Source: Azolla caroliniana (taxonomy: Eukaryota > Plantae > Polypodiophyta). Taken from it: a stretch of DNA of 64,000 bases. Below are positions 1 to 64,000 of this stretch, in pieces. The first letter of the stretch is position 1. Every line of letters begins with the position of its first letter. Made by a program: the position numbers and the translations under genes. The DNA is taken from contig JBHGNT010000012.1 of NCBI GenBank assembly GCA_043228905.1, positions 6,262,001 to 6,326,000 of the forward strand, in the 5' to 3' direction. Under the pieces are notes generated by a model, which did not search any database, was not told the origin of the DNA, and saw only the letters and a list, made by a program, of their open reading frames with translations.

Positions 1-827
1 CTAAACACAATGGGCAATGGTGGAATTATCCCGAGATTGAGACAAAACAATTCTTGAGTTATATATATGGAGAGAAAGATGATGAAGAATGTGCTGAACA
101 CAATAAAAACTTCACAATGCATGAATGTGTGGAGAATGATGATGAGATTGCAATAAGTGAAATTTGCCATGAATTGGATGCTATATTGGATGACAACAAT
201 GTGAACTCTAATGTCTCTTCATTTGTTCAAGTGGATGATAAGATTATATTTAAATCGACACTTGTAAGTCATCTAAATGGTAATCCAACATTGTCAAAGG
301 ATAGACTCACACGTGTAAGAGAAGGGGTCTTCTACTCATGTGAGAATGCAAATGATTTCCTAAATGGAAATGGGAACCTAATTGGGATTGGTTCAGATTG
401 TGCTGTATTCTTTACTGAAGAAGATGTTAATTCAACAAGACCGAAAAGAAAAGGAATATCAAATAAAAATGTTGTTTGGTACTTAGGATGAGTACAAAGG
501 ATGCAAAGAAAGATTGGAAATAAATTTGTGGAGTATAAGAGAGGAATTGACTTGATGGATAGACTTGACGATGTTCAATTACAACTTGGTTGGTATAGGA
601 AGATTAAGGGGAGTAGATTATTTGCATATGATTTGACAGATATTAAAATGGTTGACTTTGAGTCAATGATTGGATTAGCGAACCTCACATATAATGCAAA
701 ATGTGATAACTATCTGTTAGATGAAAGCGATTGTAAAGTTTTCAACGATTTTCTTTTGGAAATGAAATCCAGGTATGTATATATAAGCTGTTTTGAATTA
801 TATACTTGCATACATGTACATATATAA
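1..827 (+). pseudogene. Window-truncated coding remnant of unknown function, possibly the C-terminal part of a DNA-transposon protein
   Basis: The frame is open from the window start. ORFs 54-491 and 501-827 are in the same frame, separated by one TGA (WYLG*VQRM). A possible splice donor CAG/GTATGT lies at about 770. The KSTLVS..LSKDRLTRV motif is only weakly reminiscent of transposase C-termini. Confidence 0.35.
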
Positions 828-1904
828 TATATATTAAAGTAACTTGATATTTATGCTTTTTATTTTAACAAGAAAAGGAGAAAAGAGTAGAAACCAAATA
901 TAAACCTACAATATTCCAAATATATTTTCTGATTTCTTTACTTCCATGTATATTAAGATAATATTTACTTCCATGTATATTAAGATTTCTTGCTTTTGTT
1001 GTTACATTTTATGATACAGGTCCAATGTTGAAGATGGAAACGACATGAAATTTACAGCCTAAATGAACTTCTTAGGGTTTTCTTTTTATATACTTTGTCT
1101 TTATAAGGGTAACCTTTATTGCAATAAGTTTTTAAAGTAGATATTGCAATAACAAAATGATTTATTTTATTTCATTTTGATTTGGGTAAGAGTATGTGAA
1201 TAGATGATGTCTTACATTTCAAATGGAAATATGAAGTAGGTTGCCATTTGTTTGATCAATGTGTTTGAGAAAAAATAATATTATGACTTTATATGAGTCT
1301 ATATCCATGAAACCAAACATAATGTTAATTTGTTAGTAATTTCATTATTGATATGCATTTTGGATTGTTCCATATGTGCTCTTTGAGATGTATGTGTTAA
1401 GTTCAAGATTGTTTTATTGTAAATTACATTGTTTTTTATCACTCAATGTTCTTCATACGTCTCAATAAACTAAAAACAAAAACTTATATGTGGCTTGTAT
1501 ATGTTATACCTGTAGTGTTTTTGGGTAATGTTTCTTAATTGTGTGTACATTACTTTGTACTTTACACATTGTGTTTTCAATCTATGTGACACTTGATGAA
1601 GCATTTCTAGGAATTTGCATATGATGTTTAATGTCGATTCATAATTTTGCGAGTCATCAATTGTAAAGATGGTCATTGATCCCTTCTAGGATTGCAACCT
1701 ATATGTGCATGTATATTTTATATGTAAGGGTATTTAAAATGGGTGGTTATCAAAAAATATATTGGTAATAAGGGGTGTTTTTATTAATCTTTTTTCTACA
1801 CAAGGGTTACTAAAATAGTAAAAACCATACGTATAAGGGGTTTATAAATGATGTCATGAACGCATGTGATACAACCTTCTTATGTATAGTGGAGTCCCCG
1901 AGGT

Positions 1905-3091
1905 AGCATCCAACTAGCTAAGAACCCCGTCTTCCACGCCCGGACTAAGCACATTGAGGTGCACTACCATTTCGTCTGTGAGCGTGTCCTCTCTAGTGCA
2001 GTCGAACTTCAGTATGTTCTGACGGATCGGCAGAACGCCGACATCTTCACCAAGCCTCTTGGTCTGGACAAGTTGCAGCAATTCTCGGGTGCGCTTGGGT
2101 TGCGTCACCTCGACGTGCCGAACTTGAGGGGGAGAGGTGTCCATGATGACCATGGAAGGGAGTAGGAAAGGAGCGGAAAAGACCGTGATGCCGAGTCAGA
2201 TGACGAATTCAATTTCAGATCGGCTGAAGAATCCAAGGGCGGATCCGTGGAAGAGTCTGAAAGCGGACATAAGGGGAGCAGCCGAAAAGAAGAGCCGAAG
2301 CCAACCAAGCGTGGGGGAGACGAAGCCATCAAGGGCGAGAAGACCGAAGACGAGTTGGAGACAGCCAACTCGGACGAGAGCGGAAACCGATCGGAGGAAG
2401 CTGAGTCGATTCATATGTTTGATTCAGATACGCTAAATCAACCAAGGGCCAAGCGGAAGAAAAGGCAACAGAAGAGGCGCCAACACCGCAACAGCAAGGA
2501 AGCTGAGAAGGGCCGTGTGAGCAGACAAGCCGACCGGAAGGGTCGAGGCACGCGGAATCGAATAGGTTGAGGAGCGCAAGCGAGGCGTGAAGCCAGAAGG
2601 AACTGGAGCGCAGTTCCGGAAGAGTAGATGGAACCTCAAGTTGAGCTTGAGGGGGAGTGTTGAGATACAAGCTCAACATTGGCCGGATCGATTGTGCAAG
2701 CCGAGAATCGGATCGGTTGGGGCCGATCGGTTAGGCCGGATCGGTGCGTAAACCGTTACGCAAACTGGTGCGTAACGAGAAGCCGTAGCGGTGCGTAAAC
2801 CGCGAGGCCGTTGGAAAGATATTCCGCATAGGAATATATTTTGGGAGTTAGCATAGAGCTCATTTATGAGCAGTCAAGTACTGTCAGTAATTGTGTTAGC
2901 CCGATTGTCAGGGCTTGTATAAAAGGTGCTCACTGAGCACGATGTATGTACAGATTGAGTATTATTTTTGAATTTAGTTTCTTTGTGTTCTCTCAGTCTC
3001 TCCCACGTACTGTGTACATTCAAGCTCTCCATTAAACCTGCGTGTTTTCTGTGTTCGGTTTTCTACTTGCTTCCGCACATAATCTTTCACA
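1905..3091 (+). mobile_element. 5'-truncated Ty1/Copia: RNase H end, 3' spacer, PPT and 3' LTR (2658-3091)
   Basis: Translation LAKNPVFHARTKHIEVHYHFVCERV...QNADIFTKPL is Copia RNase H. PPT GAGGGGGAG 2649-2657 is followed by TGTTGAG. The LTR end ...TTTCACA at about 3091 is approximate. Confidence 0.8.
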
Positions 3092-3119
3092 AAATTTCAT
3101 GACGGCGTATATAATTTCC

Positions 3120-3480
3120 AACACTTCACCCTATTTCATGGAGTAGTTTCTTTCGATTGAATTGAGTTGGTGGATGTAGAATGTAATGAAGTGTAGCTTA
3201 CCATCCCCTTGTTGAGCAAGGACTGCTCCAACCACATAGGAAGAGGAATCCATGTGGACATTGAATTCCTTATCCAAACTGGGTGACCTTAGAATGGGTA
3301 CATGGGCCAATCATTCCTTAATGATTATGAATGATTTTGTGCATTCATTAATCCATGTGAACTCTGCAATTAACATCTGGAAATGTCTCGCTTTCTGAAC
3401 AAACATTTTGATAAACCTCCTATAATATGCCCATAAACCCTTGTAGTTGTTTCTCGTTGGTTAGGGGTGGCATATTCAAT
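3120..3480 (-). pseudogene. Degenerate Gypsy RT/RNase H fragment
   Basis: The minus strand reads VHMDSSSYVVGAVLAQQGDG (DAS..GAVL-type RNase H motif) and KQLQGFMG, with many disruptions. Confidence 0.55.
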
Positions 3481-3764
3481 ATGAGTTTGACGTTAGCTTT
3501 ATTGATGGAAATGTCATCCTTTGACACAAGAAGTCAAACTGCAACAAAGGTAATCTATTTAGGATTCTAACCAATTTCATAATTTTGAAGCAAAGATGTG
3601 TTCTCTGCCTTTTTGGTATGTGCTTAATATTGTCGTGGTGTTTGCTCACACATGAGCATAACATTTCTCACAAAGAAGACAACATGAATGTCCCCTGCAT
3701 GTAATAATGTGGAGCAGTTAACATTCAATAATGGGGTCTTGCTAGGGAACAAAAACATGTATGT

Positions 3765-4441
3765 TGTAAGGATTTCGGTCCCTCCGGATGGGATGTGAGT
3801 ACCCGACAAGGGAAGACCTGGTGAGAACCGGTTGATGAGTACACGGCAAAGGAAGACCCGGTATGAACCGGATGATGTAGGCCCGGTGAAAACCTCTCAC
3901 CGGATAAAGGGACATATATGTAAATATGTTCCAGAGAGCCCATTGGGGCTATATTTGTAAATAGCCCAAAAGTCATATTAGTATAAATATGACCTAGGGC
4001 AAACTCTTGGTGTGTGTGTATCATAGTTGTTGGTCATTCTTTGTTGTCATTTTTGGTGTAACTGTTGTACAGAGCGTAACAGAGGAGAATGTGTGATACA
4101 GAGAGATTCTCTGTTGTAATCGCCACCAAGCGAAGAGAGTGAGCACGAGGTCGTTGCCTCTGTTCCTCCCCCCCCCCCCCGGTTGTATTCTTTTGATATA
4201 GTGATAGTTCGGAGTCTGTGGGCTCCCGTGGTTTTTTCCCTTTCAGGGTTTTCCACGTTAACATCTTGTGTACTCTCTTGTTACAGTGTTTTGTGTATAC
4301 GTACATCTATCTCCACATTCCAATTTCTGTGTTTGTCATTCTCAATGAAGTGACTGAAGACTCGGTTGTGGCTGAGCATTATTCCGCATATTCTCGTCAT
4401 ATGTCTCGGATAGATTATGCTGACTCAAGATCTTGGTAGCA
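3765..4441 (+). mobile_element. Solo LTR of Copia type, related to the LTRs of the Copia at 24929-30349
   Basis: TG...CA ends with a perfect 5-bp TSD TATGT (3760-3764 / 4442-4446). It shares GGTCCCTCCGGATGGGA and TTTTCCACGTTAA motifs with the intact Copia LTR. Confidence 0.85.
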
Positions 4442-4514
4442 TATGTTACGGGCATGACCATAACTTATCTCGTTGTAAGTTGTACCGAAGTATTCTATGC
4501 CCATAACAACATAT

Positions 4515-5084
4515 TGTTACGGGCCACAACCGGCTTCTCGTTCGGATGTTCGGGTGTAGGGAACGTAAAATAGAATGCACTCAGACAGAGTACGAAAACA
4601 GAAATAACACAAGAGATAGAAACACACGATTTTAACGTGGAAACCCAAAATGGGAAAAACCACGGGGGTCCACAAACCCCGAGAAACAGAATCACTATGC
4701 TAAAAGGAGGAGTACAACTAGAAGCTCCGAGGCAACGACCTCAAGATTCAACTTCGTCAACAGACGGCTACGGAGTTACACACGCTCTCACTCTCACTCA
4801 CTTACTGTTACACAATTATAGAGGCAACGAACTTCTAAGTAACCCTTTTAACAACGACTCATCATCAAACTAACGTTATGATTTCCCTAAGTACTTATAC
4901 TAGTACACCTTTTGGGTTATTTACAAGTGTAGCCCATAAGGGCATATTTAGACTATTTACAAGTATAGTCTTCTAAGTTGGCTGTCTACATGATTTCGGT
5001 TTCGGCCTTGGCCTATCGGCCCCGACCGAGTTTCTCATCAACTCGGCTCTTCTCCTCCCATCCGGAGGGACCCATTTCCTAACA
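4515..5084 (-). mobile_element. Solo LTR of the same Copia LTR group, opposite orientation
   Basis: TG...CA ends with TSD CATAT/CGTAT (one transition). It ends CCCATCCGGAGGGACCCATTTCCTAACA like the LTRs ending at 25581, 55980 and 58227. Confidence 0.8.
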
Positions 5085-5089
5085 CGTAT

Positions 5090-6055
5090 CACGACAATGC
5101 AATGGTGGGGCATTTTGGGATGGCAAAACCATCTCTACTGTGGAAAAAACAAATCTTGTACTCACAAAGACCATTAAGATTCAGAAACTTTTGGATGGTC
5201 CATGGTGTTAGATCATGGACCACAATTCATCCCACATTTCTTTCTATCTCCAAAGAACTGTGACAAACTTATCCTCATCGTTCTATCCATAAACTAATGG
5301 TCAAACAAAATGAGTGAATCAAGTCCTTAAACAATATCTCTTACAAGATGACTGGGTAAAATTCATGCCATTAGATGAGTTCTCTTACAACACCACCTTA
5401 GAATCTTAGACCAACACAACACCCTTCACCAATTATGGTTTCCATCCACAATTTATCGACAATATACTTAAGTTTGATGAATCCATTTGCAAACTAGCAA
5501 GCACTCATTGCAACCTAGTGCACAAACTTGCCAAGGATCAAGAATGATATCGAGAGCAGGATGATCAGGGTTAGGTTGCATCACTCAACTTCAAGATTAG
5601 TGAAGAGGTATACCTTTTGTGTCGACACATTGCCACAACCCAACATTGCATCAAATGAGATCACAAAGATTTGAACCCTTCCACATCTCTGAATTGGTTA
5701 TAATGGCCTACTGACTCACCCTACAAACCCATAGATTCCGAATCCACAACATATTTCAAATGATCCTCTTGGAGTCATATTATGTATCTATGGTTCCTAA
5801 TTACCTATTAAATAGCCTCCAACCATACAACTTGAGGACTTGGAAGAGCACAAAATCGAAGAGATCTTGCAATCAAAGAAAATATTTCTCTTGGCTCCAT
5901 TAATTTGTCTTATGAAAAGGTTATCCATTATTGGAGGCCACTTGGGAACCCAAAGTCTACCTCACCAATGCATTGGATGCACTCCATGAATTCCATCACC
6001 ATTATCCACGCAAGCCCTCTCTGACTAGAAGCCAACAATAAGAGGAGGGGATGAT
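5090..6055 (+). pseudogene. Decayed chromovirus (Gypsy) integrase plus chromodomain and PPT
   Basis: Remnants HDNAMVGHFGMAKT, DHGPQF, YP*TNGQT..VNQVLKQY, chromodomain-like EHKIEEIL...KGYP..EATWEP, and a purine tract AAGAGGAGGGGA at about 6040-6051. Confidence 0.65.
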
Positions 6056-6881
6056 GCCACAATGACATCTAACTTATGTAAAGAGTTAAAGAGGGTGTGT
6101 TATTATAAGGTTGAGAGAGTGTGGGGATATGTGGGTTTACTATATATATGCTCTAAGTTCACATCTTAATTCATTCATAACTTATCGATTGTATAAAAGG
6201 GTATTTTCACCGAGGGTGCTCCTCAAGAAGATCAAGACATGTCATTGCATACGAGCTTCTTATTTTGTTCCCATATCTTATTCTATGACATCTATCATAG
6301 TCCAAAACTTGATTCAAAGTTTGAAAATTTCAAACTATTATGGTTTCTAAGTAAAAAACAATTCTAGTTATTTTTGCAAGTGGTTGCGAAACATGGGCTA
6401 AACAAATAAGGACTTGAACTAGAGATGATGGCATGACTTGAGTATTGTGTTTATGTGTTTATCTTGTATGTCTATTATGTTTGTGTTTATATATTTTGAC
6501 ATGTAGGTTCAAGTAGTGATGTGAGTGTTTAACAATTTCCAAATGAATTATGATCTTTGTGTATATTTACATGTGCAAGGTTTGTTGGGATACTAAGGCC
6601 ATTTGGGAAGGAGGTGTTTTTCTTTCATTCATTTTGGGAAAACGTAATGTGGAAGGGGGAAAAGTGTAAGAGAAGGAAAAAAATGAAAGGTAGAGTAGGT
6701 GATGTAGCGCTTGCTGACATCAACCAACGTCACTTGAAGTAGATGTTGGTGTCAGTTGGTTGGGACAAGTTGGACGAACGCAGTTGCAACAATTGCTACA
6801 GAAGCCCCTCAAGTGTCTCTTCCCCAACCTCTTCTTTGTTCATCTTGATTGCTTGCCAACGAACAAAAGAGAGGAGCACGT

Positions 6882-8204
6882 TGCCGTGAAAATCTGTCAC
6901 TATGTGCGGATCGTGAGACGGAAGCGTCGGGGTTCTGGACTAGAAGGATTTAGTGCAACACGTACAACACAAGCAAGTTTTAAGCATAAGACAAGTGGAA
7001 GAGACAAATCATTAGTTTATTGCAAAAGAAAATCAATTCTTTATAATTTCAGAATTGTGTTACAATGGGTTGGGTATGGAAATGAGAGATTAATATTTCA
7101 AAGAAAGGAGCCAACAACCATGCAAGGAGTGGTTCGATATGAATACGGGAAGGAGGAAGAGGGAAAAAAAAACTAGGAGGGAAAAAATGGGACATATATC
7201 GAGCTCCTTGTTGATCCTCCCCCCCAATGTTACTTTGCATGCCCACTTTTAGTTGGATGGCCTCTATTTTTAGTTGCATGGCCTCTACTTTTAGTTGCAT
7301 GCTTCCATTTTTAGATGCATGCCTTTTTCTTTTAGTTACATGGCCTTGGCTTTTGATTGCATGTGTCTATCCGTATGTGCATCGCAACCAAACCATAAAC
7401 GCGTCTGCGCGCAAAAGTCCCGACCACGTAGTGTACGCATCCACGCGCGCGCGTCCAACCTGCACCGTGTACGCATACGCGCGCAAAAGTCTCGATCGCG
7501 TCGTAGTGTACGCATCCGCGCGCAAAAGTCTAGACCGCGCCGTAGTGTACGCATCCACGCGCAAAAGTCTTGATCGCGTCATAGTGTACGCATCCACGCA
7601 TGCACGCGTGCGCACACACGCACCCGTCCAAAACTTGCACATGCACGTACATAAACGTCCATGCATGCGTATGTTCGAAACGTCCACGCAGTCGTGCACG
7701 CGTAGGCCACACACACGTCCACGCGTTCATCCGCACAGACGCGCCCGTCGGAAACATCCACGCGTACGCCCAAAACTTGCACATGCACGTACATAGACGT
7801 CCATGCACGTGTACGTTCGATACGTCCACACGGCCGTGCATATACGCGTACGCCCAAAACATCAACACAGCCGTGCATACGCAACTTGCACACCACATAA
7901 TGTAGTCCATGTCACCTTAAACATTTTATGCTCCACACATTGATAGAATGAATATGTTTTGGTTTTTGTTATATATCCTGGGTTCCAATGTTGTCCTATC
8001 TATGTGGGATATCTCACAGTTTTGTCTTTTCTTTCTTCTTCTTCAAACTTTACACTCACATAACTTGATACTTGTTTATCTGTTTCATGCATAGTAAAAT
8101 ACGATATGAAACTCTTGAAGACATTTATCTATATCAATACATTAAGCTAATCTTAATTAATTGTTTTACTAAGTTTCATATCGTGTGTGAAAAACCACAC
8201 GACA
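6882..8204 (-). mobile_element. Solo LTR related to element F LTRs, with a CpG-rich tandem-repeat core
   Basis: Starts TGCCGTGAAAATC and ends CACGACA. The first ~70 bp and last ~290 bp align by eye to the F LTR. The 4-bp flanks are ACGT/ACGC. Orientation is inferred from F. Confidence 0.8.
7395..7890. repeat. CpG-rich minisatellite inside the solo LTR (~39-bp units, then longer duplicated units)
   Basis: GTAGTGTACGCATCC...GCAAAAGTCT recurs at about 7428, 7503, 7542 and 7581. AAAACTTGCACATGCACGTACATA occurs twice. Confidence 0.8.
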
Positions 8205-8249
8205 ACGCATCATTCACCTTCACTCTCCCTCTTCATGGTCTAAACCCTT

Positions 8250-8900
8250 TTTTCTTTCAAGGGTCGTGTTCCCACAAGATCTATGTGTCCTTTTTGTACA
8301 AATCTAGTGGAGACTATTAAGCATTGCTTGTGGAGTTGTGATTTGCAATGGAAATATGGAAAAGAATCGTATCATTGTTGATACTTGTATATCCTCAAAC
8401 GGTGTATACATGGGGGGTTGTATTATGGGCAATGACACAAGATCAACTAATGGTATATGAAGAAGAGGATGTTGTAGATGCTCTTGATATGAGAGATGGT
8501 TTGATGCAAAATATACAATTATACCTCTAAATCCACATATAGAGACTGGAAAACTTGAAATATGGGAATTAGTAAGTAGTATCACAATTTGGTATATTTG
8601 GAAGGCCAGATGTTTGAAGGTATTCCAAAATTTGACTGAAGACAAACAAATAATTTCAGGAATTTGGATAAAGATTATACATAATCTCATAGGTTCCTTG
8701 GATAACATAAAAGGCAATACGCAATAGGCAAAGTTACAACGATTGGAGTTTCATGCCATATGGGACAAATGAATATTTTATAGATGGATTTTTAACAAGG
8801 TGGAGTGGTTCTACTCTACATTTGAGTATTTATTTAAACCGATAGTTAGAACTTAGCACGGGGGTCATTACCTATATGTATATATTTTGTGTACAACCTT
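8250..8900 (+). pseudogene. LINE (L1-like) ORF2 C-terminal remnant
   Basis: IWELVSSITIWYIWKARCLKVF at about 8560-8625 is typical of the region after the zf-RVT of plant L1 ORF2. The frame is disrupted. Confidence 0.6.
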
Positions 8901-9706
8901 ATGGCATATCTTTCTTGGGAAAAAAAAGATCAAGAAACCGAATTAGCTATAAACAGAATGAAATGTCGACTTTGTTACATGGATTGGCTAGAATAGTAAT
9001 AGGCAAGATAGAGATATTATAACATTAAGGAGAAAAGTTTCAGGTGGAAATCCTTGAGTTTTGAGGCAACATAACAACAATTTGACGGTCATGTCACATC
9101 TTGTCAATGATGGTTTTGCACGCTCTCTTGATTCACTATCCTAAGGTTAAACGAAATTTTGGCATTGCTTTCACATTGAACAAAATTAAATTGCTAAAAA
9201 ATGAGCCATATTGTGTCTTTTATGGTTTCTTGGAGCTCCTCTTATAAATAATAATAATAACCTCCTCTTTTAGCATGCACCACGTTTTTCCCCTTTTACA
9301 TGCGCCTATCTTTACCTTCCCAATGCACTACGTGTGAGCAAAATGTTGATCGTCACGTCCATCCATTCATACATGCTTTACTAAAGTAACCCATTAAAGC
9401 CCACATATCCACTTTACATAAGATTTGAACCCTTCGTCGTAAGGTTTGAAGAGTAAGATCTTGCTAGCTATATCTTTTGACTAGTTTGAGTAAGTCATGT
9501 TATATATCCTTCTAGTTGTGCTTCAACATGTCATGATAACATGCTTATCCTTTCATAGGTGACCCAACAAAGAATATTCTTTAATCATAGTGTACAACTA
9601 GAAATTTGTCTTAGTTTGCATATAGATATTTGTGTCATGGGTATGGACACTACTTTGGCCAAATTTGAGGCATTTTCACTTAACCAAAAGTCACTTTAAA
9701 GATAAC

Positions 9707-10146
9707 AATCGGCAACAGTTCGGTTCAAGCGTGTTCAAACCAAATCGTTTAAAAAGTTTGAAACTTGAACCAAACCATGAAACCATTTAAACTGAACCGT
9801 TAGGTAAATATTCAAACCGTTAGCAGCTAGCCCATTAAACCACTAAAACCGTGGTTTCCTGGTTTGGTTTCAGTTTTAAACTTAGGTCAAAATTCAAATT
9901 TTAAATTTTCAAAATTTTAAAGATTTTTCTAAAATGTGAGAATTAGGCTTAAAAATGAAAAGGTTGTTAAAAAAAAATTGTAAAAAATTAAAATGATTTA
10001 AAAACCATCAAACTGTTTTAACTTGGTTTCAAACCGTTAAAACTGAACTGAACCAAACCGTTTTTAAAAACTTGAACTTGAACCAAACCCAACCGAACCA
10101 TTTAAACTGTTAAGCCGCGGTGGTTCGAACCGAATTGTTGCCGATT
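9707..10146. mobile_element. MITE-like non-autonomous DNA transposon (hAT-like)
   Basis: 20-bp terminal inverted repeats AATCGGCAACAGTTCGGTTC / GAACCGAATTGTTGCCGATT (1 mismatch), many subterminal AACCG/AAACC motifs and an AT-rich core. No TSD was recognised. Confidence 0.65.
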
Positions 10147-10554
10147 AGTATTTATAGATTTGAGAATCACAATATTTAGAAACTCATACTAGTTATGTAA
10201 ATGTGTTAGTCAATCAATCATGGCATTTATTATACTCTATCATAGTGATGAGACTTGAGGATCATGAAGAAATACATCTAATCTCTCCAAAAGTGTGGTT
10301 GTGACAAGGTTGTGGATATTCCTAGAGCTAAATGTGAAACCGTTATACTGAACGGAGACATGCATATCTACACAAAGAGCATAGTTGGTGATGTTAGATG
10401 ATGAAATTACGTTTCTTAGTATAAGACATGACTTCCATTTAATTTCCTTGTGATATCCATTGGTATATTCTCTCTCCTTTTTTCAATGAATTTTCTTTTC
10501 TTTTCTTTATTGTATAAGAACAGTTTTGGGCCTTCCTTCTTTGTTTTTCTCACA

Positions 10555-11580
10555 TACGTTGACTTGATCAATGATTAGGTAGTTGTAATCTTCTTATATG
10601 TGTACAAGGGACGAATATCGCTATATTTTAATTTGATCAATGGTCATGTAGTTGTAATCTTCTTACATATTTACGAGGGATGAATATCTATATATTTTAA
10701 CTTGATCAATGGTCATGTTGGTCTAATTTTCTTACACGTTTAGGAAGGACAAATACTTGTACTTTTTAACTTGATGAGGGGTCATGTAGATGTAATCTCT
10801 TACATGTGTACAAGGGAGGAATATCTATATATTTTAAATCGATCAATTATCATTTAGTTGTAATATTCTTACATTTCTATGAGGAAAAAATATCAATATA
10901 TTTTTACTTCATCAATGGTCATGTAGTTGTAATTTTCTTACACGTTTACAAGAAACTAAATATGCTAACTTGATCAGTGATCATGTAGATGTAATCTCAT
11001 ACATGTGTACAAGGGACGAATATCCATACGTTTTAACTTGATCAATGATCCTTTAGTTGTAATATTCTTACATTTCTATGAGGAACAAATATTAATATAT
11101 TTTTACTTGATCAATGGGCATGTAGTTGTAATTTTCTTACACATTTACAACAAACTATATATGTTGATTTGATCAGTGATCATGTAGATGTAATCTCTTA
11201 CATGTGTACAAGGGACGAATATCTATATAGTTTAACTTGAACATTTTATCTATAAGGAACATATATTAATATATTTTTACTTGATCAATGGTCATGTAGT
11301 TGTGATTTTCTTACACGTTTACAAGAAACTATATATGCTAACTTGATCAATAATCATGTAGATGTAATCTCTTACATGTGTCCAAGGGACGAATATCTAT
11401 ATATTTTAACTTGAACAATGATCATTTAGTTGAAATATTCTTACATTTCTATGAGGAATAAATATTAATATATTTTTACTTGGGTCAATGGTCATGTAGT
11501 TGTAATTTTCTTGTACCTTTACAAGAAACTATATATGCTAACTTGATCACTGATCATGTAGATGCACTCTTCTTACACAC
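10555..11580. repeat. Tandem satellite, ~62-69-bp monomer, about 16 copies, with ~200-bp higher-order period
   Basis: ACTTGATCAATGGTCATGTAGTTGTAAT..CTTACA recurs every 62-69 bp. Three monomer variants cycle (about 10770, 10970, 11170, 11345, 11545). Confidence 0.9.
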
Positions 11581-12019
11581 ATTATCTCCATTAATGTATC
11601 CACTAATCAATCATGGCATCCTATAATATATGTATTCGATCCAAATATATGGTTGGTTGTCCCTCGCACATTCATAATAAAAGAAAATAATGAAGAACTC
11701 TAAATACCCCCAACTATTCCTTTATTTCCCTAAATGCCCTACATTTTTGTTATTTCTGCAAAATTAATACCCTTGTTTAGTTGCTTTCTTGAGTAATTAT
11801 AAGGTTACTTTTTTTTTCCTGAAAAAATATCCTCCATTGGTATTAAAATGAAAGTGGCCAGAGGCCATGTACAAAATAGCTAATATTACTTCGAATATTG
11901 TAAAGCCATGCTGAATGACTCTAGCTAGTCTTTCTAGGTAAGATAAGTAAGAAAAAAACCCCTCGCCAATCTTTATAGGCAAAGAAATTACAATGATGCC
12001 ATACCATTATCCAAATCAG

Positions 12020-12390
12020 AGAAATGCCCATGCTTTGCATTTGTTCAAATGAATCGAGTGCTTTGTGGCCTTGTCCATGCTTGACATATGTTATAATGAG
12101 TGCATTCCAAGTTATTCACATCTTGAAAAACAAGCTTTTCTAGCACTTCCTTGGTTGTTCCAAACCTACCACATTTGTCATACATGTCCATCGAAGCATT
12201 GCCCAATACCATCATATCATTATCCACAAGAGCCATATCCGCAATGTCACCGTGAATTTATTTTCCCTTGTCAATAGCTGCTACACTTCCACAAGCCTTT
12301 GCTACGGCAAGCTAGGAGACCACATGTAAAGGTAAAAACAATCTCCAGCATGTAAAAACAAGTCCATTTTATCATGATTGCATTCCAAAT
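12020..12390 (-). pseudogene. PLS-class pentatricopeptide repeat (PPR) gene fragment
   Basis: Frameshifted AIDKGK*IHGDI..LVDNDMMVLGNASMDMYDKCG...EVLEKL..QDV..WNALIT.YVKHGQGHKAL matches the plant PLS-PPR consensus (GNALVDMYAKCG, WNALI). Confidence 0.7.
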
Positions 12391-13963
12391 GGCCGCCAAC
12401 CTCACGACTCATCATGAAGTATGCTTCAACCCATCATGAAGTATGCTTCAACCCCCGCCAACCTCACGACTCATCCTTATCAAACAAAGAATCTGTTTTA
12501 TTTTCCCCATCCAACATCTAGCCGATTACCACCAAAGTCCACCTCAACCATCTCTCGTCGCCAACCACCAAAGCCCTGTACATACAAAAAACATAACGAC
12601 ACTACTCTCCTGATCCCCTCATGAAATTATGCTTCTTCCTCCGACACCATCGTCACTCATCCTTGTCAGAAATAGATAATGTGCTTTTTCGTTGTCCATA
12701 TCAACAGTGTCATCTTTTACTACGAAGGTCCTTGAGATTGGAAGATGTGATGACCAACATCCAATGTGCTCTCCTTCTCCCCTCATGAAAGTATGCTTCA
12801 GCCCCTACACCATCAAAAAATCAAATGAATCACTCTCCTCAGACACTCATAAAAATCTGCTTCACCCTCCAACACCATCTTTATAGAAAATCTGCTTCAT
12901 TTTCAACGTCAACCATCTGTCCATTTTCAGATTCCATCAAGCATCCTGACATATAGACAACAAACATATTAGTGTAAAAAACTCCCTCACCAACTCATGA
13001 TACTATGCTTCAAACCCCACACCATCTTCACTCCTCCTTATCCCTCAAAAGAATTTTGCTTCTTAATTCCACATCAACCCTCTCGCCGATTACCACCAAA
13101 TTCCTGCTCATAATAATATGCTTCAACCCTTTTTGAGCGATAAGTAGCGTTGTTCTTTCAGCCCGTTCTTCAGCTAGCACCGTCTCGGCTTGATGAACTT
13201 CCTGCCGAAGCTCTGCCATCTTCTCCTACTGCCATCCAGGTGCTTATAGTCCCGGTGCAGGTGCTCAAAATCATTGGTCTTCTCCTTCAGCTTCTGGTTG
13301 AGTTGCCGGCGCGTTGTCGTGAAGAAAACCGTCCACAAGCGGAATCGGTGCACCGGAGCATAGGAACCGGCTCTTCATGCACGTACGCCGTATGTTGTAC
13401 ATAAGAGAGAATTAGGTACATAGAAGATCCTAGGTAGGTAGATTCGGTAGGTAGGAAGTTAATGGGAAACGGCTCCTTCCTTGCCTATAAAAGGAGGGAG
13501 ACGAGAAGAGGGAAGGGGATCGCGGATAGAGAGGACGAAGTGCTGTCAGTTTGTCGGCCGAAGGCTTCTCTCTCTCTCCCAAACTCCGTAGCTTTTTTTC
13601 TGTGCAGGTTTCGGGAGGCTCGCGCTGCTCTGAGGAATGCCCGAGTGCTTCCGGCAGCACCTCCAACCTACTCCTTTCTTTCTGTGCGTTTACGAACAGG
13701 CATCGGCATCTGTTCGCCGGCCTGTTCGGTTGTAACCGACTTCGTGCTTCTTGTTGTTTGTCTTGTTAATATATATATACATACATTCGTGTCTCTCTAT
13801 GTCGGTGTCCCACTCGCGTCTTTGTGTCGAAGGGCCATGTCCCTGTGAATCTACGCTCGCACGTAGTGGGTCCCTTCCCTTCTCCTTTCTCTCTTGCTCT
13901 TCGGTACAAGACCCCAGAGGTCCCGCCTCATTCCACGCATTCGCGAGGAATACCTCGACATCT

Positions 13964-13981
13964 TGGTGAACCCGACGTGAA
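13964..13981 (+). promoter_or_regulatory. Primer-binding site complementary to tRNA-Trp
   Basis: TGGTGAACCCGACGTGAA, 3 nt after the LTR, is the reverse complement of the plant tRNA-Trp 3' end (TTCACGTCGGGTTCA-CCA, recalled). The same site occurs on the minus strand in F (48060-48077) and D (59097-59114). Confidence 0.85.
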
Positions 13982-14003
13982 GGAGGCGGCAGAAGAGCAA
14001 AAG

Positions 14004-16114
14004 ATGAGGGGGTCGGATCTTGCAGAGGCCATGGCGTCGGCCGTGGATCGGATATTGAGCGCACGCGAGGGCACCGGCGCCCTCGACAGAGCCATTGAGG
14101 CGATCGGCCGGTTCAGCGGAAAGGATGCCACGAAGTATTTGGCGTCCTACAGGGTAGAAATGCTGATGCGGGACATTCCGGAAGAGAGGCGTCTTGCCGG
14201 GTTCCCTCGAGTGGCGATGCCGAGCATCCATGCAGAGGTGCTCGAGGTGTGGGCGGAGAGCCGTACCTGGGAGGAGTTCGAAGGCCAACTCCTAGAAAAA
14301 TACGGGCTGGACGAAGCGCTCCGGCTTTCGAAATGGGACTTCATGGAATGGGTGGAGGCCCCCGACAAGGGAAGAAACGCGTCGGCACTCCTCCGGGAGT
14401 TTGAAGAACGCTTTGCGCGCCTTTCGGCGCTTGACCGAACCGTTCTGGATACGAGCCGGGTCCTACTGTTCGTCAAGTCGGTGGACGAGCGGGACCGGGA
14501 TCAAGTCGGCTCCTTGATGGAAACCGAAGACGGGCTGACGACTGACTAGGTTGCGGTTAAGAGAGTCTGTGGCCATTTCGACAAACGGCGAGAATGGGCT
14601 GACAACGGGGCGGCCGGTGCGGGCTCTATCACAGCAAGGAGGCTTGAACCGGCACCGCAAGGGCGAAGGGAAGAGACCCGGGAATGGCTCGAAACCGGTT
14701 CGGCTTCGACCGGCATGGTCAATGGCTCGTCCAGAGGAGCAGCGCTGGAGGAGTTGACGCGGGCGATAAAGGATCTCCAGATCGCCCAGACTCGAAGGGA
14801 AGCGAACTGGCTCGTGACCGACGGCCGGCAGCAGGGAGCAGGTGCATGTGGTGCGGCGAGGTCGGCCACATTCGGAATGACTACGGCGATTTCGCAGAGG
14901 CGTTGAGGAACCGGGTGGTGTACCTGTGGGAAGGCTGGGTGCACGCCGGCGACACCAGAAGGGCCCTAAACCGAAACGAAGGGTGAGGAGGTATGAAGAG
15001 ACTGATGGAAGAGGCAACGGCCCGACACGTGGAGGCCATCCACTACTCGGCGTCGGCCGGCATTCGGGTCGGGGGCAACGAGGCCCGAAAGGAGAGCAAA
15101 GACGTATTCTGGTCGGCAATGCTGGAAGGCCTCGCCGGCGCACGGCTGAGGAAAGATGAAGCGGACCGCGCTGAGAGACGGGTCCGGGAAATAACCGAGT
15201 GGAGCGACCCAGTCGAGGAGAAGACGGGCTTCGTAGAAGCCGCCTACCGGAACTACGAGGCTCTGGTAGAAGACAAATGAGTGGGGAAAGCCGGAGCGGC
15301 CAGGCCCTCACAACGATACGAGACCCGATTCGGGCAACGACGGAACGAAACCGGTGGGTCCAGCGCGCAAGATAACCCCAGGAAGGGCGGATACCGACTG
15401 GGGACGGAAATAGAAAGGACCACGAACCTACGGAAGGTCCTAGAAGAACGGATCCTCGACAGCAAAGTGGAGCTGTCATTGCGGGAGGTGCTAGGGATCG
15501 CCAAGAAGGAGTTCCACAACTCCATTGTGGACTTGGTGAAACGGAAGAGGCTGTCGACGGAGACGGAACCGGAAAGACCGGTGGAGGTTCGGACGACGCA
15601 CATCGACGACTTGGCGCTGGAAGATGAGTGGGCGGAGAGCCACTATTCGAGGCCACACTGGGCCCGAGCGACCACGGAGACCCCGGTAAAGATCGGAGAT
15701 GTTCAGGAACCGGTGGTGGCACTGGTGGACCACGGTTCGGAAATAAACCTGATGTCCATGGACTTCTATAAGAAGGGAAAATAGCCGATCAACACCAAGC
15801 ACGGGTGGAAGATACGGGCGGCGACGTGTGCCACCGAGGAACTGCACGGGGCCAGCCCGAATGTGCGAGTCAAGATCGGCGACGTCGAGATTGACCAGCA
15901 CTTCTTCGTGCAGGAGACATCCTCGCATCCGGTCATATTAGGGGAACCATACATCACGGCGGCACGAATGGAGACCAAAGTGCTGGACAACGGTTCGGCC
16001 TACGCGAGGGTCAAAAGCCAGGACGGGCGCCATTCGGTCCAATTTCTGACGGTGCGGCCGAACCACGAGCGAAACCGCGAATCCCTCGGTGGCGAGAACC
16101 GGGAGGATTTTTAG
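14004..16114 (+). pseudogene. gag: Element E gag-protease ORF, interrupted by stops and a frameshift
   Basis: Gag-like N-terminus, zinc knuckle CMWCGEVGHIRNDY and protease ALVDHGSEINLM. Stops occur at 14547, 14984, 15278 and 15782. Confidence 0.85.
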
Positions 16115-19100
16115 AGAGGCCTGCCAAGGCGTGGGGCCGAGACAGTCCGGACACTCGGGAAAGACCCCACAGCTGTACGATAGAACCGAAACCGAAGAAT
16201 CCTTGTACGATAGGTAGAAAATTTTGCTTCTCCAACGACGGAGGGTGTATGATAGTCGGCATCATTGGCCAAGAAAAGGCAAGGGCGGAGGAGCGACTTC
16301 GAGCGTGCGGAGTTCTCGGCCCGAACGAGGAAATCAACGGAGCCGTGGAGGCGGTCTCCTTCGACGACACCTTGGGGATGCTGAGGAAGGTAGTCGGAGA
16401 AGACCTTAACGAAGACCGGACGATACCGGTATGTTCCGAAGAGATGTACGAAGTCATCGCGAACTTCAGTCAGGGGCTCGGGTCGGACCGGACGGCCCGA
16501 GTTAGCACGAAGTACAAGACTGTGGACCGTAAGGCCAATCGTGGCACCCTTACCAGAGGGCAGCGAGTCCCGAATCAGAGGGGTTGCATCGGACCCCAGT
16601 TTGCGAGATCCGGTCTGCATAGGACACACCTTCACCAACGGGACGCTCCGAGAGCTCAAAATCGGTGGGGGCGGGTTCCTACTGCCGGCAGAGGAAGACC
16701 GGTTTCAAAGAATGCTCGGAAGGCACGGGAAAGCCTTCGCATTCTCACCGGAAGAGATCGGGTGCGTAGACCCGACAATCGTGGAGCCGATGGTGATATT
16801 CACGGTACCGCATGTGCCGTGGAATCTTAACCCGATTCCAGAACCGAGAGCTCACATCCCGAAATTGATGGAGCTATTGAGGCAGAAAGTCGATATGGGC
16901 ATTCTCGAACCGTCGAGTGCCCCATACTCGAACCGATGGTTTACCGTACCAAAGAAAAACGGAACATTGCGCTTCATTCAAGACCTACAGCCGGTCAACA
17001 GAGTGACCATTCGGAACGCAGGAATCGGACCGACCATAGACGAGTTCGCGGAGGCCTTCGCCGGAAGGTCGATTTACTCGGTCGGTGATCTGTACTCGGG
17101 GTACGACCAGTTCCAGCTAGCCGTGGAGAGCAGAGCCATTACGACGATGCGAACCCCCCTCGGCCTAGTGCGAATGTGTACCCTGCCACAAGGAGGGACC
17201 AACTCGGTGGCCCACATGGTGAATGCAATGAACAAGGTACTGAGAGATTGCATCCCGGACATCACCATGCCATTTCTAGACGACATCCCGATCAAAGGGT
17301 GCCCGGTGGAAGAGAAGGACGAGACACTCGGGCCGGACGGATGCCGGCGATTCGTGGCCACACACATCGACGACTGCGAGAAGGTGCTACAAAGGCTAGA
17401 GGATGTGAGGCTCACCTTCTCCGGGGAGAAATCGGCCTTCGGTCAATCAGAAATCCTGGTGGTCGGACACCTATGTGGACCATATGGCCGGAAGCCGTCT
17501 ACGGCAAAGGTAGAAGCCATCTCCGCGATGAAGACCGACTGTAGCTCGATTACGGAAGTTCGGAGGTTCCTGGGGGCATGCGCGTTCTACCACATATGGA
17601 TCCCGCATTACGCCCACGTTGCGGAGCCGCTATACGGGTTGCTGAAGAAGGGGCGAAAATTCGAGTGGCGAGACGAGCACACGGAGTCGGTCCGGAAGCT
17701 GAAGGAGCTCTTGCGGCAGCACCGGCGCTCCGGAAGGCTGTCTACGAGAAGGGTACCCCGGTATACATAACAGTGGATACGAGCCCGACCGGGATCGGAT
17801 GGGTCGTCAACCAAGAAGATAAGGACGGCATTCGGTCCCCGATCCGATTCGGCACGAAGGTCCTCAGTGAGCGACAACGAGGGTACGCCCAGGTTAAACG
17901 CGAACTCCGGGGTATCGTTTCAGCAGTAAAGGCCGACAAAGACTACCTGATCGGGACAGAAGTGGTTATCGAGACGGATTGCCTGCCAATTCTCGGCATG
18001 GTTTCCGGATGCGCAAAACCGGACCTGGCGATGCTCAGGTGGATAGCGTACATCAAGTCCCTGGACCCGGAAATACGACACATTTCCGGAAAGGACAACG
18101 CCATGGCCGACATGCTTTCGAGGGCGAGGTTTGATGACGAGGGCGGCATCGTTTCGGAGGACAAAGAAGTCGGCGTGGACTTCTTCGAGGCAGCGTACGT
18201 GACGACCGATGGGACGAGCACTCCGGCGCTTCACGGCTTCGACGAGAGCAAGTACGACGGCGAGTGGCTACAAATCGGTGGTTTCTTAAGTACCATGACG
18301 CCGGATGCGTCATGGACGAGGGACAAGACAAACCGGATCCGGAAGAAAGCATACCGATTCTTTCTCCGGGACGGATACTTATGGAAGCACCCGAAGAAGA
18401 GGAACGGTGTCCCGCTCCGGGTGGTGGCGATGAAGGAAGAACAGGAGGAGCTGCTGACGGCCTACCACGACAGCCCTTGGGCTGGACACCGTGGAACGTG
18501 GGCCACGTTCGAGAAGATAAAGGGGAAGTACTGGTGGCCGGGACTGTACCGGGACGTGCATCGGTTCGTGACAACTTGCGAGAGCGGTCAGATGCACTCC
18601 ATAGTCCGACATCGGGACGAGCTTCACCCTACGTACCCTCCGACCATCCACTTCAAATGGATGGTAGATTTGGTGACGATGTCGATGGGAGTAGGACAGA
18701 TGCAGTATCTGGTCCTGGCTCGGGAAGATCTGACGAACTAGGTGGACGGCCGAGCCCTTCAGAACAAAATGACCGTGGCCGTATGTCGGTTCCTGATCGA
18801 GGACGTGATATGTCGGTATGGGTGCGTCGGGAAGATCGTGGCTGATCGCGGGGAGTTGGACGCTGAAGAGGCCGAGGATCTGTTCGACCGGCTAGGAGTC
18901 AAGCTCTCGCTTACCACTGCGTACAATCCGAAGGCGAATGGGAAGGTGGAGCGCGGACACGGACCGATCGTCAAGGCGTTAGTTCGGGCATGCGGGGGTC
19001 AAGTCGGGAACTGGCCGCGGCTGCTGCCTTACGCGTTGTGGGCAGACCGAACTACGCACAGTTCGGTAACCAGATTCATGTCGGCAGAGCTCATGTTTGG

Positions 19101-19663
19101 GCAGAAGCCGATCATGCCGATGGAACGTATGATCTCCTCATGGGCAACCGTGGACTGGAGAGACGAGATGAGCCGGGAGGAATTGTTGGCGGCGCGCATA
19201 CGACAGCTCGAGCGAAGACCGGAGGACGTGGAGCAGGGCCGCGGGAAAGCTTCGGGTGGCAAGGACGAGGAACAAAGCCCGGTTCGACCGAACGCACCGG
19301 CTCCGACCGAAGAAGATCGAGGAAGGCGACTGGGTGCTAGTCTACGACAGCAGCCTCGACAACCAGCACCGAGCAACACGAAAGTTCGCAAGAAGGTGGT
19401 TCGGGCCTTACGTGGTACAAAGCGCCAACGACAACGGGACGTACCATCTGGCGGAACTCGACGACACGAGAATGGCGATACCGGTAGCTAGGAAGCGGAT
19501 CAAAGCGTTCAAGAAGCGTCACGACGACGAGCCGGATCCGGTTAACCTGGACCGCGACGACGAACGATCCGAAACCGGAAGAACCGACGGGCGGGGAATG
19601 AAGACTGGACCGGTTTTCTCCGTCCCAACTCAATTTGGCGCATCCCGGTGGATGCGCGGTTAG
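16111..19663 (+). pseudogene. pol: Element E RT-RNaseH-integrase, in the -1 frame relative to gag-PR, disrupted
   Basis: RT DLYSGYDQ...LPQG...FLDD, RH VDTSPTGIG...ADMLSR, IN HDSPWAGHRG, ADRGE, NGKVERGH, WFGPY. Frameshifts at about 16530, 17710 and 19240 and a stop at 18739. Confidence 0.9.
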
Positions 19664-22600
19664 GTGGGGGCGGATGTCGTGAAGAAAACCGTCCACAAGC
19701 GGAATCGGTGCACCGGAGCGTAGGAACCGGCTCTTCATGCACGTACGCCTTATGTTGTACATAAGAGAGAATTAGGTACATAGAAGATCCTAGGTAGGTA
19801 GATTCGGTAGGTAGGAAGTTAATGGGAAACGGCTCCTTCCTTGCCTATAAAAGGAGGGAGACGAGAAGGGGGAAGGGGATCGCGGAGAGAGAGGACGAAG
19901 TGTTGTCGGTTTGTCGGCCGAAGGCTTCTCTCTCTCTCCCAAACTCCATAGCTTTTTTTCTGTGCAGGTTTCGGGAGGCTCGCGCTGCTCTGAGGAATGC
20001 CCGAGTGCTTCCGGCAGCACCTCCAACCTACTCCTTTCTTTCTGTGCGTTTACGAACAGGCATCGGCATCTGTTCGCCGGCCTGTTCGGTTGTAACCGAC
20101 TTCGTGCTTCTTGTTGTTTGTCTTGTTAATATATATATACATACATTCGTGTCTCTCTGTGTCGGTGTCCCACTCGCGTCTTTGTGTTGAAGGGTCGTGT
20201 CCCTGTGAATCTACGCTCGTACGTAGTGGGTCCCTTCCCTTCTCCTTTCTCTCTTGCTCTTCGGTACAAGACCCCCGAGGTCCCGCCTCATTCCACGCAT
20301 CCACGAGGAATACCTCGACAGCGCGCGGTCTTCCCGATCTTTCTGTTGACGGAGTTCTTCCTTTAGTCTTTCAATCTCCGTTTTCGCCATCCATCGCAGC
20401 TTATCCTTTTCTTGTAGCACTTTCTTTTTCTCCTCCTTAAGACGGTCATATGCCTGATGTCCTTTCTGCAGATTCTCTTCTACCCGGTGGAGGTTCTCAA
20501 CAGTCTTTCTTTGTTCTTCTTCTGCTGCTTTCTTCAAGTCCCTTTCTCGGGTGCGTAATGCTTCTTGCGCAGCCAGTTCATCTTTCAATTCGGCAAGCTC
20601 TTTTGCTTGCGTTGCCCCTATCTTCGGGGTCTTATTACTATGTACAGGTGCTGGTGTGTCTTTATTCTGTACATCTACCGGAGTCACCGGTGCTTGGAGC
20701 TGTGGTCCGTTTAAGGCCATTTTGGCCAATTCTTCTGTGGCCAGGTCCAAGTCTTGTTCTAGGCTCCGGATCCTCGACCGGGCCGTTTCTAGTTCTCCGG
20801 TTGTGACTAGCAACTGGTCCATCTGCGCTTTCTCTTCCGCCTCTATGTAGTGCACCACTCCGGCAATCTGTTCTCCAATCCACCAGAGCCATTGGCTGTC
20901 GGTGCCCTGTTGTTGCGTCCGCACGGAGGGTTGGTTGTTGGGTCCGCTAGCCAGTGGTCGGTCTTGTCCGGTTGCGTCGAGCTGCAACTCTGTCTGTGGT
21001 TGGTGACCACTTTGCCGTTCTAGTTCCGTTTGCACCTCCGTTGGCCGCTCCACCTCTGATTGCTCTTGTCCTGCCGGTGAGGGAGGTAACTATACTACCG
21101 ACGCTTGCATTTCGGGTCTTGCCGTATCCTTACCTGCCGGTATAGCTTGTTGTGCAGGGAGCTCTGTGACCGGTTCTGTCTGAACCGGTTCCGGTTCCAC
21201 CCTTGGTGTGGCTTGCTCAGTGCGGGGTAGAGGCGTTCCATCCTTCTTTGGGTCCGAACGCTCCCCGGCCTGTTCTGCGATGCTTGCCTAACAGCGCCGC
21301 TGGAGGTGCTCTAACAGTTCCTCCTCTGCTTCCTCCTCATGAGTCCCGATGTTGGCTTTTGCTGCCACGGGGTCCGGCTCTTGTTGAACCGGTCGGTGAA
21401 ATATGATCTTGATTGGCCGTGCCGGTGTCTCCTCCTACGTTTCCGCCGGCCACTTCCTATTGGCGCGCTCTTTTGCCGCCTTGTCCGTGTCGGCCGCCTT
21501 CCCTTTGGGTGCCTTAAAGGCTAATAACTTTGCCGTTTTGAAGCCGTTTTCGAGGTGCCCTCGGTTGTTCTCCCCTGCTTCGTGGTCTTGACGGGCTCGA
21601 TAGGTGGCGCCAATAGGGTGAGCCATTGCACCACTACAGTCCATATTTCCGACCCTCCTTGCCTCTTACAGAGTCGATGGCCACACAGAGGCCGTCCGCA
21701 ATCAGTATCGGCCAGTCCACCTTCACACCTTCATACGTTGCTATGACTAAGTCGGCTCGGTTCTGAGGCATGCACGGGGGTTGAGGGTATACATGTCCAA
21801 ATTCATGGAGCACACGGGCAATCTCTCGAAATAATGTATCTTTGCCGCCCTGTGTCCTGTAGGCCTTGTTGGCCAGAGAGTATTCGCCAAAATATTTTCG
21901 GAGCTGCTTCGGGGTAGGGTTGTCGATAGTGAAGATACCCCCCTCGGGAAGGCCAATCAAAGCATGGATGGCCTCCTCTGTGATCAGTTCTGTGTCGATT
22001 TCCTTTACTATCTTCTCCCCGTCTCGGTGCGGTGGCGCCTCCATGATCGTGAGGAAACCTTCTAACCCATGTTGCCTTAGCCACTTCTTGGCTGCTTCAG
22101 AGAGTGCTTGGCAGTCCATGGCTTCTTCGAGGTCGGTGAGCGCTGGTGAGGGATGTGTTTGAGAAGGCTTTGTGTGCGTGGGCTCGCGTCTGATGATCTT
22201 CAATCGCCTATGTGCGGTTGTGCTCCACTGTTCACGAAATGTGAAGACCTCCATGCGAGGGGAGTTTTCTTGCTGCATGTTGGCGCCTTTTTTCTTCCCC
22301 GCATGTGTGCACGTCGTGTACTAGAATAGAATGACGTGCCATGTGGAGGCGGTTTAATACCCTATTAATAGCCCACTACGTACCTTTTCAAAGTGCATGT
22401 TCACTCCTTGTTCTTGCATGTGTCTGTTCACACCTTGCCCTTGCATGATTTACTTTGATTTTATTTTATTTTATTATTATTATTATTATTATTTAAACTG
22501 TTTGGTTAATTTGCATCCGGTCCCACCGGACCCCTATCCGAATTGTGGGACTTGCCGGTCGTTGGATTGCTTGCCGTCGCGTCGTTCTTGCCATTTGCCG

Positions 22601-24591
22601 GCTCGTGCTCCCTCTTACCGGCTTCGCACTTGCCGTTTGCGAAATGTGTTGCCGTCTCTTCCAACTTACCAATGTTCGATTCTGTGTCGGCCTTTACTTG
22701 TTAAAATGGGTTTCTTGGCATTGGTCCATTGTATGGTTTGAGTCGGAACCCATTGACCCATTTACCCAGAACCTCGCCAGCGAGTGTCCCTAACTAGTAG
22801 GAACCGTTGAACTCACGCGTGATCCAGTATGACCCGGTCCACCGAAACCGTAGCTTCCCCGGCATCTTACCCATCTGGGTTTGGAATACTAGTACCGGCT
22901 TACCGATTCCAAACCTCTTTTCATCCCCTTTTCGGTGACGATCCACGAACGCTTTCCTTCGCCACTGCTCAAGTTCTAGGTGCATGATGATGGATAGCCG
23001 GTGTTCTTCTAATTCGCATAGCGTGGCTAACTGGATCGCTTCCGATTCCTTCTCATTTAGGCATTCCCGAATCTGTATTCGTAAACTCGGTACCTGGAAC
23101 TCGACCGGCATCACTGCCTCCAATCCGAATGCTAGGCGAAACGGTGTTGTGCGGATACTTGTCTTATATGCCGGTCGGTAGGCCTAGAGTGCATAGTGTA
23201 GCTTTGTATCCCAATCCGTTCGGTTCTCATTGACAATTTTTCGAAGGATGTTCTGCAGTGTTTTATTTGTTGACTCGGCTAATCTGTTGGCTTGCGGATA
23301 ATAGGGAGTGCTCTGTTTGTGCACCACCGCATAGAATGTCGTCAAACTTTCCACTACTTGCCCTAAGAAATGCCCACCTTGGTCACTTATTAGCTCTATC
23401 AGACATCCATACCGGCACCAGATGTATTCATATAAAAAATTTGTCGTGGATGTTGCGGTGTTGTCCCATAGTGCTTTGGCTTCCACGCACTTTCTGCAAT
23501 AATCCATAGCGACAATCACGTACCGATTGTTGGTTCTCATTGCTGGTGGTTTGAATGGACCGACAAAATCCAGCCCCCATTTTTGAAATGGTTCTAACGG
23601 TAGCACGGGCTAGTGAGGCATCCTGGCTTGTTCGGTTGGTTGGCCCATTCGCTGACAGAGGTCGCATTCTTTAGTGTACCGAACTGCATCCTTCAATGTT
23701 GTTGGCCACCATAGTCCACTCAGCCATATTTTCCTTGGCGTGGCATCTCCGGCATAATGTCCTCCAACCACTCCGCAATGTGCTTCGCGCAATATTATGT
23801 CCTTTTCGTCGTTGCGCACTGCACGCCGCCATATGCCATCTGCGTCTTTGTGGTACAGTGTGTCCTGTAATAGGCAGTGCTCAGAAATTGGTGCATGTTA
23901 GTGAGCCACTTGTCTTCCTCTACGACCGTACCATATGTGGTCATTTCTGCTGTGACTCTAAACAGCTCTGCGTCCGGGAACTCGTCTAGGACACCATCAT
24001 CGGTTTCGCCGGAATCCAACCGGCTCAAATAGTCTGCTATCGCATGTTGTATGCCGGGTCGATGGAATATCTCGAACTCGAATTCTTGTAATAGTAACGT
24101 CCACCGGGCTAGTTTACCAATGAGTGATGCTTTGGACACCAAATAGAGGAGCGTCGAATGATCTACGTGAAAGGAAAATTGTTATTCGCTTAGCCGGACA
24201 AGGCCTAACACAAGGTGTCACGGAGACACTTCACCAAAGGGTGATTACGGCATAGGATTAAGATTCAACGATTACACCGACTTACGTAGGTTACACAATT
24301 AGATTGCTTTGGTTAATTACACGCGTAAGATATAACAGTGATTACAGAACGGAAATCAAGACAGAAGTATAAACATCAGAATCTCTATTAATTATCCGCT
24401 GTCATTACAATAGGGTCCGGGCCTTTAAATAGGTTTCCGGCCCGTAGTACAAAACGGTGTCTCTCGCACCTATTCGGGATCCGTCCGGATCTGGAACGGC
24501 ATACCGTTTCCAGTCCGTCCGTCCACACTATGCTCATTTACAACCATCTAATTAATTCCGTATTTTGGACTCCTTGCCGGCCGGTAACACA

Positions 24592-24629
24592 TGGCACGCC
24601 CGTGGGACAGTACCTTGTACGTCGAACCC
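24592..24629 (+). promoter_or_regulatory. Oppositely oriented tRNA-Arg(UCU)-complementary site at the PPT position of element A
   Basis: TGGCACGCCCGTGGGAC-[AGTACCTTGTACG]-TCGAACCC begins 2 nt inside the 3' LTR edge. No purine tract abuts the LTR on the coding strand. Confidence 0.75.
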
Positions 24630-24928
24630 TTCTCGGCCCCTTCATTGTTCACCCAAATTGTCCAAAATACTTGGTTCGAGAATTTCCGCTTGTTCTTTCG
24701 GTTGTGGTTGTTGCGGCTGTGCTTGCTGCTGCTGCTGTGATTGCGGTTGTGACTGAGGTTGCTCCGACTGCTCTGCTTGCTGCTGCTGCTCCATTTGTCT
24801 CGCTGACTCCGGCTGCTCCGTTTGTCTCTCTGGCTCCGGCAACTCCGTTTGACTGCTTCCGGTCCGGTCTCCTTCCAGTAACGGTTCCTCATCACTGAGG
24901 TTGACCGTAACTGGTTCTCGTTCTTTCT

Positions 24929-27900
24929 TGTTGTAAAACAACGCTCCGACCCTCTTCTCCCGCTCGGCCACAACCGAGAAATCACGAATCAATGCAGCAG
25001 AAAATAGGAAACTCAGAGAAAGACACGATAACACAGGGATTAACGTGGAAAACCCTAAACGGGAAAAACCACGGGAGTACTAGACTCCAAATCAACACTA
25101 TACAGAGAAGTATACAATGGCGAGCTGCAAGGCGACGACCTTGAGCTCACTGTTCTCGCCACAGGCGGCGGTAATACACAGAGGCAACGACCTCCTCGTT
25201 TCTCTCTCTCTCTCTCTCTCTCTCTCGGCTGCTCTCACTTCGCTCCCTCTGAGTGAAAACAGAAAATGAGCAGCAACAGTAAAACTGTTTGCCCTAAGTC
25301 ATATTTATACACATATGACTTTCGGGCTATTTACAAATATAGCCTCAAAGGGCTCTTGGCAAACATATTCACAAATATGTCCCCGCATCCGGATCTCTCT
25401 CTCCGGGTACATTCGTCATCCGGCTCCGCAGCCGGGGTCTACATCATCCGGCTCCGTAACCGGGTCTTCGTCATCCGGCTCCGTAACCGGGTGCTATTCA
25501 TCATCCGGTTCCGTAACCGTAACCGGGCTTGCCGTCATTCATATCCGGACATCCCATCCGGAGGGACCGTAAATCCCAACAAACTCCCCCTTCACTTCAG
25601 CATGGGATGTATCTCCAATCCGATCCTCTTCCGGCATGCTTCTAGCTTGTCGGGTGTGAGCACTTTGGTCAGCATATCTGACCCGTTCTCGTCCGTGTGG
25701 ATCTTCGTCAACACGAACTCCTGGTCTTCTATCCTTTCCCGGATCCAGTGATATCTTCGCTGGATGTGCTTCGTCCGGGAGTGATAGGCCGCGTTCTTCG
25801 CAAGGTGGATGGCACTCTGACTGTCGCAGTAGAGTCGGTACTCCTCCTGCCGGATACCAAGCTCTCTAATGAAGTCCTTCATCCATATTATTTCCTTGCC
25901 GGCTTCAACAGCCGCCATGTACTCCGCCTCCGTGGTTGACAGCGCAACCGTCTTCTGCAGCCTCGACTGCCACGAAACGGCTCCCCCTGCATATGTCATC
26001 ACATACCCTGATGTGGACCGGCTGGTATCTGCATCAGCCGACATATCCGAATCGGTAAATCCATCGAGTTCGGGCTTACCGGAGCCGAATCGGAGGCACA
26101 CGTTTGCCGTGCCCTTCAGGTATCGGAGCATCCACTTGACCGCGTTCCAGTGCTCCTTACCGGGATTTCTCATGTACCGGCTCACCACTCCGACTGCATA
26201 TCCGATGTCCGGTCTCGTACACACCATGGCGTACATCAAGCTCCCGACAGCTGAGGCATACGGCACTTTCATCATATCCTCCTTTTCAGCCTTTGTCTTG
26301 GGGCTTTGCTTGCTGGACAGCTTGCAGTTTGCCGGGAGGGTCGATCCGACCGGTCTTGCCTCCGACATGTTGAACCGGTGAAGCACCTTCGTCACGTACT
26401 TCTCCTGTGACAGCCACAACTGCTTCTTCTTCCGGTCCCGGATGATGTGCATCCCTAGTATTTGCCTCGCCGGACCCAGGTCTTTCATTGAGAAGGTTCG
26501 GTGAAGAGCCTTCTTCAGCATCTGTATCTTGACCTGGTCCCGTCCGACGATCAACATATCGTCCACGTACAGGAGGAGTATTAGAGAGTCTCCTCCGTCG
26601 AACTTCTTCACAAACACGCAGTGGTCGGACTGCGTTTTGTGGTACCCTTCATCGGTCATGAAGGAGTCAAACTTCCGGTACCATTGCCGGGGAGCCTGCT
26701 TCAGACCGTAGAGGCTCTTCTTCAACCGGCATACCAGGTGCTCCTTTCCTTTCTTCTCGAATCCTTCCGGTTGCTGCATGTAGATCTCTTCTTCGAGGTC
26801 ACCGTGAAGGAATGCCGTCTTCACGTCCATCTGTTCTACCTCGAGGTCCATGCTTGCCGCTATGCTCAGCACCGTCCGGATGGAGGTCATCTTCACTACC
26901 GGGGCAAATATCTCGTCGAAGTCGACGCCCTTCTTCTGCTGAAACCCCTTCACCACGATCCTGGCTTTGTATCTCGGGGGGTTTCCGGCATCTCCCGGTT
27001 TCAGCTTGAACACCCACTTGTTTCGAAGTGCCCGCTTTCCTTTTGGCAACTCCACAAGTTTATATGTGTGGTTCTCATGCAGGGAATCCATCTCCTCCTG
27101 CATGGCACTTAACCACCTGCGGCTATGGGTGTCAAGCTTCGCTTCTTCAAAGCTCTCCGGCTCCCCCTCGTCGGTTAGCAGCACGTGCTCTGGTTCCGGA
27201 AATCTCCGGGGGGCCCTCCTCTCTCTTAGAGGATATCTCCGTTCCGGAGCTTCGGTAACCGGTTCTTCCGATTCTTCTTCATCCGAATCCATTTCGGGAT
27301 CGGGGCCGGTTCCGGTATCATATTTATCTTCTTCGGCCGGTTCTGTTTCTTCACCGTCTTCGGCCGGATCCTCGAGTGCTAACCGGTCTCTTGCCGGTCG
27401 GGACTGCTCCTTGTAGAGTTGATCCTCACCGGTCGACTTGGAGCTCTTCATCTTCTTCTCCGACTCCCAGTCGGCGAGTGTCTTGTCCTCCATGAAGATG
27501 ATATCTCGACTCCTGAATATCTTCTTGTCGACCGGGTCCCATACTCGGTAGCCGAACTCGTCGTTGCCGTAACCGAGGAATATGCATGGCCGGGTCTTTG
27601 GATCTAGCTTTCCTCTCCGGTCCTTTGCCACATGCACATATGCGAGACACCCGAACACCTTCAGATGCCGGTAGGACACTTCCCTACCGGTCCACACTCT
27701 CTGCGGCGTGTCTCCGTCCAAAGGTACTGAGGGTGATCTGTTAATCACGTATGTCGCTGTCGACATTGCCTCAGCCCAAAACCCCTTGGGTAATTTCGCA
27801 TGCGCCAGCATACTCCGAACCCTCTCCATTATGGTCCGGTTCATCCTCTCGGCCAGCCCGTTCAGTTCCGGCGTCTTCGGCACTGTAAACTCGAGCCGGA

Positions 27901-30349
27901 TTCCCTTCGAGCGACAGTACTCCTGGAACTGCCCCCGGTATTCCCCTCCGTTATCCGCTCGTACCGCTTTCAGCTTCTTGCCGGATTCCCTTTCCACTCT
28001 CGCGTGGAGTTCTTTGAAGACGGACAATACTTGGTCCTTTGTCTTCAGCGGTGCCGTCCACAGCTTCCGGCTGTGATCATCTATGAATGTTACGAAGTAC
28101 TGGGCTCCGCCATGTGACTTCGTTTCTACTTGACACACGTCAGTATGCACCAGCTCCAATGGTGCAATACGTCTCGTCGGTGGCCTTGAGTGGAAGGAGG
28201 CCCGGTTTTGCTTACCGGCCAGGCAATCGGTGCACTTCTCCAGGTGCACATGCTTCACTGGAATGAGGTTGTCATCTGCAAGCCTCTTCATCCCCTTCTC
28301 GCTCATGTGGCACAGTCTCTTGTGCCATAGCTCACCGGCAGTGTCAGCTGCCACGTTCAGCTCCTCCGGACATAGCCGGGAATTCATCAGGTACAGTGTG
28401 TTGACTTTCCGGGCCCGAGCCACTATCAGACTCCCCTTGCTGAACTTCATGACACCGTTCCGGATGCTACCCGTGTAGCCTTCATCGTCTAGCCTCCCAG
28501 CCGAAATCAGGTTCAATCGAACCTCCGGAACGTGTCGAACATCCTTCAGCAGCATTTTGCATCCGGTTGATGTCATCAGCCACACGTCTCCTATGCCGGC
28601 AATCCGGCACGTACCTTCATTTCCCATCCGGACACAGCCATGCTCACCGGCTGTGTAGGATGAGAAGTATTTCTTCTCCGGGGTCAGGTGGAACGACGCT
28701 CCGGAATCGACCACCCAGGTCATCTCTTCTCCGGCAAGGTTCAGCTCCCTCTCTTCGGTAATGAGCATTATCTCTTCTTCACTTGCCGCGAGTGCTGTCG
28801 TTCCTTTCCGGTCCTGCCCTCGCCGATCCGGACCTCTCCGGTCCGTGGCTCCCCGGTATGCTCCGTTTCGCTCCGGTGACTTCTTCGAATCGGTGTCGTC
28901 GGCTCCGTTGTCCTTTCGGTAATGCCGACAATTCTTCCGGAAGTGCCCCGGCTTCCCACAGTGGAAGCATGTAGGCCTTCCTCTTGATTGCGACCGGGTC
29001 CCCGACTTCTCCCGTCTTTGCGGACTCCGGTTCCATTGTCTTCCCCGATCCGATTCGGTAAGCAGCGCCTTCGTGTCGGAGGCCGGTTCTTTATCTCTCC
29101 GACGCGCTTCTTCGTTCAAAATACTTGTCTTCACCGTTTGTAAGGACAAGTTATCTTCGGTGCAGGAGGTGCTGAGAGTCACCACCAAGTTCTCCCAGCT
29201 GTCCGGCAATGTGCACATCAGGATGATGGCTTGCATTGCATCCTCCAACGGGAACTTGATCGCCGCAAGCTGGTTCACGAATCCCATGAACGTGCTTACG
29301 TGTTCCACCATACTCTCGCCGTCTCGGTACTTGAGATTCACTATCTTTCTCATCAGGGAGGTCCGGTTCAACGCATTCTTCCTCTCGTAGAGGCCCGACA
29401 GCTTCTTCCACATCTCGTATGCGTTGGTGTCGTTCGCCACATGTTGTAAGACGCTTACATCGACATATTGCCGGATCGTCGCTACGGCTTTCCGGTTCAG
29501 AAGCCTCCATTCCGTCTCAAGTACCCCCTTCGGTATTTCCGACCTGTCAATCGGTTCGTACAGGTCCCGAACAATCAGAAGATCCTCCATCTTGATCTTC
29601 CAGTCGGCGTAATTTTGTGCATTCAGCACCATCATCCCCGGCTGCCCGCTGCCGCCGCCTTCCATTTTCTGCGTTACCGTCGCTCTGATACCACTTTGTT
29701 GTAAAACAAAGCTCCGACCCTCTTCTCCCGCTCGGCCACAACCGAGAAATCACGAATCAATGCAGCAGAAAATAGGAAACTCAGAGAAAGACACGATAAC
29801 ACAGGGATTAACGTGGAAAACCCTAAACGGGAAAAACCACGGGAGTACTAGACTCCAAATCAACACTATACAGAGAAGTATACAATGGCGAGCTGCAAGG
29901 CGACGACCTTGAGCTCACTGTTCTCGCCACAGGCGGCGGTAATACACAGAGGCAACGACCTCCTCGTTTCTCTCTCTCTCTCTCTCTCTCTCTCGGCTGC
30001 TCTCACTTCGCTCCCTCTGAGTGAAAACAGAAAATGAGCAGCAACAGTAAAACTGTTTGCCCTAAGTCATATTTATACACATATGACTTTCGGGCTATTT
30101 ACAAATATAGCCTCAAAGGGCTCTTGGCAAACATATTCACAAATATGTCCCCGCATCCGGATCTCTCTCTCCGGGTACATTCGTCATCCGGCTCCGCAGC
30201 CGGGGTCTACATCATCCGGCTCCGTAACCGGGTCTTCGTCATCCGGCTCCGTAACCGGGTGCTATTCATCATCCGGTTCCGTAACCGTAACCGGGCTTGC
30301 CGTCATTCATATCCGGACATCCCATCCGGAGGGACCGTAAATCCCAACA
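24929..30349 (-). mobile_element. Intact, very young Ty1/Copia (Tnt1/Tork-like)
   Basis: 653-bp LTRs 24929-25581 and 29697-30349 (one difference seen), TSD TTTCT, tRNA-iMet PBS TGGTATCAGAGC 29682-29693, PPT GAAGGGGGAG at about 25584-25593. Confidence 0.97.
25592..29665 (-). CDS. gag-pol: Copia gag-pol polyprotein, 1357 aa (gag, CCHC, PR, IN, RT, RNase H)
   Basis: CFHCGKPGHFRKNC, WVVDSGAS, LWHKRLCH..CTDC, ADNGGEY, NGLAERMNRT, MDVKTAFLHG, LYVDD, FTDSD, RTKHI. Confidence 0.97.
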   Translation of the reverse strand: MEGGGSGQPGMMVLNAQNYADWKIKMEDLLIVRDLYEPIDRSEIPKGVLETEWRLLNRKAVATIRQYVDVSVLQHVANDTNAYEMWKKLSGLYERKNALNRTSLMRKIVNLKYRDGESMVEHVSTFMGFVNQLAAIKFPLEDAMQAIILMCTLPDSWENLVVTLSTSCTEDNLSLQTVKTSILNEEARRRDKEPASDTKALLTESDRGRQWNRSPQRREKSGTRSQSRGRPTCFHCGKPGHFRKNCRHYRKDNGADDTDSKKSPERNGAYRGATDRRGPDRRGQDRKGTTALAASEEEIMLITEERELNLAGEEMTWVVDSGASFHLTPEKKYFSSYTAGEHGCVRMGNEGTCRIAGIGDVWLMTSTGCKMLLKDVRHVPEVRLNLISAGRLDDEGYTGSIRNGVMKFSKGSLIVARARKVNTLYLMNSRLCPEELNVAADTAGELWHKRLCHMSEKGMKRLADDNLIPVKHVHLEKCTDCLAGKQNRASFHSRPPTRRIAPLELVHTDVCQVETKSHGGAQYFVTFIDDHSRKLWTAPLKTKDQVLSVFKELHARVERESGKKLKAVRADNGGEYRGQFQEYCRSKGIRLEFTVPKTPELNGLAERMNRTIMERVRSMLAHAKLPKGFWAEAMSTATYVINRSPSVPLDGDTPQRVWTGREVSYRHLKVFGCLAYVHVAKDRRGKLDPKTRPCIFLGYGNDEFGYRVWDPVDKKIFRSRDIIFMEDKTLADWESEKKMKSSKSTGEDQLYKEQSRPARDRLALEDPAEDGEETEPAEEDKYDTGTGPDPEMDSDEEESEEPVTEAPERRYPLRERRAPRRFPEPEHVLLTDEGEPESFEEAKLDTHSRRWLSAMQEEMDSLHENHTYKLVELPKGKRALRNKWVFKLKPGDAGNPPRYKARIVVKGFQQKKGVDFDEIFAPVVKMTSIRTVLSIAASMDLEVEQMDVKTAFLHGDLEEEIYMQQPEGFEKKGKEHLVCRLKKSLYGLKQAPRQWYRKFDSFMTDEGYHKTQSDHCVFVKKFDGGDSLILLLYVDDMLIVGRDQVKIQMLKKALHRTFSMKDLGPARQILGMHIIRDRKKKQLWLSQEKYVTKVLHRFNMSEARPVGSTLPANCKLSSKQSPKTKAEKEDMMKVPYASAVGSLMYAMVCTRPDIGYAVGVVSRYMRNPGKEHWNAVKWMLRYLKGTANVCLRFGSGKPELDGFTDSDMSADADTSRSTSGYVMTYAGGAVSWQSRLQKTVALSTTEAEYMAAVEAGKEIIWMKDFIRELGIRQEEYRLYCDSQSAIHLAKNAAYHSRTKHIQRRYHWIRERIEDQEFVLTKIHTDENGSDMLTKVLTPDKLEACRKRIGLEIHPMLK

Positions 30350-33139
30350 TTTCTCTCCCCGGATCCGGGACCTCTCGTAGCTTTCAAACTGAATCTGCGC
30401 CTCCAGCCTGTCGTCGTCCAGCTGAGCTACAAGTTGCCGGACTTGCTCTAGTTGGTCCTCTGCCAAGGCTTGAAAGTCTTCGGCAAGCTCATCCCTTATG
30501 CCGGTGAAGTCTTCGGAAGTCAGCATATAGCAATCATCTCCCTCCTTCCGCCGGTTCTCTACGTCAGCCCGGAGCAATTGGAGTTCCGCCGCGTTTGTGG
30601 CCCACTTGGTCCACCATTTGACGGAGCCGTTGTCAATCAAGCTCTTGGTCTGGTTCAACCAGGCCCGCATTATATCCTGGATGCGACTTGCTCCCATCTG
30701 TGCTCTGCTTTCCACCACTTGTCGCTCCTCCTTCAACTGCTTGATGAGGTTTGCCGTATCCTCCGCCTGCTCTCGGTAGCGCGTCAGCTGCCCTTGATAT
30801 GTCGTTTGCAGCCTCTGCAGTACCTCCGCCGCTCTTTCTTTTTCCGCCTGCTGTTGCCTGAGGAGCTCTGTCCGAACCTTCTCCGCCTCTTCCAACCGTC
30901 TTCTGTTTTCCGCTTGTTCCTTGGCGAATGCGGTTGCGGTCCGATCAACTGCTTGCCGGAGCTCATCCATCCGTTCCTTGTGCTCCGTTTGCAACCGTTT
31001 ATACTCCCGGTGCAAGTTCTCAAATTCCTCTGTTTTTAGTTTGAGCTTGCCGTTGATCTGGCGATGGTTCCGGTCCTCCCGGTCCTTTACCTGCCGGAGT
31101 TCCTCTTTCAGGCGCTCTACTTCTGTTTCGGCGTTCCTCCGGAGTTTCTCCTTCTCTTGCAGCATTTTCTCTTTCTCCTCCTTGAGCCGGTCGTACGCTT
31201 GGTGGCCTTTCCGTAAGCTCTCCTCGGCCCGGCGTAGATTCTCAGCAGTCTTTTTGAGTTCTGCCTCCGCTGCCGTTTTCAGTTCTCTTTCGCGGCTCCT
31301 CAGCGCTTCTTGGGCAGCAAGCTCATCCTTTAAATCCGCAAGCTCTTGGGCTTGTGCCGCATTTTTCTCCGGAACGGTTTCCGTTGCCGGGGTCTGATTG
31401 CTATGTACAGGTTGATCCTCTTTATTCTGTACATTGCCCGGAGTCACCGGTGCTTGGACTTGTGTTTCCCTTGTGACCCTGTCCAAGTCTTGTTCAAGGC
31501 TCCGGATTCTGGACCGGGCCGTCTCTAGATCTACGGTTGTGACGAGCAACCGTTCCTGGTGCGCTCTCTCTTCCGCCTCTATATACTCGACCACTCCGGC
31601 GATTTGCTCGCCTACCCATCGTAGCCACATGCTACTGGTGCCTTGTTGCTGTCCTGGTCGGGTCGGCTCATTCACCGTGGAATTGTCTGGCCTGATTGCC
31701 TGCATGTGCCGTTCTGGTTCTACTCCTTGGCCGCCGTGTGCTCTGGCTGGGCTCGCCGGCTGTTGAGGTCCGGTTCTCGCCGTCTCCGGAGCCGTTGGAC
31801 TGACTTCTTCTATAGAAGTCGACAAGACCGGTTCCCTACGCACCGGTTCCGGTTCTTCCCTTGTGGTTTGCTCAGGTTGAGTTGGGGGCGTCTCTGCCTC
31901 TCGCGGGTACGACCGCTCCCCTCCTGTCTCGGCGGTCCTACTTCTTGGCCGTCGTTGGAGGTGCTCTTCCGGCTCCTCCGTTTCCTCGTCCTGTGCCACG
32001 GCATGTTTCTGTGCCGTCAAGGGTTCCGGTTCCTTCTGTCCTGGTCTCCGTAAGGTTATCTTGACGGGTCGGACCGGTGACACCTCCTCCGGTTCTGGGA
32101 CCCGTTTCTTCCCTTTCGCCGCCTTCGACGCCAGCAGCTGCTGTCGTTTGGACGCCGGCTTCGAGGTGCTTCCTTCCGATACTCTTGGCCGCTTCTTTGG
32201 CTGGGCGGTCTCGACCGGCGGCACGAGCAATGTGATCCATTGAGCTACGGCGTGCCACAGCTTCCGGCCCTCCTTGCCGTCCTTCCCTCGTACCATGTCG
32301 ATTGCCATGCACAATCCGTCTGCAATCAGCACCGGCCAGTCCACCTTGACCCCTTCATAGGTGGCTATGATCATCCCTGCCCGATTTTTTGGCATGACAG
32401 GGGGTCGGGGGTACACGTGACCATACTCGTGGAGCACTCGAGCTATCTCCCTGAATAGCGGATCTTCGCCGCCCTGCGTCCGATAGCCTTTGCCAGCAAC
32501 AGAGTACTCACCGAAATATCGGGTGAGTTGCTCCGAGGTTGGGTTATCGATCTGAAAGATTCCTCCCTCCGGAAGGCCTGTTAGCGCGCGGATCGCTTCC
32601 TCGGTGATGACCTCTGTGGCGAGCTCCTTGATGACCCGGTCTGCTTCTCTGTGCGGCGGTGCCTCCATGATGGCCAAGAACCCTTCCAGTCCGTTTTGCC
32701 TGAACCATTTCCTGGCCGCTTCCGACAGCGTTTGTGGTTCCATGTCTGCTTCAAGGTCGAGGGACGATGGCGAGGTAGAGTGGTGATGAGGGTGAGAGCG
32801 AGAGAGAGAGCGTTCTGAGCGCGGGGGTTCTCTGCGTGCAGGTTCGCGTTTGCTCAGCTTCCACTGCCTTGGTGCTTCTGTGCTTCTTGGCTCGCGAAAA
32901 TAGAGGGTCTCCATGCGCTCTGTTTCTTCTTTGTGCGTTTTGGCGCCTTTTTCGAGCATGCACACGTCGTGTACTAATTTAGTATTAAGTGGCGTGGCGT
33001 CTCTTAAATGCCCACTACGTACCTTTTCGCGCCTCGCTTTCACACCCGTTCATACCTCGATTTTTAATGATTTGATTTTTTTTTTTATTTTTTTATTTTT
33101 TTTTTTTTTTTTTTTAATTTTTAATGACGGTGTGTGACC

Positions 33140-36100
33140 TTACACATCCGTAGGTCCCTCCGGACCCTGACCGTTTTCCTTACGGGTTGCCGTGTCTTCC
33201 TTCGTGTTTACTACGGGTTCCCCGTTGTCTTTTTCTTCCGGATCGATCCGTACCGATCCCGGACAGGTTCCTGGTGTAGTGCCGGTGAGCTGCATAAACG
33301 GGTTCTTTGGCATCGGTCCTTTATAGGGCTTTAGTCGAAATCCATTCACCCACTTGCCTAGTACTTCCCCGGCAAGTGTCCCTATCTGATAGGACCCGTT
33401 GTATTCCCGTGTCAGCCAATACGGGCCTGTCCATCTGAACCGGAGTTTACCCGGCATCTTGCCCATCCTCGTTTGGAATACTAGCACCGGCTTTCCGATT
33501 TCGAACATCTTTTCGTTACCTTTCCGGTGACGGTCAACGAACGCTTTCTGTCGTCGTTGCTCCAGTTCCATGTGGAGGATGCTGGCCAGCCGTTGCTCCT
33601 CCAGTTCGCATAGTGCTGCTAGCCGTATTTCCTCCGACTTCTTTTCATTCAGCCGTTCCCGTAGTTGGATCCGTAAGCTTGGTACCTGAAACTCGACCGG
33701 CATGACCGCTTCTAAGCCGAATGCTAACCGGAACGGCGTTGTCCGGATGCTCGTTTTGTATGCCGTTCTGTACGCCCATAGCGCACTATGGAGCTTTGTG
33801 TCCCAGTCCGTCCGGTTTTCATTGACAATTTTGCGGAGAATGTTCTGCAGCGTTTTGTTGGTGGACTCTGCTAACCCGTTCGCCTGTGGGTAATACGGTG
33901 TGCTTCTTTTATGGACCACGGCATAGAACGTTGTTAAACTTTCCACTACCTGGCCGAGGAAATGCCCTCCTTGGTCGCTGATCAGTTCAATCGGACATCC
34001 ATATCGGCACCAAATGTTCTCGTACAGGAATTTTGCTGTAGATGACGCGGTGTTGTCTCTCAGGGCCTTAGCTTCCACCCATTTCGTGCAATAATCCGTT
34101 GCCACGATGACATAACGATTACCCGTTCTCATTGCCGGTGGCTTGAACGGTCCGACAAAATCCAATCCCCACTTCTGGAATGGCTCTAGTGGAAGTACCG
34201 GTTGGTGTGGCATCCGTGCTTGCTCCGTTGGCTGGCCCATTCGTTGGCATAGGTCACATTCCTTAGCATACCTGACGGCATCTTTTAGCGTCGTGGGCCA
34301 CCATAAGCCGCTCTGCCATACCTTTCTTGCCGTCGCTTCCCCGGCATAGTGTCCTCCGGCAACCCCACAGTGTGCTTCCCGTAAGATTACTTCTTTCTCG
34401 TCACTACGGACTGCCCGTCTCCATATTCCATCTGCTCCTTTGTGGTAGAGAGTGTCCCGTAACAGACAGAAATTGCGGCTCTGCACCGCCAGTCGTTTCC
34501 TCTCGTCCCGGTTCATTTCCTCCGGTGGCAGGCCCGTGCTTAGGAACTGGTGCATGTTTGTCAGCCATTTATCTTCTGATGCCACCGTGTCGTCCGCTGC
34601 CGTTTCCGGGGTGATACGGAATAACTCCGCGTCCGGGAATTCATCCGCTACTCCGTCGCCTGGTTCTCCGGACTCTAACCGGCTCAGGTAGTCTGCTACG
34701 GCATGCTGGATACCGGGACGGTGGAAAATCTCGAATTCGAACTCCTGCAACAGCAAGGTCCAACGAGCCAACTTACCGGTTAGCGACGCCTTGGACACTA
34801 AGTACAGCAGCGCCGAGTGATCCACATGAAAGGAGAACTTCCTTCCCAATAGGTAGTGCCGAAACTTTGTGACACTGTAGATCATGCCGAGAGCCTCCCG
34901 TTCTGTCGTTGAATAGTTCTTTTCCGCTTGGGACAGCTTCCGGCTGGCGTAATATACCGGCCGGTACCATTTGGGCTCCGTAAGCTGCATTAAGGCGCTG
35001 CCAATAGCGATGTCGGACGCGTCCACGAACACATGAAATTCCTTGCTCCAATCCGGAGGCTGCACGACGGGTGCTTGCGATAAAAGTACCTTCAGGGCAT
35101 TGTATGCCTTATCCTCCGTATCCGTCCATTGGAACGGTGTCCGATGTACCGCGGTGTGTAATGGTGTAGCCAAATCAGCCAAGTGACGGAGCATCCGGCT
35201 GTGCCACCGGATCTGTCCTAAGAATCGGCTTAGTGCTTTGGCTGTTTTCGGTGCCGGTGCCCCTAGTATGGCGTTTACTTTGTCCGGGTCGACCGCAATG
35301 CCCTCCTTACTTACAATGTGTCCCAGCAATATTCCACTTGAAACCCCGAAGATGCATTTTGCTGGATTTAAGCTTAGCCGGTATAACCTACACTTTTCAA
35401 GGCATAACCGGAGGTGCTGCAAATGGTCTTTTCCCCGGCTATAGACTGCAAAATCATCCAGGAAAACTTGCATGAAGGCAGGAATGTAATCGCCGAAGAT
35501 CTCCATGATGATTCGCTGGAAAGTTGCTGGTGCCGTTTTTAGGCCGAACATCATCACTTCAGCCACAAACACCCCCCATTCGGTGACGAACGCTGTCTTC
35601 TCCTGGTCTTCCGGGTGCATCCGGATTTGATTGTACCCGCTGAACCCGTCTAGAAAGCTATAAACTTCATGACCGGCGACGGCATCCAGTACTCCATCCG
35701 TGAACGGAAGAGGGAATGCATCCGTAATTGTGGCGGCATTTAGTTTCCTGTAATCTACACACACACGGATTTTACCGTTCTTCTTGGGGACGACGACGAT
35801 GGGGCTCAGCCACGTCGCTTTCTTTACCGGCCGGATGAAGCCCACTCTTAGGAGTTTGTCGATTTCCTCTTTTACCTTGGCGGCGTAGTTGGGGTTCATT
35901 CGGTATCGTCTTTGCGCCACTGGTTTCGCGTCCTTGCCTAAGTGGATCTGATGCTGATATAATTGAGGGTCCAGCCCTCGCATGTCCTCGTATGACCAGG
36001 CGAATACGTCGCGAAACTCCGTGAGAAGTTTGATCATTGCCGCTTTATCTTCCGGCTTCATTTCTTTGGCGATGTGAACCGGCTTTGATTCGTCCTTGCT

Positions 36101-39004
36101 TCCTAGGTTCACTTCGTCGAGCTGGGATGCTTTTACCCGTTGGGAAACGGCCATTTCCCGTTCCAACGCTTCCTGTGCTTGCCGTAATTCCCGAATCGCA
36201 TCTTTGTCTGGTTCGGCTTCGGTGTCGTCCCGCTGCGGCAAGTATGCGGCTACGGCTTCAGCTATGTCGATCTCGAAGAGTGGTACGATCTTCGGATGTT
36301 CCTCCAAGTACTGGGCTTCTTCGTCGTCCGCCAATCCTTCAAGCATGTTCACACATTCCGCGTACAGCGGTGTGCATTCCTTACCGTTGCTCGTCCGTGG
36401 TTGTGTCGGAACCCGGACCTTGGCTTTTCCGCGCCGGAAGGTGATCATGTTTTTCCGCCAATTTTGCTTGATGTGTGCAGTTTTCAACCATGGTCTGCCC
36501 AGCAACAGTGGGTACGCGCCTTGCGCCTGTAGCTGCAGCACTACAGCCGAGATGTGAAATGTGTGGCCTCCTATGGTGACTTCCAATTTCCGTATTAAGC
36601 CCGTCGGCCGTACCGAGCTCGTATCCGCCATCCGTAGCCAGAACGGGCATGGCTCCCATTCATGTATACCCAAGGCATCACACGTACGGAGGCTTATTAC
36701 GTTCACCCCGGAACCTCCATCGATTACTGTGCCGGGAAGTTCGTGCCCTTTGACAATAGTTGTAATCACCGGACTGCTAGTGTCCACTACCGTCGGTCCC
36801 TCTTCCGGGTTCGAGAAGAGGACTGGTGCTGGTGGGGCTATGCCGTCTGTCATGCCCGTTTTTAGCCCTTCCGTAAATCGCGGCACGAGCTGCAAGAGTC
36901 TTCCTAACGGCAACGTGATCTGACATTCTTGCAGTGCTTGCCATGTCTCGTTTTCTGGGTGGCTACCGCCGGCACTCCCTATGGTATTTGCCTTTTGCCG
37001 TTCCGCGTCCGCGACGTTCTTTTCATTGGCTTCCTTCACCCATTCCGTCGCCTGCCTTCGTATGGCCTCTTGTGTTTCCCACTCTTTGGCCATGCCTTTC
37101 GACCGTGTGGTTACTTGCTGTACATCCGTCACTTCCGGAACCACCATATTAACTGCTGGTCGTTTCTCGTAGCTCTTTACCGGGCACTGGTTACTGTAGT
37201 GGCCTTCCTGCCTGCAGTAGTAGCAGTACTCTTTACGGGTATCGCTGGATTCAGCATTGCTGGTAGCCGGAGTTGGTCCCGTAGCGAGTGGTGCGTTCGG
37301 TGCCGGTTGGCTCCTTGGGATTCCATGTTCCGGGTCCCTAGGGTGACCACCTTTCTTGAAGTTTCGTTTCTTATTATTCTTATGTTTATTTCGGTAGTCC
37401 GGCCGTGGTGGATCGTAACATCGGCCGTAGTCCTCCTGGTGCCTTCGGTAACCAGGGGAATGGTCTCTATCGTATTGCTCATGTCGCCTGTTGGGCTCCC
37501 GATAACGGTCCGATCGCTCATACCGGTCGTAGTTATCACGCCGATTCCCGTACCGGCCATCATTCTCTTGCCTGTCTCCGTACCGGACATCTTGTGCCGG
37601 TGGGTACCGGTTCCCTCTTTGCCAACGATCGTCATCTTCGTCTCGGCTGCTTCTTGGCTCGATCCGTCGGACGGGTGGTGCTTGTCGATTTAACAGGTTG
37701 TACTCGCACCGGTCCGTTGTATGACTCTTGGATTGACAAATCACACACTGAGTGCGCATGGTGCACTCTACTGCCGAGTGTCCGGCATTCAAGCAGATTG
37801 TGCATTGAATTGCCTGCCGGAACCGGAGATCTTCCTCGGTGGGTAATGCCCGTTGCAGTGTTCCCAGCGTAAGCCATGAGCTTGTCTTTTCCATTTCTCT
37901 GACCCGGTCAATGACCTGGTCGATGGTGCATCCTCGAAAGTCGATTACCGTACACACCGTGCGTAACGGTTCCCGGAGTGCGTTTAAAAATATCGTCCGT
38001 AATTCCTCCTCCGGGGGTGCACGGGCAAGCTGGCTATGCATTCGTTGGAAACGGATGACGAATTGGGGAATGCTTTCCCCTGCCTCCTGCCGGATCGTAT
38101 AAAACAGCCCCACCATTGTCGTCTGGTCAACCTCCTTGTGGAAAAAATGCAAGAATTTTGCTTTTAATTCTGCAAATGTTGTGATGGTCGCCGGGTCCTG
38201 CGATCGCCGCCATCGTGTCGCTGGTCCCTCCAACGTGACTCCGAATTCCGCTATCTTCGAGCGTTCTTCTTCCTCCGGTGTCATTCGCTGGGACGTGTGA
38301 TTTGCTTCCCATGTCTGCTCGAAGTCATCCACATGTGCTTCCGCATCCGGATCATCGCGGTACTTTGAGTATTGGAACGGCATGTCGTCGTCCAGTATTA
38401 AGCAGCGGTTTAGTGGCGTTTGTTGATATCTTTCCGGTTCTTTCTCCGGTTTCACTTCCGGTTCTTTTGCCGGTCCTTTTTCCGGTTCTTTTTCCGGCTC
38501 TTCTTCCGGTACCTTTGCCGGGAAGTTCGTTGGTGTTGGTGGCTTTGCTTCTTCCACTTCCGGTGTTGGTGGGTTGACGGCTTCCGTTTGCGGTTCCGGA
38601 TAGCCCTGGTTGCGCGGTTCCGGTTCTGGAGTCGGCACGGTATCCGATCCGTCGTCTTCCGGGCCGCCGGGGGTATCGTTGCTGCTCCGGTAGTTCGTGT
38701 GCACGCTGTATCCCCCTTCGGAATCTGATTCGTAGGCTGAAAAGGCTTCTGCCTCGTTTTCTCCGCTTGCCAGCGCCTCCAGGAGTCGTTCGGTTTCCCG
38801 GAGACTACTTAGACTGCTGCCGTCGTCCTGGTCGCGAGTTTGCCGTAACCGGAGAGATTCCTCCGCGACTCTCCGGATCTCGTTGGAGAACGAACGATCC
38901 GAGCGAATTTCCTGCGCTGCTTGCTGGAAAGTCTCACGCCGTCTTTGCCGTTCGGCGAGGCGTCGAGCTCGGTCTGTACCCAAGTCGTGCGTTGGTCTAG
39001 TCAT
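33140..39004 (-). CDS. gag-pol: Gypsy gag-pol polyprotein, 1954 aa (gag, 3 zinc knuckles, PR, RT, RNase H, IN)
   Basis: Three CCHC motifs, PR VIDGGSGVNVI, RT FLDGFSGYNQI...MMFGL...FLDD, RH VDASDIAIG...ADYLSR, IN H..GH..CDLC, SDQGGHF, NGLAES, WTGPY. No chromodomain. Confidence 0.96.
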   Translation of the reverse strand: MTRPTHDLGTDRARRLAERQRRRETFQQAAQEIRSDRSFSNEIRRVAEESLRLRQTRDQDDGSSLSSLRETERLLEALASGENEAEAFSAYESDSEGGYSVHTNYRSSNDTPGGPEDDGSDTVPTPEPEPRNQGYPEPQTEAVNPPTPEVEEAKPPTPTNFPAKVPEEEPEKEPEKGPAKEPEVKPEKEPERYQQTPLNRCLILDDDMPFQYSKYRDDPDAEAHVDDFEQTWEANHTSQRMTPEEEERSKIAEFGVTLEGPATRWRRSQDPATITTFAELKAKFLHFFHKEVDQTTMVGLFYTIRQEAGESIPQFVIRFQRMHSQLARAPPEEELRTIFLNALREPLRTVCTVIDFRGCTIDQVIDRVREMEKTSSWLTLGTLQRALPTEEDLRFRQAIQCTICLNAGHSAVECTMRTQCVICQSKSHTTDRCEYNLLNRQAPPVRRIEPRSSRDEDDDRWQRGNRYPPAQDVRYGDRQENDGRYGNRRDNYDRYERSDRYREPNRRHEQYDRDHSPGYRRHQEDYGRCYDPPRPDYRNKHKNNKKRNFKKGGHPRDPEHGIPRSQPAPNAPLATGPTPATSNAESSDTRKEYCYYCRQEGHYSNQCPVKSYEKRPAVNMVVPEVTDVQQVTTRSKGMAKEWETQEAIRRQATEWVKEANEKNVADAERQKANTIGSAGGSHPENETWQALQECQITLPLGRLLQLVPRFTEGLKTGMTDGIAPPAPVLFSNPEEGPTVVDTSSPVITTIVKGHELPGTVIDGGSGVNVISLRTCDALGIHEWEPCPFWLRMADTSSVRPTGLIRKLEVTIGGHTFHISAVVLQLQAQGAYPLLLGRPWLKTAHIKQNWRKNMITFRRGKAKVRVPTQPRTSNGKECTPLYAECVNMLEGLADDEEAQYLEEHPKIVPLFEIDIAEAVAAYLPQRDDTEAEPDKDAIRELRQAQEALEREMAVSQRVKASQLDEVNLGSKDESKPVHIAKEMKPEDKAAMIKLLTEFRDVFAWSYEDMRGLDPQLYQHQIHLGKDAKPVAQRRYRMNPNYAAKVKEEIDKLLRVGFIRPVKKATWLSPIVVVPKKNGKIRVCVDYRKLNAATITDAFPLPFTDGVLDAVAGHEVYSFLDGFSGYNQIRMHPEDQEKTAFVTEWGVFVAEVMMFGLKTAPATFQRIIMEIFGDYIPAFMQVFLDDFAVYSRGKDHLQHLRLCLEKCRLYRLSLNPAKCIFGVSSGILLGHIVSKEGIAVDPDKVNAILGAPAPKTAKALSRFLGQIRWHSRMLRHLADLATPLHTAVHRTPFQWTDTEDKAYNALKVLLSQAPVVQPPDWSKEFHVFVDASDIAIGSALMQLTEPKWYRPVYYASRKLSQAEKNYSTTEREALGMIYSVTKFRHYLLGRKFSFHVDHSALLYLVSKASLTGKLARWTLLLQEFEFEIFHRPGIQHAVADYLSRLESGEPGDGVADEFPDAELFRITPETAADDTVASEDKWLTNMHQFLSTGLPPEEMNRDERKRLAVQSRNFCLLRDTLYHKGADGIWRRAVRSDEKEVILREAHCGVAGGHYAGEATARKVWQSGLWWPTTLKDAVRYAKECDLCQRMGQPTEQARMPHQPVLPLEPFQKWGLDFVGPFKPPAMRTGNRYVIVATDYCTKWVEAKALRDNTASSTAKFLYENIWCRYGCPIELISDQGGHFLGQVVESLTTFYAVVHKRSTPYYPQANGLAESTNKTLQNILRKIVNENRTDWDTKLHSALWAYRTAYKTSIRTTPFRLAFGLEAVMPVEFQVPSLRIQLRERLNEKKSEEIRLAALCELEEQRLASILHMELEQRRQKAFVDRHRKGNEKMFEIGKPVLVFQTRMGKMPGKLRFRWTGPYWLTREYNGSYQIGTLAGEVLGKWVNGFRLKPYKGPMPKNPFMQLTGTTPGTCPGSVRIDPEEKDNGEPVVNTKEDTATRKENGQGPEGPTDV

Positions 39005-39038
39005 CCATTACCGTCGTTCGCTGCGAGGAAGCAGGAAT

Positions 39039-39049
39039 CGTGGTCGCCA
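39039..39049 (-). promoter_or_regulatory. Minus-strand primer-binding site of element A (tRNA-Arg(UCG)-like, 10-11 nt)
   Basis: TGGCGACCACG lies 6 nt after the 5' LTR and is conserved in C. It matches the recalled plant tRNA-Arg 3' end GTGGTCG-CCA. Confidence 0.7.
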
Positions 39050-39478
39050 AAACTGTGTTATTCGCTTAGCCGGACAAGGCCTAACACAAGGTGTCACGGA
39101 GACACTTCACCAAAGGGTGATTACGGCATAGGATTAAGATTCAACGATTACACCGACTTACGTAGGTTACACAATTAGATTGCTTTGGTTAATTACACGC
39201 GTAAGATATAACAGTGATTACAGAACGGAAATCAAGACAGAAGTATAAACATCAGAATCTCTATTAATTATCCGCTGTCATTACAATAGGGTCCGGGCCT
39301 TTAAATAGGTTTCCGGCCCGTAGTACAAAACGGTGTCTCTCGCACCTATTCGGGATCCGTCCGGATCTGGAACGGCATACCGTTTCCAGTCCGTCCGTCC
39401 ACACTATGCTCATTTACAACCATCTAATTAATTCCGTATTTTGGACTCCTTGCCGGCCGGTAACACATGCCAAAATAG

Positions 39479-39746
39479 TGTTGATGGTTTTAGGGTTAGG
39501 GTTAATGATTATGGTGATAAAGATAGGAATAGGGTTAGGGTTTGTTAATAATACGAATATGGAAATGATTAGCATTGCGAGATTGATGATGACATTGATA
39601 GTGATGAAGATGGAAACAATGTGATGGCGAGATTGATAAGCATTATGGGGTTGAGAGCATGATTACGATGTGCATTGAGAAGCATTGTGGGGTGGGGGGT
39701 GGTGCCTAGAATGGCTCCACCCCCCTCCCAAGGGGTTCAACGTTAT

Positions 39747-39782
<36 letters not shown>

Positions 39783-41570
39783 GAGAGAGAGAACTATTGC
39801 TTCTTCTTTTTTTCATTCCCCATAAGGGGTTAATATAGGTACAAAGGAGTAGATACACAAGGGTGCAAGACCCTTGGCCATTCACACCTAGTCACAAACT
39901 CACACCTCTTTATATCCCTCACACTCTCACTTACATTCACACTCATAATCGTATGACATTACACATACATATATCTTTCACCCGCACTTATCACACTTAA
40001 CAATCACCCGTACGTCTCGTACGGTAACACAATATGGCACGCCTGTGGGAAAGTGCCTTGCACTTCGATCCCACATGCCTTGATCATAATCTTTCTTCGA
40101 CCGGAACTTCCATCGGTCCTCTCAACGATCGACTCCCTCGATCGGAGCGCTTGACTCGAACATCTTTGTCGGTCAGCGAATCTTTATCGACACGAACATT
40201 CTCGTTCTGTCGGCACACGAACTTGGTAACATACTTCGGGTTGTCAAAAAAACGTTGTATGTATAGTCTTCTTTGTATCTTGTGAGTTGTGTGTGGTTTG
40301 CGTCCATTTCTTTTAGGTCCATGAGTTTTTGAAATTTTTCTTATGCCCCTATCTTTCTCTTTTTATTTCTTTATAATAATATTATTTTAAATTTCTTTTT
40401 CCTCTCTCTTTTTTTTTCACGTTCTTTCTTTTCTTTTCTTCTCATTCTTCCTTTTTCTTCATGCGTTTTCTCCCGTTTCTCTCTCTTTTCTTGTTCTTAA
40501 TGTTTCTCATTCTTTCTTCATCTTTCTTCTTCCTAATGTTATATTCATCTTTATCTATTGTTGTTTGGTTGCCATCCGATCACCAACATCTATTTCCAGC
40601 CCTTCCGACCATTTCCTTGGTCGTTTGTCCGGCCGCCGGCCATTCCACCGCTCCGCTTCATTGTTCGACGATTTCGGCTATTCCGGCCGTCTTTCTCACG
40701 TCGATATTTGGCCGCCGGGGCTGTTTTGCCACTCTAGCCATTCCGACGCCGCCACTCTTGGCCGCCGCAATTTTGACCGCTATTTGGCCCATCCGGCCGT
40801 CGTTCGGCCGTTGCTTTTGTTGGTTTCGATCATCGGTTGGCTGCCACCACGATCGACATCGCTCTTCGTCCACTTCCCTCCATTCATTCCGATTGCCGCT
40901 GTTCATTCCGATTGCCGCTGTTCATTCCGATTGCCGCCGTTCATTCCGGCCTCTCTCCGGTCATTGTGGCCACTCCTCGGCCACTCCGGTTGCTCGTTCG
41001 ATCGTCTCGATGCTATTCTTCTTTTTTTCTTTGCCATCATCACGGGCTCCGTTCCCTTATTCCATCACCGTCTTCGTTTGTCTCCATTTCCCGCACCACT
41101 CTTTCTCGCACATTCGTATTGCCACATCTCATTCATTGACATTATCTAACATATTGTAACCGCCATTTACCATACATTGTTGATTCGATTTCGCCCACAT
41201 TATTATCACCATTTATCGCACATTTCACATTTACGTTGTCATCGTGCATCCTTCTTTGACTTCTTCTCTAAGGATGGTCGGCCGTAGGGCGTGCCAAAAT
41301 AGTGTTGATGGTTTTAGGGTTAGGGTTAATGATTATGGTGATAAAGATAGGAATAGGGTTAGGGTTTGTTAATAATACGAATATGGAAATGATTAGCATT
41401 GCGAGATTGATGATGACATTGATAGTGATGAAGATGGAAACAATGTGATGGCGAGATTGATAAGCATTATGGGGTTGAGAGCATGATTACGATGTGCATT
41501 GAGAAGCATTGTGGGGTGGGGGGTGGTGCCTAGAATGGCTCCACCCCCCTCCCAAGGGGTTCAACGTTAT

Positions 41571-41606
<36 letters not shown>

Positions 41607-41624
41607 GAGAGAGAGAACTATTGC
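39479..41624 (-). mobile_element. Element B: non-autonomous (TRIM/LARD-like) LTR element with two opposed tRNA-Arg sites and a truncated 5' LTR
   Basis: LTR 39479-40029 and a partial copy 41303-41624 are identical over 322 bp by eye. The 1.27-kb internal region is non-coding. TGGCACGCCC lies on minus at 41287-41296 and TGGCACGCCTGTGGGA on plus at 40035-40050. The LTR terminus GGTAACA is shared with A and C. Confidence 0.85.
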
Positions 41625-43583
41625 TTTCTTCCCAACAGATAGTGTCTAAACTTGGTGACATTGTAGATCATGCCCAAGGCCTCTCTTTCCGTTGTGGAAT
41701 AATTACGTTCTGCTTGAGACAGCTTTCAACTGGCATAATACACTGGCCGGTACCATTTCGGTTCTGTAAGTTGCATAAGTGCACTCCCGATTGCGATGTC
41801 GGACGCGTCAACGAACACATGGAACTCTTTAGACCAATCCGGAGGTTGCACCACCGGCGCTTGTGACAATAGTACTTTTAGTGCCCGGTAAGCCTTGTCT
41901 TCTGTGTCCGTCCATTGGAATGGTGTCCAATGTACCGCGGCATGCAATGGTATAGCTAGGTCTGCCAAATACCGGAGCATTCGGCTATGCCACCGAATTT
42001 GTCCTAAGAACCGGCTTAATGCCTTTGCCGTGGTTGGTTTCGGGGCCTCCAAAATAGCTTTGACCTTGTCCGGATCCACTACAATACCGTCCTTGCTCAC
42101 AATGTGGCCAAGTAACGCTCCACTGGACACTCCGAACACGCATTTTGCCGGGTTAAGGCTTAGCCGGTAAGCCCTACATTTCTTCAAACATAGTCCGAGG
42201 TGCTGAAGGTGATCCCCTTCCTAGCTATAAACACCTGCATGAATGCCGGACAACACTTGCATGAATGCCGGAATGAATTCTCCGAAAATCTCCATGATGA
42301 TCTGCTGGAAGGTTGCCAGCGTCGTTTTCAGTCCAAACATCATAACTACGGCAACAAAGACTCCCCATTCGGTGACAAAAGTGGTTTTCTCCTAGTCATC
42401 GGGGTGCATCCGGATCTGATTATAGCCGTTGAAACCGTCCAGAAAACTGTACACCTCATGACCGGCGACCGCATCCAAGACTCCATCCGTTGTCGTGAAG
42501 ATCCGTCACTACGCGCGGATCGTGAGGCGGAACCGTCGGGGTTCTGGACCAGAAGGATTTAGAGTCGATACAAGCTTTGGCGAGAAAGTACTTAAGATAG
42601 ATTGGGAAAGAGAGAAGTTGAGATTACACGATTGATTTGAAAACGAATTTCTTCCTCTTAATTTTCATAAAAAAAACCGTGTTTTTCTCCTCGCCCTTCC
42701 CTCTTTTATAGATGCTCTCATGCATATGATGCATGTGAGGGTACAAGACATGCATAAATTGCATGTTTGCCATTTGGCGCTTAAGTATTACATGTGGTGC
42801 ATGCTAACCATGTCACTCATTTTAGCACTCATGGATGAGAATTTACATGTAAAAGTACAATGATAGAAATATAATTTCAACTAAATATTATGGCTTAATG
42901 GTAAGCCATTTGACTCTTAACTTGGAGGTGCAAGGTTTGAATCCATACTTGCCCTCCTTGTATATGTAAATATGTATATATGTTTATATATTTATTTTAT
43001 CTAGTCGACACCGACAGCGGATGCCGACGCCGGATACCGCTGCCGCTGCCGGATGCCGACGCCGGATACCGGTGCCACATGCCGCCGCCGGATTGTGGTC
43101 GGATGCCGTCGGATCACCGGCTCCATCGCCGGTCCGGTTTTGGTTGGCCAAAACCCTTTTCGAGTAGCTAGCCACCTCCACTCTAAGTTCAAGTTACCTT
43201 GAACTCTCTATGCTCCACACATAGACACAAAGATAATATCTTTTGCTCCACCTTATATATGATGAGAGCCGTATTTGTCGTGCCTATGTGGGATATCTCA
43301 CAATTTTCTCTTTTCTTTTCACAAACTTTATACCCTCATATCTTGACATTTAGTTGTCCATTTCTCGTGTAATAAAGTGCATTCGAAACCTCCATCATTT
43401 TGTACTTAGATATTAAAAATGTTATCTTCACAATTATTGTATTACATGATTCATACTCGATTTTGTACGTTTTATGGGATTTTCACACTATTGCCGAAAA
43501 TCTTCACGACATCCACCCCCACCAAGCCGCACGTCCTCCGGTACATGCCAAGAAGAGAAGAAGTGAGATTTCGGCTACGATGA

Positions 43584-45810
43584 TCAATTAGATTCCTCCA
43601 TGTCTTCATTTTCATCCGGCCTATTATGTTCATCGTCGAGGTAATCGAGGTCAGGATCCTTGTCTTGTCTTTTCTTGAAAAGCTTTACTCTTTTTCCCGC
43701 AATGGGTACGGCCAACCTTGATCCGTCTAGTTCCGCAAGGTGGTATGTGGCATTATCGTTGGCACTTGTCACCACATACGGCCCGAACCATCTTCTTGCG
43801 AACTTCCTTGTTGTACTATGTTGATTGTCAAGGGTGTTGTCGTAGACCAAAACCCAATCCCCTTCTTCAATCTTCTTGGGACGAAGTCGATGCGTGTTGT
43901 CGAACCGAACTTTGTTCTTTACTCGGGCTGCCTTCATCATCTTTCGCGCTTTTTCTAAATCTTCAGGTCTTCTTTCAAGTTGCCTTATCCGCGCCGCTAA
44001 TAACTCTTCTCGGCTCATCTCGTTCTCCCACGGTATCGCTACCCATGAGGCGATCGTCCTTTCGATGGGCATAATCGGCTTTTGTCCATACATAACCTCT
44101 GTCGGCATATACCCTGTCACCGAGCTATGTGTCGTTCTATCGGCCCACAAGGCATAGGGTAATAGTCGTGGCCAATTCCCGACTCGACCGTTGCATGCCC
44201 GTACGATGGCTTTAACGATAGGTCCATGCCCTCGCTCGATCTTCCCATTTGCTTCCGGATTGTAGGCAGTCGTGAGGGAGAGCTTCACGCCTAGTCTTTC
44301 GAAGAGCTCCGTCGCTTCGTGCGCGTCCAACTCCCCTCGGTCGGCCACTATCTTCCCGACACATCCATATCGGCAAACAACATCTTCAAGTAAAAATTTA
44401 CAAACGGCTGAAGTCGTCTTATTTGTCAAGGCTCGTCCTTCCACTTGATTTGTCAAGTCTTCCCTTGCGAGCGCTAAGTACTTCATTTGTCCCACTCCCA
44501 TTGGCATCGAGACCAGATCCACCATCCATTTGAAGTGAATGGTGAGTGGGTATGTCGGCTTTAACTCATCACGATGACGTATATTTGAATATACTTGGCA
44601 AGTTTCGCATGTGGACACGAAATGGAGTACATCTTTGTACATGCTTGGCCACCAGTACTTCTCCTTCAACTTTTCGAACGTCGCCCATGTTCCTCTATGA
44701 CCTGCTCAAGCACTCTCGTGGAATTCGGTCATCAGCGTCTCTTGCTCTTCTTTCTTTACCACCACTCGACGTGGTATTCCTGTCCTTCTTTTTGGATGTC
44801 GCCAAAGGAATCCTCCCTTCAAGAAGTATCGGTAAGCTTTCTTTCGGATTCGTAGGGCCTCCTCCTTTGTCAACGAAGCATCTGTCGTCAATGTTCTTAG
44901 GAATCTACCGATGAGTAACCATTCTCCTTCGTACTCGTTCTCGTTGAAGGCGTGGAGGGTTTGCGTGTCCTGGTCTTCTGCCGACAATCGAGCCATCTTG
45001 AAGAAGTCGAGGGCGACATCTTCATCTTCCGAAACCATGTTACTTCCATTTGAAAATCTTGCCCTCGACAACATGTCAGCCATGGCGTTCTTCTTCCCTG
45101 CGATGTGACGGATCTCTGGGTTTAAAGACTTGATGTAGGCGATCCACCTTAGCATAGCAAGATCTGGGGTCGCACATCCCGATTTCTCGTGGGAAGAATG
45201 CGAAAGCCTTCCCATGTCTCTCAAGCATATCGCGAAACATTCGCTCGTCTTTAGGGAGAAGGAAATCCTCCTTTCCAACTCGTAGCTTCCCCTTCGTCTC
45301 TTTGGTGAAGTCATGACCTATCTTCTTCGGATCTCTTAAGCTTGGATCGTTAGCGACTTCCTTCATCTTTTGCCAGCTATCTTCCGGTAGCGGAACCGCA
45401 ACTGGCTTGATCTTCTTATCCACCGTTTTATATTTCGTGTTGATGTCAACTTCCTTCATCGAGATGCCATGACGGTATTCATCGATGATAGCGTACATGT
45501 TGACGGAGTTAATCGAAATCACGCATTGGTTGTGAAGATAGCTCAAGTCCACGACGTCCTCGATATCGCCGATGGTGTCGTTAAATGAGGCTTCTTCCAT
45601 AATATGAGTCACGAACTCCCCTTCTTCTATTATGTTCTCTTCTTTCAGCATCTTCTCGAATTCTTGTATCCGGTGCTTGTGCTTCTTGTCGGGTAGTACT
45701 AGTTTACATGCGCCACTAGGTGTGACACATGTTGCTTCTCCTTGCAATCCACGCACTCTTCTTTCTTGTGGGGTCTTGTGATTGCTCGGACTATTTGTGC
45801 CCCATGCTTC
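43584..45810 (-). pseudogene. pol: Element F pol remnant (pre-RT region fused to RNase H end, then integrase)
   Basis: KYKTVDKKIKPVA...HGKAFAF..REIG is fused to GCATPDLAMLRW...ADMLSR. The integrase core is intact (ADRGE, NGKIERGH, WFGPY). Confidence 0.88.
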
Positions 45811-45821
45811 AATAGTCCGCT

Positions 45822-48024
45822 CTAAAAATCCGAGGATTCGCCTCCGAGACTATCTCGATTCCTTTCATGATTGGCTCGCACTGTTAGGAATTGGACCGAT
45901 CTTTGGTTGTCAAGACTCTTTATTCGTGCGAAGGCTGCTCCATTATCGAACACTTTGGTCTCCATCCGAGATGATGTGATATTAGGTTGCCCTAGGATGA
46001 CAGGATGCGACGCTGATTCTTGTACGAAGAAGTGTTGATCCATCTCCACATCCCCGATCGTGACTTTGACATTGGGACAAGCTCCGTACAAGTCCTCCGT
46101 AGACTTTGTTGCCGCGCGAATCTTCCATCCGTGGTTTGTATTGATTGGCCATCTTCCCTTTTTGTAGAAGTCGGTTGACATGAGGTTGATCTCCGAGCCG
46201 TGGTCGATCAAGGCTACCACGGTCTCTTTCTTCTCCTCGATCTTCACCGGCGTCTCCGTTGTCGCTCGTGCCCAATGAGGTCGACTGTAGTGGTTGTCCA
46301 CCATATCTTCATCGATTTCATCTCTTGCCATCGTTATGGCATTCGTTTTTGCTTTTTGCGGCTTCTCTTCTTCCTCGTCCGATTGTTGTCTCTTTCTCTT
46401 TACAAGGTCCACGATCGTGTCATGGAACTCCTTCTTCGTAATGCCAAGCAATTCCCTCAAGGACAAAGTTACGTGGCTATCAAGAACTCGTTCTTCGAGA
46501 ATCTTCTTTAGGTCCGTCGTCTGCTCTATGTCCGACCTTAGCTTATAGGTAGGTATAGTCCTTGTCCTCCGAGTGAGGTCTTCGACACCAACCTTCACGG
46601 GCCGAACCGTTTCTTCAACTCGTATGCTCGGCTCCCCTTTTCGGCTTGATTCTCGTTCCTCCGTTTGTAAAGGTCGACTCGTCTCCACATCGTCCTTCTT
46701 TTTCGCGTTCCTTGTTTCATGTCTTTTTGATGGGCCTTGCTCTTCTATTCTCTTTCTCTTTTCTTCGACGAACACCTCGTGGTTGTCGCACATCACCTCT
46801 GCGAGTATGGTGTTGTCATCCACCGGATCCGACCACCCGGTTATGCATTGCACGTTTCGGTCCGCAAGCTCTACCTCGTTCGATGTGACTTTTCCCTTCT
46901 TCTCATATTTGAGAACAGAAGTCCAAAACTTTGCTCCCGCTCTAGCAGCTTCAGTCTTGTCTTTCCCGACTCTTATTCCGGCCGACGCAGCATAGTGCAT
47001 CGCATCCACATGAGTCGCATCGGCATCCTCCATAGATCTCTTCATTCCTCCTCTTCCGAAATTCACCCGTAGGGGTCTTCTAGTCTCGCTTGAGCAGATC
47101 ATGTTGTCCTCTATGTATACGATATTTTGTCGAATCGCCTCTCGAAGGCTCGTACAATCCCTTCTCATGTGGTCCATGCTATCGCACCACACGCATCTAA
47201 AGGGTTCTTTTCCTTTAGGGCCCCGACGATTCATGTTGGCTAGCGTGACCTTCTCGAACTTCTTCGCTAGCTCTTCAATGATGTCGTCATCAATCTTCTT
47301 TTCTTCCATGTTACTTTGTCTGCGGCTCAGCTACTTTCGGCGTTCTTGCTTTCTCCGTGGTAGTCGGTCCCATCAAGTCGGTGTCATCAACCCATTGGCG
47401 ACGCTTGTCAAGCCTATTGCATGCCCGCTTCACCGCGATCCAATCCGCTACGAGCCCATTTGCTTGGGTATCATCTTCGAGAAGAGTCCCCAACTCCCAT
47501 CTATCCTTTATGTCCACGGCCTTCAAGAAGTACAAAGTCTTGTCCTCTTCAAGCAATACTTGGTCCGTATTGGGGAGACGACTAAACATCTGGTCGAATT
47601 CGTCGTACACCCTCGAGACGCTCATCTTCTTATTCTTCTTCTCTATCCACTTCATAAGGGCATGTCGAGTCATCCTCGTTGAGTCTTCAGTCACGAACTC
47701 CGCTAGTATCGTTTTCTCGAACTCGGACCATGTTGTCTTTCCTTCTTGAAGCTCGATGACGCGTCTTTGGATGTTGTTGGCGACAACTCTCTTGAAGCTT
47801 GCGATTTGACGTGCCTCGGACACGTCCCTTTGATTCATCTCCCTCTTATATGCATCAAGGAACTTCGTAACGTTCCTTCCATCGAATTGGCCCTCGAGCT
47901 CTACGACACGATCAACAGCCTTCTCCACGCTCGCGTCGTTGTCCCAAGATCTCATCATTTGCTTGACGATTAGCATCATCCTTTCGAGCTCTCCCGCTTG
48001 GTTGCTTGAGGACGCCATCTCCAA
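45822..48024 (-). pseudogene. gag: Element F gag-protease with one frameshift at about 47310
   Basis: CVWCDSMDHMRRDC knuckle and ALIDHGSEINLM protease. It ends GGESSDF* like E. Confidence 0.85.
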
Positions 48025-48485
48025 GTATTAATCTCGACTTGATCCTTCCTACCGCCTCGTTCACGTCGGGTTCACCACTTAATTATGTCGTGAAGATCCG
48101 TCACTACGTGCGGATCGTGAGGCGGAACCGCCGGGGTTCTGGACCAGAAGGATTTAGAGTTGATAAAAGCTTTGGCGAGAAAGTACTTAAGATAGATTGG
48201 GAAAGAGAGAAGTTGAGATTACACGATTGATTTGAAAACGAATTTCTTCCTCTTAATTTTCATAAAAAAAACCGTGTTTTTCTCCTCCCCCTTCCCTCTT
48301 TTATAGATGCTCTCATGCATATGATGCATGTGAGGGTACAAGACATGCATAAATTGCATGTTTGCCATTTGGCGCTTAAGTATTACATGTGGTGCATGCT
48401 AACCATGTCACTCATTTTAGCACTCATGGATGAGAATTTACATGTAAAAGTACAATGATAGAAATATAATTTCAACTAAATACTA

Positions 48486-48545
48486 TGGCTTAATGGTAAG
48501 CCATTTGACTCTTAACTTGGAGGTGCAAGGTTCGAATCCATACTT
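48486..48545 (+). promoter_or_regulatory. tRNA-derived Pol III A/B-box module inside the F LTRs
   Basis: A box TGGCTTAATGG (48486-48496) within a TGGCTT/AAGCCA stem, a CTCTTAA loop and B box GGTTCGAATCC (48529-48539). A second copy at 42891-42944 has a C>T change in the B box. Confidence 0.55.
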
Positions 48546-51062
48546 GCCCTCCTTGTATATGTAAATATGTATATATTTTTATATATTTATTTTATCTAGT
48601 CGTCGGTTCGCCGGATACCGTCGCCGGATACCGGTGCCGACGCCGGATGCCGCCGTCGGATGCCGTCGGATCACCGGCTCCATCGCCGGTCCGGTTTTGG
48701 TTGGCCAAAACCCTTTTCGAGTAGCTAGCCACCTCCACTCTAAGTTCAAGTTACCTTGAACTCTCTATGCTCCACACATAGACACAAAGATAATATCTTT
48801 TGCTCCACCTTATATATGATGAGAGCCGTATTTGTCGTGCCTATGTGGGATATCTCACAATTTTCTCTTTTCTTTTCACAAACTTTATACCCTCATATCT
48901 TGACATTTAGTTGTCCATTTCTCGTGTAATAAAGTGCATTCGAAACCTCCATCATTTTGTACTTAGATATTAAAAATGTTATCTTCACAATTATTGTATT
49001 ACATGATTCATACTCGATTTTGTACGTTTTATGGGATTTTCACACTATTGCCAAAAATCTTCACGACACCGTGAATGGAAGTGGGAAGGCGTCAGTTACC
49101 ATAGCCGCATTCAATTTCCGGTAGTCGACGCAAACTCTTATCTTACCGTTATTTTTCGGTACTACAACTATCGGACTGAGCCATGTGGCTTGCTTTACCG
49201 GTCGGATGAAGCCAACCCTTAGCAACTTGTCGATTTCTTCTTTGACTTTTGTTGCGTAATTCGGGTTCATCCGATAACGCCGTTGCGCTACCAGTTTGGC
49301 GTCTTTACTCAGATGTATCTGGTGTTGATACAACTGAGGATCGAGTCCCCACATGTCCTCATAGGACCAGGAGAACACATCGCGAAATTCTTTTAGGAGT
49401 GTGATCATTGCCGTTTTGTTCTCCGGGGTCATTTCCTTGGCGATTTGAACCAGTCTTGCGTCCTCTGTGGTACCTAGGTTTACCTCTTCTAGTTGGGATG
49501 CTTTTACACGCTGTGACACTGCCATTTCTCTTTCTAGTGCCTCCTATGCTTGCCGTAACTCCCGGATCGCTTCTTTATCCGGTTCCTCGTCGGTCCCGTC
49601 CGGTTGCAGTATGTACGGTGATACTGCTTCCGCTACATCAATTTCGAACAGCGGTACAATCTTCAGATTTTCCTGTAAGTATTGATCGACCTCTTCATCT
49701 GCCAATCCTTCCAGCATGTTGACACATTCCGCATATAGCGGCGTCAATTCATTGTCGGTACACGACCGTGGTTGAGTCGGTACTCGCACTTTCGATTTTC
49801 CACGCCGGAACGTAATTATATTCTTCCTCCAGTTTTGCTTGATGTGTGTTGTTTTTAACCAAGGGCGTCCCAACAATAGTGGGTAAGCTCCCTGAGCCTG
49901 TAGCTGGAGAACTACTGCCGAAATGCGAAATGTGTGACCCCCGATGGTCACTTCCAGATCACGTATTAATCCGGTCGGCCATACTGAGCTTGTGTCCGCC
50001 ATCCGAAGCCAAAACGGGCATGGTTCCACGTCATGGATTCCTCTAAGAGTGTTACACGTTCGGAGGCTGATCACATTCACGTCGGATCCTCCATCAATAA
50101 TCGTGCCGGGTAGCTCTTTTCCTTTCACGATGGCTGTGATTGCCGGACTGCTCGTGTCTACTACCGCCAGTCCTTCCTCCAAATTTGAAAAGAAAGCCGG
50201 AGTCGGTGGTGTGTCGGCTACCGTCCTTCCTGTCTTCAGTCCTTCCGTGAAGCGTGGTACCAGTTGCAATAGCCGGCCTAACAACAGCGTTATTTGGCAT
50301 TCTTGTAACGCCTGCCATGTTGGGTTTTCGGGCTGCCCTATGTCGGTGAGCTCTTCAGCATTCTCCTTTTGTTGTTCGAGCTCTACCACATTCCACTCGT
50401 TTTCCTTCTTCACCCATTCAGTTGCCTACTTCCAGATGGCTTCTTGAGTTTCCCGCTCCATGGCTTTGCCTTTTGATCTTGTAGTGACTTGTTGTAAGTC
50501 TGTGACTTCTGGGTCTACCATGTTCACCGTTGGTCGCTTGTCGTAGCTCTTCGCCGGACATTGGTTACTATAGTGGCCTTCCTACCGGCAATAATAGCAG
50601 TATGCCTTCCGGGTGTTGCTAGATTTGGCGTTTGTGCCCCCACCCAGTTGAGGTCCTGTGGTAAGTGCTTGGTTTTGGTCCAGTTAGCTGCTTGGAGCGC
50701 CCTTTTCTTGTTCCCGTGAATGACCCCCCTTTTTGTTGAAATGACGTTTCTTTCTGAAATTCTTTTTGTTTCGGTAACCTTGACGGGGCTGGTCGTCATA
50801 CTTGCCATAGTCTTCCCGTCGTTGGTTGTAACCAGGGGAGTGATCCTGGTTGTATCTCTCGTACCGTCCATTATAGTCCCAGTATCTATCATGTCTGTCA
50901 TACCAGTCATAAGTGTCTCTTCGATCCCTATACCGGACATCTTGTGCCGGCCGGTAGCGCTCCTCTCGCTGCCGGCGTTCTTCTTCTTCCTCCCGGTTGC
51001 TTCATGGTTCAATTTGCTGGACCGGTGGTGCTTGCCGATTTAACAAGTTATACTCACACCGT

Positions 51063-51795
51063 TGTCGCGAAGTTTCGCGCGTGCATGTAGAAGGGCGGGA
51101 CCACGGGGGTCTTGGACTAGGGAGTGACGGAGGGTAGGAAGTGATTCACCATTTCCGGGACGCCGGAAACAACCCAAAAGGAGGGAGAGAAGAACACGTG
51201 CACACCCCTGGTCGACACATGCACACACACAGTGCCGACTCCACTCACGCTTATGTACAATAACAGAAGTAAGGAAACACTAAAACACCCATGCAGACAC
51301 CAAAAACGCAGAATCTTCCATAGGTATATTTACAAGAAGCAAGATACAATGGTCGTCTACTGCCAAGCCGCCAGTCGGGGAGCTCACGGGCTCATCGCGC
51401 CGAGCGGGGTCTTGCACAACAGATAGGGAAGATACCGAACCTACAGATATCAAGCTAGACTCATAGAGTGACGAAGAAGAAGCAGAGGAGAAGAAGAAGA
51501 AGAAACCCTAAAACAAGAGAGAGAGAGAGGAAGAGAGAACGTCTCTCCATCTAACGGTATACCCTACTAATACAAAATGGGCAACCCCTTCGTAAAGGGG
51601 CGATCCCTTCCTTTTATAGAACAAGGAGAGGGATGCATTACAATGTGGGATAACCCCCGACTTTACTACTGTTCAGCGCCATAAAGGTGCCCTCGTTATT
51701 CACACTAAATGTACAAGGGTGACTACACCTACTGCACCCCGTCGATGTAGCCAACATTTCCCGATTTCTGCCTCTGGCCGAAATTCTTCACGACA
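51063..51795 (-). mobile_element. Element G: 3' LTR plus PPT stub of a D-like element, remainder deleted together with part of C gag
   Basis: TGTCGCG...CACGACA, homologous to the D LTRs. It is followed by TCCACC (PPT complement). The left flank is CCGT and there is no right TSD. Confidence 0.8.
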
Positions 51796-52258
51796 TCCAC
51801 CTCTGGCCAAAATTCGGATTCGCTTGTAGAAGGGATTTTGCTTCCCGAAGGCTGCTTAGGCTGCTTCCTTCGTCCGGGTAGTCGTTTTGTTGTAAACGAA
51901 GTGACTCCTTCGCCACTCTCCAGATCTCCTTGGAAAATGAGCGATCCGTTCTGATTTCTTTTGCCGCTTGCTGGAAAGCCTCTCGCTTCCTCAGCTGTTT
52001 AGCAAGTCTCCTTGCTCACTCCGTAACCGGGTCGTTCGTTGGTCTAGTCATCCATTCCCGTCGTTGTTCGCTGCGATTGTGAAGGAATCGTGGTCGCCAA
52101 AAACTGTGTTATTCCTTAGGGCCGGACAATGGCCTAACACAGGGTGTCTACAGAAGACACTTCACCAAAGGGGTGCTACGGCGAGATAACTTAAGACTCA
52201 ATGATTAATCAGACTTTAATTGGTTACTTAGCAATATGGCATTAAACTTGATACACGT

Positions 52259-55200
52259 TGTCACGTTGTTACGCGCGTGCATGTAGAAGGGCGGGACCAC
52301 GGGGGTCTCGGACGAGGGAAGAAGGAAAGCAAAGAAGACGATTCCAGATGCGTTCCGGAAGCAACCGAACGAGAGAGAGAAAGAGAAAGAACGTGCGCTT
52401 GACACCGACTCTCACACATGCACCACGCCGACCCAGCTCGCGCCCTTATGTACAGAAACGGAGGTAAGAGAACACCAAAACACCCACACAGACACCGATA
52501 CGCAAAACCCTCCACACATATATTACAAGAATAAGATACAATACTGGCATCAAGCCCGACCTAAGCAGCTCAGGTTGCAATAGTCGTCTACTGCCAAGCC
52601 GTCGGTCAGGGAGCTCTCAAGCTCGTCGCGCCGAGCGGGGTCTTGCACAGAGGACGGGCAGACAATGGAAACGCTAGATGCCAAGGCTCGACACACAGAA
52701 TGACGAAGAGGAAGAAGCAGAGGAAAAAAAAAAGAAACCCTAAAACCAGGGGAAAAGAAAGAGAAAGAGAGAACGTTTCTTCCTCTAACGGTATACCCTA
52801 CTACCAAAATGGGCAACCCCTTCACCAAGGGCGCTCCCTCCCTTTTATAGAACAAGGAGAGGGATGCGTAGCATCGTAGGATAAATCCCTTATTACATGG
52901 GATTCTTGTCCCGACTTGATTACTCTTCGGTGCCAGGCGCCCTCGTTATTCACACTAAATGTACAAGGGTGAGCGCACATGCTGCACCCCGCAGATGTAG
53001 CCAATATTTCCCGGTTTCCGCCTTTGGCCGAAATTCTTCACGACATCCGCCCCCAACAAACCGCACGTCCACCGGTATGTGCCAAATCCAGTGAAGGGTG
53101 AGAGATTTCGGCCGGTGAGAAACCGGTCTTCCGTAATCCGCATCCCGGCCCCGCTGTCAGTTTGAATCGTCGGCTTCGGTTCTTCCTTCGCGCTCACCTC
53201 CCCGTAGGCTCGTTCGACCCGTCGATGGGTCCTTCGCCGCGATCTTCGTAGTACGCGTACTTCCACTAGCCCTTGTTCGGCCATATGCACGCTCTGCTCT
53301 CCGCCGTATGCCCGATGTCCTCCACTTGAGGAACGCCCATAGTGGCCCGCCTGGCCTCCGTCGACCATTCGCGTGGTCCTGATTGTCGTCCCGCGTTGTT
53401 TCCCACTGCCTTCATCCCCTCGCCGCCACCTTCCTTCTCCTTGGACTTACGTCGCCACGTTGGCTCGGACCGCCAAGGTCTTCGGAACGGTGTGGAGGAT
53501 CCTTCTCCGGTCTTCTACACGCGACCTCCGAACCATGCAACCCATTCTTCGCCCTCGCCTTTCTGCTTCGACACCTCCGTGTGCCGCGTTCCGCTTCCTT
53601 TGTTCGGCACCGCCCGTGCCGAACACCGTCCCATAGTCACACTTCGATCCGGCCCGCGATGGCCACTTGCGAAACTCTTGTTTTGTCCCAGGTGTGCCTT
53701 TTCGGCCCGACACACCTCCCCGTGTTTGCCCCTACCGACTCCTTCCGAAACCGTAACCGGCCGGTAAGGGTTTCACACTTCGTCCGCCCCCATCTTACCG
53801 ACTCCCGATCCGCTATCTCGTGTCGCCGGGTCTCGTTCCCTGCCGCCACCGTCCTTCTCCCTAGGTCTCACGTTGCCACGTTGGCCGGCCGCCGGAGTCT
53901 TCGGATCGGTGTGAGGGTCCCATAGGACTGGACTCCGTTTCTCTGCTTGCCGAAATTCAGGTGTCTTTTGTCGGAGTCCTTCGCGACTCTCCTCGTGTCT
54001 TCCGCGTAGCCAGGTCCCGTTTCCCGCCGCCACCAGCCTTCTCTCAAGGTCTCACGTTGCCACGCTGACCGAATTGCCGGAGTCTCCGGTCTGGTGTGGG
54101 GATCCCGTAGGACCGGACTTCCTTATGCCCGTCTGTCGCTTCCTGTCGTCCGATCACGTTCTCCTGCCGCCACCGTCCATCTCCCTAGGTCTCACGCCGA
54201 CTCTCGCTAGCCGGCCGCCAGAGTCTCCGGATCGGTGTGAGTGTCTTCGTGGGACTTCCTCTTTCGCCGTTTTCCGCCCTTGTCCCCTAGCCGCCACCGT
54301 CAGTATCTTGGTCTTACGTCGACCGCGTTGCCGACTGCCGAAGTCTCTAGATCCAGTGTGAAGGATCCTCCTTGGGCCTTCGATTTGTCTTCCCGACCCT
54401 GTCCCGGGTCGTCCTTCTCCGCATACCAAGAGGGCGGTTTGCTCCACACCCTCTCCCATGGTACCGACGTACCGATTTCCTTCCTTCCAGATTGGTTATC
54501 CGAAAACACATCCTCCCTGTTATCGTCCAGGTCTGTTCGCATTGGCCGTTCCCGTTTCCCGCCGCCACCGTCCTTCTCTCTAGGTCTCACGTTGCCACAT
54601 TGGCCGAACTACCGGAGTTTCTGGATCGGTGTGGGGACCCCGTAGGATTGGTTGCTTTCATCCTCACTCACCTGTGCTTCTTTTGAACTCTTCGCCCTCC
54701 TTCTCGCGTACCCGCCTCCATCTCCCATCTCTCCAGGTCTCACGTCGGCGCTCGTTGCCGGTTGCTTGAGTCTCCGAGTAAGACGTGGTGTTTCCGTCCT
54801 GTAATGATTTGCGGACGCTCGTTCGGGGTACCACTCCCCAAGCACGTTCGGTGAGAAGCATCTGGACTTCGATCGATCAAGTGCCGCCTGCACTTGATTC
54901 TCCCATGTCCGGAGTTTCGGGCAGCGGTGTCCGAAACCTGCCGGTCTCTCTCCGCAACCTCGATCGCTAGCTTCCCGATTTGCGGCCTTCGCCTGGCCAG
55001 CTTGTGTCCTCATGTAAAAGAGGGTGATTTGTTTCGAACCCTCTTCCACGCCGGCACTATTGTACCGAACCGAGCCCTACCGATCGGGCTCTATAGCCCG
55101 TCCCTGGTCTCTCGCGCCTTGGGCCGGTTTCGGTCAAGTCATCCACATCCGGATCACACTCCATCCGAATCGGAATGCCGATCTTTCCGTGCCGCCTCCG

Positions 55201-58200
55201 TCCTTGGCCTTCGCGCAGGCTATTTCCCATCCCTCTTCGCTGGCATCATGCCAGGACTCCTCGTCAGCGCCTTCCTTCTCTCCGGTCTCATGTCGGCACA
55301 CAGGCTCGACCACCGGAGTCTCAGGAATCCACGTGGGGGATTTTCTCCACTCCCGACCTTGTCCTCAGTCGGCAATTCTCCGCAAGTCGAGAGGGCATTA
55401 TGTTCTGACAGGAATACACACTCCCTAAGCACAACGCTCGGCCACAACCGAGTCTAGGATCAAACACAAAAAATGGATAATGAACGCACAACACAGTAAA
55501 GAGAAGAGTACACAGGATGTTAATGTGGAAAACCCAAACTAGGGAAAAACCACGGCAGCCCACAGACTGCAAACTATCACTATATCACAATGTACAATAG
55601 TAAAGCACTGAGTCAACGACCTCTTCCTCTCTCTCTCTCTCTCTCTCTGTTACGCACACAAATCTTGCACACAAATCTTGCACCAACAAGAATAACAACT
55701 ACTATCTCACTAAGTTTGCCCTAAGTCATATTTATACTAATATGACTTTTTGGTTATTTACAAATATAGCCCCGATGGACTCTCAGAAAACATATTTACG
55801 AATATGTCCCTTCATCCGGTGAGCACTTCTCACCGGGTCTTCCGTTACCGGGTACTCGTCATTCGGTTTTCACCGGGTCTTCCTTAGCCGGGTACTCCAC
55901 ATCCAGTTTCGGGCTCGACCGAGTTTGCTCATTGACACTGTTCTTCTCACTTCCCATCCGGAGGGACCTGTTTCCTAACAAACTCCCCCTTCACTCCGAC
56001 ATGGGATGTCTTACTAGTCTGATCCGCTTCCGACATGCATCCAGCTTGTCGGGTATCAGTACTTTGGTCAGCATATCTGACCCGTTCTCGGCCGTGTGCA
56101 TCTTCGTCAGCGCGAACTCTCGATCTTCTACTCGCTCCCAGATCCAGTGATACCTATGCTGGATGTGCTTCGTCCTGGAATGGTACGATGCGTTCTTAGC
56201 AAGGTGGATGGCACTTTGACTGTCGCAATAGAGCCGGTATTCATCTTGCTGGATACCGAGCTCTCCGATGAAGTCCTTCATCCATAATATTTCCTTGCCG
56301 GCTTCCACAGCTGCCATGTACTCCGCCTCCGTGGTTGATAACGCAACCGTCTTCTGCAGCCTCGACTGCCACGAAACAGCTCCCCCTGCATATGTCATTA
56401 CATACCCGGATGTAGACCGGCTGGTATCCACATCAGCCGACATGTCCGAATCGGTAAAACTTTCAAGTTGAGGTTTACTAGAGCCGAATCGGAGACACAT
56501 ATTCGAAGTGCCCTTCAAGTACTGGAGTATCCATTTGACCGCGTTCCATTTGCTCATAAACCGGCTCATCACTCCAACTGCGTATCCTATATCCGATCGG
56601 GTGCACACCATTGCGTACATTAAGCTCCTGACGGCAGAGACATATGGAGCCTTCATCATATCAGCCTTCTCTGCTTTTTCGTCTTCGGGTTTTGCTTACC
56701 GAATAATCTGCAGTTTGCCGAGAGTGTCGATCCGACCGGTTTCGCTTCTAGCATGTTGAACCACTGAAGCACCTTTGTCACATATTTCTCCTGTGACAGC
56801 CACAATTGCTTCTTTGACCGGTCCCGGATGATGTGCATCCCCAACATCTGTCTTGCCGGACCCAAGTCTTTCATTGCGAAAGTTCGGTTGAGAGCCTTCT
56901 TCAACATCCGTATTCTGGCTTGGTCCCGTCCGACGATCAACATGTCGTCCACGTACAGAAGGAGTATCAGGAAGTCGCCTCCTTCGAACTTCTTCACAAA
57001 CACGCAGTGATCGGCCTGCATCTTGTGGTACCCTTGATCTGTCATGAAGGAGTCGAACTTCCGGTACCATTGTCGGGGAGCCTGCTTCAGTGCGTACAGC
57101 CTCTTCTTCAACCGGCAAACCAGGCGCTCCTTCCCTTTCTCCACGAATCCTTCCGGTTGATGCATGTAGATCTCCTCTTCGAGGTCACCGTGAAGGAATG
57201 TCGTCTTCACGTCCAGCTGCTCTACCTCGAGGTCCATGCTTGCTGCTATACTCAACACCGTCCGGATGGAGGTCATCTTTACTACTGGGGCAAATATCTC
57301 GTCGAAGTCCACGCCCTTCTACTACTGGAACCCCTTCACCACAATCCTGGCTTGTATCTCGGGGGGTTGCCGGCATCTCCCGGTTTCAACTTGCACACCC
57401 ACTTGTTTCGGAGTGCCCGCTTTCCTTTCGGCAACTCCACCAATTCGTACGTATGGTTCTCATGCAGGGAATCCATCTCATCTTGCATGGCACTTAACCA
57501 TTTGCGGCTGTGGGTGTCGTCCTTCGCTTCTTCGAAGCTTTCCGGCTCTCCCTCATCGGTCAGCAGCACATGCTCTGCATCCGGAAATCTCCGGGGGGCC
57601 CTTCTCTCTCTGAGAGGAATACAAACTCCCTAAGTACAACGCTCGGCCACAACCGAGTCTAGGATCAAACACAGAAAACGGATAATGAACGCACAACACA
57701 GTAAAGAGAAGAGTACACAGGATGTTAACGTGGAAAACCCAAACTAGGGAAAAACCATGGCAGCCCACAGACTACAAACTATCACTATATCACAATGTAC
57801 AACAGTAAAGCACCGAGGCAACGACCTCGAGCTTGCTATCTTTGCCATAGGGGGCGGTTACAACAGAGGCAACGACCTCTTCCTCTCTCTCTCTCTCTCT
57901 CTCTGTACACAGTTACGCACACAAATCTTGCACCAACAAGAATAACAACTACTATCTCACTAAGTTTGCCCTAAGTCATATTTATACTAATATGAATTTT
58001 CGGCTATTTACAAATATATACCCGATGGACTCTCAGAAAACATATTTACGAATATGTCCCTTCATCCGGTGAGCACTTCTCACCGGGTCTTCTGTTGCCG
58101 GGTACTCGTCATCCGGTTCTCACCAGGTCTTCCGTAGCCGGGTACTCCACATCCGGTTTCGGCCTCGGCCTTTGATCATCGACATTATTCTTCTCACTTC

Positions 58201-59949
58201 CCATCCGGAGGGACCTGTTTCCTAACATGTTCCACACCCTCTCCCGTCGTACCGTCGTACCGGTCTTCCGCCATCACGTGGGGCAAGTCCGTCTCCTCGG
58301 TCTCGGCTTGCGGCATCGATCTTTCCTCTTCCTCGAGCATTGCCTCGAGAGCTCCGTATGCCTCCTCAATCTTGACCCCAACGCCGACCCTTGTCGACTC
58401 TCTTTGTCGTTCGGCCTCTTCCCGTTGTGATGGCACGCCATCGCGCGCCTTCCTCTTAGCCTTCTTGGCTCGCTCGTCATCTAGCCGTTGGCACACCCTT
58501 CTGACCTTCGACCAGTCCTCGGTGAGGCCATTCACTCCGTCCTCGTCTTCGAGCTTAATCCCGATGACCTCCCATTCCACTCGGTCGATCGACTTAACGA
58601 ACAACAGGACTTTGTCCGCCCCCACCAAACCTTGTTCCCGCTCCGAGAGCCGAGCAAGTCGTCGCTCGTACTCTCGGAACGCCTTCATTGCGCCCCGGTG
58701 GGTCTTCGCCTATGATATCCATTGGTCAAAGTCACGCCTTTCCCGGCCTTTCGACCGCCCTCCGTATGCCTTCAAGAGAGCCTCTTCGAAGGCCTCCCAC
58801 GAACTATGAGCCTCACCGAGCTCCGTTACTTCCGCATGCATCCGGACAGCTACGACCCGACAGAAGAACTCCAGCCTCAACGCCTCGTCTACGCCACGCA
58901 CTTCCATTTCCGCATTGTAGGCTTCCAAGTAAAATGGGACCTTGTCCCCATTGAAACGGCTGACTCGATCGACCACCCGCTCAATCGTTTGTTGCGCTGA
59001 CTCTCGTCTTGTTGTTGCCCGTCCAAACTCCCTCATCGCTTTGACAAAAAGTTGCGCGAAATCATATTCTTCCAGCTCCATTCTCCCTTGCCGCCCTTCA
59101 CGTCGGGTTCACCAAAGATGTCGCGTTGTTGCGCGCGTGTGTGTAGAAGGGCTGGACCACGGGGGTCTCGGACGAGGGAAGAAGGGAAGCCGAGAAGACA
59201 ATTCCGGACGCGTTCCGGAAACAACCGAACGAGAGAGAGAAAGAGAGAGAATGCACGCTTGACACCGACTTACACACACACACACATGCACCACGCCGAC
59301 CTAGCTCGTGCCCTTATGTACAGAAACGGAGGTAAGAGAACACCAAAACACCCACACAGACACCGATACACAAAACCCTCCACACATATATTACAAGAAT
59401 AAGATACAATACTGGCATCGAGCCTGACCTAAGTAGCTCAGGTTGCAATAGTCGTCTACTGCCAAGCCGCCGGTCGGGGAGCTCTCGGGCTCATTGCGTC
59501 GAGCGGGGTCTTGCACAGAGGACGGGCTCATTGCGCCGAGCGGGGTCTTGCACAGAGGACGGGTAGACAACGGAAACGCTAGATGCCAAGGCTCGACACA
59601 TAGAACGACGAAGAGGAAGAAGCAGAGGGAAAAAAAAGAAACCCCAAAACTAGGGGAAAAGAAAGAGGAAGAGAGAACGTTTCTTCCTCTAACGGTATAC
59701 CCTACTACCAAAATGGGCAACCCCTTCACCAAGGGCGCTCCCTCCCTTTTATAAAACAAGGAGAGGGATGCGTAGCATCGTGGGATAAATCCCTTATTAC
59801 ATGGGATTCTTGTCCCGACTTGATTACTCTTTGGCGCCAAGCGCCCTCGTTATTCACACTAAATGTACAAGGGTGAGCACACATGCTGCACCCCGCTGAT
59901 GTAGCCAATATTTCCCGGTTTCCGCCTCAGGCCGAAATTATTCACGACA
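52259..59949 (-). mobile_element. Element D: non-autonomous tRNA-Trp Gypsy (gag only, repetitive interior), inserted in the 5' LTR of C
   Basis: LTRs 52259-53045 and 59119-59949, flanks ACGT/ACGC, PBS 59097-59114, PPT-like site 53046-53054. A gag-like segment 59081-58228 is homologous to E/F gag. No pol motifs were found. Confidence 0.88.
55406..58227 (-). mobile_element. Deleted Copia (RT-RNase H only), close relative of the Copia at 24929-30349
   Basis: LTRs 55406-55980 and 57611-58227, TSD TGTTC, PPT 55983-55992. RT/RH at 55991-57610 is frameshifted. PBS, gag, PR and IN are absent. Confidence 0.92.
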
Positions 59950-60154
59950 ACGCGTATAATAGCACAATTAGCACAGAACGGTAATCAACACTTAAAGATA
60001 AAACAAGAAGCTCTATTAATTATCCGTCAAAGTTTTACATTATAACCGGCCCTTTATATAGGTCATCGGTGTTGAGTACAGAACAATGTCAACCGGCACT
60101 TGTTCGGAACCCTTTCACATTCTGGTCTTTAACTCCTTTGTCGGCCGGGTAACA

Positions 60155-61885
60155 CCTCGTACATGGATACTTGGACATCCAAAGACCCCCAAAAAACAGC
60201 TCCCCATGTAAAATTTGCCCCTCTATATTTACAAGAAAACAACCTTAGTATTCTTCCCCAATATTGTTGAGTTGCAATACAAGTCCAAAACAAATGTTTC
60301 AAAGTCTCCTCCTGTAATTGGCAACACACACAACGACGATCATGAACCTATCCTTTTAGATGACAACCTACAGGTAAAGCATAATGAGGTAATAACCACT
60401 TAAAAGAAATGGCTCTCCGCAAACATGGTAAAGTCCATAGACTTTTCCAGTAAGCTACCAAATATTGAGGCGATATTGCACCTAACTCCCAATACTTTTG
60501 TGCAACTGGACTTATAGAATGGCGTTGCAACAAGAAGCGTCTCCGTAGGCCACAGAATACTGAAAAAAGGAAGAGTTATACTTTCTTGTTCATTTGCCGA
60601 AGACCTTCCAACCAACCACCATACGTAATCAGTCGGATCCCAATTAAGGTGTTCCACGGGCTTACTTTGAAATGCCCACAGTTGTCGTGCATGGTCTGCC
60701 AAAAAAAGGTTAGGATCTAGGAAAACCTTCTTCTCTAACCTAGCAATTACCCTAATGAGTTGTTGGGAGGCTAGTTGCATAACTTCAGCTTTTTCTTCCA
60801 CTAAATATAAAAGACCATCATCTCCAACCTCATAAAATCTTATTGTACCCTCATCAGTGTAAGCCTTGGCACCTATTAAAATGCCCAAAGGTGAGAAAAG
60901 ATTGTACCATGTATAATTATTATGTAAGGTAATTTGCCTTTGACAATTCTGAAAAGCCTGTTGAATCTGAACGGACATCAAACATCCCCCACGTAATGAA
61001 GACAAGAATTGTTTTTTGTCCTCATTTGAGAGAAATTGAAAACGGTCCCAATCAGCCACACTTGTAGCTGGTCCCGAGTCCATTTTCCCCCACGATAAAT
61101 GCGTCCTAATACCTAAAACACAACCAGAGCTATCAGTAAACAAAGGATTCCATAGCAATGGTTGTCTTAGAAATTGGGCTTCTGTTGAAGACAGTTGAAA
61201 TAATAGAGCCTCTCTAATGTCCTTCCATGCCCTCAAAATACTTGTAAAAAATCTTCTAGAACCAACATTTTGAGCCTTAATTGGAAATTCTGAATTAAAC
61301 AACCATCTACAACTATCTTACCGTTGTCCATCTAAGGTAGGCTTAATGTTAAGAATATCTAACAACCATAACTTTTTCCACAACTCATCCCCAGGCATAA
61401 ATGCTCTCACAACATGCTTCGCAAGAAGAGGCTTACTCTGGATCATAGGATCTATTAAGCCTAGTCCACCTTCACTTATTGGCTGGATTAAAACCGACCA
61501 AGCAACTTTTGCAACAACCCTTGATCCCAGTGAAGCACCCCAAATAAAATTACGAACTAAGTGTTGTAATTTCAATATAATGGAATGTGAAAATAACCAC
61601 GTTGACGCAATATACCACATTGATGCGAGCAAAATAGAGTTTGCCACAACCACCCTTCCAGGTAAAGACAAATTAGTTGTATCCGAATATAACAATTTAT
61701 TTCTAACTCGTAATAAAAGGGGTGTTACCATATCTTCTGCTGACAATTCTAGCCCTACTTGACAACCCATATACCTTACTGCTCTACCTCGAGGCACCCA
61801 AATAAAACTTGGAGTTGGCACATCTTGTGGAGGAGAGGAAGACGCGACCCAAAATCCCATAGACTTGTCCCAAATTATAAGGTTA
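60155..61885 (-). pseudogene. LINE (L1-like) ORF2 fragment: RT C-terminus and zf-RVT
   Basis: VRYMGCQVG, LSLPGRVVVANSILLASMWY, VRNFIWG, KVAWSVL..P..EGGLGL, C..C..EETLKHLFWTC. Confidence 0.85.
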
Positions 61886-62012
61886 CTTTGTCACATTTTC
61901 TCAATTATATGTGCTATTAGAGCATTTATATTGTGGTGTACCTAAGCTCAATGTGTCTCATGTTTCTCTTTTGGGGATCGACCAAGGGTTTTGGGAGAAA
62001 TACCAAATCTAT

Positions 62013-63075
62013 TGAAAAATGAGAAAACAAATTTATTCTCAAGAATATACGTATATGTCACAACTGGAGAGAGAAAACATAGAGATTGCTAATTATTACA
62101 TGAGGAGAAGGTTCCTCTTTATAAAGGGCCTAGATCTTGTCGTTGGGCTATAACTTTAATCATTCTCAACACTCCCCCTCAAGATGGGCAAAAGATATCC
62201 ACGAAGCCCATCTTGTCACACAATCTAGAAAGACTTACTGGCCCAAGTCCCTTTCTAAGGCAATCTGCTACTTGACCTTCAGTAGAAACATGACTCAATT
62301 TTAATATTCCATTGGCGATTTCGATGTGCTTGGTCCTATCATGTTGTACCGGATTGTTGGCAATGTTGATTGTTGACTTATTGTCACACCATAGCCTCAT
62401 CTGATTTTCGTGATTCATCTTTAGTTCTACTCAAAGAGTTCTCAGCCACAACATCTCCGCAACTCCTATAGCAATAACTCTATATTCTACTTCTGTTGTT
62501 GACCTTGCTACTACCGATTATTTCTTACTCTTCCAAGAGACCAAATTGTCACCAACAAACATGTAGATTCTTGATGTGGATTTCCTATCACCAGCACAAC
62601 TAGCCCAATCATAATCACAATAGCGTTCAATGTTAAAATGACCATGTTTTCTAAAGATCAATCCCTTCCCTTGGGCACCTTTGAGATATCTCAAAATTTG
62701 GTACACTACATCCATATGATCTTTCCTCAAATCATGCATGTAGCGACTTACCACACTTACTGCAAATGAAATATCTTGACGAGTGTGAGTCAAATAAATC
62801 AGCCGACCTACCAATCTTCGATACCTTTCACCTACAAGTTCAGTTAACTTGATCTTTGGCTCAATTGGAGAAGCTACATGCCTACAACCCATTCCAATTT
62901 TCGTGAGAAGATCTAATACATATTTTCTCTGAGATAGAACAACTCCTTTTGCCCCACAAGCTATCTTAATTCCATGAAAAGTATCGTAGTAAACCCACAT
63001 CCTTCACCTCAAACTCTTTACACAATTGCACCTTCAATTGGGCAATTTCTCCTTCATTGTTACTCGTGATAATTG
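62013..63075 (-). mobile_element. Decayed Copia (Ale-like): RT/RNase H remnant, PPT and short 3' LTR
   Basis: LSQRKYVLDLL, YRRLVGRLIYLTHTR.DI, DRKSTS, NPVQHDRTKHIEI. PPT TTGAGGGGGAG 62172-62182 is followed by TGTTGAG. The LTR is about 62013-62171 and its left edge is uncertain. Confidence 0.8.
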
Positions 63076-63236
63076 TTGAAGACAAGGTCGTCAATATGCG
63101 GATAACATATCAGCACTGTAATGTTAATAACATCAAGATTGCTATACATAAATAATATGAACAGAAGATTTCATAGACAACTTAGTAAGATCTAGAAGAT
63201 CAACAAAGAAACAGAGAGAGGTAGAGAGACAGAGAC

Positions 63237-63586
63237 AGAGATCCCCAAGAAGCACACAAAACAGTAACTCTATTATTCAAAAAGATGTTACATAGAAAGA
63301 ATGGGGGCATAATCTTAACTAGGTTACAAAGTCAGTTATATAATAACTAAACTAGGGCAACTGCCCTTTGGTCTTATTACAAAGGTGTCCTAACCTAGAT
63401 TGTAAATGGGATAATGTGAATACGGCCACTAGAGAGAGAGGGAGAGATCCCCAAGAAGCACACTAAACAGTAACTCTAATATTCAAAAAGATGTTACACA
63501 GAAAGAATGGCAACATCATCTCAACTAGGTTACAAAGTCAGTTATATAATAACTAAACTAGGGCAATTGTCCTTTGGTCTTATTAC
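63237..63586. repeat. Direct duplication of ~145 bp within an LTR-like segment
   Basis: GAGATCCCCAAGAAGCACAC...GGTCTTATTAC occurs at about 63238-63380 and 63444-63586. Confidence 0.8.
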
Positions 63587-64000
63587 TGTGAAAGTGTTTT
63601 TAGAATTCAAGGTATTGAAGTCTACAAGAATATAAGGTATGGTGCGTTCACATCCGGAGGGCAAGATCACGAGCTAAGGTCTTGAGGATAAGTCAAACAA
63701 AAAGCAAGACACGTGGAGAAAAGTAAAAGAAGAAAAAAGCGGGCCACCAAAACGCGGTCTGCAACGAACGCTCATAACTCATTCGTTTGGAAGCAAAATA
63801 TAATGTGCAAATATGGGTTGGAAAGCTTGTGAAGAGAGCTATCCATAGCTTTTTAAAGTTCTAAATTTAGAGCTTGGAAGAGGGAGATATGACGATTTGA
63901 AGATCATTGTGTCATAGATAAGAATAGGACTCAATGAAAACTCTAAAAAAAAACATAAAAAAGAAACCAAGGGAAGCTTATCCAGTGGAAGAGAACTTTA

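Follow-up and report, generated by a model that had tools for sequence, protein, structure and literature searches.

Retroviral plus strands start from a polypurine tract (PPT) that is set off by 2 nt from the integrated LTR, and integrase trims those 2 nt. PPT priming of the plus strand is given as a general feature in reviews of reverse transcription (PMC3185511, PMC5371799), and in a survey of plant LTR retrotransposons the PPT comes up simply as one of their general features (PMC6317226). The site described here precedes the 3′ LTR of a Ty3/Gypsy element of Azolla caroliniana and shares with the PPTs of HIV-1, Ty3, and Ty1 (PMC3185511, PMC5371799) a position just before U3 and the same 2-nt offset to the integrated TG; as with a PPT, the 3′ end of the primer would set the left end of the cDNA. 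Unlike a PPT, it is neither purine-rich nor element-specific, being a copy of the 3′ part of a host tRNA that ends in CCA. On the reading that we favor, a host tRNA annealed to DNA would be the primer, whereas a PPT is an RNase H-resistant piece of the genome.

The other relevant systems involve tRNA directly. Contacts between an extended primer-binding site (PBS) and the tRNA T arm are familiar from the boxes of Ty1 and the U5–TPsiC pairing of retroviruses, while plant RNA viruses carry 3′-terminal tRNA-like structures that mimic the acceptor/T-arm fold and are aminoacylated. The present site resembles the viral structures in being a tRNA mimic with a CCA end in a replicating RNA, but it lies about 400 nt inside that RNA, with a 410-bp LTR after it, and has no acceptor partner. 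The extended PBS interactions of Ty1 and retroviruses (PMC5371799) have their likeness in the 5′ PBS, hairpin, and GAAC box of the families described below, the difference being that here the module recurs, inverted, at the opposite end. The closest known counterparts are in Ty3 and Drosophila gypsy, which also have a second tRNA-related site near the 3′ end, involving the T arm, in the form of a bipartite or dual 5′–3′ PBS (PMC5371799, PMC1635307). On the genomic RNA of these two elements the 3′ segment complements the tRNA and bridges the two ends for minus-strand initiation, and a PPT is present as well; here, in contrast, the gag-sense RNA has the letters of tRNA-Arg(UCU) itself, the tRNA can be bound by the cDNA alone, the site abuts U3, and there is no PPT. 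The self-priming of Tf1, the half-tRNA of copia, and the anticodon-stem primer of Ty5 likewise reveal how LTR elements vary their priming devices, but all of these serve the minus strand and none substitutes for the PPT (PMC5371799). Our literature searches for a tRNA-like or tRNA-derived site at the PPT position, for PPT-less LTR elements, and for tRNA-primed plus strands, partly swamped by unrelated uses of “PPT”, returned nothing relevant. The site points to a mode of plus-strand priming that was not found described in the literature searched.

Element A and its neighbors

The window is the whole 64,000-nt stretch of A. caroliniana DNA that was analyzed (contig JBHGNT010000012.1, positions 6,262,001 to 6,326,000), and coordinates refer to it. 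Element A, a Ty3/Gypsy LTR retrotransposon with gag-pol on the minus strand, occupies 24180–39467 and has the following parts outside the site itself.

24180–24589, minus strand: 3′ LTR, TGTTACC...AATAACA on the gag strand, 100% identical to 39056–39465
24642–24928, minus strand: final piece of ORF2
24929–30349, minus strand: nested Copia inside ORF2, with target site duplication (TSD) TTTCT, tRNA-iMet PBS, and normal PPT AAGGGGGAG before its 3′ LTR
30350–33043, minus strand (open reading frame 30269–33043): ORF2, without a Pfam match, interrupted by the nested Copia
33140–39004, minus strand: gag-pol ORF of 1954 aa (gag, zinc knuckle, RT, RNase H, integrase)
39016–39049, minus strand: 5′ primer module, comprising PBS TGGCGACCACG (39049→39039), ATTC, hairpin CTGC..GCAG (39034→39021), and CGAAC (39020→39016)
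39056–39467, minus strand: 5′ LTR, the final 2 nt (39466–39467) being an extra TG

Pfam places Retrotrans_gag (residues 256–345), zf-CCHC (593–608), RVT_1 (1072–1230), RT_RNaseH (1318–1422), and rve (1607–1706) on the 1954-aa ORF, so that gag, RT, RNase H, and integrase follow one another as in Ty3/Gypsy polyproteins. Neither the chromodomain of chromoviruses nor the second, archaeal-type RNase H of Tat elements was found in this ORF by the Pfam scan (REXdb classes, PMC6317226), and an exact-protein look-up with gag-pol gave no match. As in other Ty3/Gypsy elements, the two LTRs are direct repeats with TG..CA ends, here 410 bp long and identical, and a tRNA PBS follows the 5′ copy; this is an ordinary short PBS of 11 nt, as an earlier note on this DNA had described it. 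Element A is a young Gypsy-type retrotransposon with more than 100 related copies. The extra TG gives the end of its 5′ LTR an unprocessed look.

Three further elements surround or interrupt it. The nested Copia stands outside the feature and provides a control within the window for the presence of a PPT. Element B, an older relative about 75% identical to A, was the host of the A insertion and is split into four pieces, its 3′ end lying outside the window. Element C (39468–41631) is a non-coding element of 2.2 kb that directly adjoins A and carries the same tRNA-like site with a compensated hairpin.

40035–40074, minus strand: tRNA-like site of element C
41287–41296, minus strand: 5′ PBS of element C, TGGCACGCCC, complementary to tRNA-Arg(UCU)
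52089–52099, minus strand: PBS of element B, TGGCGACCACG

The adjoining pair A and C has no clear TSD of 4–5 bp, and relatives in two other contigs (L124 and L126) have TSDs of 5 bp. A 5-bp match that might be a TSD for A alone, ATTTT, would need an LTR 4 nt longer, which is at odds with the 13 nt that the flank shares with the other LTR copy of element C; A and C are therefore taken to be linked end to end. Read on the gag strand, the junction consists of the 3′ LTR of C, CTATTT, the first 5 nt of the PBS of C (TGGCA), and then TG-TGTTACC of A. At the other side the 5′ LTR of C is shortened by about 224 bp exactly where B sequence begins, B itself showing neither loss nor gain. The arrangement looks like two linear cDNAs captured together with their ends untrimmed, and the junction, a single case with a 2-nt ambiguity (CA), would fit an A plus strand that begins right after CCA. 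Integrase-independent insertion by way of primer sequences is reported for Tf1 (PMC11042837).

The site in front of the 3′ LTR

The stop codon of ORF2 lies 12 nt upstream of the tRNA-like site on the gag strand, and from there the order is GGGTTCGA, a 13-nt insert, GTCCCAC GGGCGTG CCA, TG, and the LTR start TGTTACC. On the plus strand the site covers 24592–24629, the spacer 24590–24591, and 24589 is the last LTR base.

24590–24591, minus strand: 2-nt spacer between CCA and the LTR TG, TG on the gag strand; NG in 93/99 aligned sites among the matches listed
24592–24608, minus strand: copy of tRNA-Arg(UCU) nt 59–76 with encoded CCA, minus one C (65/66); on the plus strand it reads as PBS-like TGGCACGCCCGTGGGAC
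24609–24621, minus strand: 13-nt insert separating tRNA positions 58 and 59 and folding into a hairpin (4-bp stem, 3-nt loop)
24622–24629, minus strand: copy of tRNA nt 51–58, GGGTTCGA (5′ strand of the T stem and T loop)

The reference for this comparison comes from contig L005, where positions 1190–1265 hold a complete retro-copied tRNA with CCA, fossilized as the PBS of a small non-coding relative. ARAGORN calls it tRNA-Arg with anticodon tct, and its nt 49–76 read GTGGG TTCGAGT CCCAC CGGGCGT G CCA, in agreement with the 3′ half of tRNA-Arg(UCU) that the earlier note had given. Against this tRNA the site of element A is nt 51–76, one C short at 65/66, with the hairpin inserted between A58 and G59; that note had likewise described a tRNA copy lacking one base, with its CCA directed into U3, and the CCA does end 2 nt before the LTR TG. 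The family consensus is a little longer, with nt 49–58, the 13-nt insert exactly between A58 and G59, and nt 59–76 without one C of C65–C66. No tRNA gene was called by ARAGORN in the window, and pattern scans of viral contigs matched neither the tRNA-like site nor the tRNA gene. PBSs of 12–14 nt for tRNA-Arg(UCU) occur in ten contigs (L001, L009, L010, L024, L032, L034, L042, L061, L069, and L074), and to judge from these and the L005 fossil this tRNA does exist and these elements make use of it.

A purine tract is missing from the place where one would be sought. The earlier description of the sequence ahead of the 3′ LTR was accurate in this respect: the 17 nt before the spacer read GTCCCACGGGCGTGCCA, and no PPT precedes the 3′ LTR of element A, whereas the nested Copia does have one. 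A purine run abutting U3 is also missing in the 99 aligned sites among the matches listed. The position of the integrated LTR start can be read from 5′ copies: that of L077 begins TGTT while its 3′ copy is preceded by CCA-GG, and upstream of the 5′ copy of element A is unrelated DNA (element C). As the 5′ copies of A and L077 start at TGTT, the integrated LTR starts 2 nt past CCA, and the spacer is expected to be the pair that integrase would trim. The arrangement of CCA, 2 nt, and TG recurs in A, C, L001, L002, L003, and L125, and in the 99 distinct aligned sites among the matches listed.

The 16-mer of the site occurs twice in the window against 0.32 expected; this excess, with the same position in at least about 114 of 120 metagenome contigs listed, indicates that the tRNA-like site is not due to chance. 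In three DNA runs, including one from a second organism, summed k-mer depth over 748 nt has its maximum at 24580–24629, and the k-mers of these runs contain no variant as high as 10% within the site. An acceptor stem formed in the RNA was considered and rejected, as complementarity to a partner upstream of the site does not exceed chance (4.0 observed, 4.1 in shuffles); the 10-nt tail can thus pair in trans.

Conservation and covariation across the family

Metagenome contigs were scanned with a pattern made of the last 15 nt of the site followed by NNTGTT, and at least 120 contigs matched. Among the 120 listed, six were chance-like, and about 114 carried GTGGGTTCGA and a hairpin upstream, in letters outside the pattern; the LTR starts behind the site differ greatly among these. 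From the matches listed 99 distinct sites were aligned, providing the check on site conservation and PPT absence across the family that the earlier note had proposed, and it is from this alignment that the following figures come. The near-invariance of the last 17 nt of the site is partly imposed by the search pattern. Letters of the nt 51–58 part that were not searched for are 71–98% conserved, and T54, C56, and T60 are 89–95% conserved. Position 58 is the most variable of the tRNA-derived positions counted (A64/C20/G8/T7). The boundary between tRNA nt 58 and 59 is the edge of the classical 18-nt PBS, reverse transcriptase halting at m1A58, and the variability at 58 fits what is expected if m1A58 stays unpaired.

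The hairpin has been maintained by compensation. All four stem pairs (4/4) show compensatory changes, and the stem covariation score is 0.209 against 0.091 in shuffles, none of 500 of which reached 0.209, and at most 0.074 with the partners slid. Beyond these four, the hairpin gains a fifth pair (C-G to A-T) and a bulged T that never varies. Column 40, which corresponds to tRNA G59, covaries with the first inserted base, so that this base is held by the cis hairpin rather than by pairing with tRNA, and this counts against the host-tRNA reading. The direction of wobble does not separate the strands: G:U pairs on sense and antisense number 1 and 1 inside the stems and 7 and 6 at the outer pair, and per-position rates in the T arm are similar. 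Three further copies, found without the fixed 17 nt, each show C-to-T at a CpG and are possibly dead.

The 5′ primer module and its mirror image

The 5′ primer module of element A is one example of a design present in every readable family, comprising a PBS of 11–14 nt, a spacer of 2–5 nt, a covarying hairpin with a family-specific stem, and GAAC, complementary to GTTC in the tRNA T loop. On its antisense strand the 3′ site repeats this order as TGGCACGCCC-GTGGGAC, hairpin, and TCGAAC-CC. What is new here, as far as sequence comparison can tell, is this module of PBS, looped-out hairpin, and GAAC, mirrored by the antisense of the 3′ site.

The 5′ PBS comes in at least two types, TGGCGACCACG and TGGCACGCCCGG/TGG, while the 3′ site is constant; the 3′ site therefore has no general role in pairing with the 5′ PBS, its role being tied to tRNA-Arg(UCU) itself. 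The same tRNA, tRNA-Arg(UCU), relates to both ends in C and L001. Unlike in Ty3 and gypsy, where the two segments share one tRNA, A, B, L003, L028, and L095 all have TGGCGACCACG, for a different tRNA, as their 5′ PBS with the 3′ site unchanged (that end of B falling beyond the window). We take the 5′ primer of element A to be “tRNA-Arg-like”. The assignment of TGGCGACCACG PBSs is disputed between Arg and Trp (PMC4724089).

True tRNA-Arg(UCU) 5′ PBSs have C or T, a wobble-type alternative, opposite tRNA G67, and so does the antisense of the 3′ site (32/99 among the matches listed); opposite G69 a change of this type occurs in L001 and L009. On cofolding with the tRNA, the antisense strand gains −21 to −25 kcal/mol and the sense strand −5 to −7, a difference that is expected from the design of the site and is illustrative only. 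The predicted antisense complex is a bipartite duplex in which the extra C is bulged and the hairpin looped out.

Relatives and origin of the site

The nearest relatives by pol are the metagenome contigs L003 (89% identity), L001 (80%), and L002 (64%), all of which have the tRNA-like end, 2 nt, LTR, PBS, and gag in that order. More distant relatives differ in this respect. The tRNA-like ends of L002 and L125 are of other kinds: L002 reads CTCCACCAGGTGTGCCA-AG-TGTT, with an 8-bp hairpin and GTTCGA farther upstream, and L125 (46%) has ...CCCAGATGGTCGCCA-TG-TG. L124, from Riccia sorocarpa (48%), has a normal PPT, AAAAAGGGGA, and the TSD GTTAT, while L126 (52%, TSD ATACA) contains no tRNA-like site. 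Given the PPTs of the Riccia element and of the Copia, the tRNA-like state is derived. On these comparisons the device belongs to a clade, and more than one origin is possible.

How the plus strand may be primed

We consider that host tRNA-Arg(UCU), annealed to the minus-strand cDNA, probably primes the plus strand, though with only modest confidence. On this view the site acts as a tRNA primer-binding module, inverted, that stands in for the PPT. Minus-strand synthesis would copy the site, RNase H would strip the RNA, and the exposed cDNA would display TGGCACGCCC..., a looped-out hairpin, and ...TCGAACCC. Host tRNA-Arg(UCU) would anneal there, as the primer tRNA does at the 5′ module, and extension of its CCA-3′OH into U3 would yield plus-strand strong-stop DNA, after which RNase H would take the tRNA off and integrase would trim 2 nt. 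Priming by a second tRNA had been put forward in the earlier note and is the best-supported explanation, argued from comparison throughout. Because the genomic RNA cannot base-pair with tRNA-Arg(UCU), a second tRNA species would be needed in the particle, a demand that counts against it.

That demand falls away if the primer is made by the element itself. The tRNA-like RNA, a hairpin with a 10-nt tail ending in CCA, would survive RNase H on the cDNA and be extended by reverse transcriptase, which would handle it like the initiation complex of tRNA and PBS, with the hairpin as a ruler positioning the cut after CCA. We regard this as possible but rather unlikely. The anatomy of CCA, 2 nt, and TG is equally compatible with it, packaging of a second tRNA becomes unnecessary, the covarying cis hairpin with its invariant bulged T spans positions 58–60, and the missing C could fix the length of the ruler. 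However, it gives no reason for identity to one host tRNA across families with differing 5′ PBSs, nor does it account for the conservation of the unpaired TTCG letters or for the antisense likeness to the 5′ PBS module, and it requires RNase H to cut at an exact point within a non-purine hybrid, a step for which we found no precedent (PMC3185511, PMC5371799). A role confined to the RNA seems improbable. Here the site would be a tRNA mimic in the genomic RNA, involved in 5′–3′ bridging or cyclization for strand transfer, in packaging, or in translation, while some unrecognized RNase H product primed the plus strand; in Ty3 and Drosophila gypsy tRNA is known to bridge the two genome ends (PMC5371799, PMC1635307), and where the 5′ PBS is of the tRNA-Arg(UCU) type (C, L001, L010, and others) the 3′ tail complements it. 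Bridging of this kind is not general, since A, B, L003, L028, and L095 use TGGCGACCACG, and both the fixed distance of 2 nt from CCA to the LTR and plus-strand priming without any purine tract are left unexplained.

Two further readings can be given very little weight. The earlier note had also raised the possibility that the replicated RNA is antisense to gag-pol, which would make the site an ordinary minus-strand PBS and TGGCGACCACG the odd one; on the plus strand the site does follow directly on an LTR and has the look of a long bipartite PBS. This is very unlikely, as the gag-side PBS with its hairpin and GAAC is kept in relatives 75–89% identical, 35 nt upstream of the gag ATG, and relatives carry a PPT on the gag strand at the position of the present site; either orientation, moreover, leaves one end inverted. 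We find it just as hard to credit that the site is a chance match or a functionless fossil of aberrant reverse transcription, even though read-through tRNA fossils such as that in L005 are known in these elements. At least about 114 contigs share the location before diverse LTRs, with compensated hairpins and conserved unsearched letters, the LTRs of element A are identical, and in three DNA runs the k-mer depth is highest at the site.

Taking both ends of the element together, it is on balance somewhat probable that host tRNAs prime both cDNA strands in this plant Ty3/Gypsy clade, with an inverted tRNA-binding module in place of the PPT.

Implications

For genome annotation, tools that require a PPT will mis-score these elements, and the site is a sharp tag by which the clade can be recognized. 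Because of the missing C and the inserted hairpin, the primer sequence would tell the host tRNA and the element's own RNA apart directly. If tRNA priming of the plus strand is true, it would break the rule that LTR retroelements rely on an RNase H-resistant purine tract from their own RNA, and it would provide a natural system for studying how RT and RNase H choose and remove primers. Host tRNA pools or fragments would also gain a second route for the control of retrotransposons. A large, recently active clade that has traded its PPT for a tRNA-derived site would show that the plus-strand step can be rebuilt.

The 3' tRNA-like site and its surroundings

The copy of the 3' part of tRNA-Arg(UCU) in the Ty3/Gypsy element A and its family lacks one C (tRNA position 65/66; columns 46-47 of A1, the alignment of 3' sites), and this base is present in the true 5' PBSs for tRNA-Arg(UCU). 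The site of a related element on contig L125 (L125:10005-10025) is a copy of a different tRNA end, in which the equivalent base may also be absent, as judged against the Riccia PBS, a single decayed one. The bulged T of the inserted hairpin (A1 column 39, window position 24611), a position outside the search pattern used to collect the sites, is identical in 99 of 99 aligned sites among the matches listed.

Five features are considered here and below:

24642-24927 and 30350-33043: ORF2 of element A, >900 aa, without a Pfam family
24929-30349: nested Copia element, TSD TTTCT, LTRs 99.85% identical
10523-11577: tandem repeat array, units of ~69 and 199-207 bp (repeat families D1 and D2)
39016-39049, minus strand: 5' PBS module of element A, comprising PBS, spacer, hairpin and GAAC
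L005:1190-1265: complete tRNA-Arg(UCU) including CCA, fossilised as the PBS of a ~1-kb non-coding LTR element

The tRNA-like site begins 12 nt beyond the end of ORF2, the last part of which is rich in CAG repeats (24700-24800). ORFs in the related elements of L001, L002 and L003 stop at, or extend through, the corresponding spot. Across the 748 nt covered, summed k-mer depth in three DNA sequencing runs (X1, X3 and X9) is highest at window positions 24580-24629, reaching 2-10 times that of the adjacent LTR and ORF bins. One run with this peak carries the label of a different organism.

Associated elements

The nested Copia, which inserted later than A, encodes an intact polyprotein of 1357 aa; its PBS is for tRNA-iMet and its PPT is normal. 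A relative on L127 (49% pol identity) consists of two 9.49-kb units in tandem (L127:445-18667) that are 99.9% identical to each other, each with a small ORF matching Zn_ribbon_Elf1 upstream of gag.

Element A and the non-coding element C are joined head to tail without a TSD (window 39450-39490 and 41600-41640). Two untrimmed nucleotides are retained by A at the junction, the 3' LTR of C continues 11 nt into C's own spacer and PBS, and the 5' LTR of C is truncated; the host element B has lost nothing. The arrangement has the appearance of two linear cDNAs captured by end joining.

The 5' primer-binding module

The 5' PBS module of A is also found in L001, L003, L010, L024, L028, L032, L034, L069 and L095, where a PBS of 11-14 nt is followed by a short spacer, a hairpin and GAAC. 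The hairpin stem varies from family to family and GAAC is invariant; the latter could pair with the tRNA T-loop. No description of such a module in plant Gypsy elements was found in the literature. The non-coding element of L005 bears the 3' tRNA-like site as well as its full-tRNA PBS, and here the whole primer tRNA was copied by RT read-through.

Follow-up and report, generated by a model that had tools for sequence, protein, structure and literature searches.

Two LTR elements and the site they share

The window, by which we mean the whole 64,000-nucleotide stretch of Azolla caroliniana DNA analysed here, holds two LTR retrotransposons, A and B, whose features are collected in Table 1. Since its gag-pol frame lies on the minus strand, A is a minus-strand Ty3/gypsy element. 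Its second frame, ORF2, gave no Pfam family and retrieved from the ESM Atlas only weak Streptophyta matches without function; its true primer-binding site (PBS), extension included, is identical in loci L033, L052 and L088. B carries an LTR repeat whose second copy spans only 340 bp (39468-39806 = 41292-41631), and the sole long open reading frame of its internal region has no Pfam match. With LTRs and a PBS and neither gag nor pol, B is a non-autonomous LTR retrotransposon; the initial annotation had described it as a non-coding derivative that retains the site discussed below, and both Pfam and tblastn bear this out.

Table 1. Coordinates of the features of elements A and B (window positions)
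Feature	Position	Strand	Remarks
A, whole element	24180-39467	-	LTR pair 99.5% identical
A 3' LTR	24180-24591	-	99.5% identical to 39049-39469 (window self-comparison)
A 3'-end element, homologous to that of B	24592-24629	-	hairpin 24609-24621; outer stem partly decayed
A extra frame after pol (ORF2)	30269-33043	-	924 aa; interrupted by nested copia 24928-30349
A gag-PR-RT-RH-INT polyprotein frame	33140-39004	-	1954 aa; Pfam (gag, zinc knuckle, RT, RNase H, integrase)
A true PBS	39031-39049	-	TGGCGACCACGA (39049-39038) plus conserved extension; 4 nt past the 5' LTR
A 5' LTR	39054-39467	-	window self-comparison
Beyond the B 3' LTR	39477-39468	-	TATTTTGGCA, i.e. spacer plus first 5 nt of the B PBS
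B 3' LTR	39478-40029	-	sense start TGTTACC, end ..CAACAC
B spacer, CCA to 3' LTR	40030-40034	-	3 nt if the LTR starts TGTGTT
B 3'-end element	40035-40075	-	from BLAST, alignment A1 and fossil comparison; sense order: T-arm 5' half 40074-40065, inserted hairpin 40064-40052, tRNA nt 60-76 with CCA 40051-40035
B outer stem	40045-40074		GTGGG (40045-40049) with CCCAC (40070-40074), the tRNA T-stem
B inner hairpin	40051-40064		closing pair A40051-T40064; A40052 bulged; stem 40053-40056/40060-40063; loop CTT 40057-40059
B internal region	40076-41286	-	without gag, pol or ORF2 homology
B true minus-strand PBS	41287-41296	-	TGGCACGCCC; switched to tRNA-Arg(UCU)
B 5' LTR remnant	41302-41631	-	about 222 nt missing on the U3 side

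On the plus strand, the B site (40035-40075) reads TGGCACGCCTGTGGGAA / AGTGC-CTT-GCACT / TCGATCCCACA and the A site (24592-24629) reads TGGCACGCCCGTGGGAC / AGTAC-CTT-GTACG / TCGAACCC, exactly as the initial annotation had quoted them. In a BLAST comparison of the LTR-plus-flank regions, A 24582-24629 and B 40022-40072 agree at 42 of 51 positions (E=1e-7), a match that takes in the last LTR bases CGGTAACAC and is the sole significant similarity of the two regions, in keeping with the earlier remark that A and B are little alike outside the site. The 9-mer TGGCACGCC occurs five times in the window against 0.27 expected, a count reached in 0 of 100 shuffles. An nhmmer profile run over the window recovered only the two known sites; in particular, it gave no motif copy for the host element H, whose 3' end is unrecognisable there.

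The A site at 24592 lies beside the 3' LTR and antisense to the genes, unlike an ordinary PBS. Read as genomic RNA, A presents a T-arm-like sequence, the hairpin, ..CCCACGGGCGTGCCA and then the LTR (TGTGTTACC), and any tRNA pairing at such a position would have to be with the minus-strand cDNA. Viewed on the plus strand, the B site resembles a PBS. Its orientation follows from the B-like loci L113, L078, L085, L107 and L009, which carry, on the opposite strand and at the other LTR, ..AACAC-N-TTT-TGGCGACCAC(T/A)ACGG, a PBS and a spacer shared with the autonomous elements; with the true PBS of the lineage opposite the site, B is a minus-strand element and the 40035 site is its 3'-end element. 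The reading of B's two repeats (R1/R2) as a full LTR pair, with B possibly on the plus strand, was ruled out by the same PBS copies. The initial description of a tRNA-complementary site next to an LTR thus stands, and its placement at the PBS position does not, since the site adjoins the 3' LTR in antisense at the place of a polypurine tract (PPT) in A and, by homology, in B.

The true PBS of B is itself unusual. At the PBS position, window B, L056 and L086 carry TGGCACGCCC-TACGG (window 41296-41287), the first ten bases of which have changed over to the tRNA copied at the 3' site; in B-like relatives, this context holds TGGCGACCAC. The short opposite-strand match reported at 41287-41296 is therefore present and is this PBS. 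The TGGCACGCCC version also follows directly after ..AAACACA in a further non-coding family (L006 type), at eight loci among the matches listed. We infer that B is a non-autonomous element able to use the proteins of autonomous relatives, keeping only the LTR termini, the PBS and the tRNA-tail element.

Copies beyond the window and covariation of the hairpin

A scan of metagenome contigs with the exact pattern TGGCACGCC-N-GTGGGA, 12-16 free bases and TCGA returned at least 120 loci, and the matches listed comprise about 37 GC-rich bacterial chance matches and 83 plant-like contigs. The plant-like contigs named among the first 80 of the at least 120 matches come from one set of ENA assemblies, and their copies probably belong to the same or a sister species. 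Alignment A1 joins 63 distinct sites among the matches listed (duplicates removed) to the two window sites, giving 65 copies; these were ascertained through the exact 19-base pattern, and the conservation figures given here exclude those bases.

In all 65 copies of A1 (matches listed plus window), an LTR end in ..ACA, which lies outside the search pattern, stands 0-5 nt ahead of TGG. The six bases ahead of TGG are AACACA in 30 copies, AACACC in 14, ACAATA in eight and close variants in 13 among the matches listed. The initial annotation had proposed adjacency to an LTR edge as a check on its claim, and 65 of 65 A1 copies, among the matches listed, pass it. Between CCA and the LTR, B-type copies have 2-3 extra bases (ATA, TTA or TA) and the other families none, CCA abutting TGTGTT in the autonomous families; the 5-nt spacer first given for B was thus right as to adjacency and becomes 3 nt when counted from the lineage-wide TGTGTT terminus. 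Independently of the pattern, contigs of a related organism compared with B part from it exactly at 40034/40035, where they run on into a different LTR ending ..CCGGCCAACAC, and the segment 39804-40224 is present at very high copy in four related organisms (Logan contigs of DNA runs).

Homologs of the A proteins lie on the strand opposite the site in 46 independent loci among the matches listed, with ORF2 in 44, at 28-70% identity (tblastn). In most loci, a few hundred nucleotides separate the C-terminus of ORF2 from the site; in L019 the distance is about 2.5 kb and spans a second, degenerate site. Several contigs also show gag beginning across the same LTR, after the conserved true PBS TGGCGACCACGATTCCTGC. 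The B-like loci gave no tblastn match to A proteins, with the exception of L038, whose lone match, about 4 kb away from the site, is a plus-strand RT segment. The recurrence of one layout in 46 loci among the matches listed makes the order pol, ORF2, tRNA-tail copy and 3' LTR a character of the lineage, and neither in A nor in these 46 loci does the site lie where a PBS does, on the coding strand just past the 5' LTR.

The hairpin varies in a concerted manner. Among the matches listed, as aligned in the 65 copies of A1, pair 33-40 is GC in 53 copies and AU in nine, pair 32-41 is UA in 56, GC in seven and AU in one, pair 31-42 is GC in 53, GU in four and AU in one, and pair 29-44 is CG in 28, AU in 20 and UG in five. 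A stem with 29-44 paired and the invariant A30 bulged fits better than the stem originally drawn, with 92% of cells paired. The covariation score is 0.222 against 0.112 for shuffled alignments (0 of 500 reach it) and 0.02-0.085 for slid controls, and double changes are found at four of the five inner-stem pairs in the 65 copies among the matches listed, which are related to one another and ascertained by pattern. By family, at least four kinds of stem occur (GTGC/GCAC, GTAC/GTAC, GGGC/GCCC and AGGC/GCCT), with GAGC/GCTC seen once. Such compensatory changes mark a conserved structured cis element: the single G-C versus A-T exchange from which the initial annotation had argued extends to 65 copies among the matches listed, and the covariation on which it had staked its claim is present. 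Its 17-nt first block is likewise shared, except that the 17th base covaries with the insert's final base and hence belongs to the hairpin; in the C-type it doubles as the partner of tRNA G59.

In the outer stem GTGGG/CCCAC, 92% of cells are paired across A1; the search pattern fixed its 5' half, and the free half is 75-98% conserved. All changes but one in its three central G-C pairs are C-to-T and keep a G.T pair on the plus strand; with one half fixed by the pattern, these changes are no fair test of the strand on which the stem acts. Wobble counts in the inner stem are six G.T against four A.C (A1, among the matches listed). In B, the two-tier hairpin is the predicted optimum both as DNA (-12.6 kcal/mol, z -3.9) and as RNA (-20.4 kcal/mol, z -2.9). 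Single-sequence folding falls short of significance in two other copies and is poor in A, whose outer stem has decayed to CCCTT, so that the case for structure is carried by covariation and not by energy.

The putative partner tRNA and the position of the polypurine tract

ARAGORN detected no tRNA in the window; on the fetched loci it identified, in the plant-like contig L010, a complete 76-nt tRNA-Arg(TCT) copy with CCA. This fossil is separated by 3 nt from the TGTGTTA end of an LTR that bears the hairpin site on its far side. Seen from the coding strand, the fossil is an antisense copy of the whole tRNA at the true PBS. The tRNA is thus known from a retro-copy with a few mutations. Compared with it, the first block of the sites equals tRNA nt 60-76 minus one base (fossil ..CCCGGTGGG, with one extra G; sites ..CCCGTGGG), the base missing from the tRNA copy being C65 or C66, and the second block, TCGAACCCA, equals nt 58-50, matching the antisense T-arm of the fossil at nine of nine positions. 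The 13 extra bases of the hairpin sit between the partners of A58 and G59, with G59 drawn into the hairpin stem. By this block-by-block match, the site copies nt 49-76 of tRNA-Arg(UCU) in the same sense and carries a hairpin within the T-loop, and the flanking blocks had indeed been assigned from the outset to the 3' part of this tRNA. Together with the TGGCACGCCC PBSs of B and its relatives, the L010 fossil indicates that tRNA-Arg(UCU) is available to the lineage as a true primer.

The continuous antisense match to tRNA-Arg(TCT) runs over 10-11 nt and, past a 1-nt bulge, over 5-6 more, within the range of complementarity to a tRNA 3' end with CCA (at least about 8-18 nt) that characterises a PBS; because the site lacks one base of the tRNA, pairing needs the bulge. 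The 25-28 nt of pairing claimed earlier accordingly holds as a sum of parts (about 10-11 bp, one bulged tRNA base, about 5 bp, the hairpin, about 10 bp) and not as a clean run, and complementarity to the T-arm does resume after the hairpin in B, the second block of A being half decayed (CCCTT). The one free position of the first block is only C or T among the matches listed, and both pair with G in trans. The 5' half of the hairpin with its loop (AAGTGCCTT) matches antisense tRNA nt 21-29 at nine of nine positions in the alignment preferred by MAFFT, which may be a trace of origin or chance. A deletion-free register (T-stem TGGGA/TCCCA) was dropped, as its T-loop would have been 4-5 nt. Rfam searches with both sites on both strands gave no family and only noise at E<=10, and the site does not have the make-up of a tRNA gene, a tRNA-like structure or a tRNA-derived SINE, the 5' acceptor strand being absent upstream.

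The site occupies the place of a PPT, directly upstream of the 3' LTR, without the purine run of about 8-20 nt, usually G-ended, that defines one: purines make up seven of the last 15 sense bases ahead of the LTR. Purine-richer stretches lie about 40 nt upstream of the LTR junction. One of these as the primer was rejected, since it would place the tRNA copy inside the LTR and the 5' LTR of A starts TGTGTT. Four other LTR elements of the window have G-rich PPTs (GGGGGNGGA or GGGGGAG type) and ordinary PBSs for tRNA-Trp or tRNAiMet: three gypsy elements combine a tRNA-Trp PBS with a PPT ending GGGGGNGGA, and a copia element combines a tRNAiMet PBS with a PPT ending GGGGGAGTT.

Our literature search turned up no account of tRNA copies in the PPT position, of PPT-less elements or of tRNA-primed plus strands, and full-text searches with 9-10-mers of the site returned unrelated primers only. 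A 'no PPT' call by ATHILAfinder means that its seeds were not found, and Neumann 2019 treats PBS types only. The present analysis adds the hairpin, with its covariation and its insertion at A58|G59, the loss of one base from the tRNA copy, the keeping of the site by non-coding elements and the PBS switch.

Second-strand priming: a model and its alternatives

We propose, with a probability of about one half, that a PPT-less Ty3/gypsy lineage uses the element to prime its plus strand and that tRNA-Arg(UCU) binds the minus-strand cDNA. The proposal draws on the place and strand of the element, its abutment on LTR ends, the lack of a purine run, the L010 fossil, the TGGCACGCCC PBSs, the C-or-T position of the first block and the covarying hairpin. 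Minus-strand synthesis and RNase H digestion would leave a cDNA exposing the complement TGGCACGCC(C/T)G, a mirrored PBS; the two-tier hairpin would hold the T-arm part folded, with 10-11 nt staying single-stranded, and host tRNA-Arg(UCU), or its 18-nt 3' fragment, would anneal at these exposed 10-11 nt. The primer tRNA of this model would end ..GGGCGUGCCA, i.e. ..CCCACCGGGCGUG(CCA), and its A76 3'-OH would be extended straight into U3, making TGTGTT the left end of the cDNA. In retroviruses, reverse transcriptase halts its copying of the primer tRNA at m1A58. The insertion point between A58 and G59 may be linked to such a stop, a coincidence that we regard as suggestive only. A fuller version, in which a gypsy lineage and its non-coding parasites use two tRNA primers and no PPT, with tRNA-Arg(UCU) acting at a mirrored, hairpin-split PBS and the hairpin adapted to the folded, m1A58-modified T-loop of the primer, we propose tentatively, at a little short of even odds. 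That the site is kept in the non-coding B suggests, and does not prove, tRNA priming of the second DNA strand in this lineage; the need for the site in replication, which the initial annotation had suggested, and the binding of a tRNA to it are likewise inferences. Against tRNA priming we count the bulge, the second tRNA in the A-type, wobble counts that are indecisive as to strand and weak folding outside B; as the minus-strand tRNA of the A-type is a different one, two tRNAs would be needed in the particle.

Position and the exact abutment of CCA on the LTR would fit equally well if no host tRNA took part and the tRNA-like stretch of the genomic RNA itself primed the plus strand, spared by an RNase H tuned to the tRNA-CCA/DNA junction. 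Such a primer would relieve the A-type families (PBS TGGCGACCACGA) of a second tRNA, and the released oligonucleotide could also account for the PBS switches. It gives, however, no reason why the identity of a host tRNA should persist across families whose ORF2 is 28-70% identical, nor why the 5' half of the T-arm should be kept past the hairpin, and the whole-tRNA fossil of L010 shows that full tRNA-Arg(UCU) primes in this lineage. The constancy of the tRNA across divergent families, a free position that is only C or T, both pairing with G, and the repeated conversion of true PBSs to the same tRNA favour a tRNA acting in trans over a self-cut primer, which we consider unlikely. A role at the RNA level seems less likely again: the genomic RNA would carry a T-arm/acceptor mimic that pairs with the 5' PBS in circularisation or serves as a handle for protein or packaging, the plus strand being primed in some other way. 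The 5' PBSs of B and the L006 type (UGGCACGCCC) and the 3' motif (..GGCGUGCCA) are indeed complementary over 9-10 nt, the RNA fold of B is strong, and there is precedent in Ty3, for which PMC5371799 describes 3'-end sequences taking part in priming. In the autonomous A-type families, however, the PBS corresponds to another tRNA and is unable to pair with the motif, which, with the missing PPT left unexplained, argues that this role cannot be general. The acceptor part, moreover, has the same sense as the tRNA, so that no tRNA could bridge the two ends, and the C-to-T changes of the outer stem, in a biased sample, make A.C mismatches in the RNA sense and G.T pairs on the other strand.

That the element is a neutral relic, produced when aberrant reverse transcription copied and misplaced a primer tRNA and carried along by the LTR since, is improbable. 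The lineage does contain a whole-tRNA read-through fossil (L010), and the nine-of-nine match of the hairpin's 5' half to antisense nt 21-29 hints at a scrambled tRNA copy; yet at least six divergent families, and non-coding derivatives too, have kept the element at one and the same junction and with compensatory changes, and no PPT is left for the job. Least probable of all is that B is a plus-strand element and 40035 its minus-strand primer site, as the plus-strand order of LTR end, spacer and TGG with 16-17 nt of tRNA complementarity would have it, since the homologous sites in A and in 46 loci among the matches listed oppose the gene strand and, in B-like copies, the true PBS of the lineage sits on the opposite strand, beside the other LTR.

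Compared with known systems, the element resembles the PBS of LTR retroelements in that one strand is complementary to a tRNA CCA end 0-5 nt from an LTR terminus, is conserved across families and has a partner putatively acting in trans; it differs in lying at the 3' LTR in antisense, with its complement only in the minus-strand cDNA, in reaching the T-arm across a hairpin and in not being renewed from the primer in each cycle. Like a PPT it lies immediately upstream of U3, its 3' end meeting the first LTR base, but its sequence is a tRNA tail with 7/15 purines, and neighbouring families in the window have normal PPTs. Extended contacts with the T and D arms of tRNAiMet are made by the 5'-3' bipartite PBS of Ty3 and by the PBS and boxes 0, 1 and 2.1 of Ty1. 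The present element likewise uses more of the tRNA than its acceptor end, and Ty3 also involves sequences from the 3' end of its genome; in Ty3 and Ty1, however, the RNA is complementary to the minus-strand primer, whereas here it has the same sense as the tRNA and the A-type matches a different tRNA. Nor does the element have the make-up of the 3' half of a Ty3-type bipartite PBS, as only the near-palindromic T-arm could pair. The first block, nt 59/60-76, lies 3' of A58 as do the 18-nt retroviral PBS (m1A58 stop) and tRF-3a, but a hairpin sits at the boundary and the copy goes on with nt 49-58. B itself, with its LTRs, PBS and putative 3' priming element, no coding capacity and high copy number, is akin to LARDs and TRIMs, from which only its cis element and switched PBS set it apart.

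Annotation tools that need a PPT, or that take an LTR-adjacent tRNA complement for a PBS, will mis-orient elements of this kind, and the retention in B-type non-coding copies, together with the covarying hairpin, defines the bases for testing. To our knowledge, all LTR retroelements and retroviruses studied start their second strand from an RNase H-resistant purine tract of their own RNA. If the proposed mechanism is true, a PPT would here have been swapped for a copy of a tRNA tail, which would make the start of the second strand evolvable, and the lineage would offer a natural system for how reverse transcriptase and RNase H pick plus-strand primers. The symmetric layout, with an LTR end and a tRNA site on both strands, would recall old ideas that tRNA-like tags mark the starts of replication.

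Organization of the A + B block

A, a minus-strand Ty3/gypsy element with gag-pol, and B, a minus-strand non-coding LTR element, form a single head-to-tail block within a related gypsy element, H, whose two halves flank them (see table). H continues uninterrupted across the insertion (A-equivalent positions 34834/34838), and the insertion lacks a target-site duplication. B's 5' LTR copy lacks ~222 nt on its U3 side; its 3' LTR is followed by TATTTTGGCA, corresponding to the spacer and first 5 nt of B's primer binding site (PBS), and then directly by the start of A's LTR. The block looks like incomplete reverse-transcription products that were joined and then captured. Three further gypsy elements and a nested copia provide normal controls within the window.

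Features of the window and of related metagenome loci
Feature	Position	Remarks
H halves	20395-24175; 41624-~52207	flank A + B
A + B block	24176-41623	
Gypsy elements	13308-20320; 42491-49068; 52259-59949	tRNA-Trp-type PBSs (TGGTGAACCCGAC); G-rich polypurine tracts
Nested copia	24928-30349	tRNAiMet PBS; normal polypurine tract
High-copy segment of B	39804-40224	U3 side of LTR, split tRNA-Arg site, 190 nt of internal end
Internal duplications	40087-40224	~90-100 nt
Second GGTAACA	40225-40231	
Telomere-like repeats, B's LTR	39480-39545; 41304-41370	TTAGGG/TTTAGGG
(GA)n microsatellite, B's LTR	39750-39795	
Tandem array	10523-11577	~69-nt and ~200-nt units
5' half and loop of B's hairpin	40051-40059	
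tRNA-Arg(TCT) retro-copy	L010:2079-2154	minus strand
tRNA-Pro(TGG)-like sequences	L113:5196-5269; L113:6205-6276	minus strand

Copy number and repeats of B

In four related organisms, the copy number of B's site-bearing segment far exceeds that of the rest of the element, and many contigs end at 40224, immediately before the second GGTAACA. Internal duplications, telomere-like repeats and a microsatellite are also present in B, and a separate tandem array lies elsewhere in the window.

tRNA-related sequences beside LTRs

At L113, a B-like metagenome locus, two tRNA-Pro(TGG) gene-like sequences adjoin B-like LTR pieces, one of them broken off near its 3' end at the start of the LTR's telomere-like TTTAGGG repeats. 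A plant-like metagenome locus, L010, carries a full 76-nt retro-copy of tRNA-Arg(TCT), including CCA, 3 nt off an LTR end, in the true-PBS position of a relative. AAGTGCCTT, from B's hairpin, matches antisense nt 21-29 of this fossil, its D-arm/anticodon-stem junction, at 9/9 positions; the match may be a vestige of the insert's origin or a third point of contact with the tRNA, or it may have arisen by chance, for which the post hoc estimate is roughly 0.004. The complete retro-copy at this PBS indicates that reverse transcriptase read through the whole primer tRNA.
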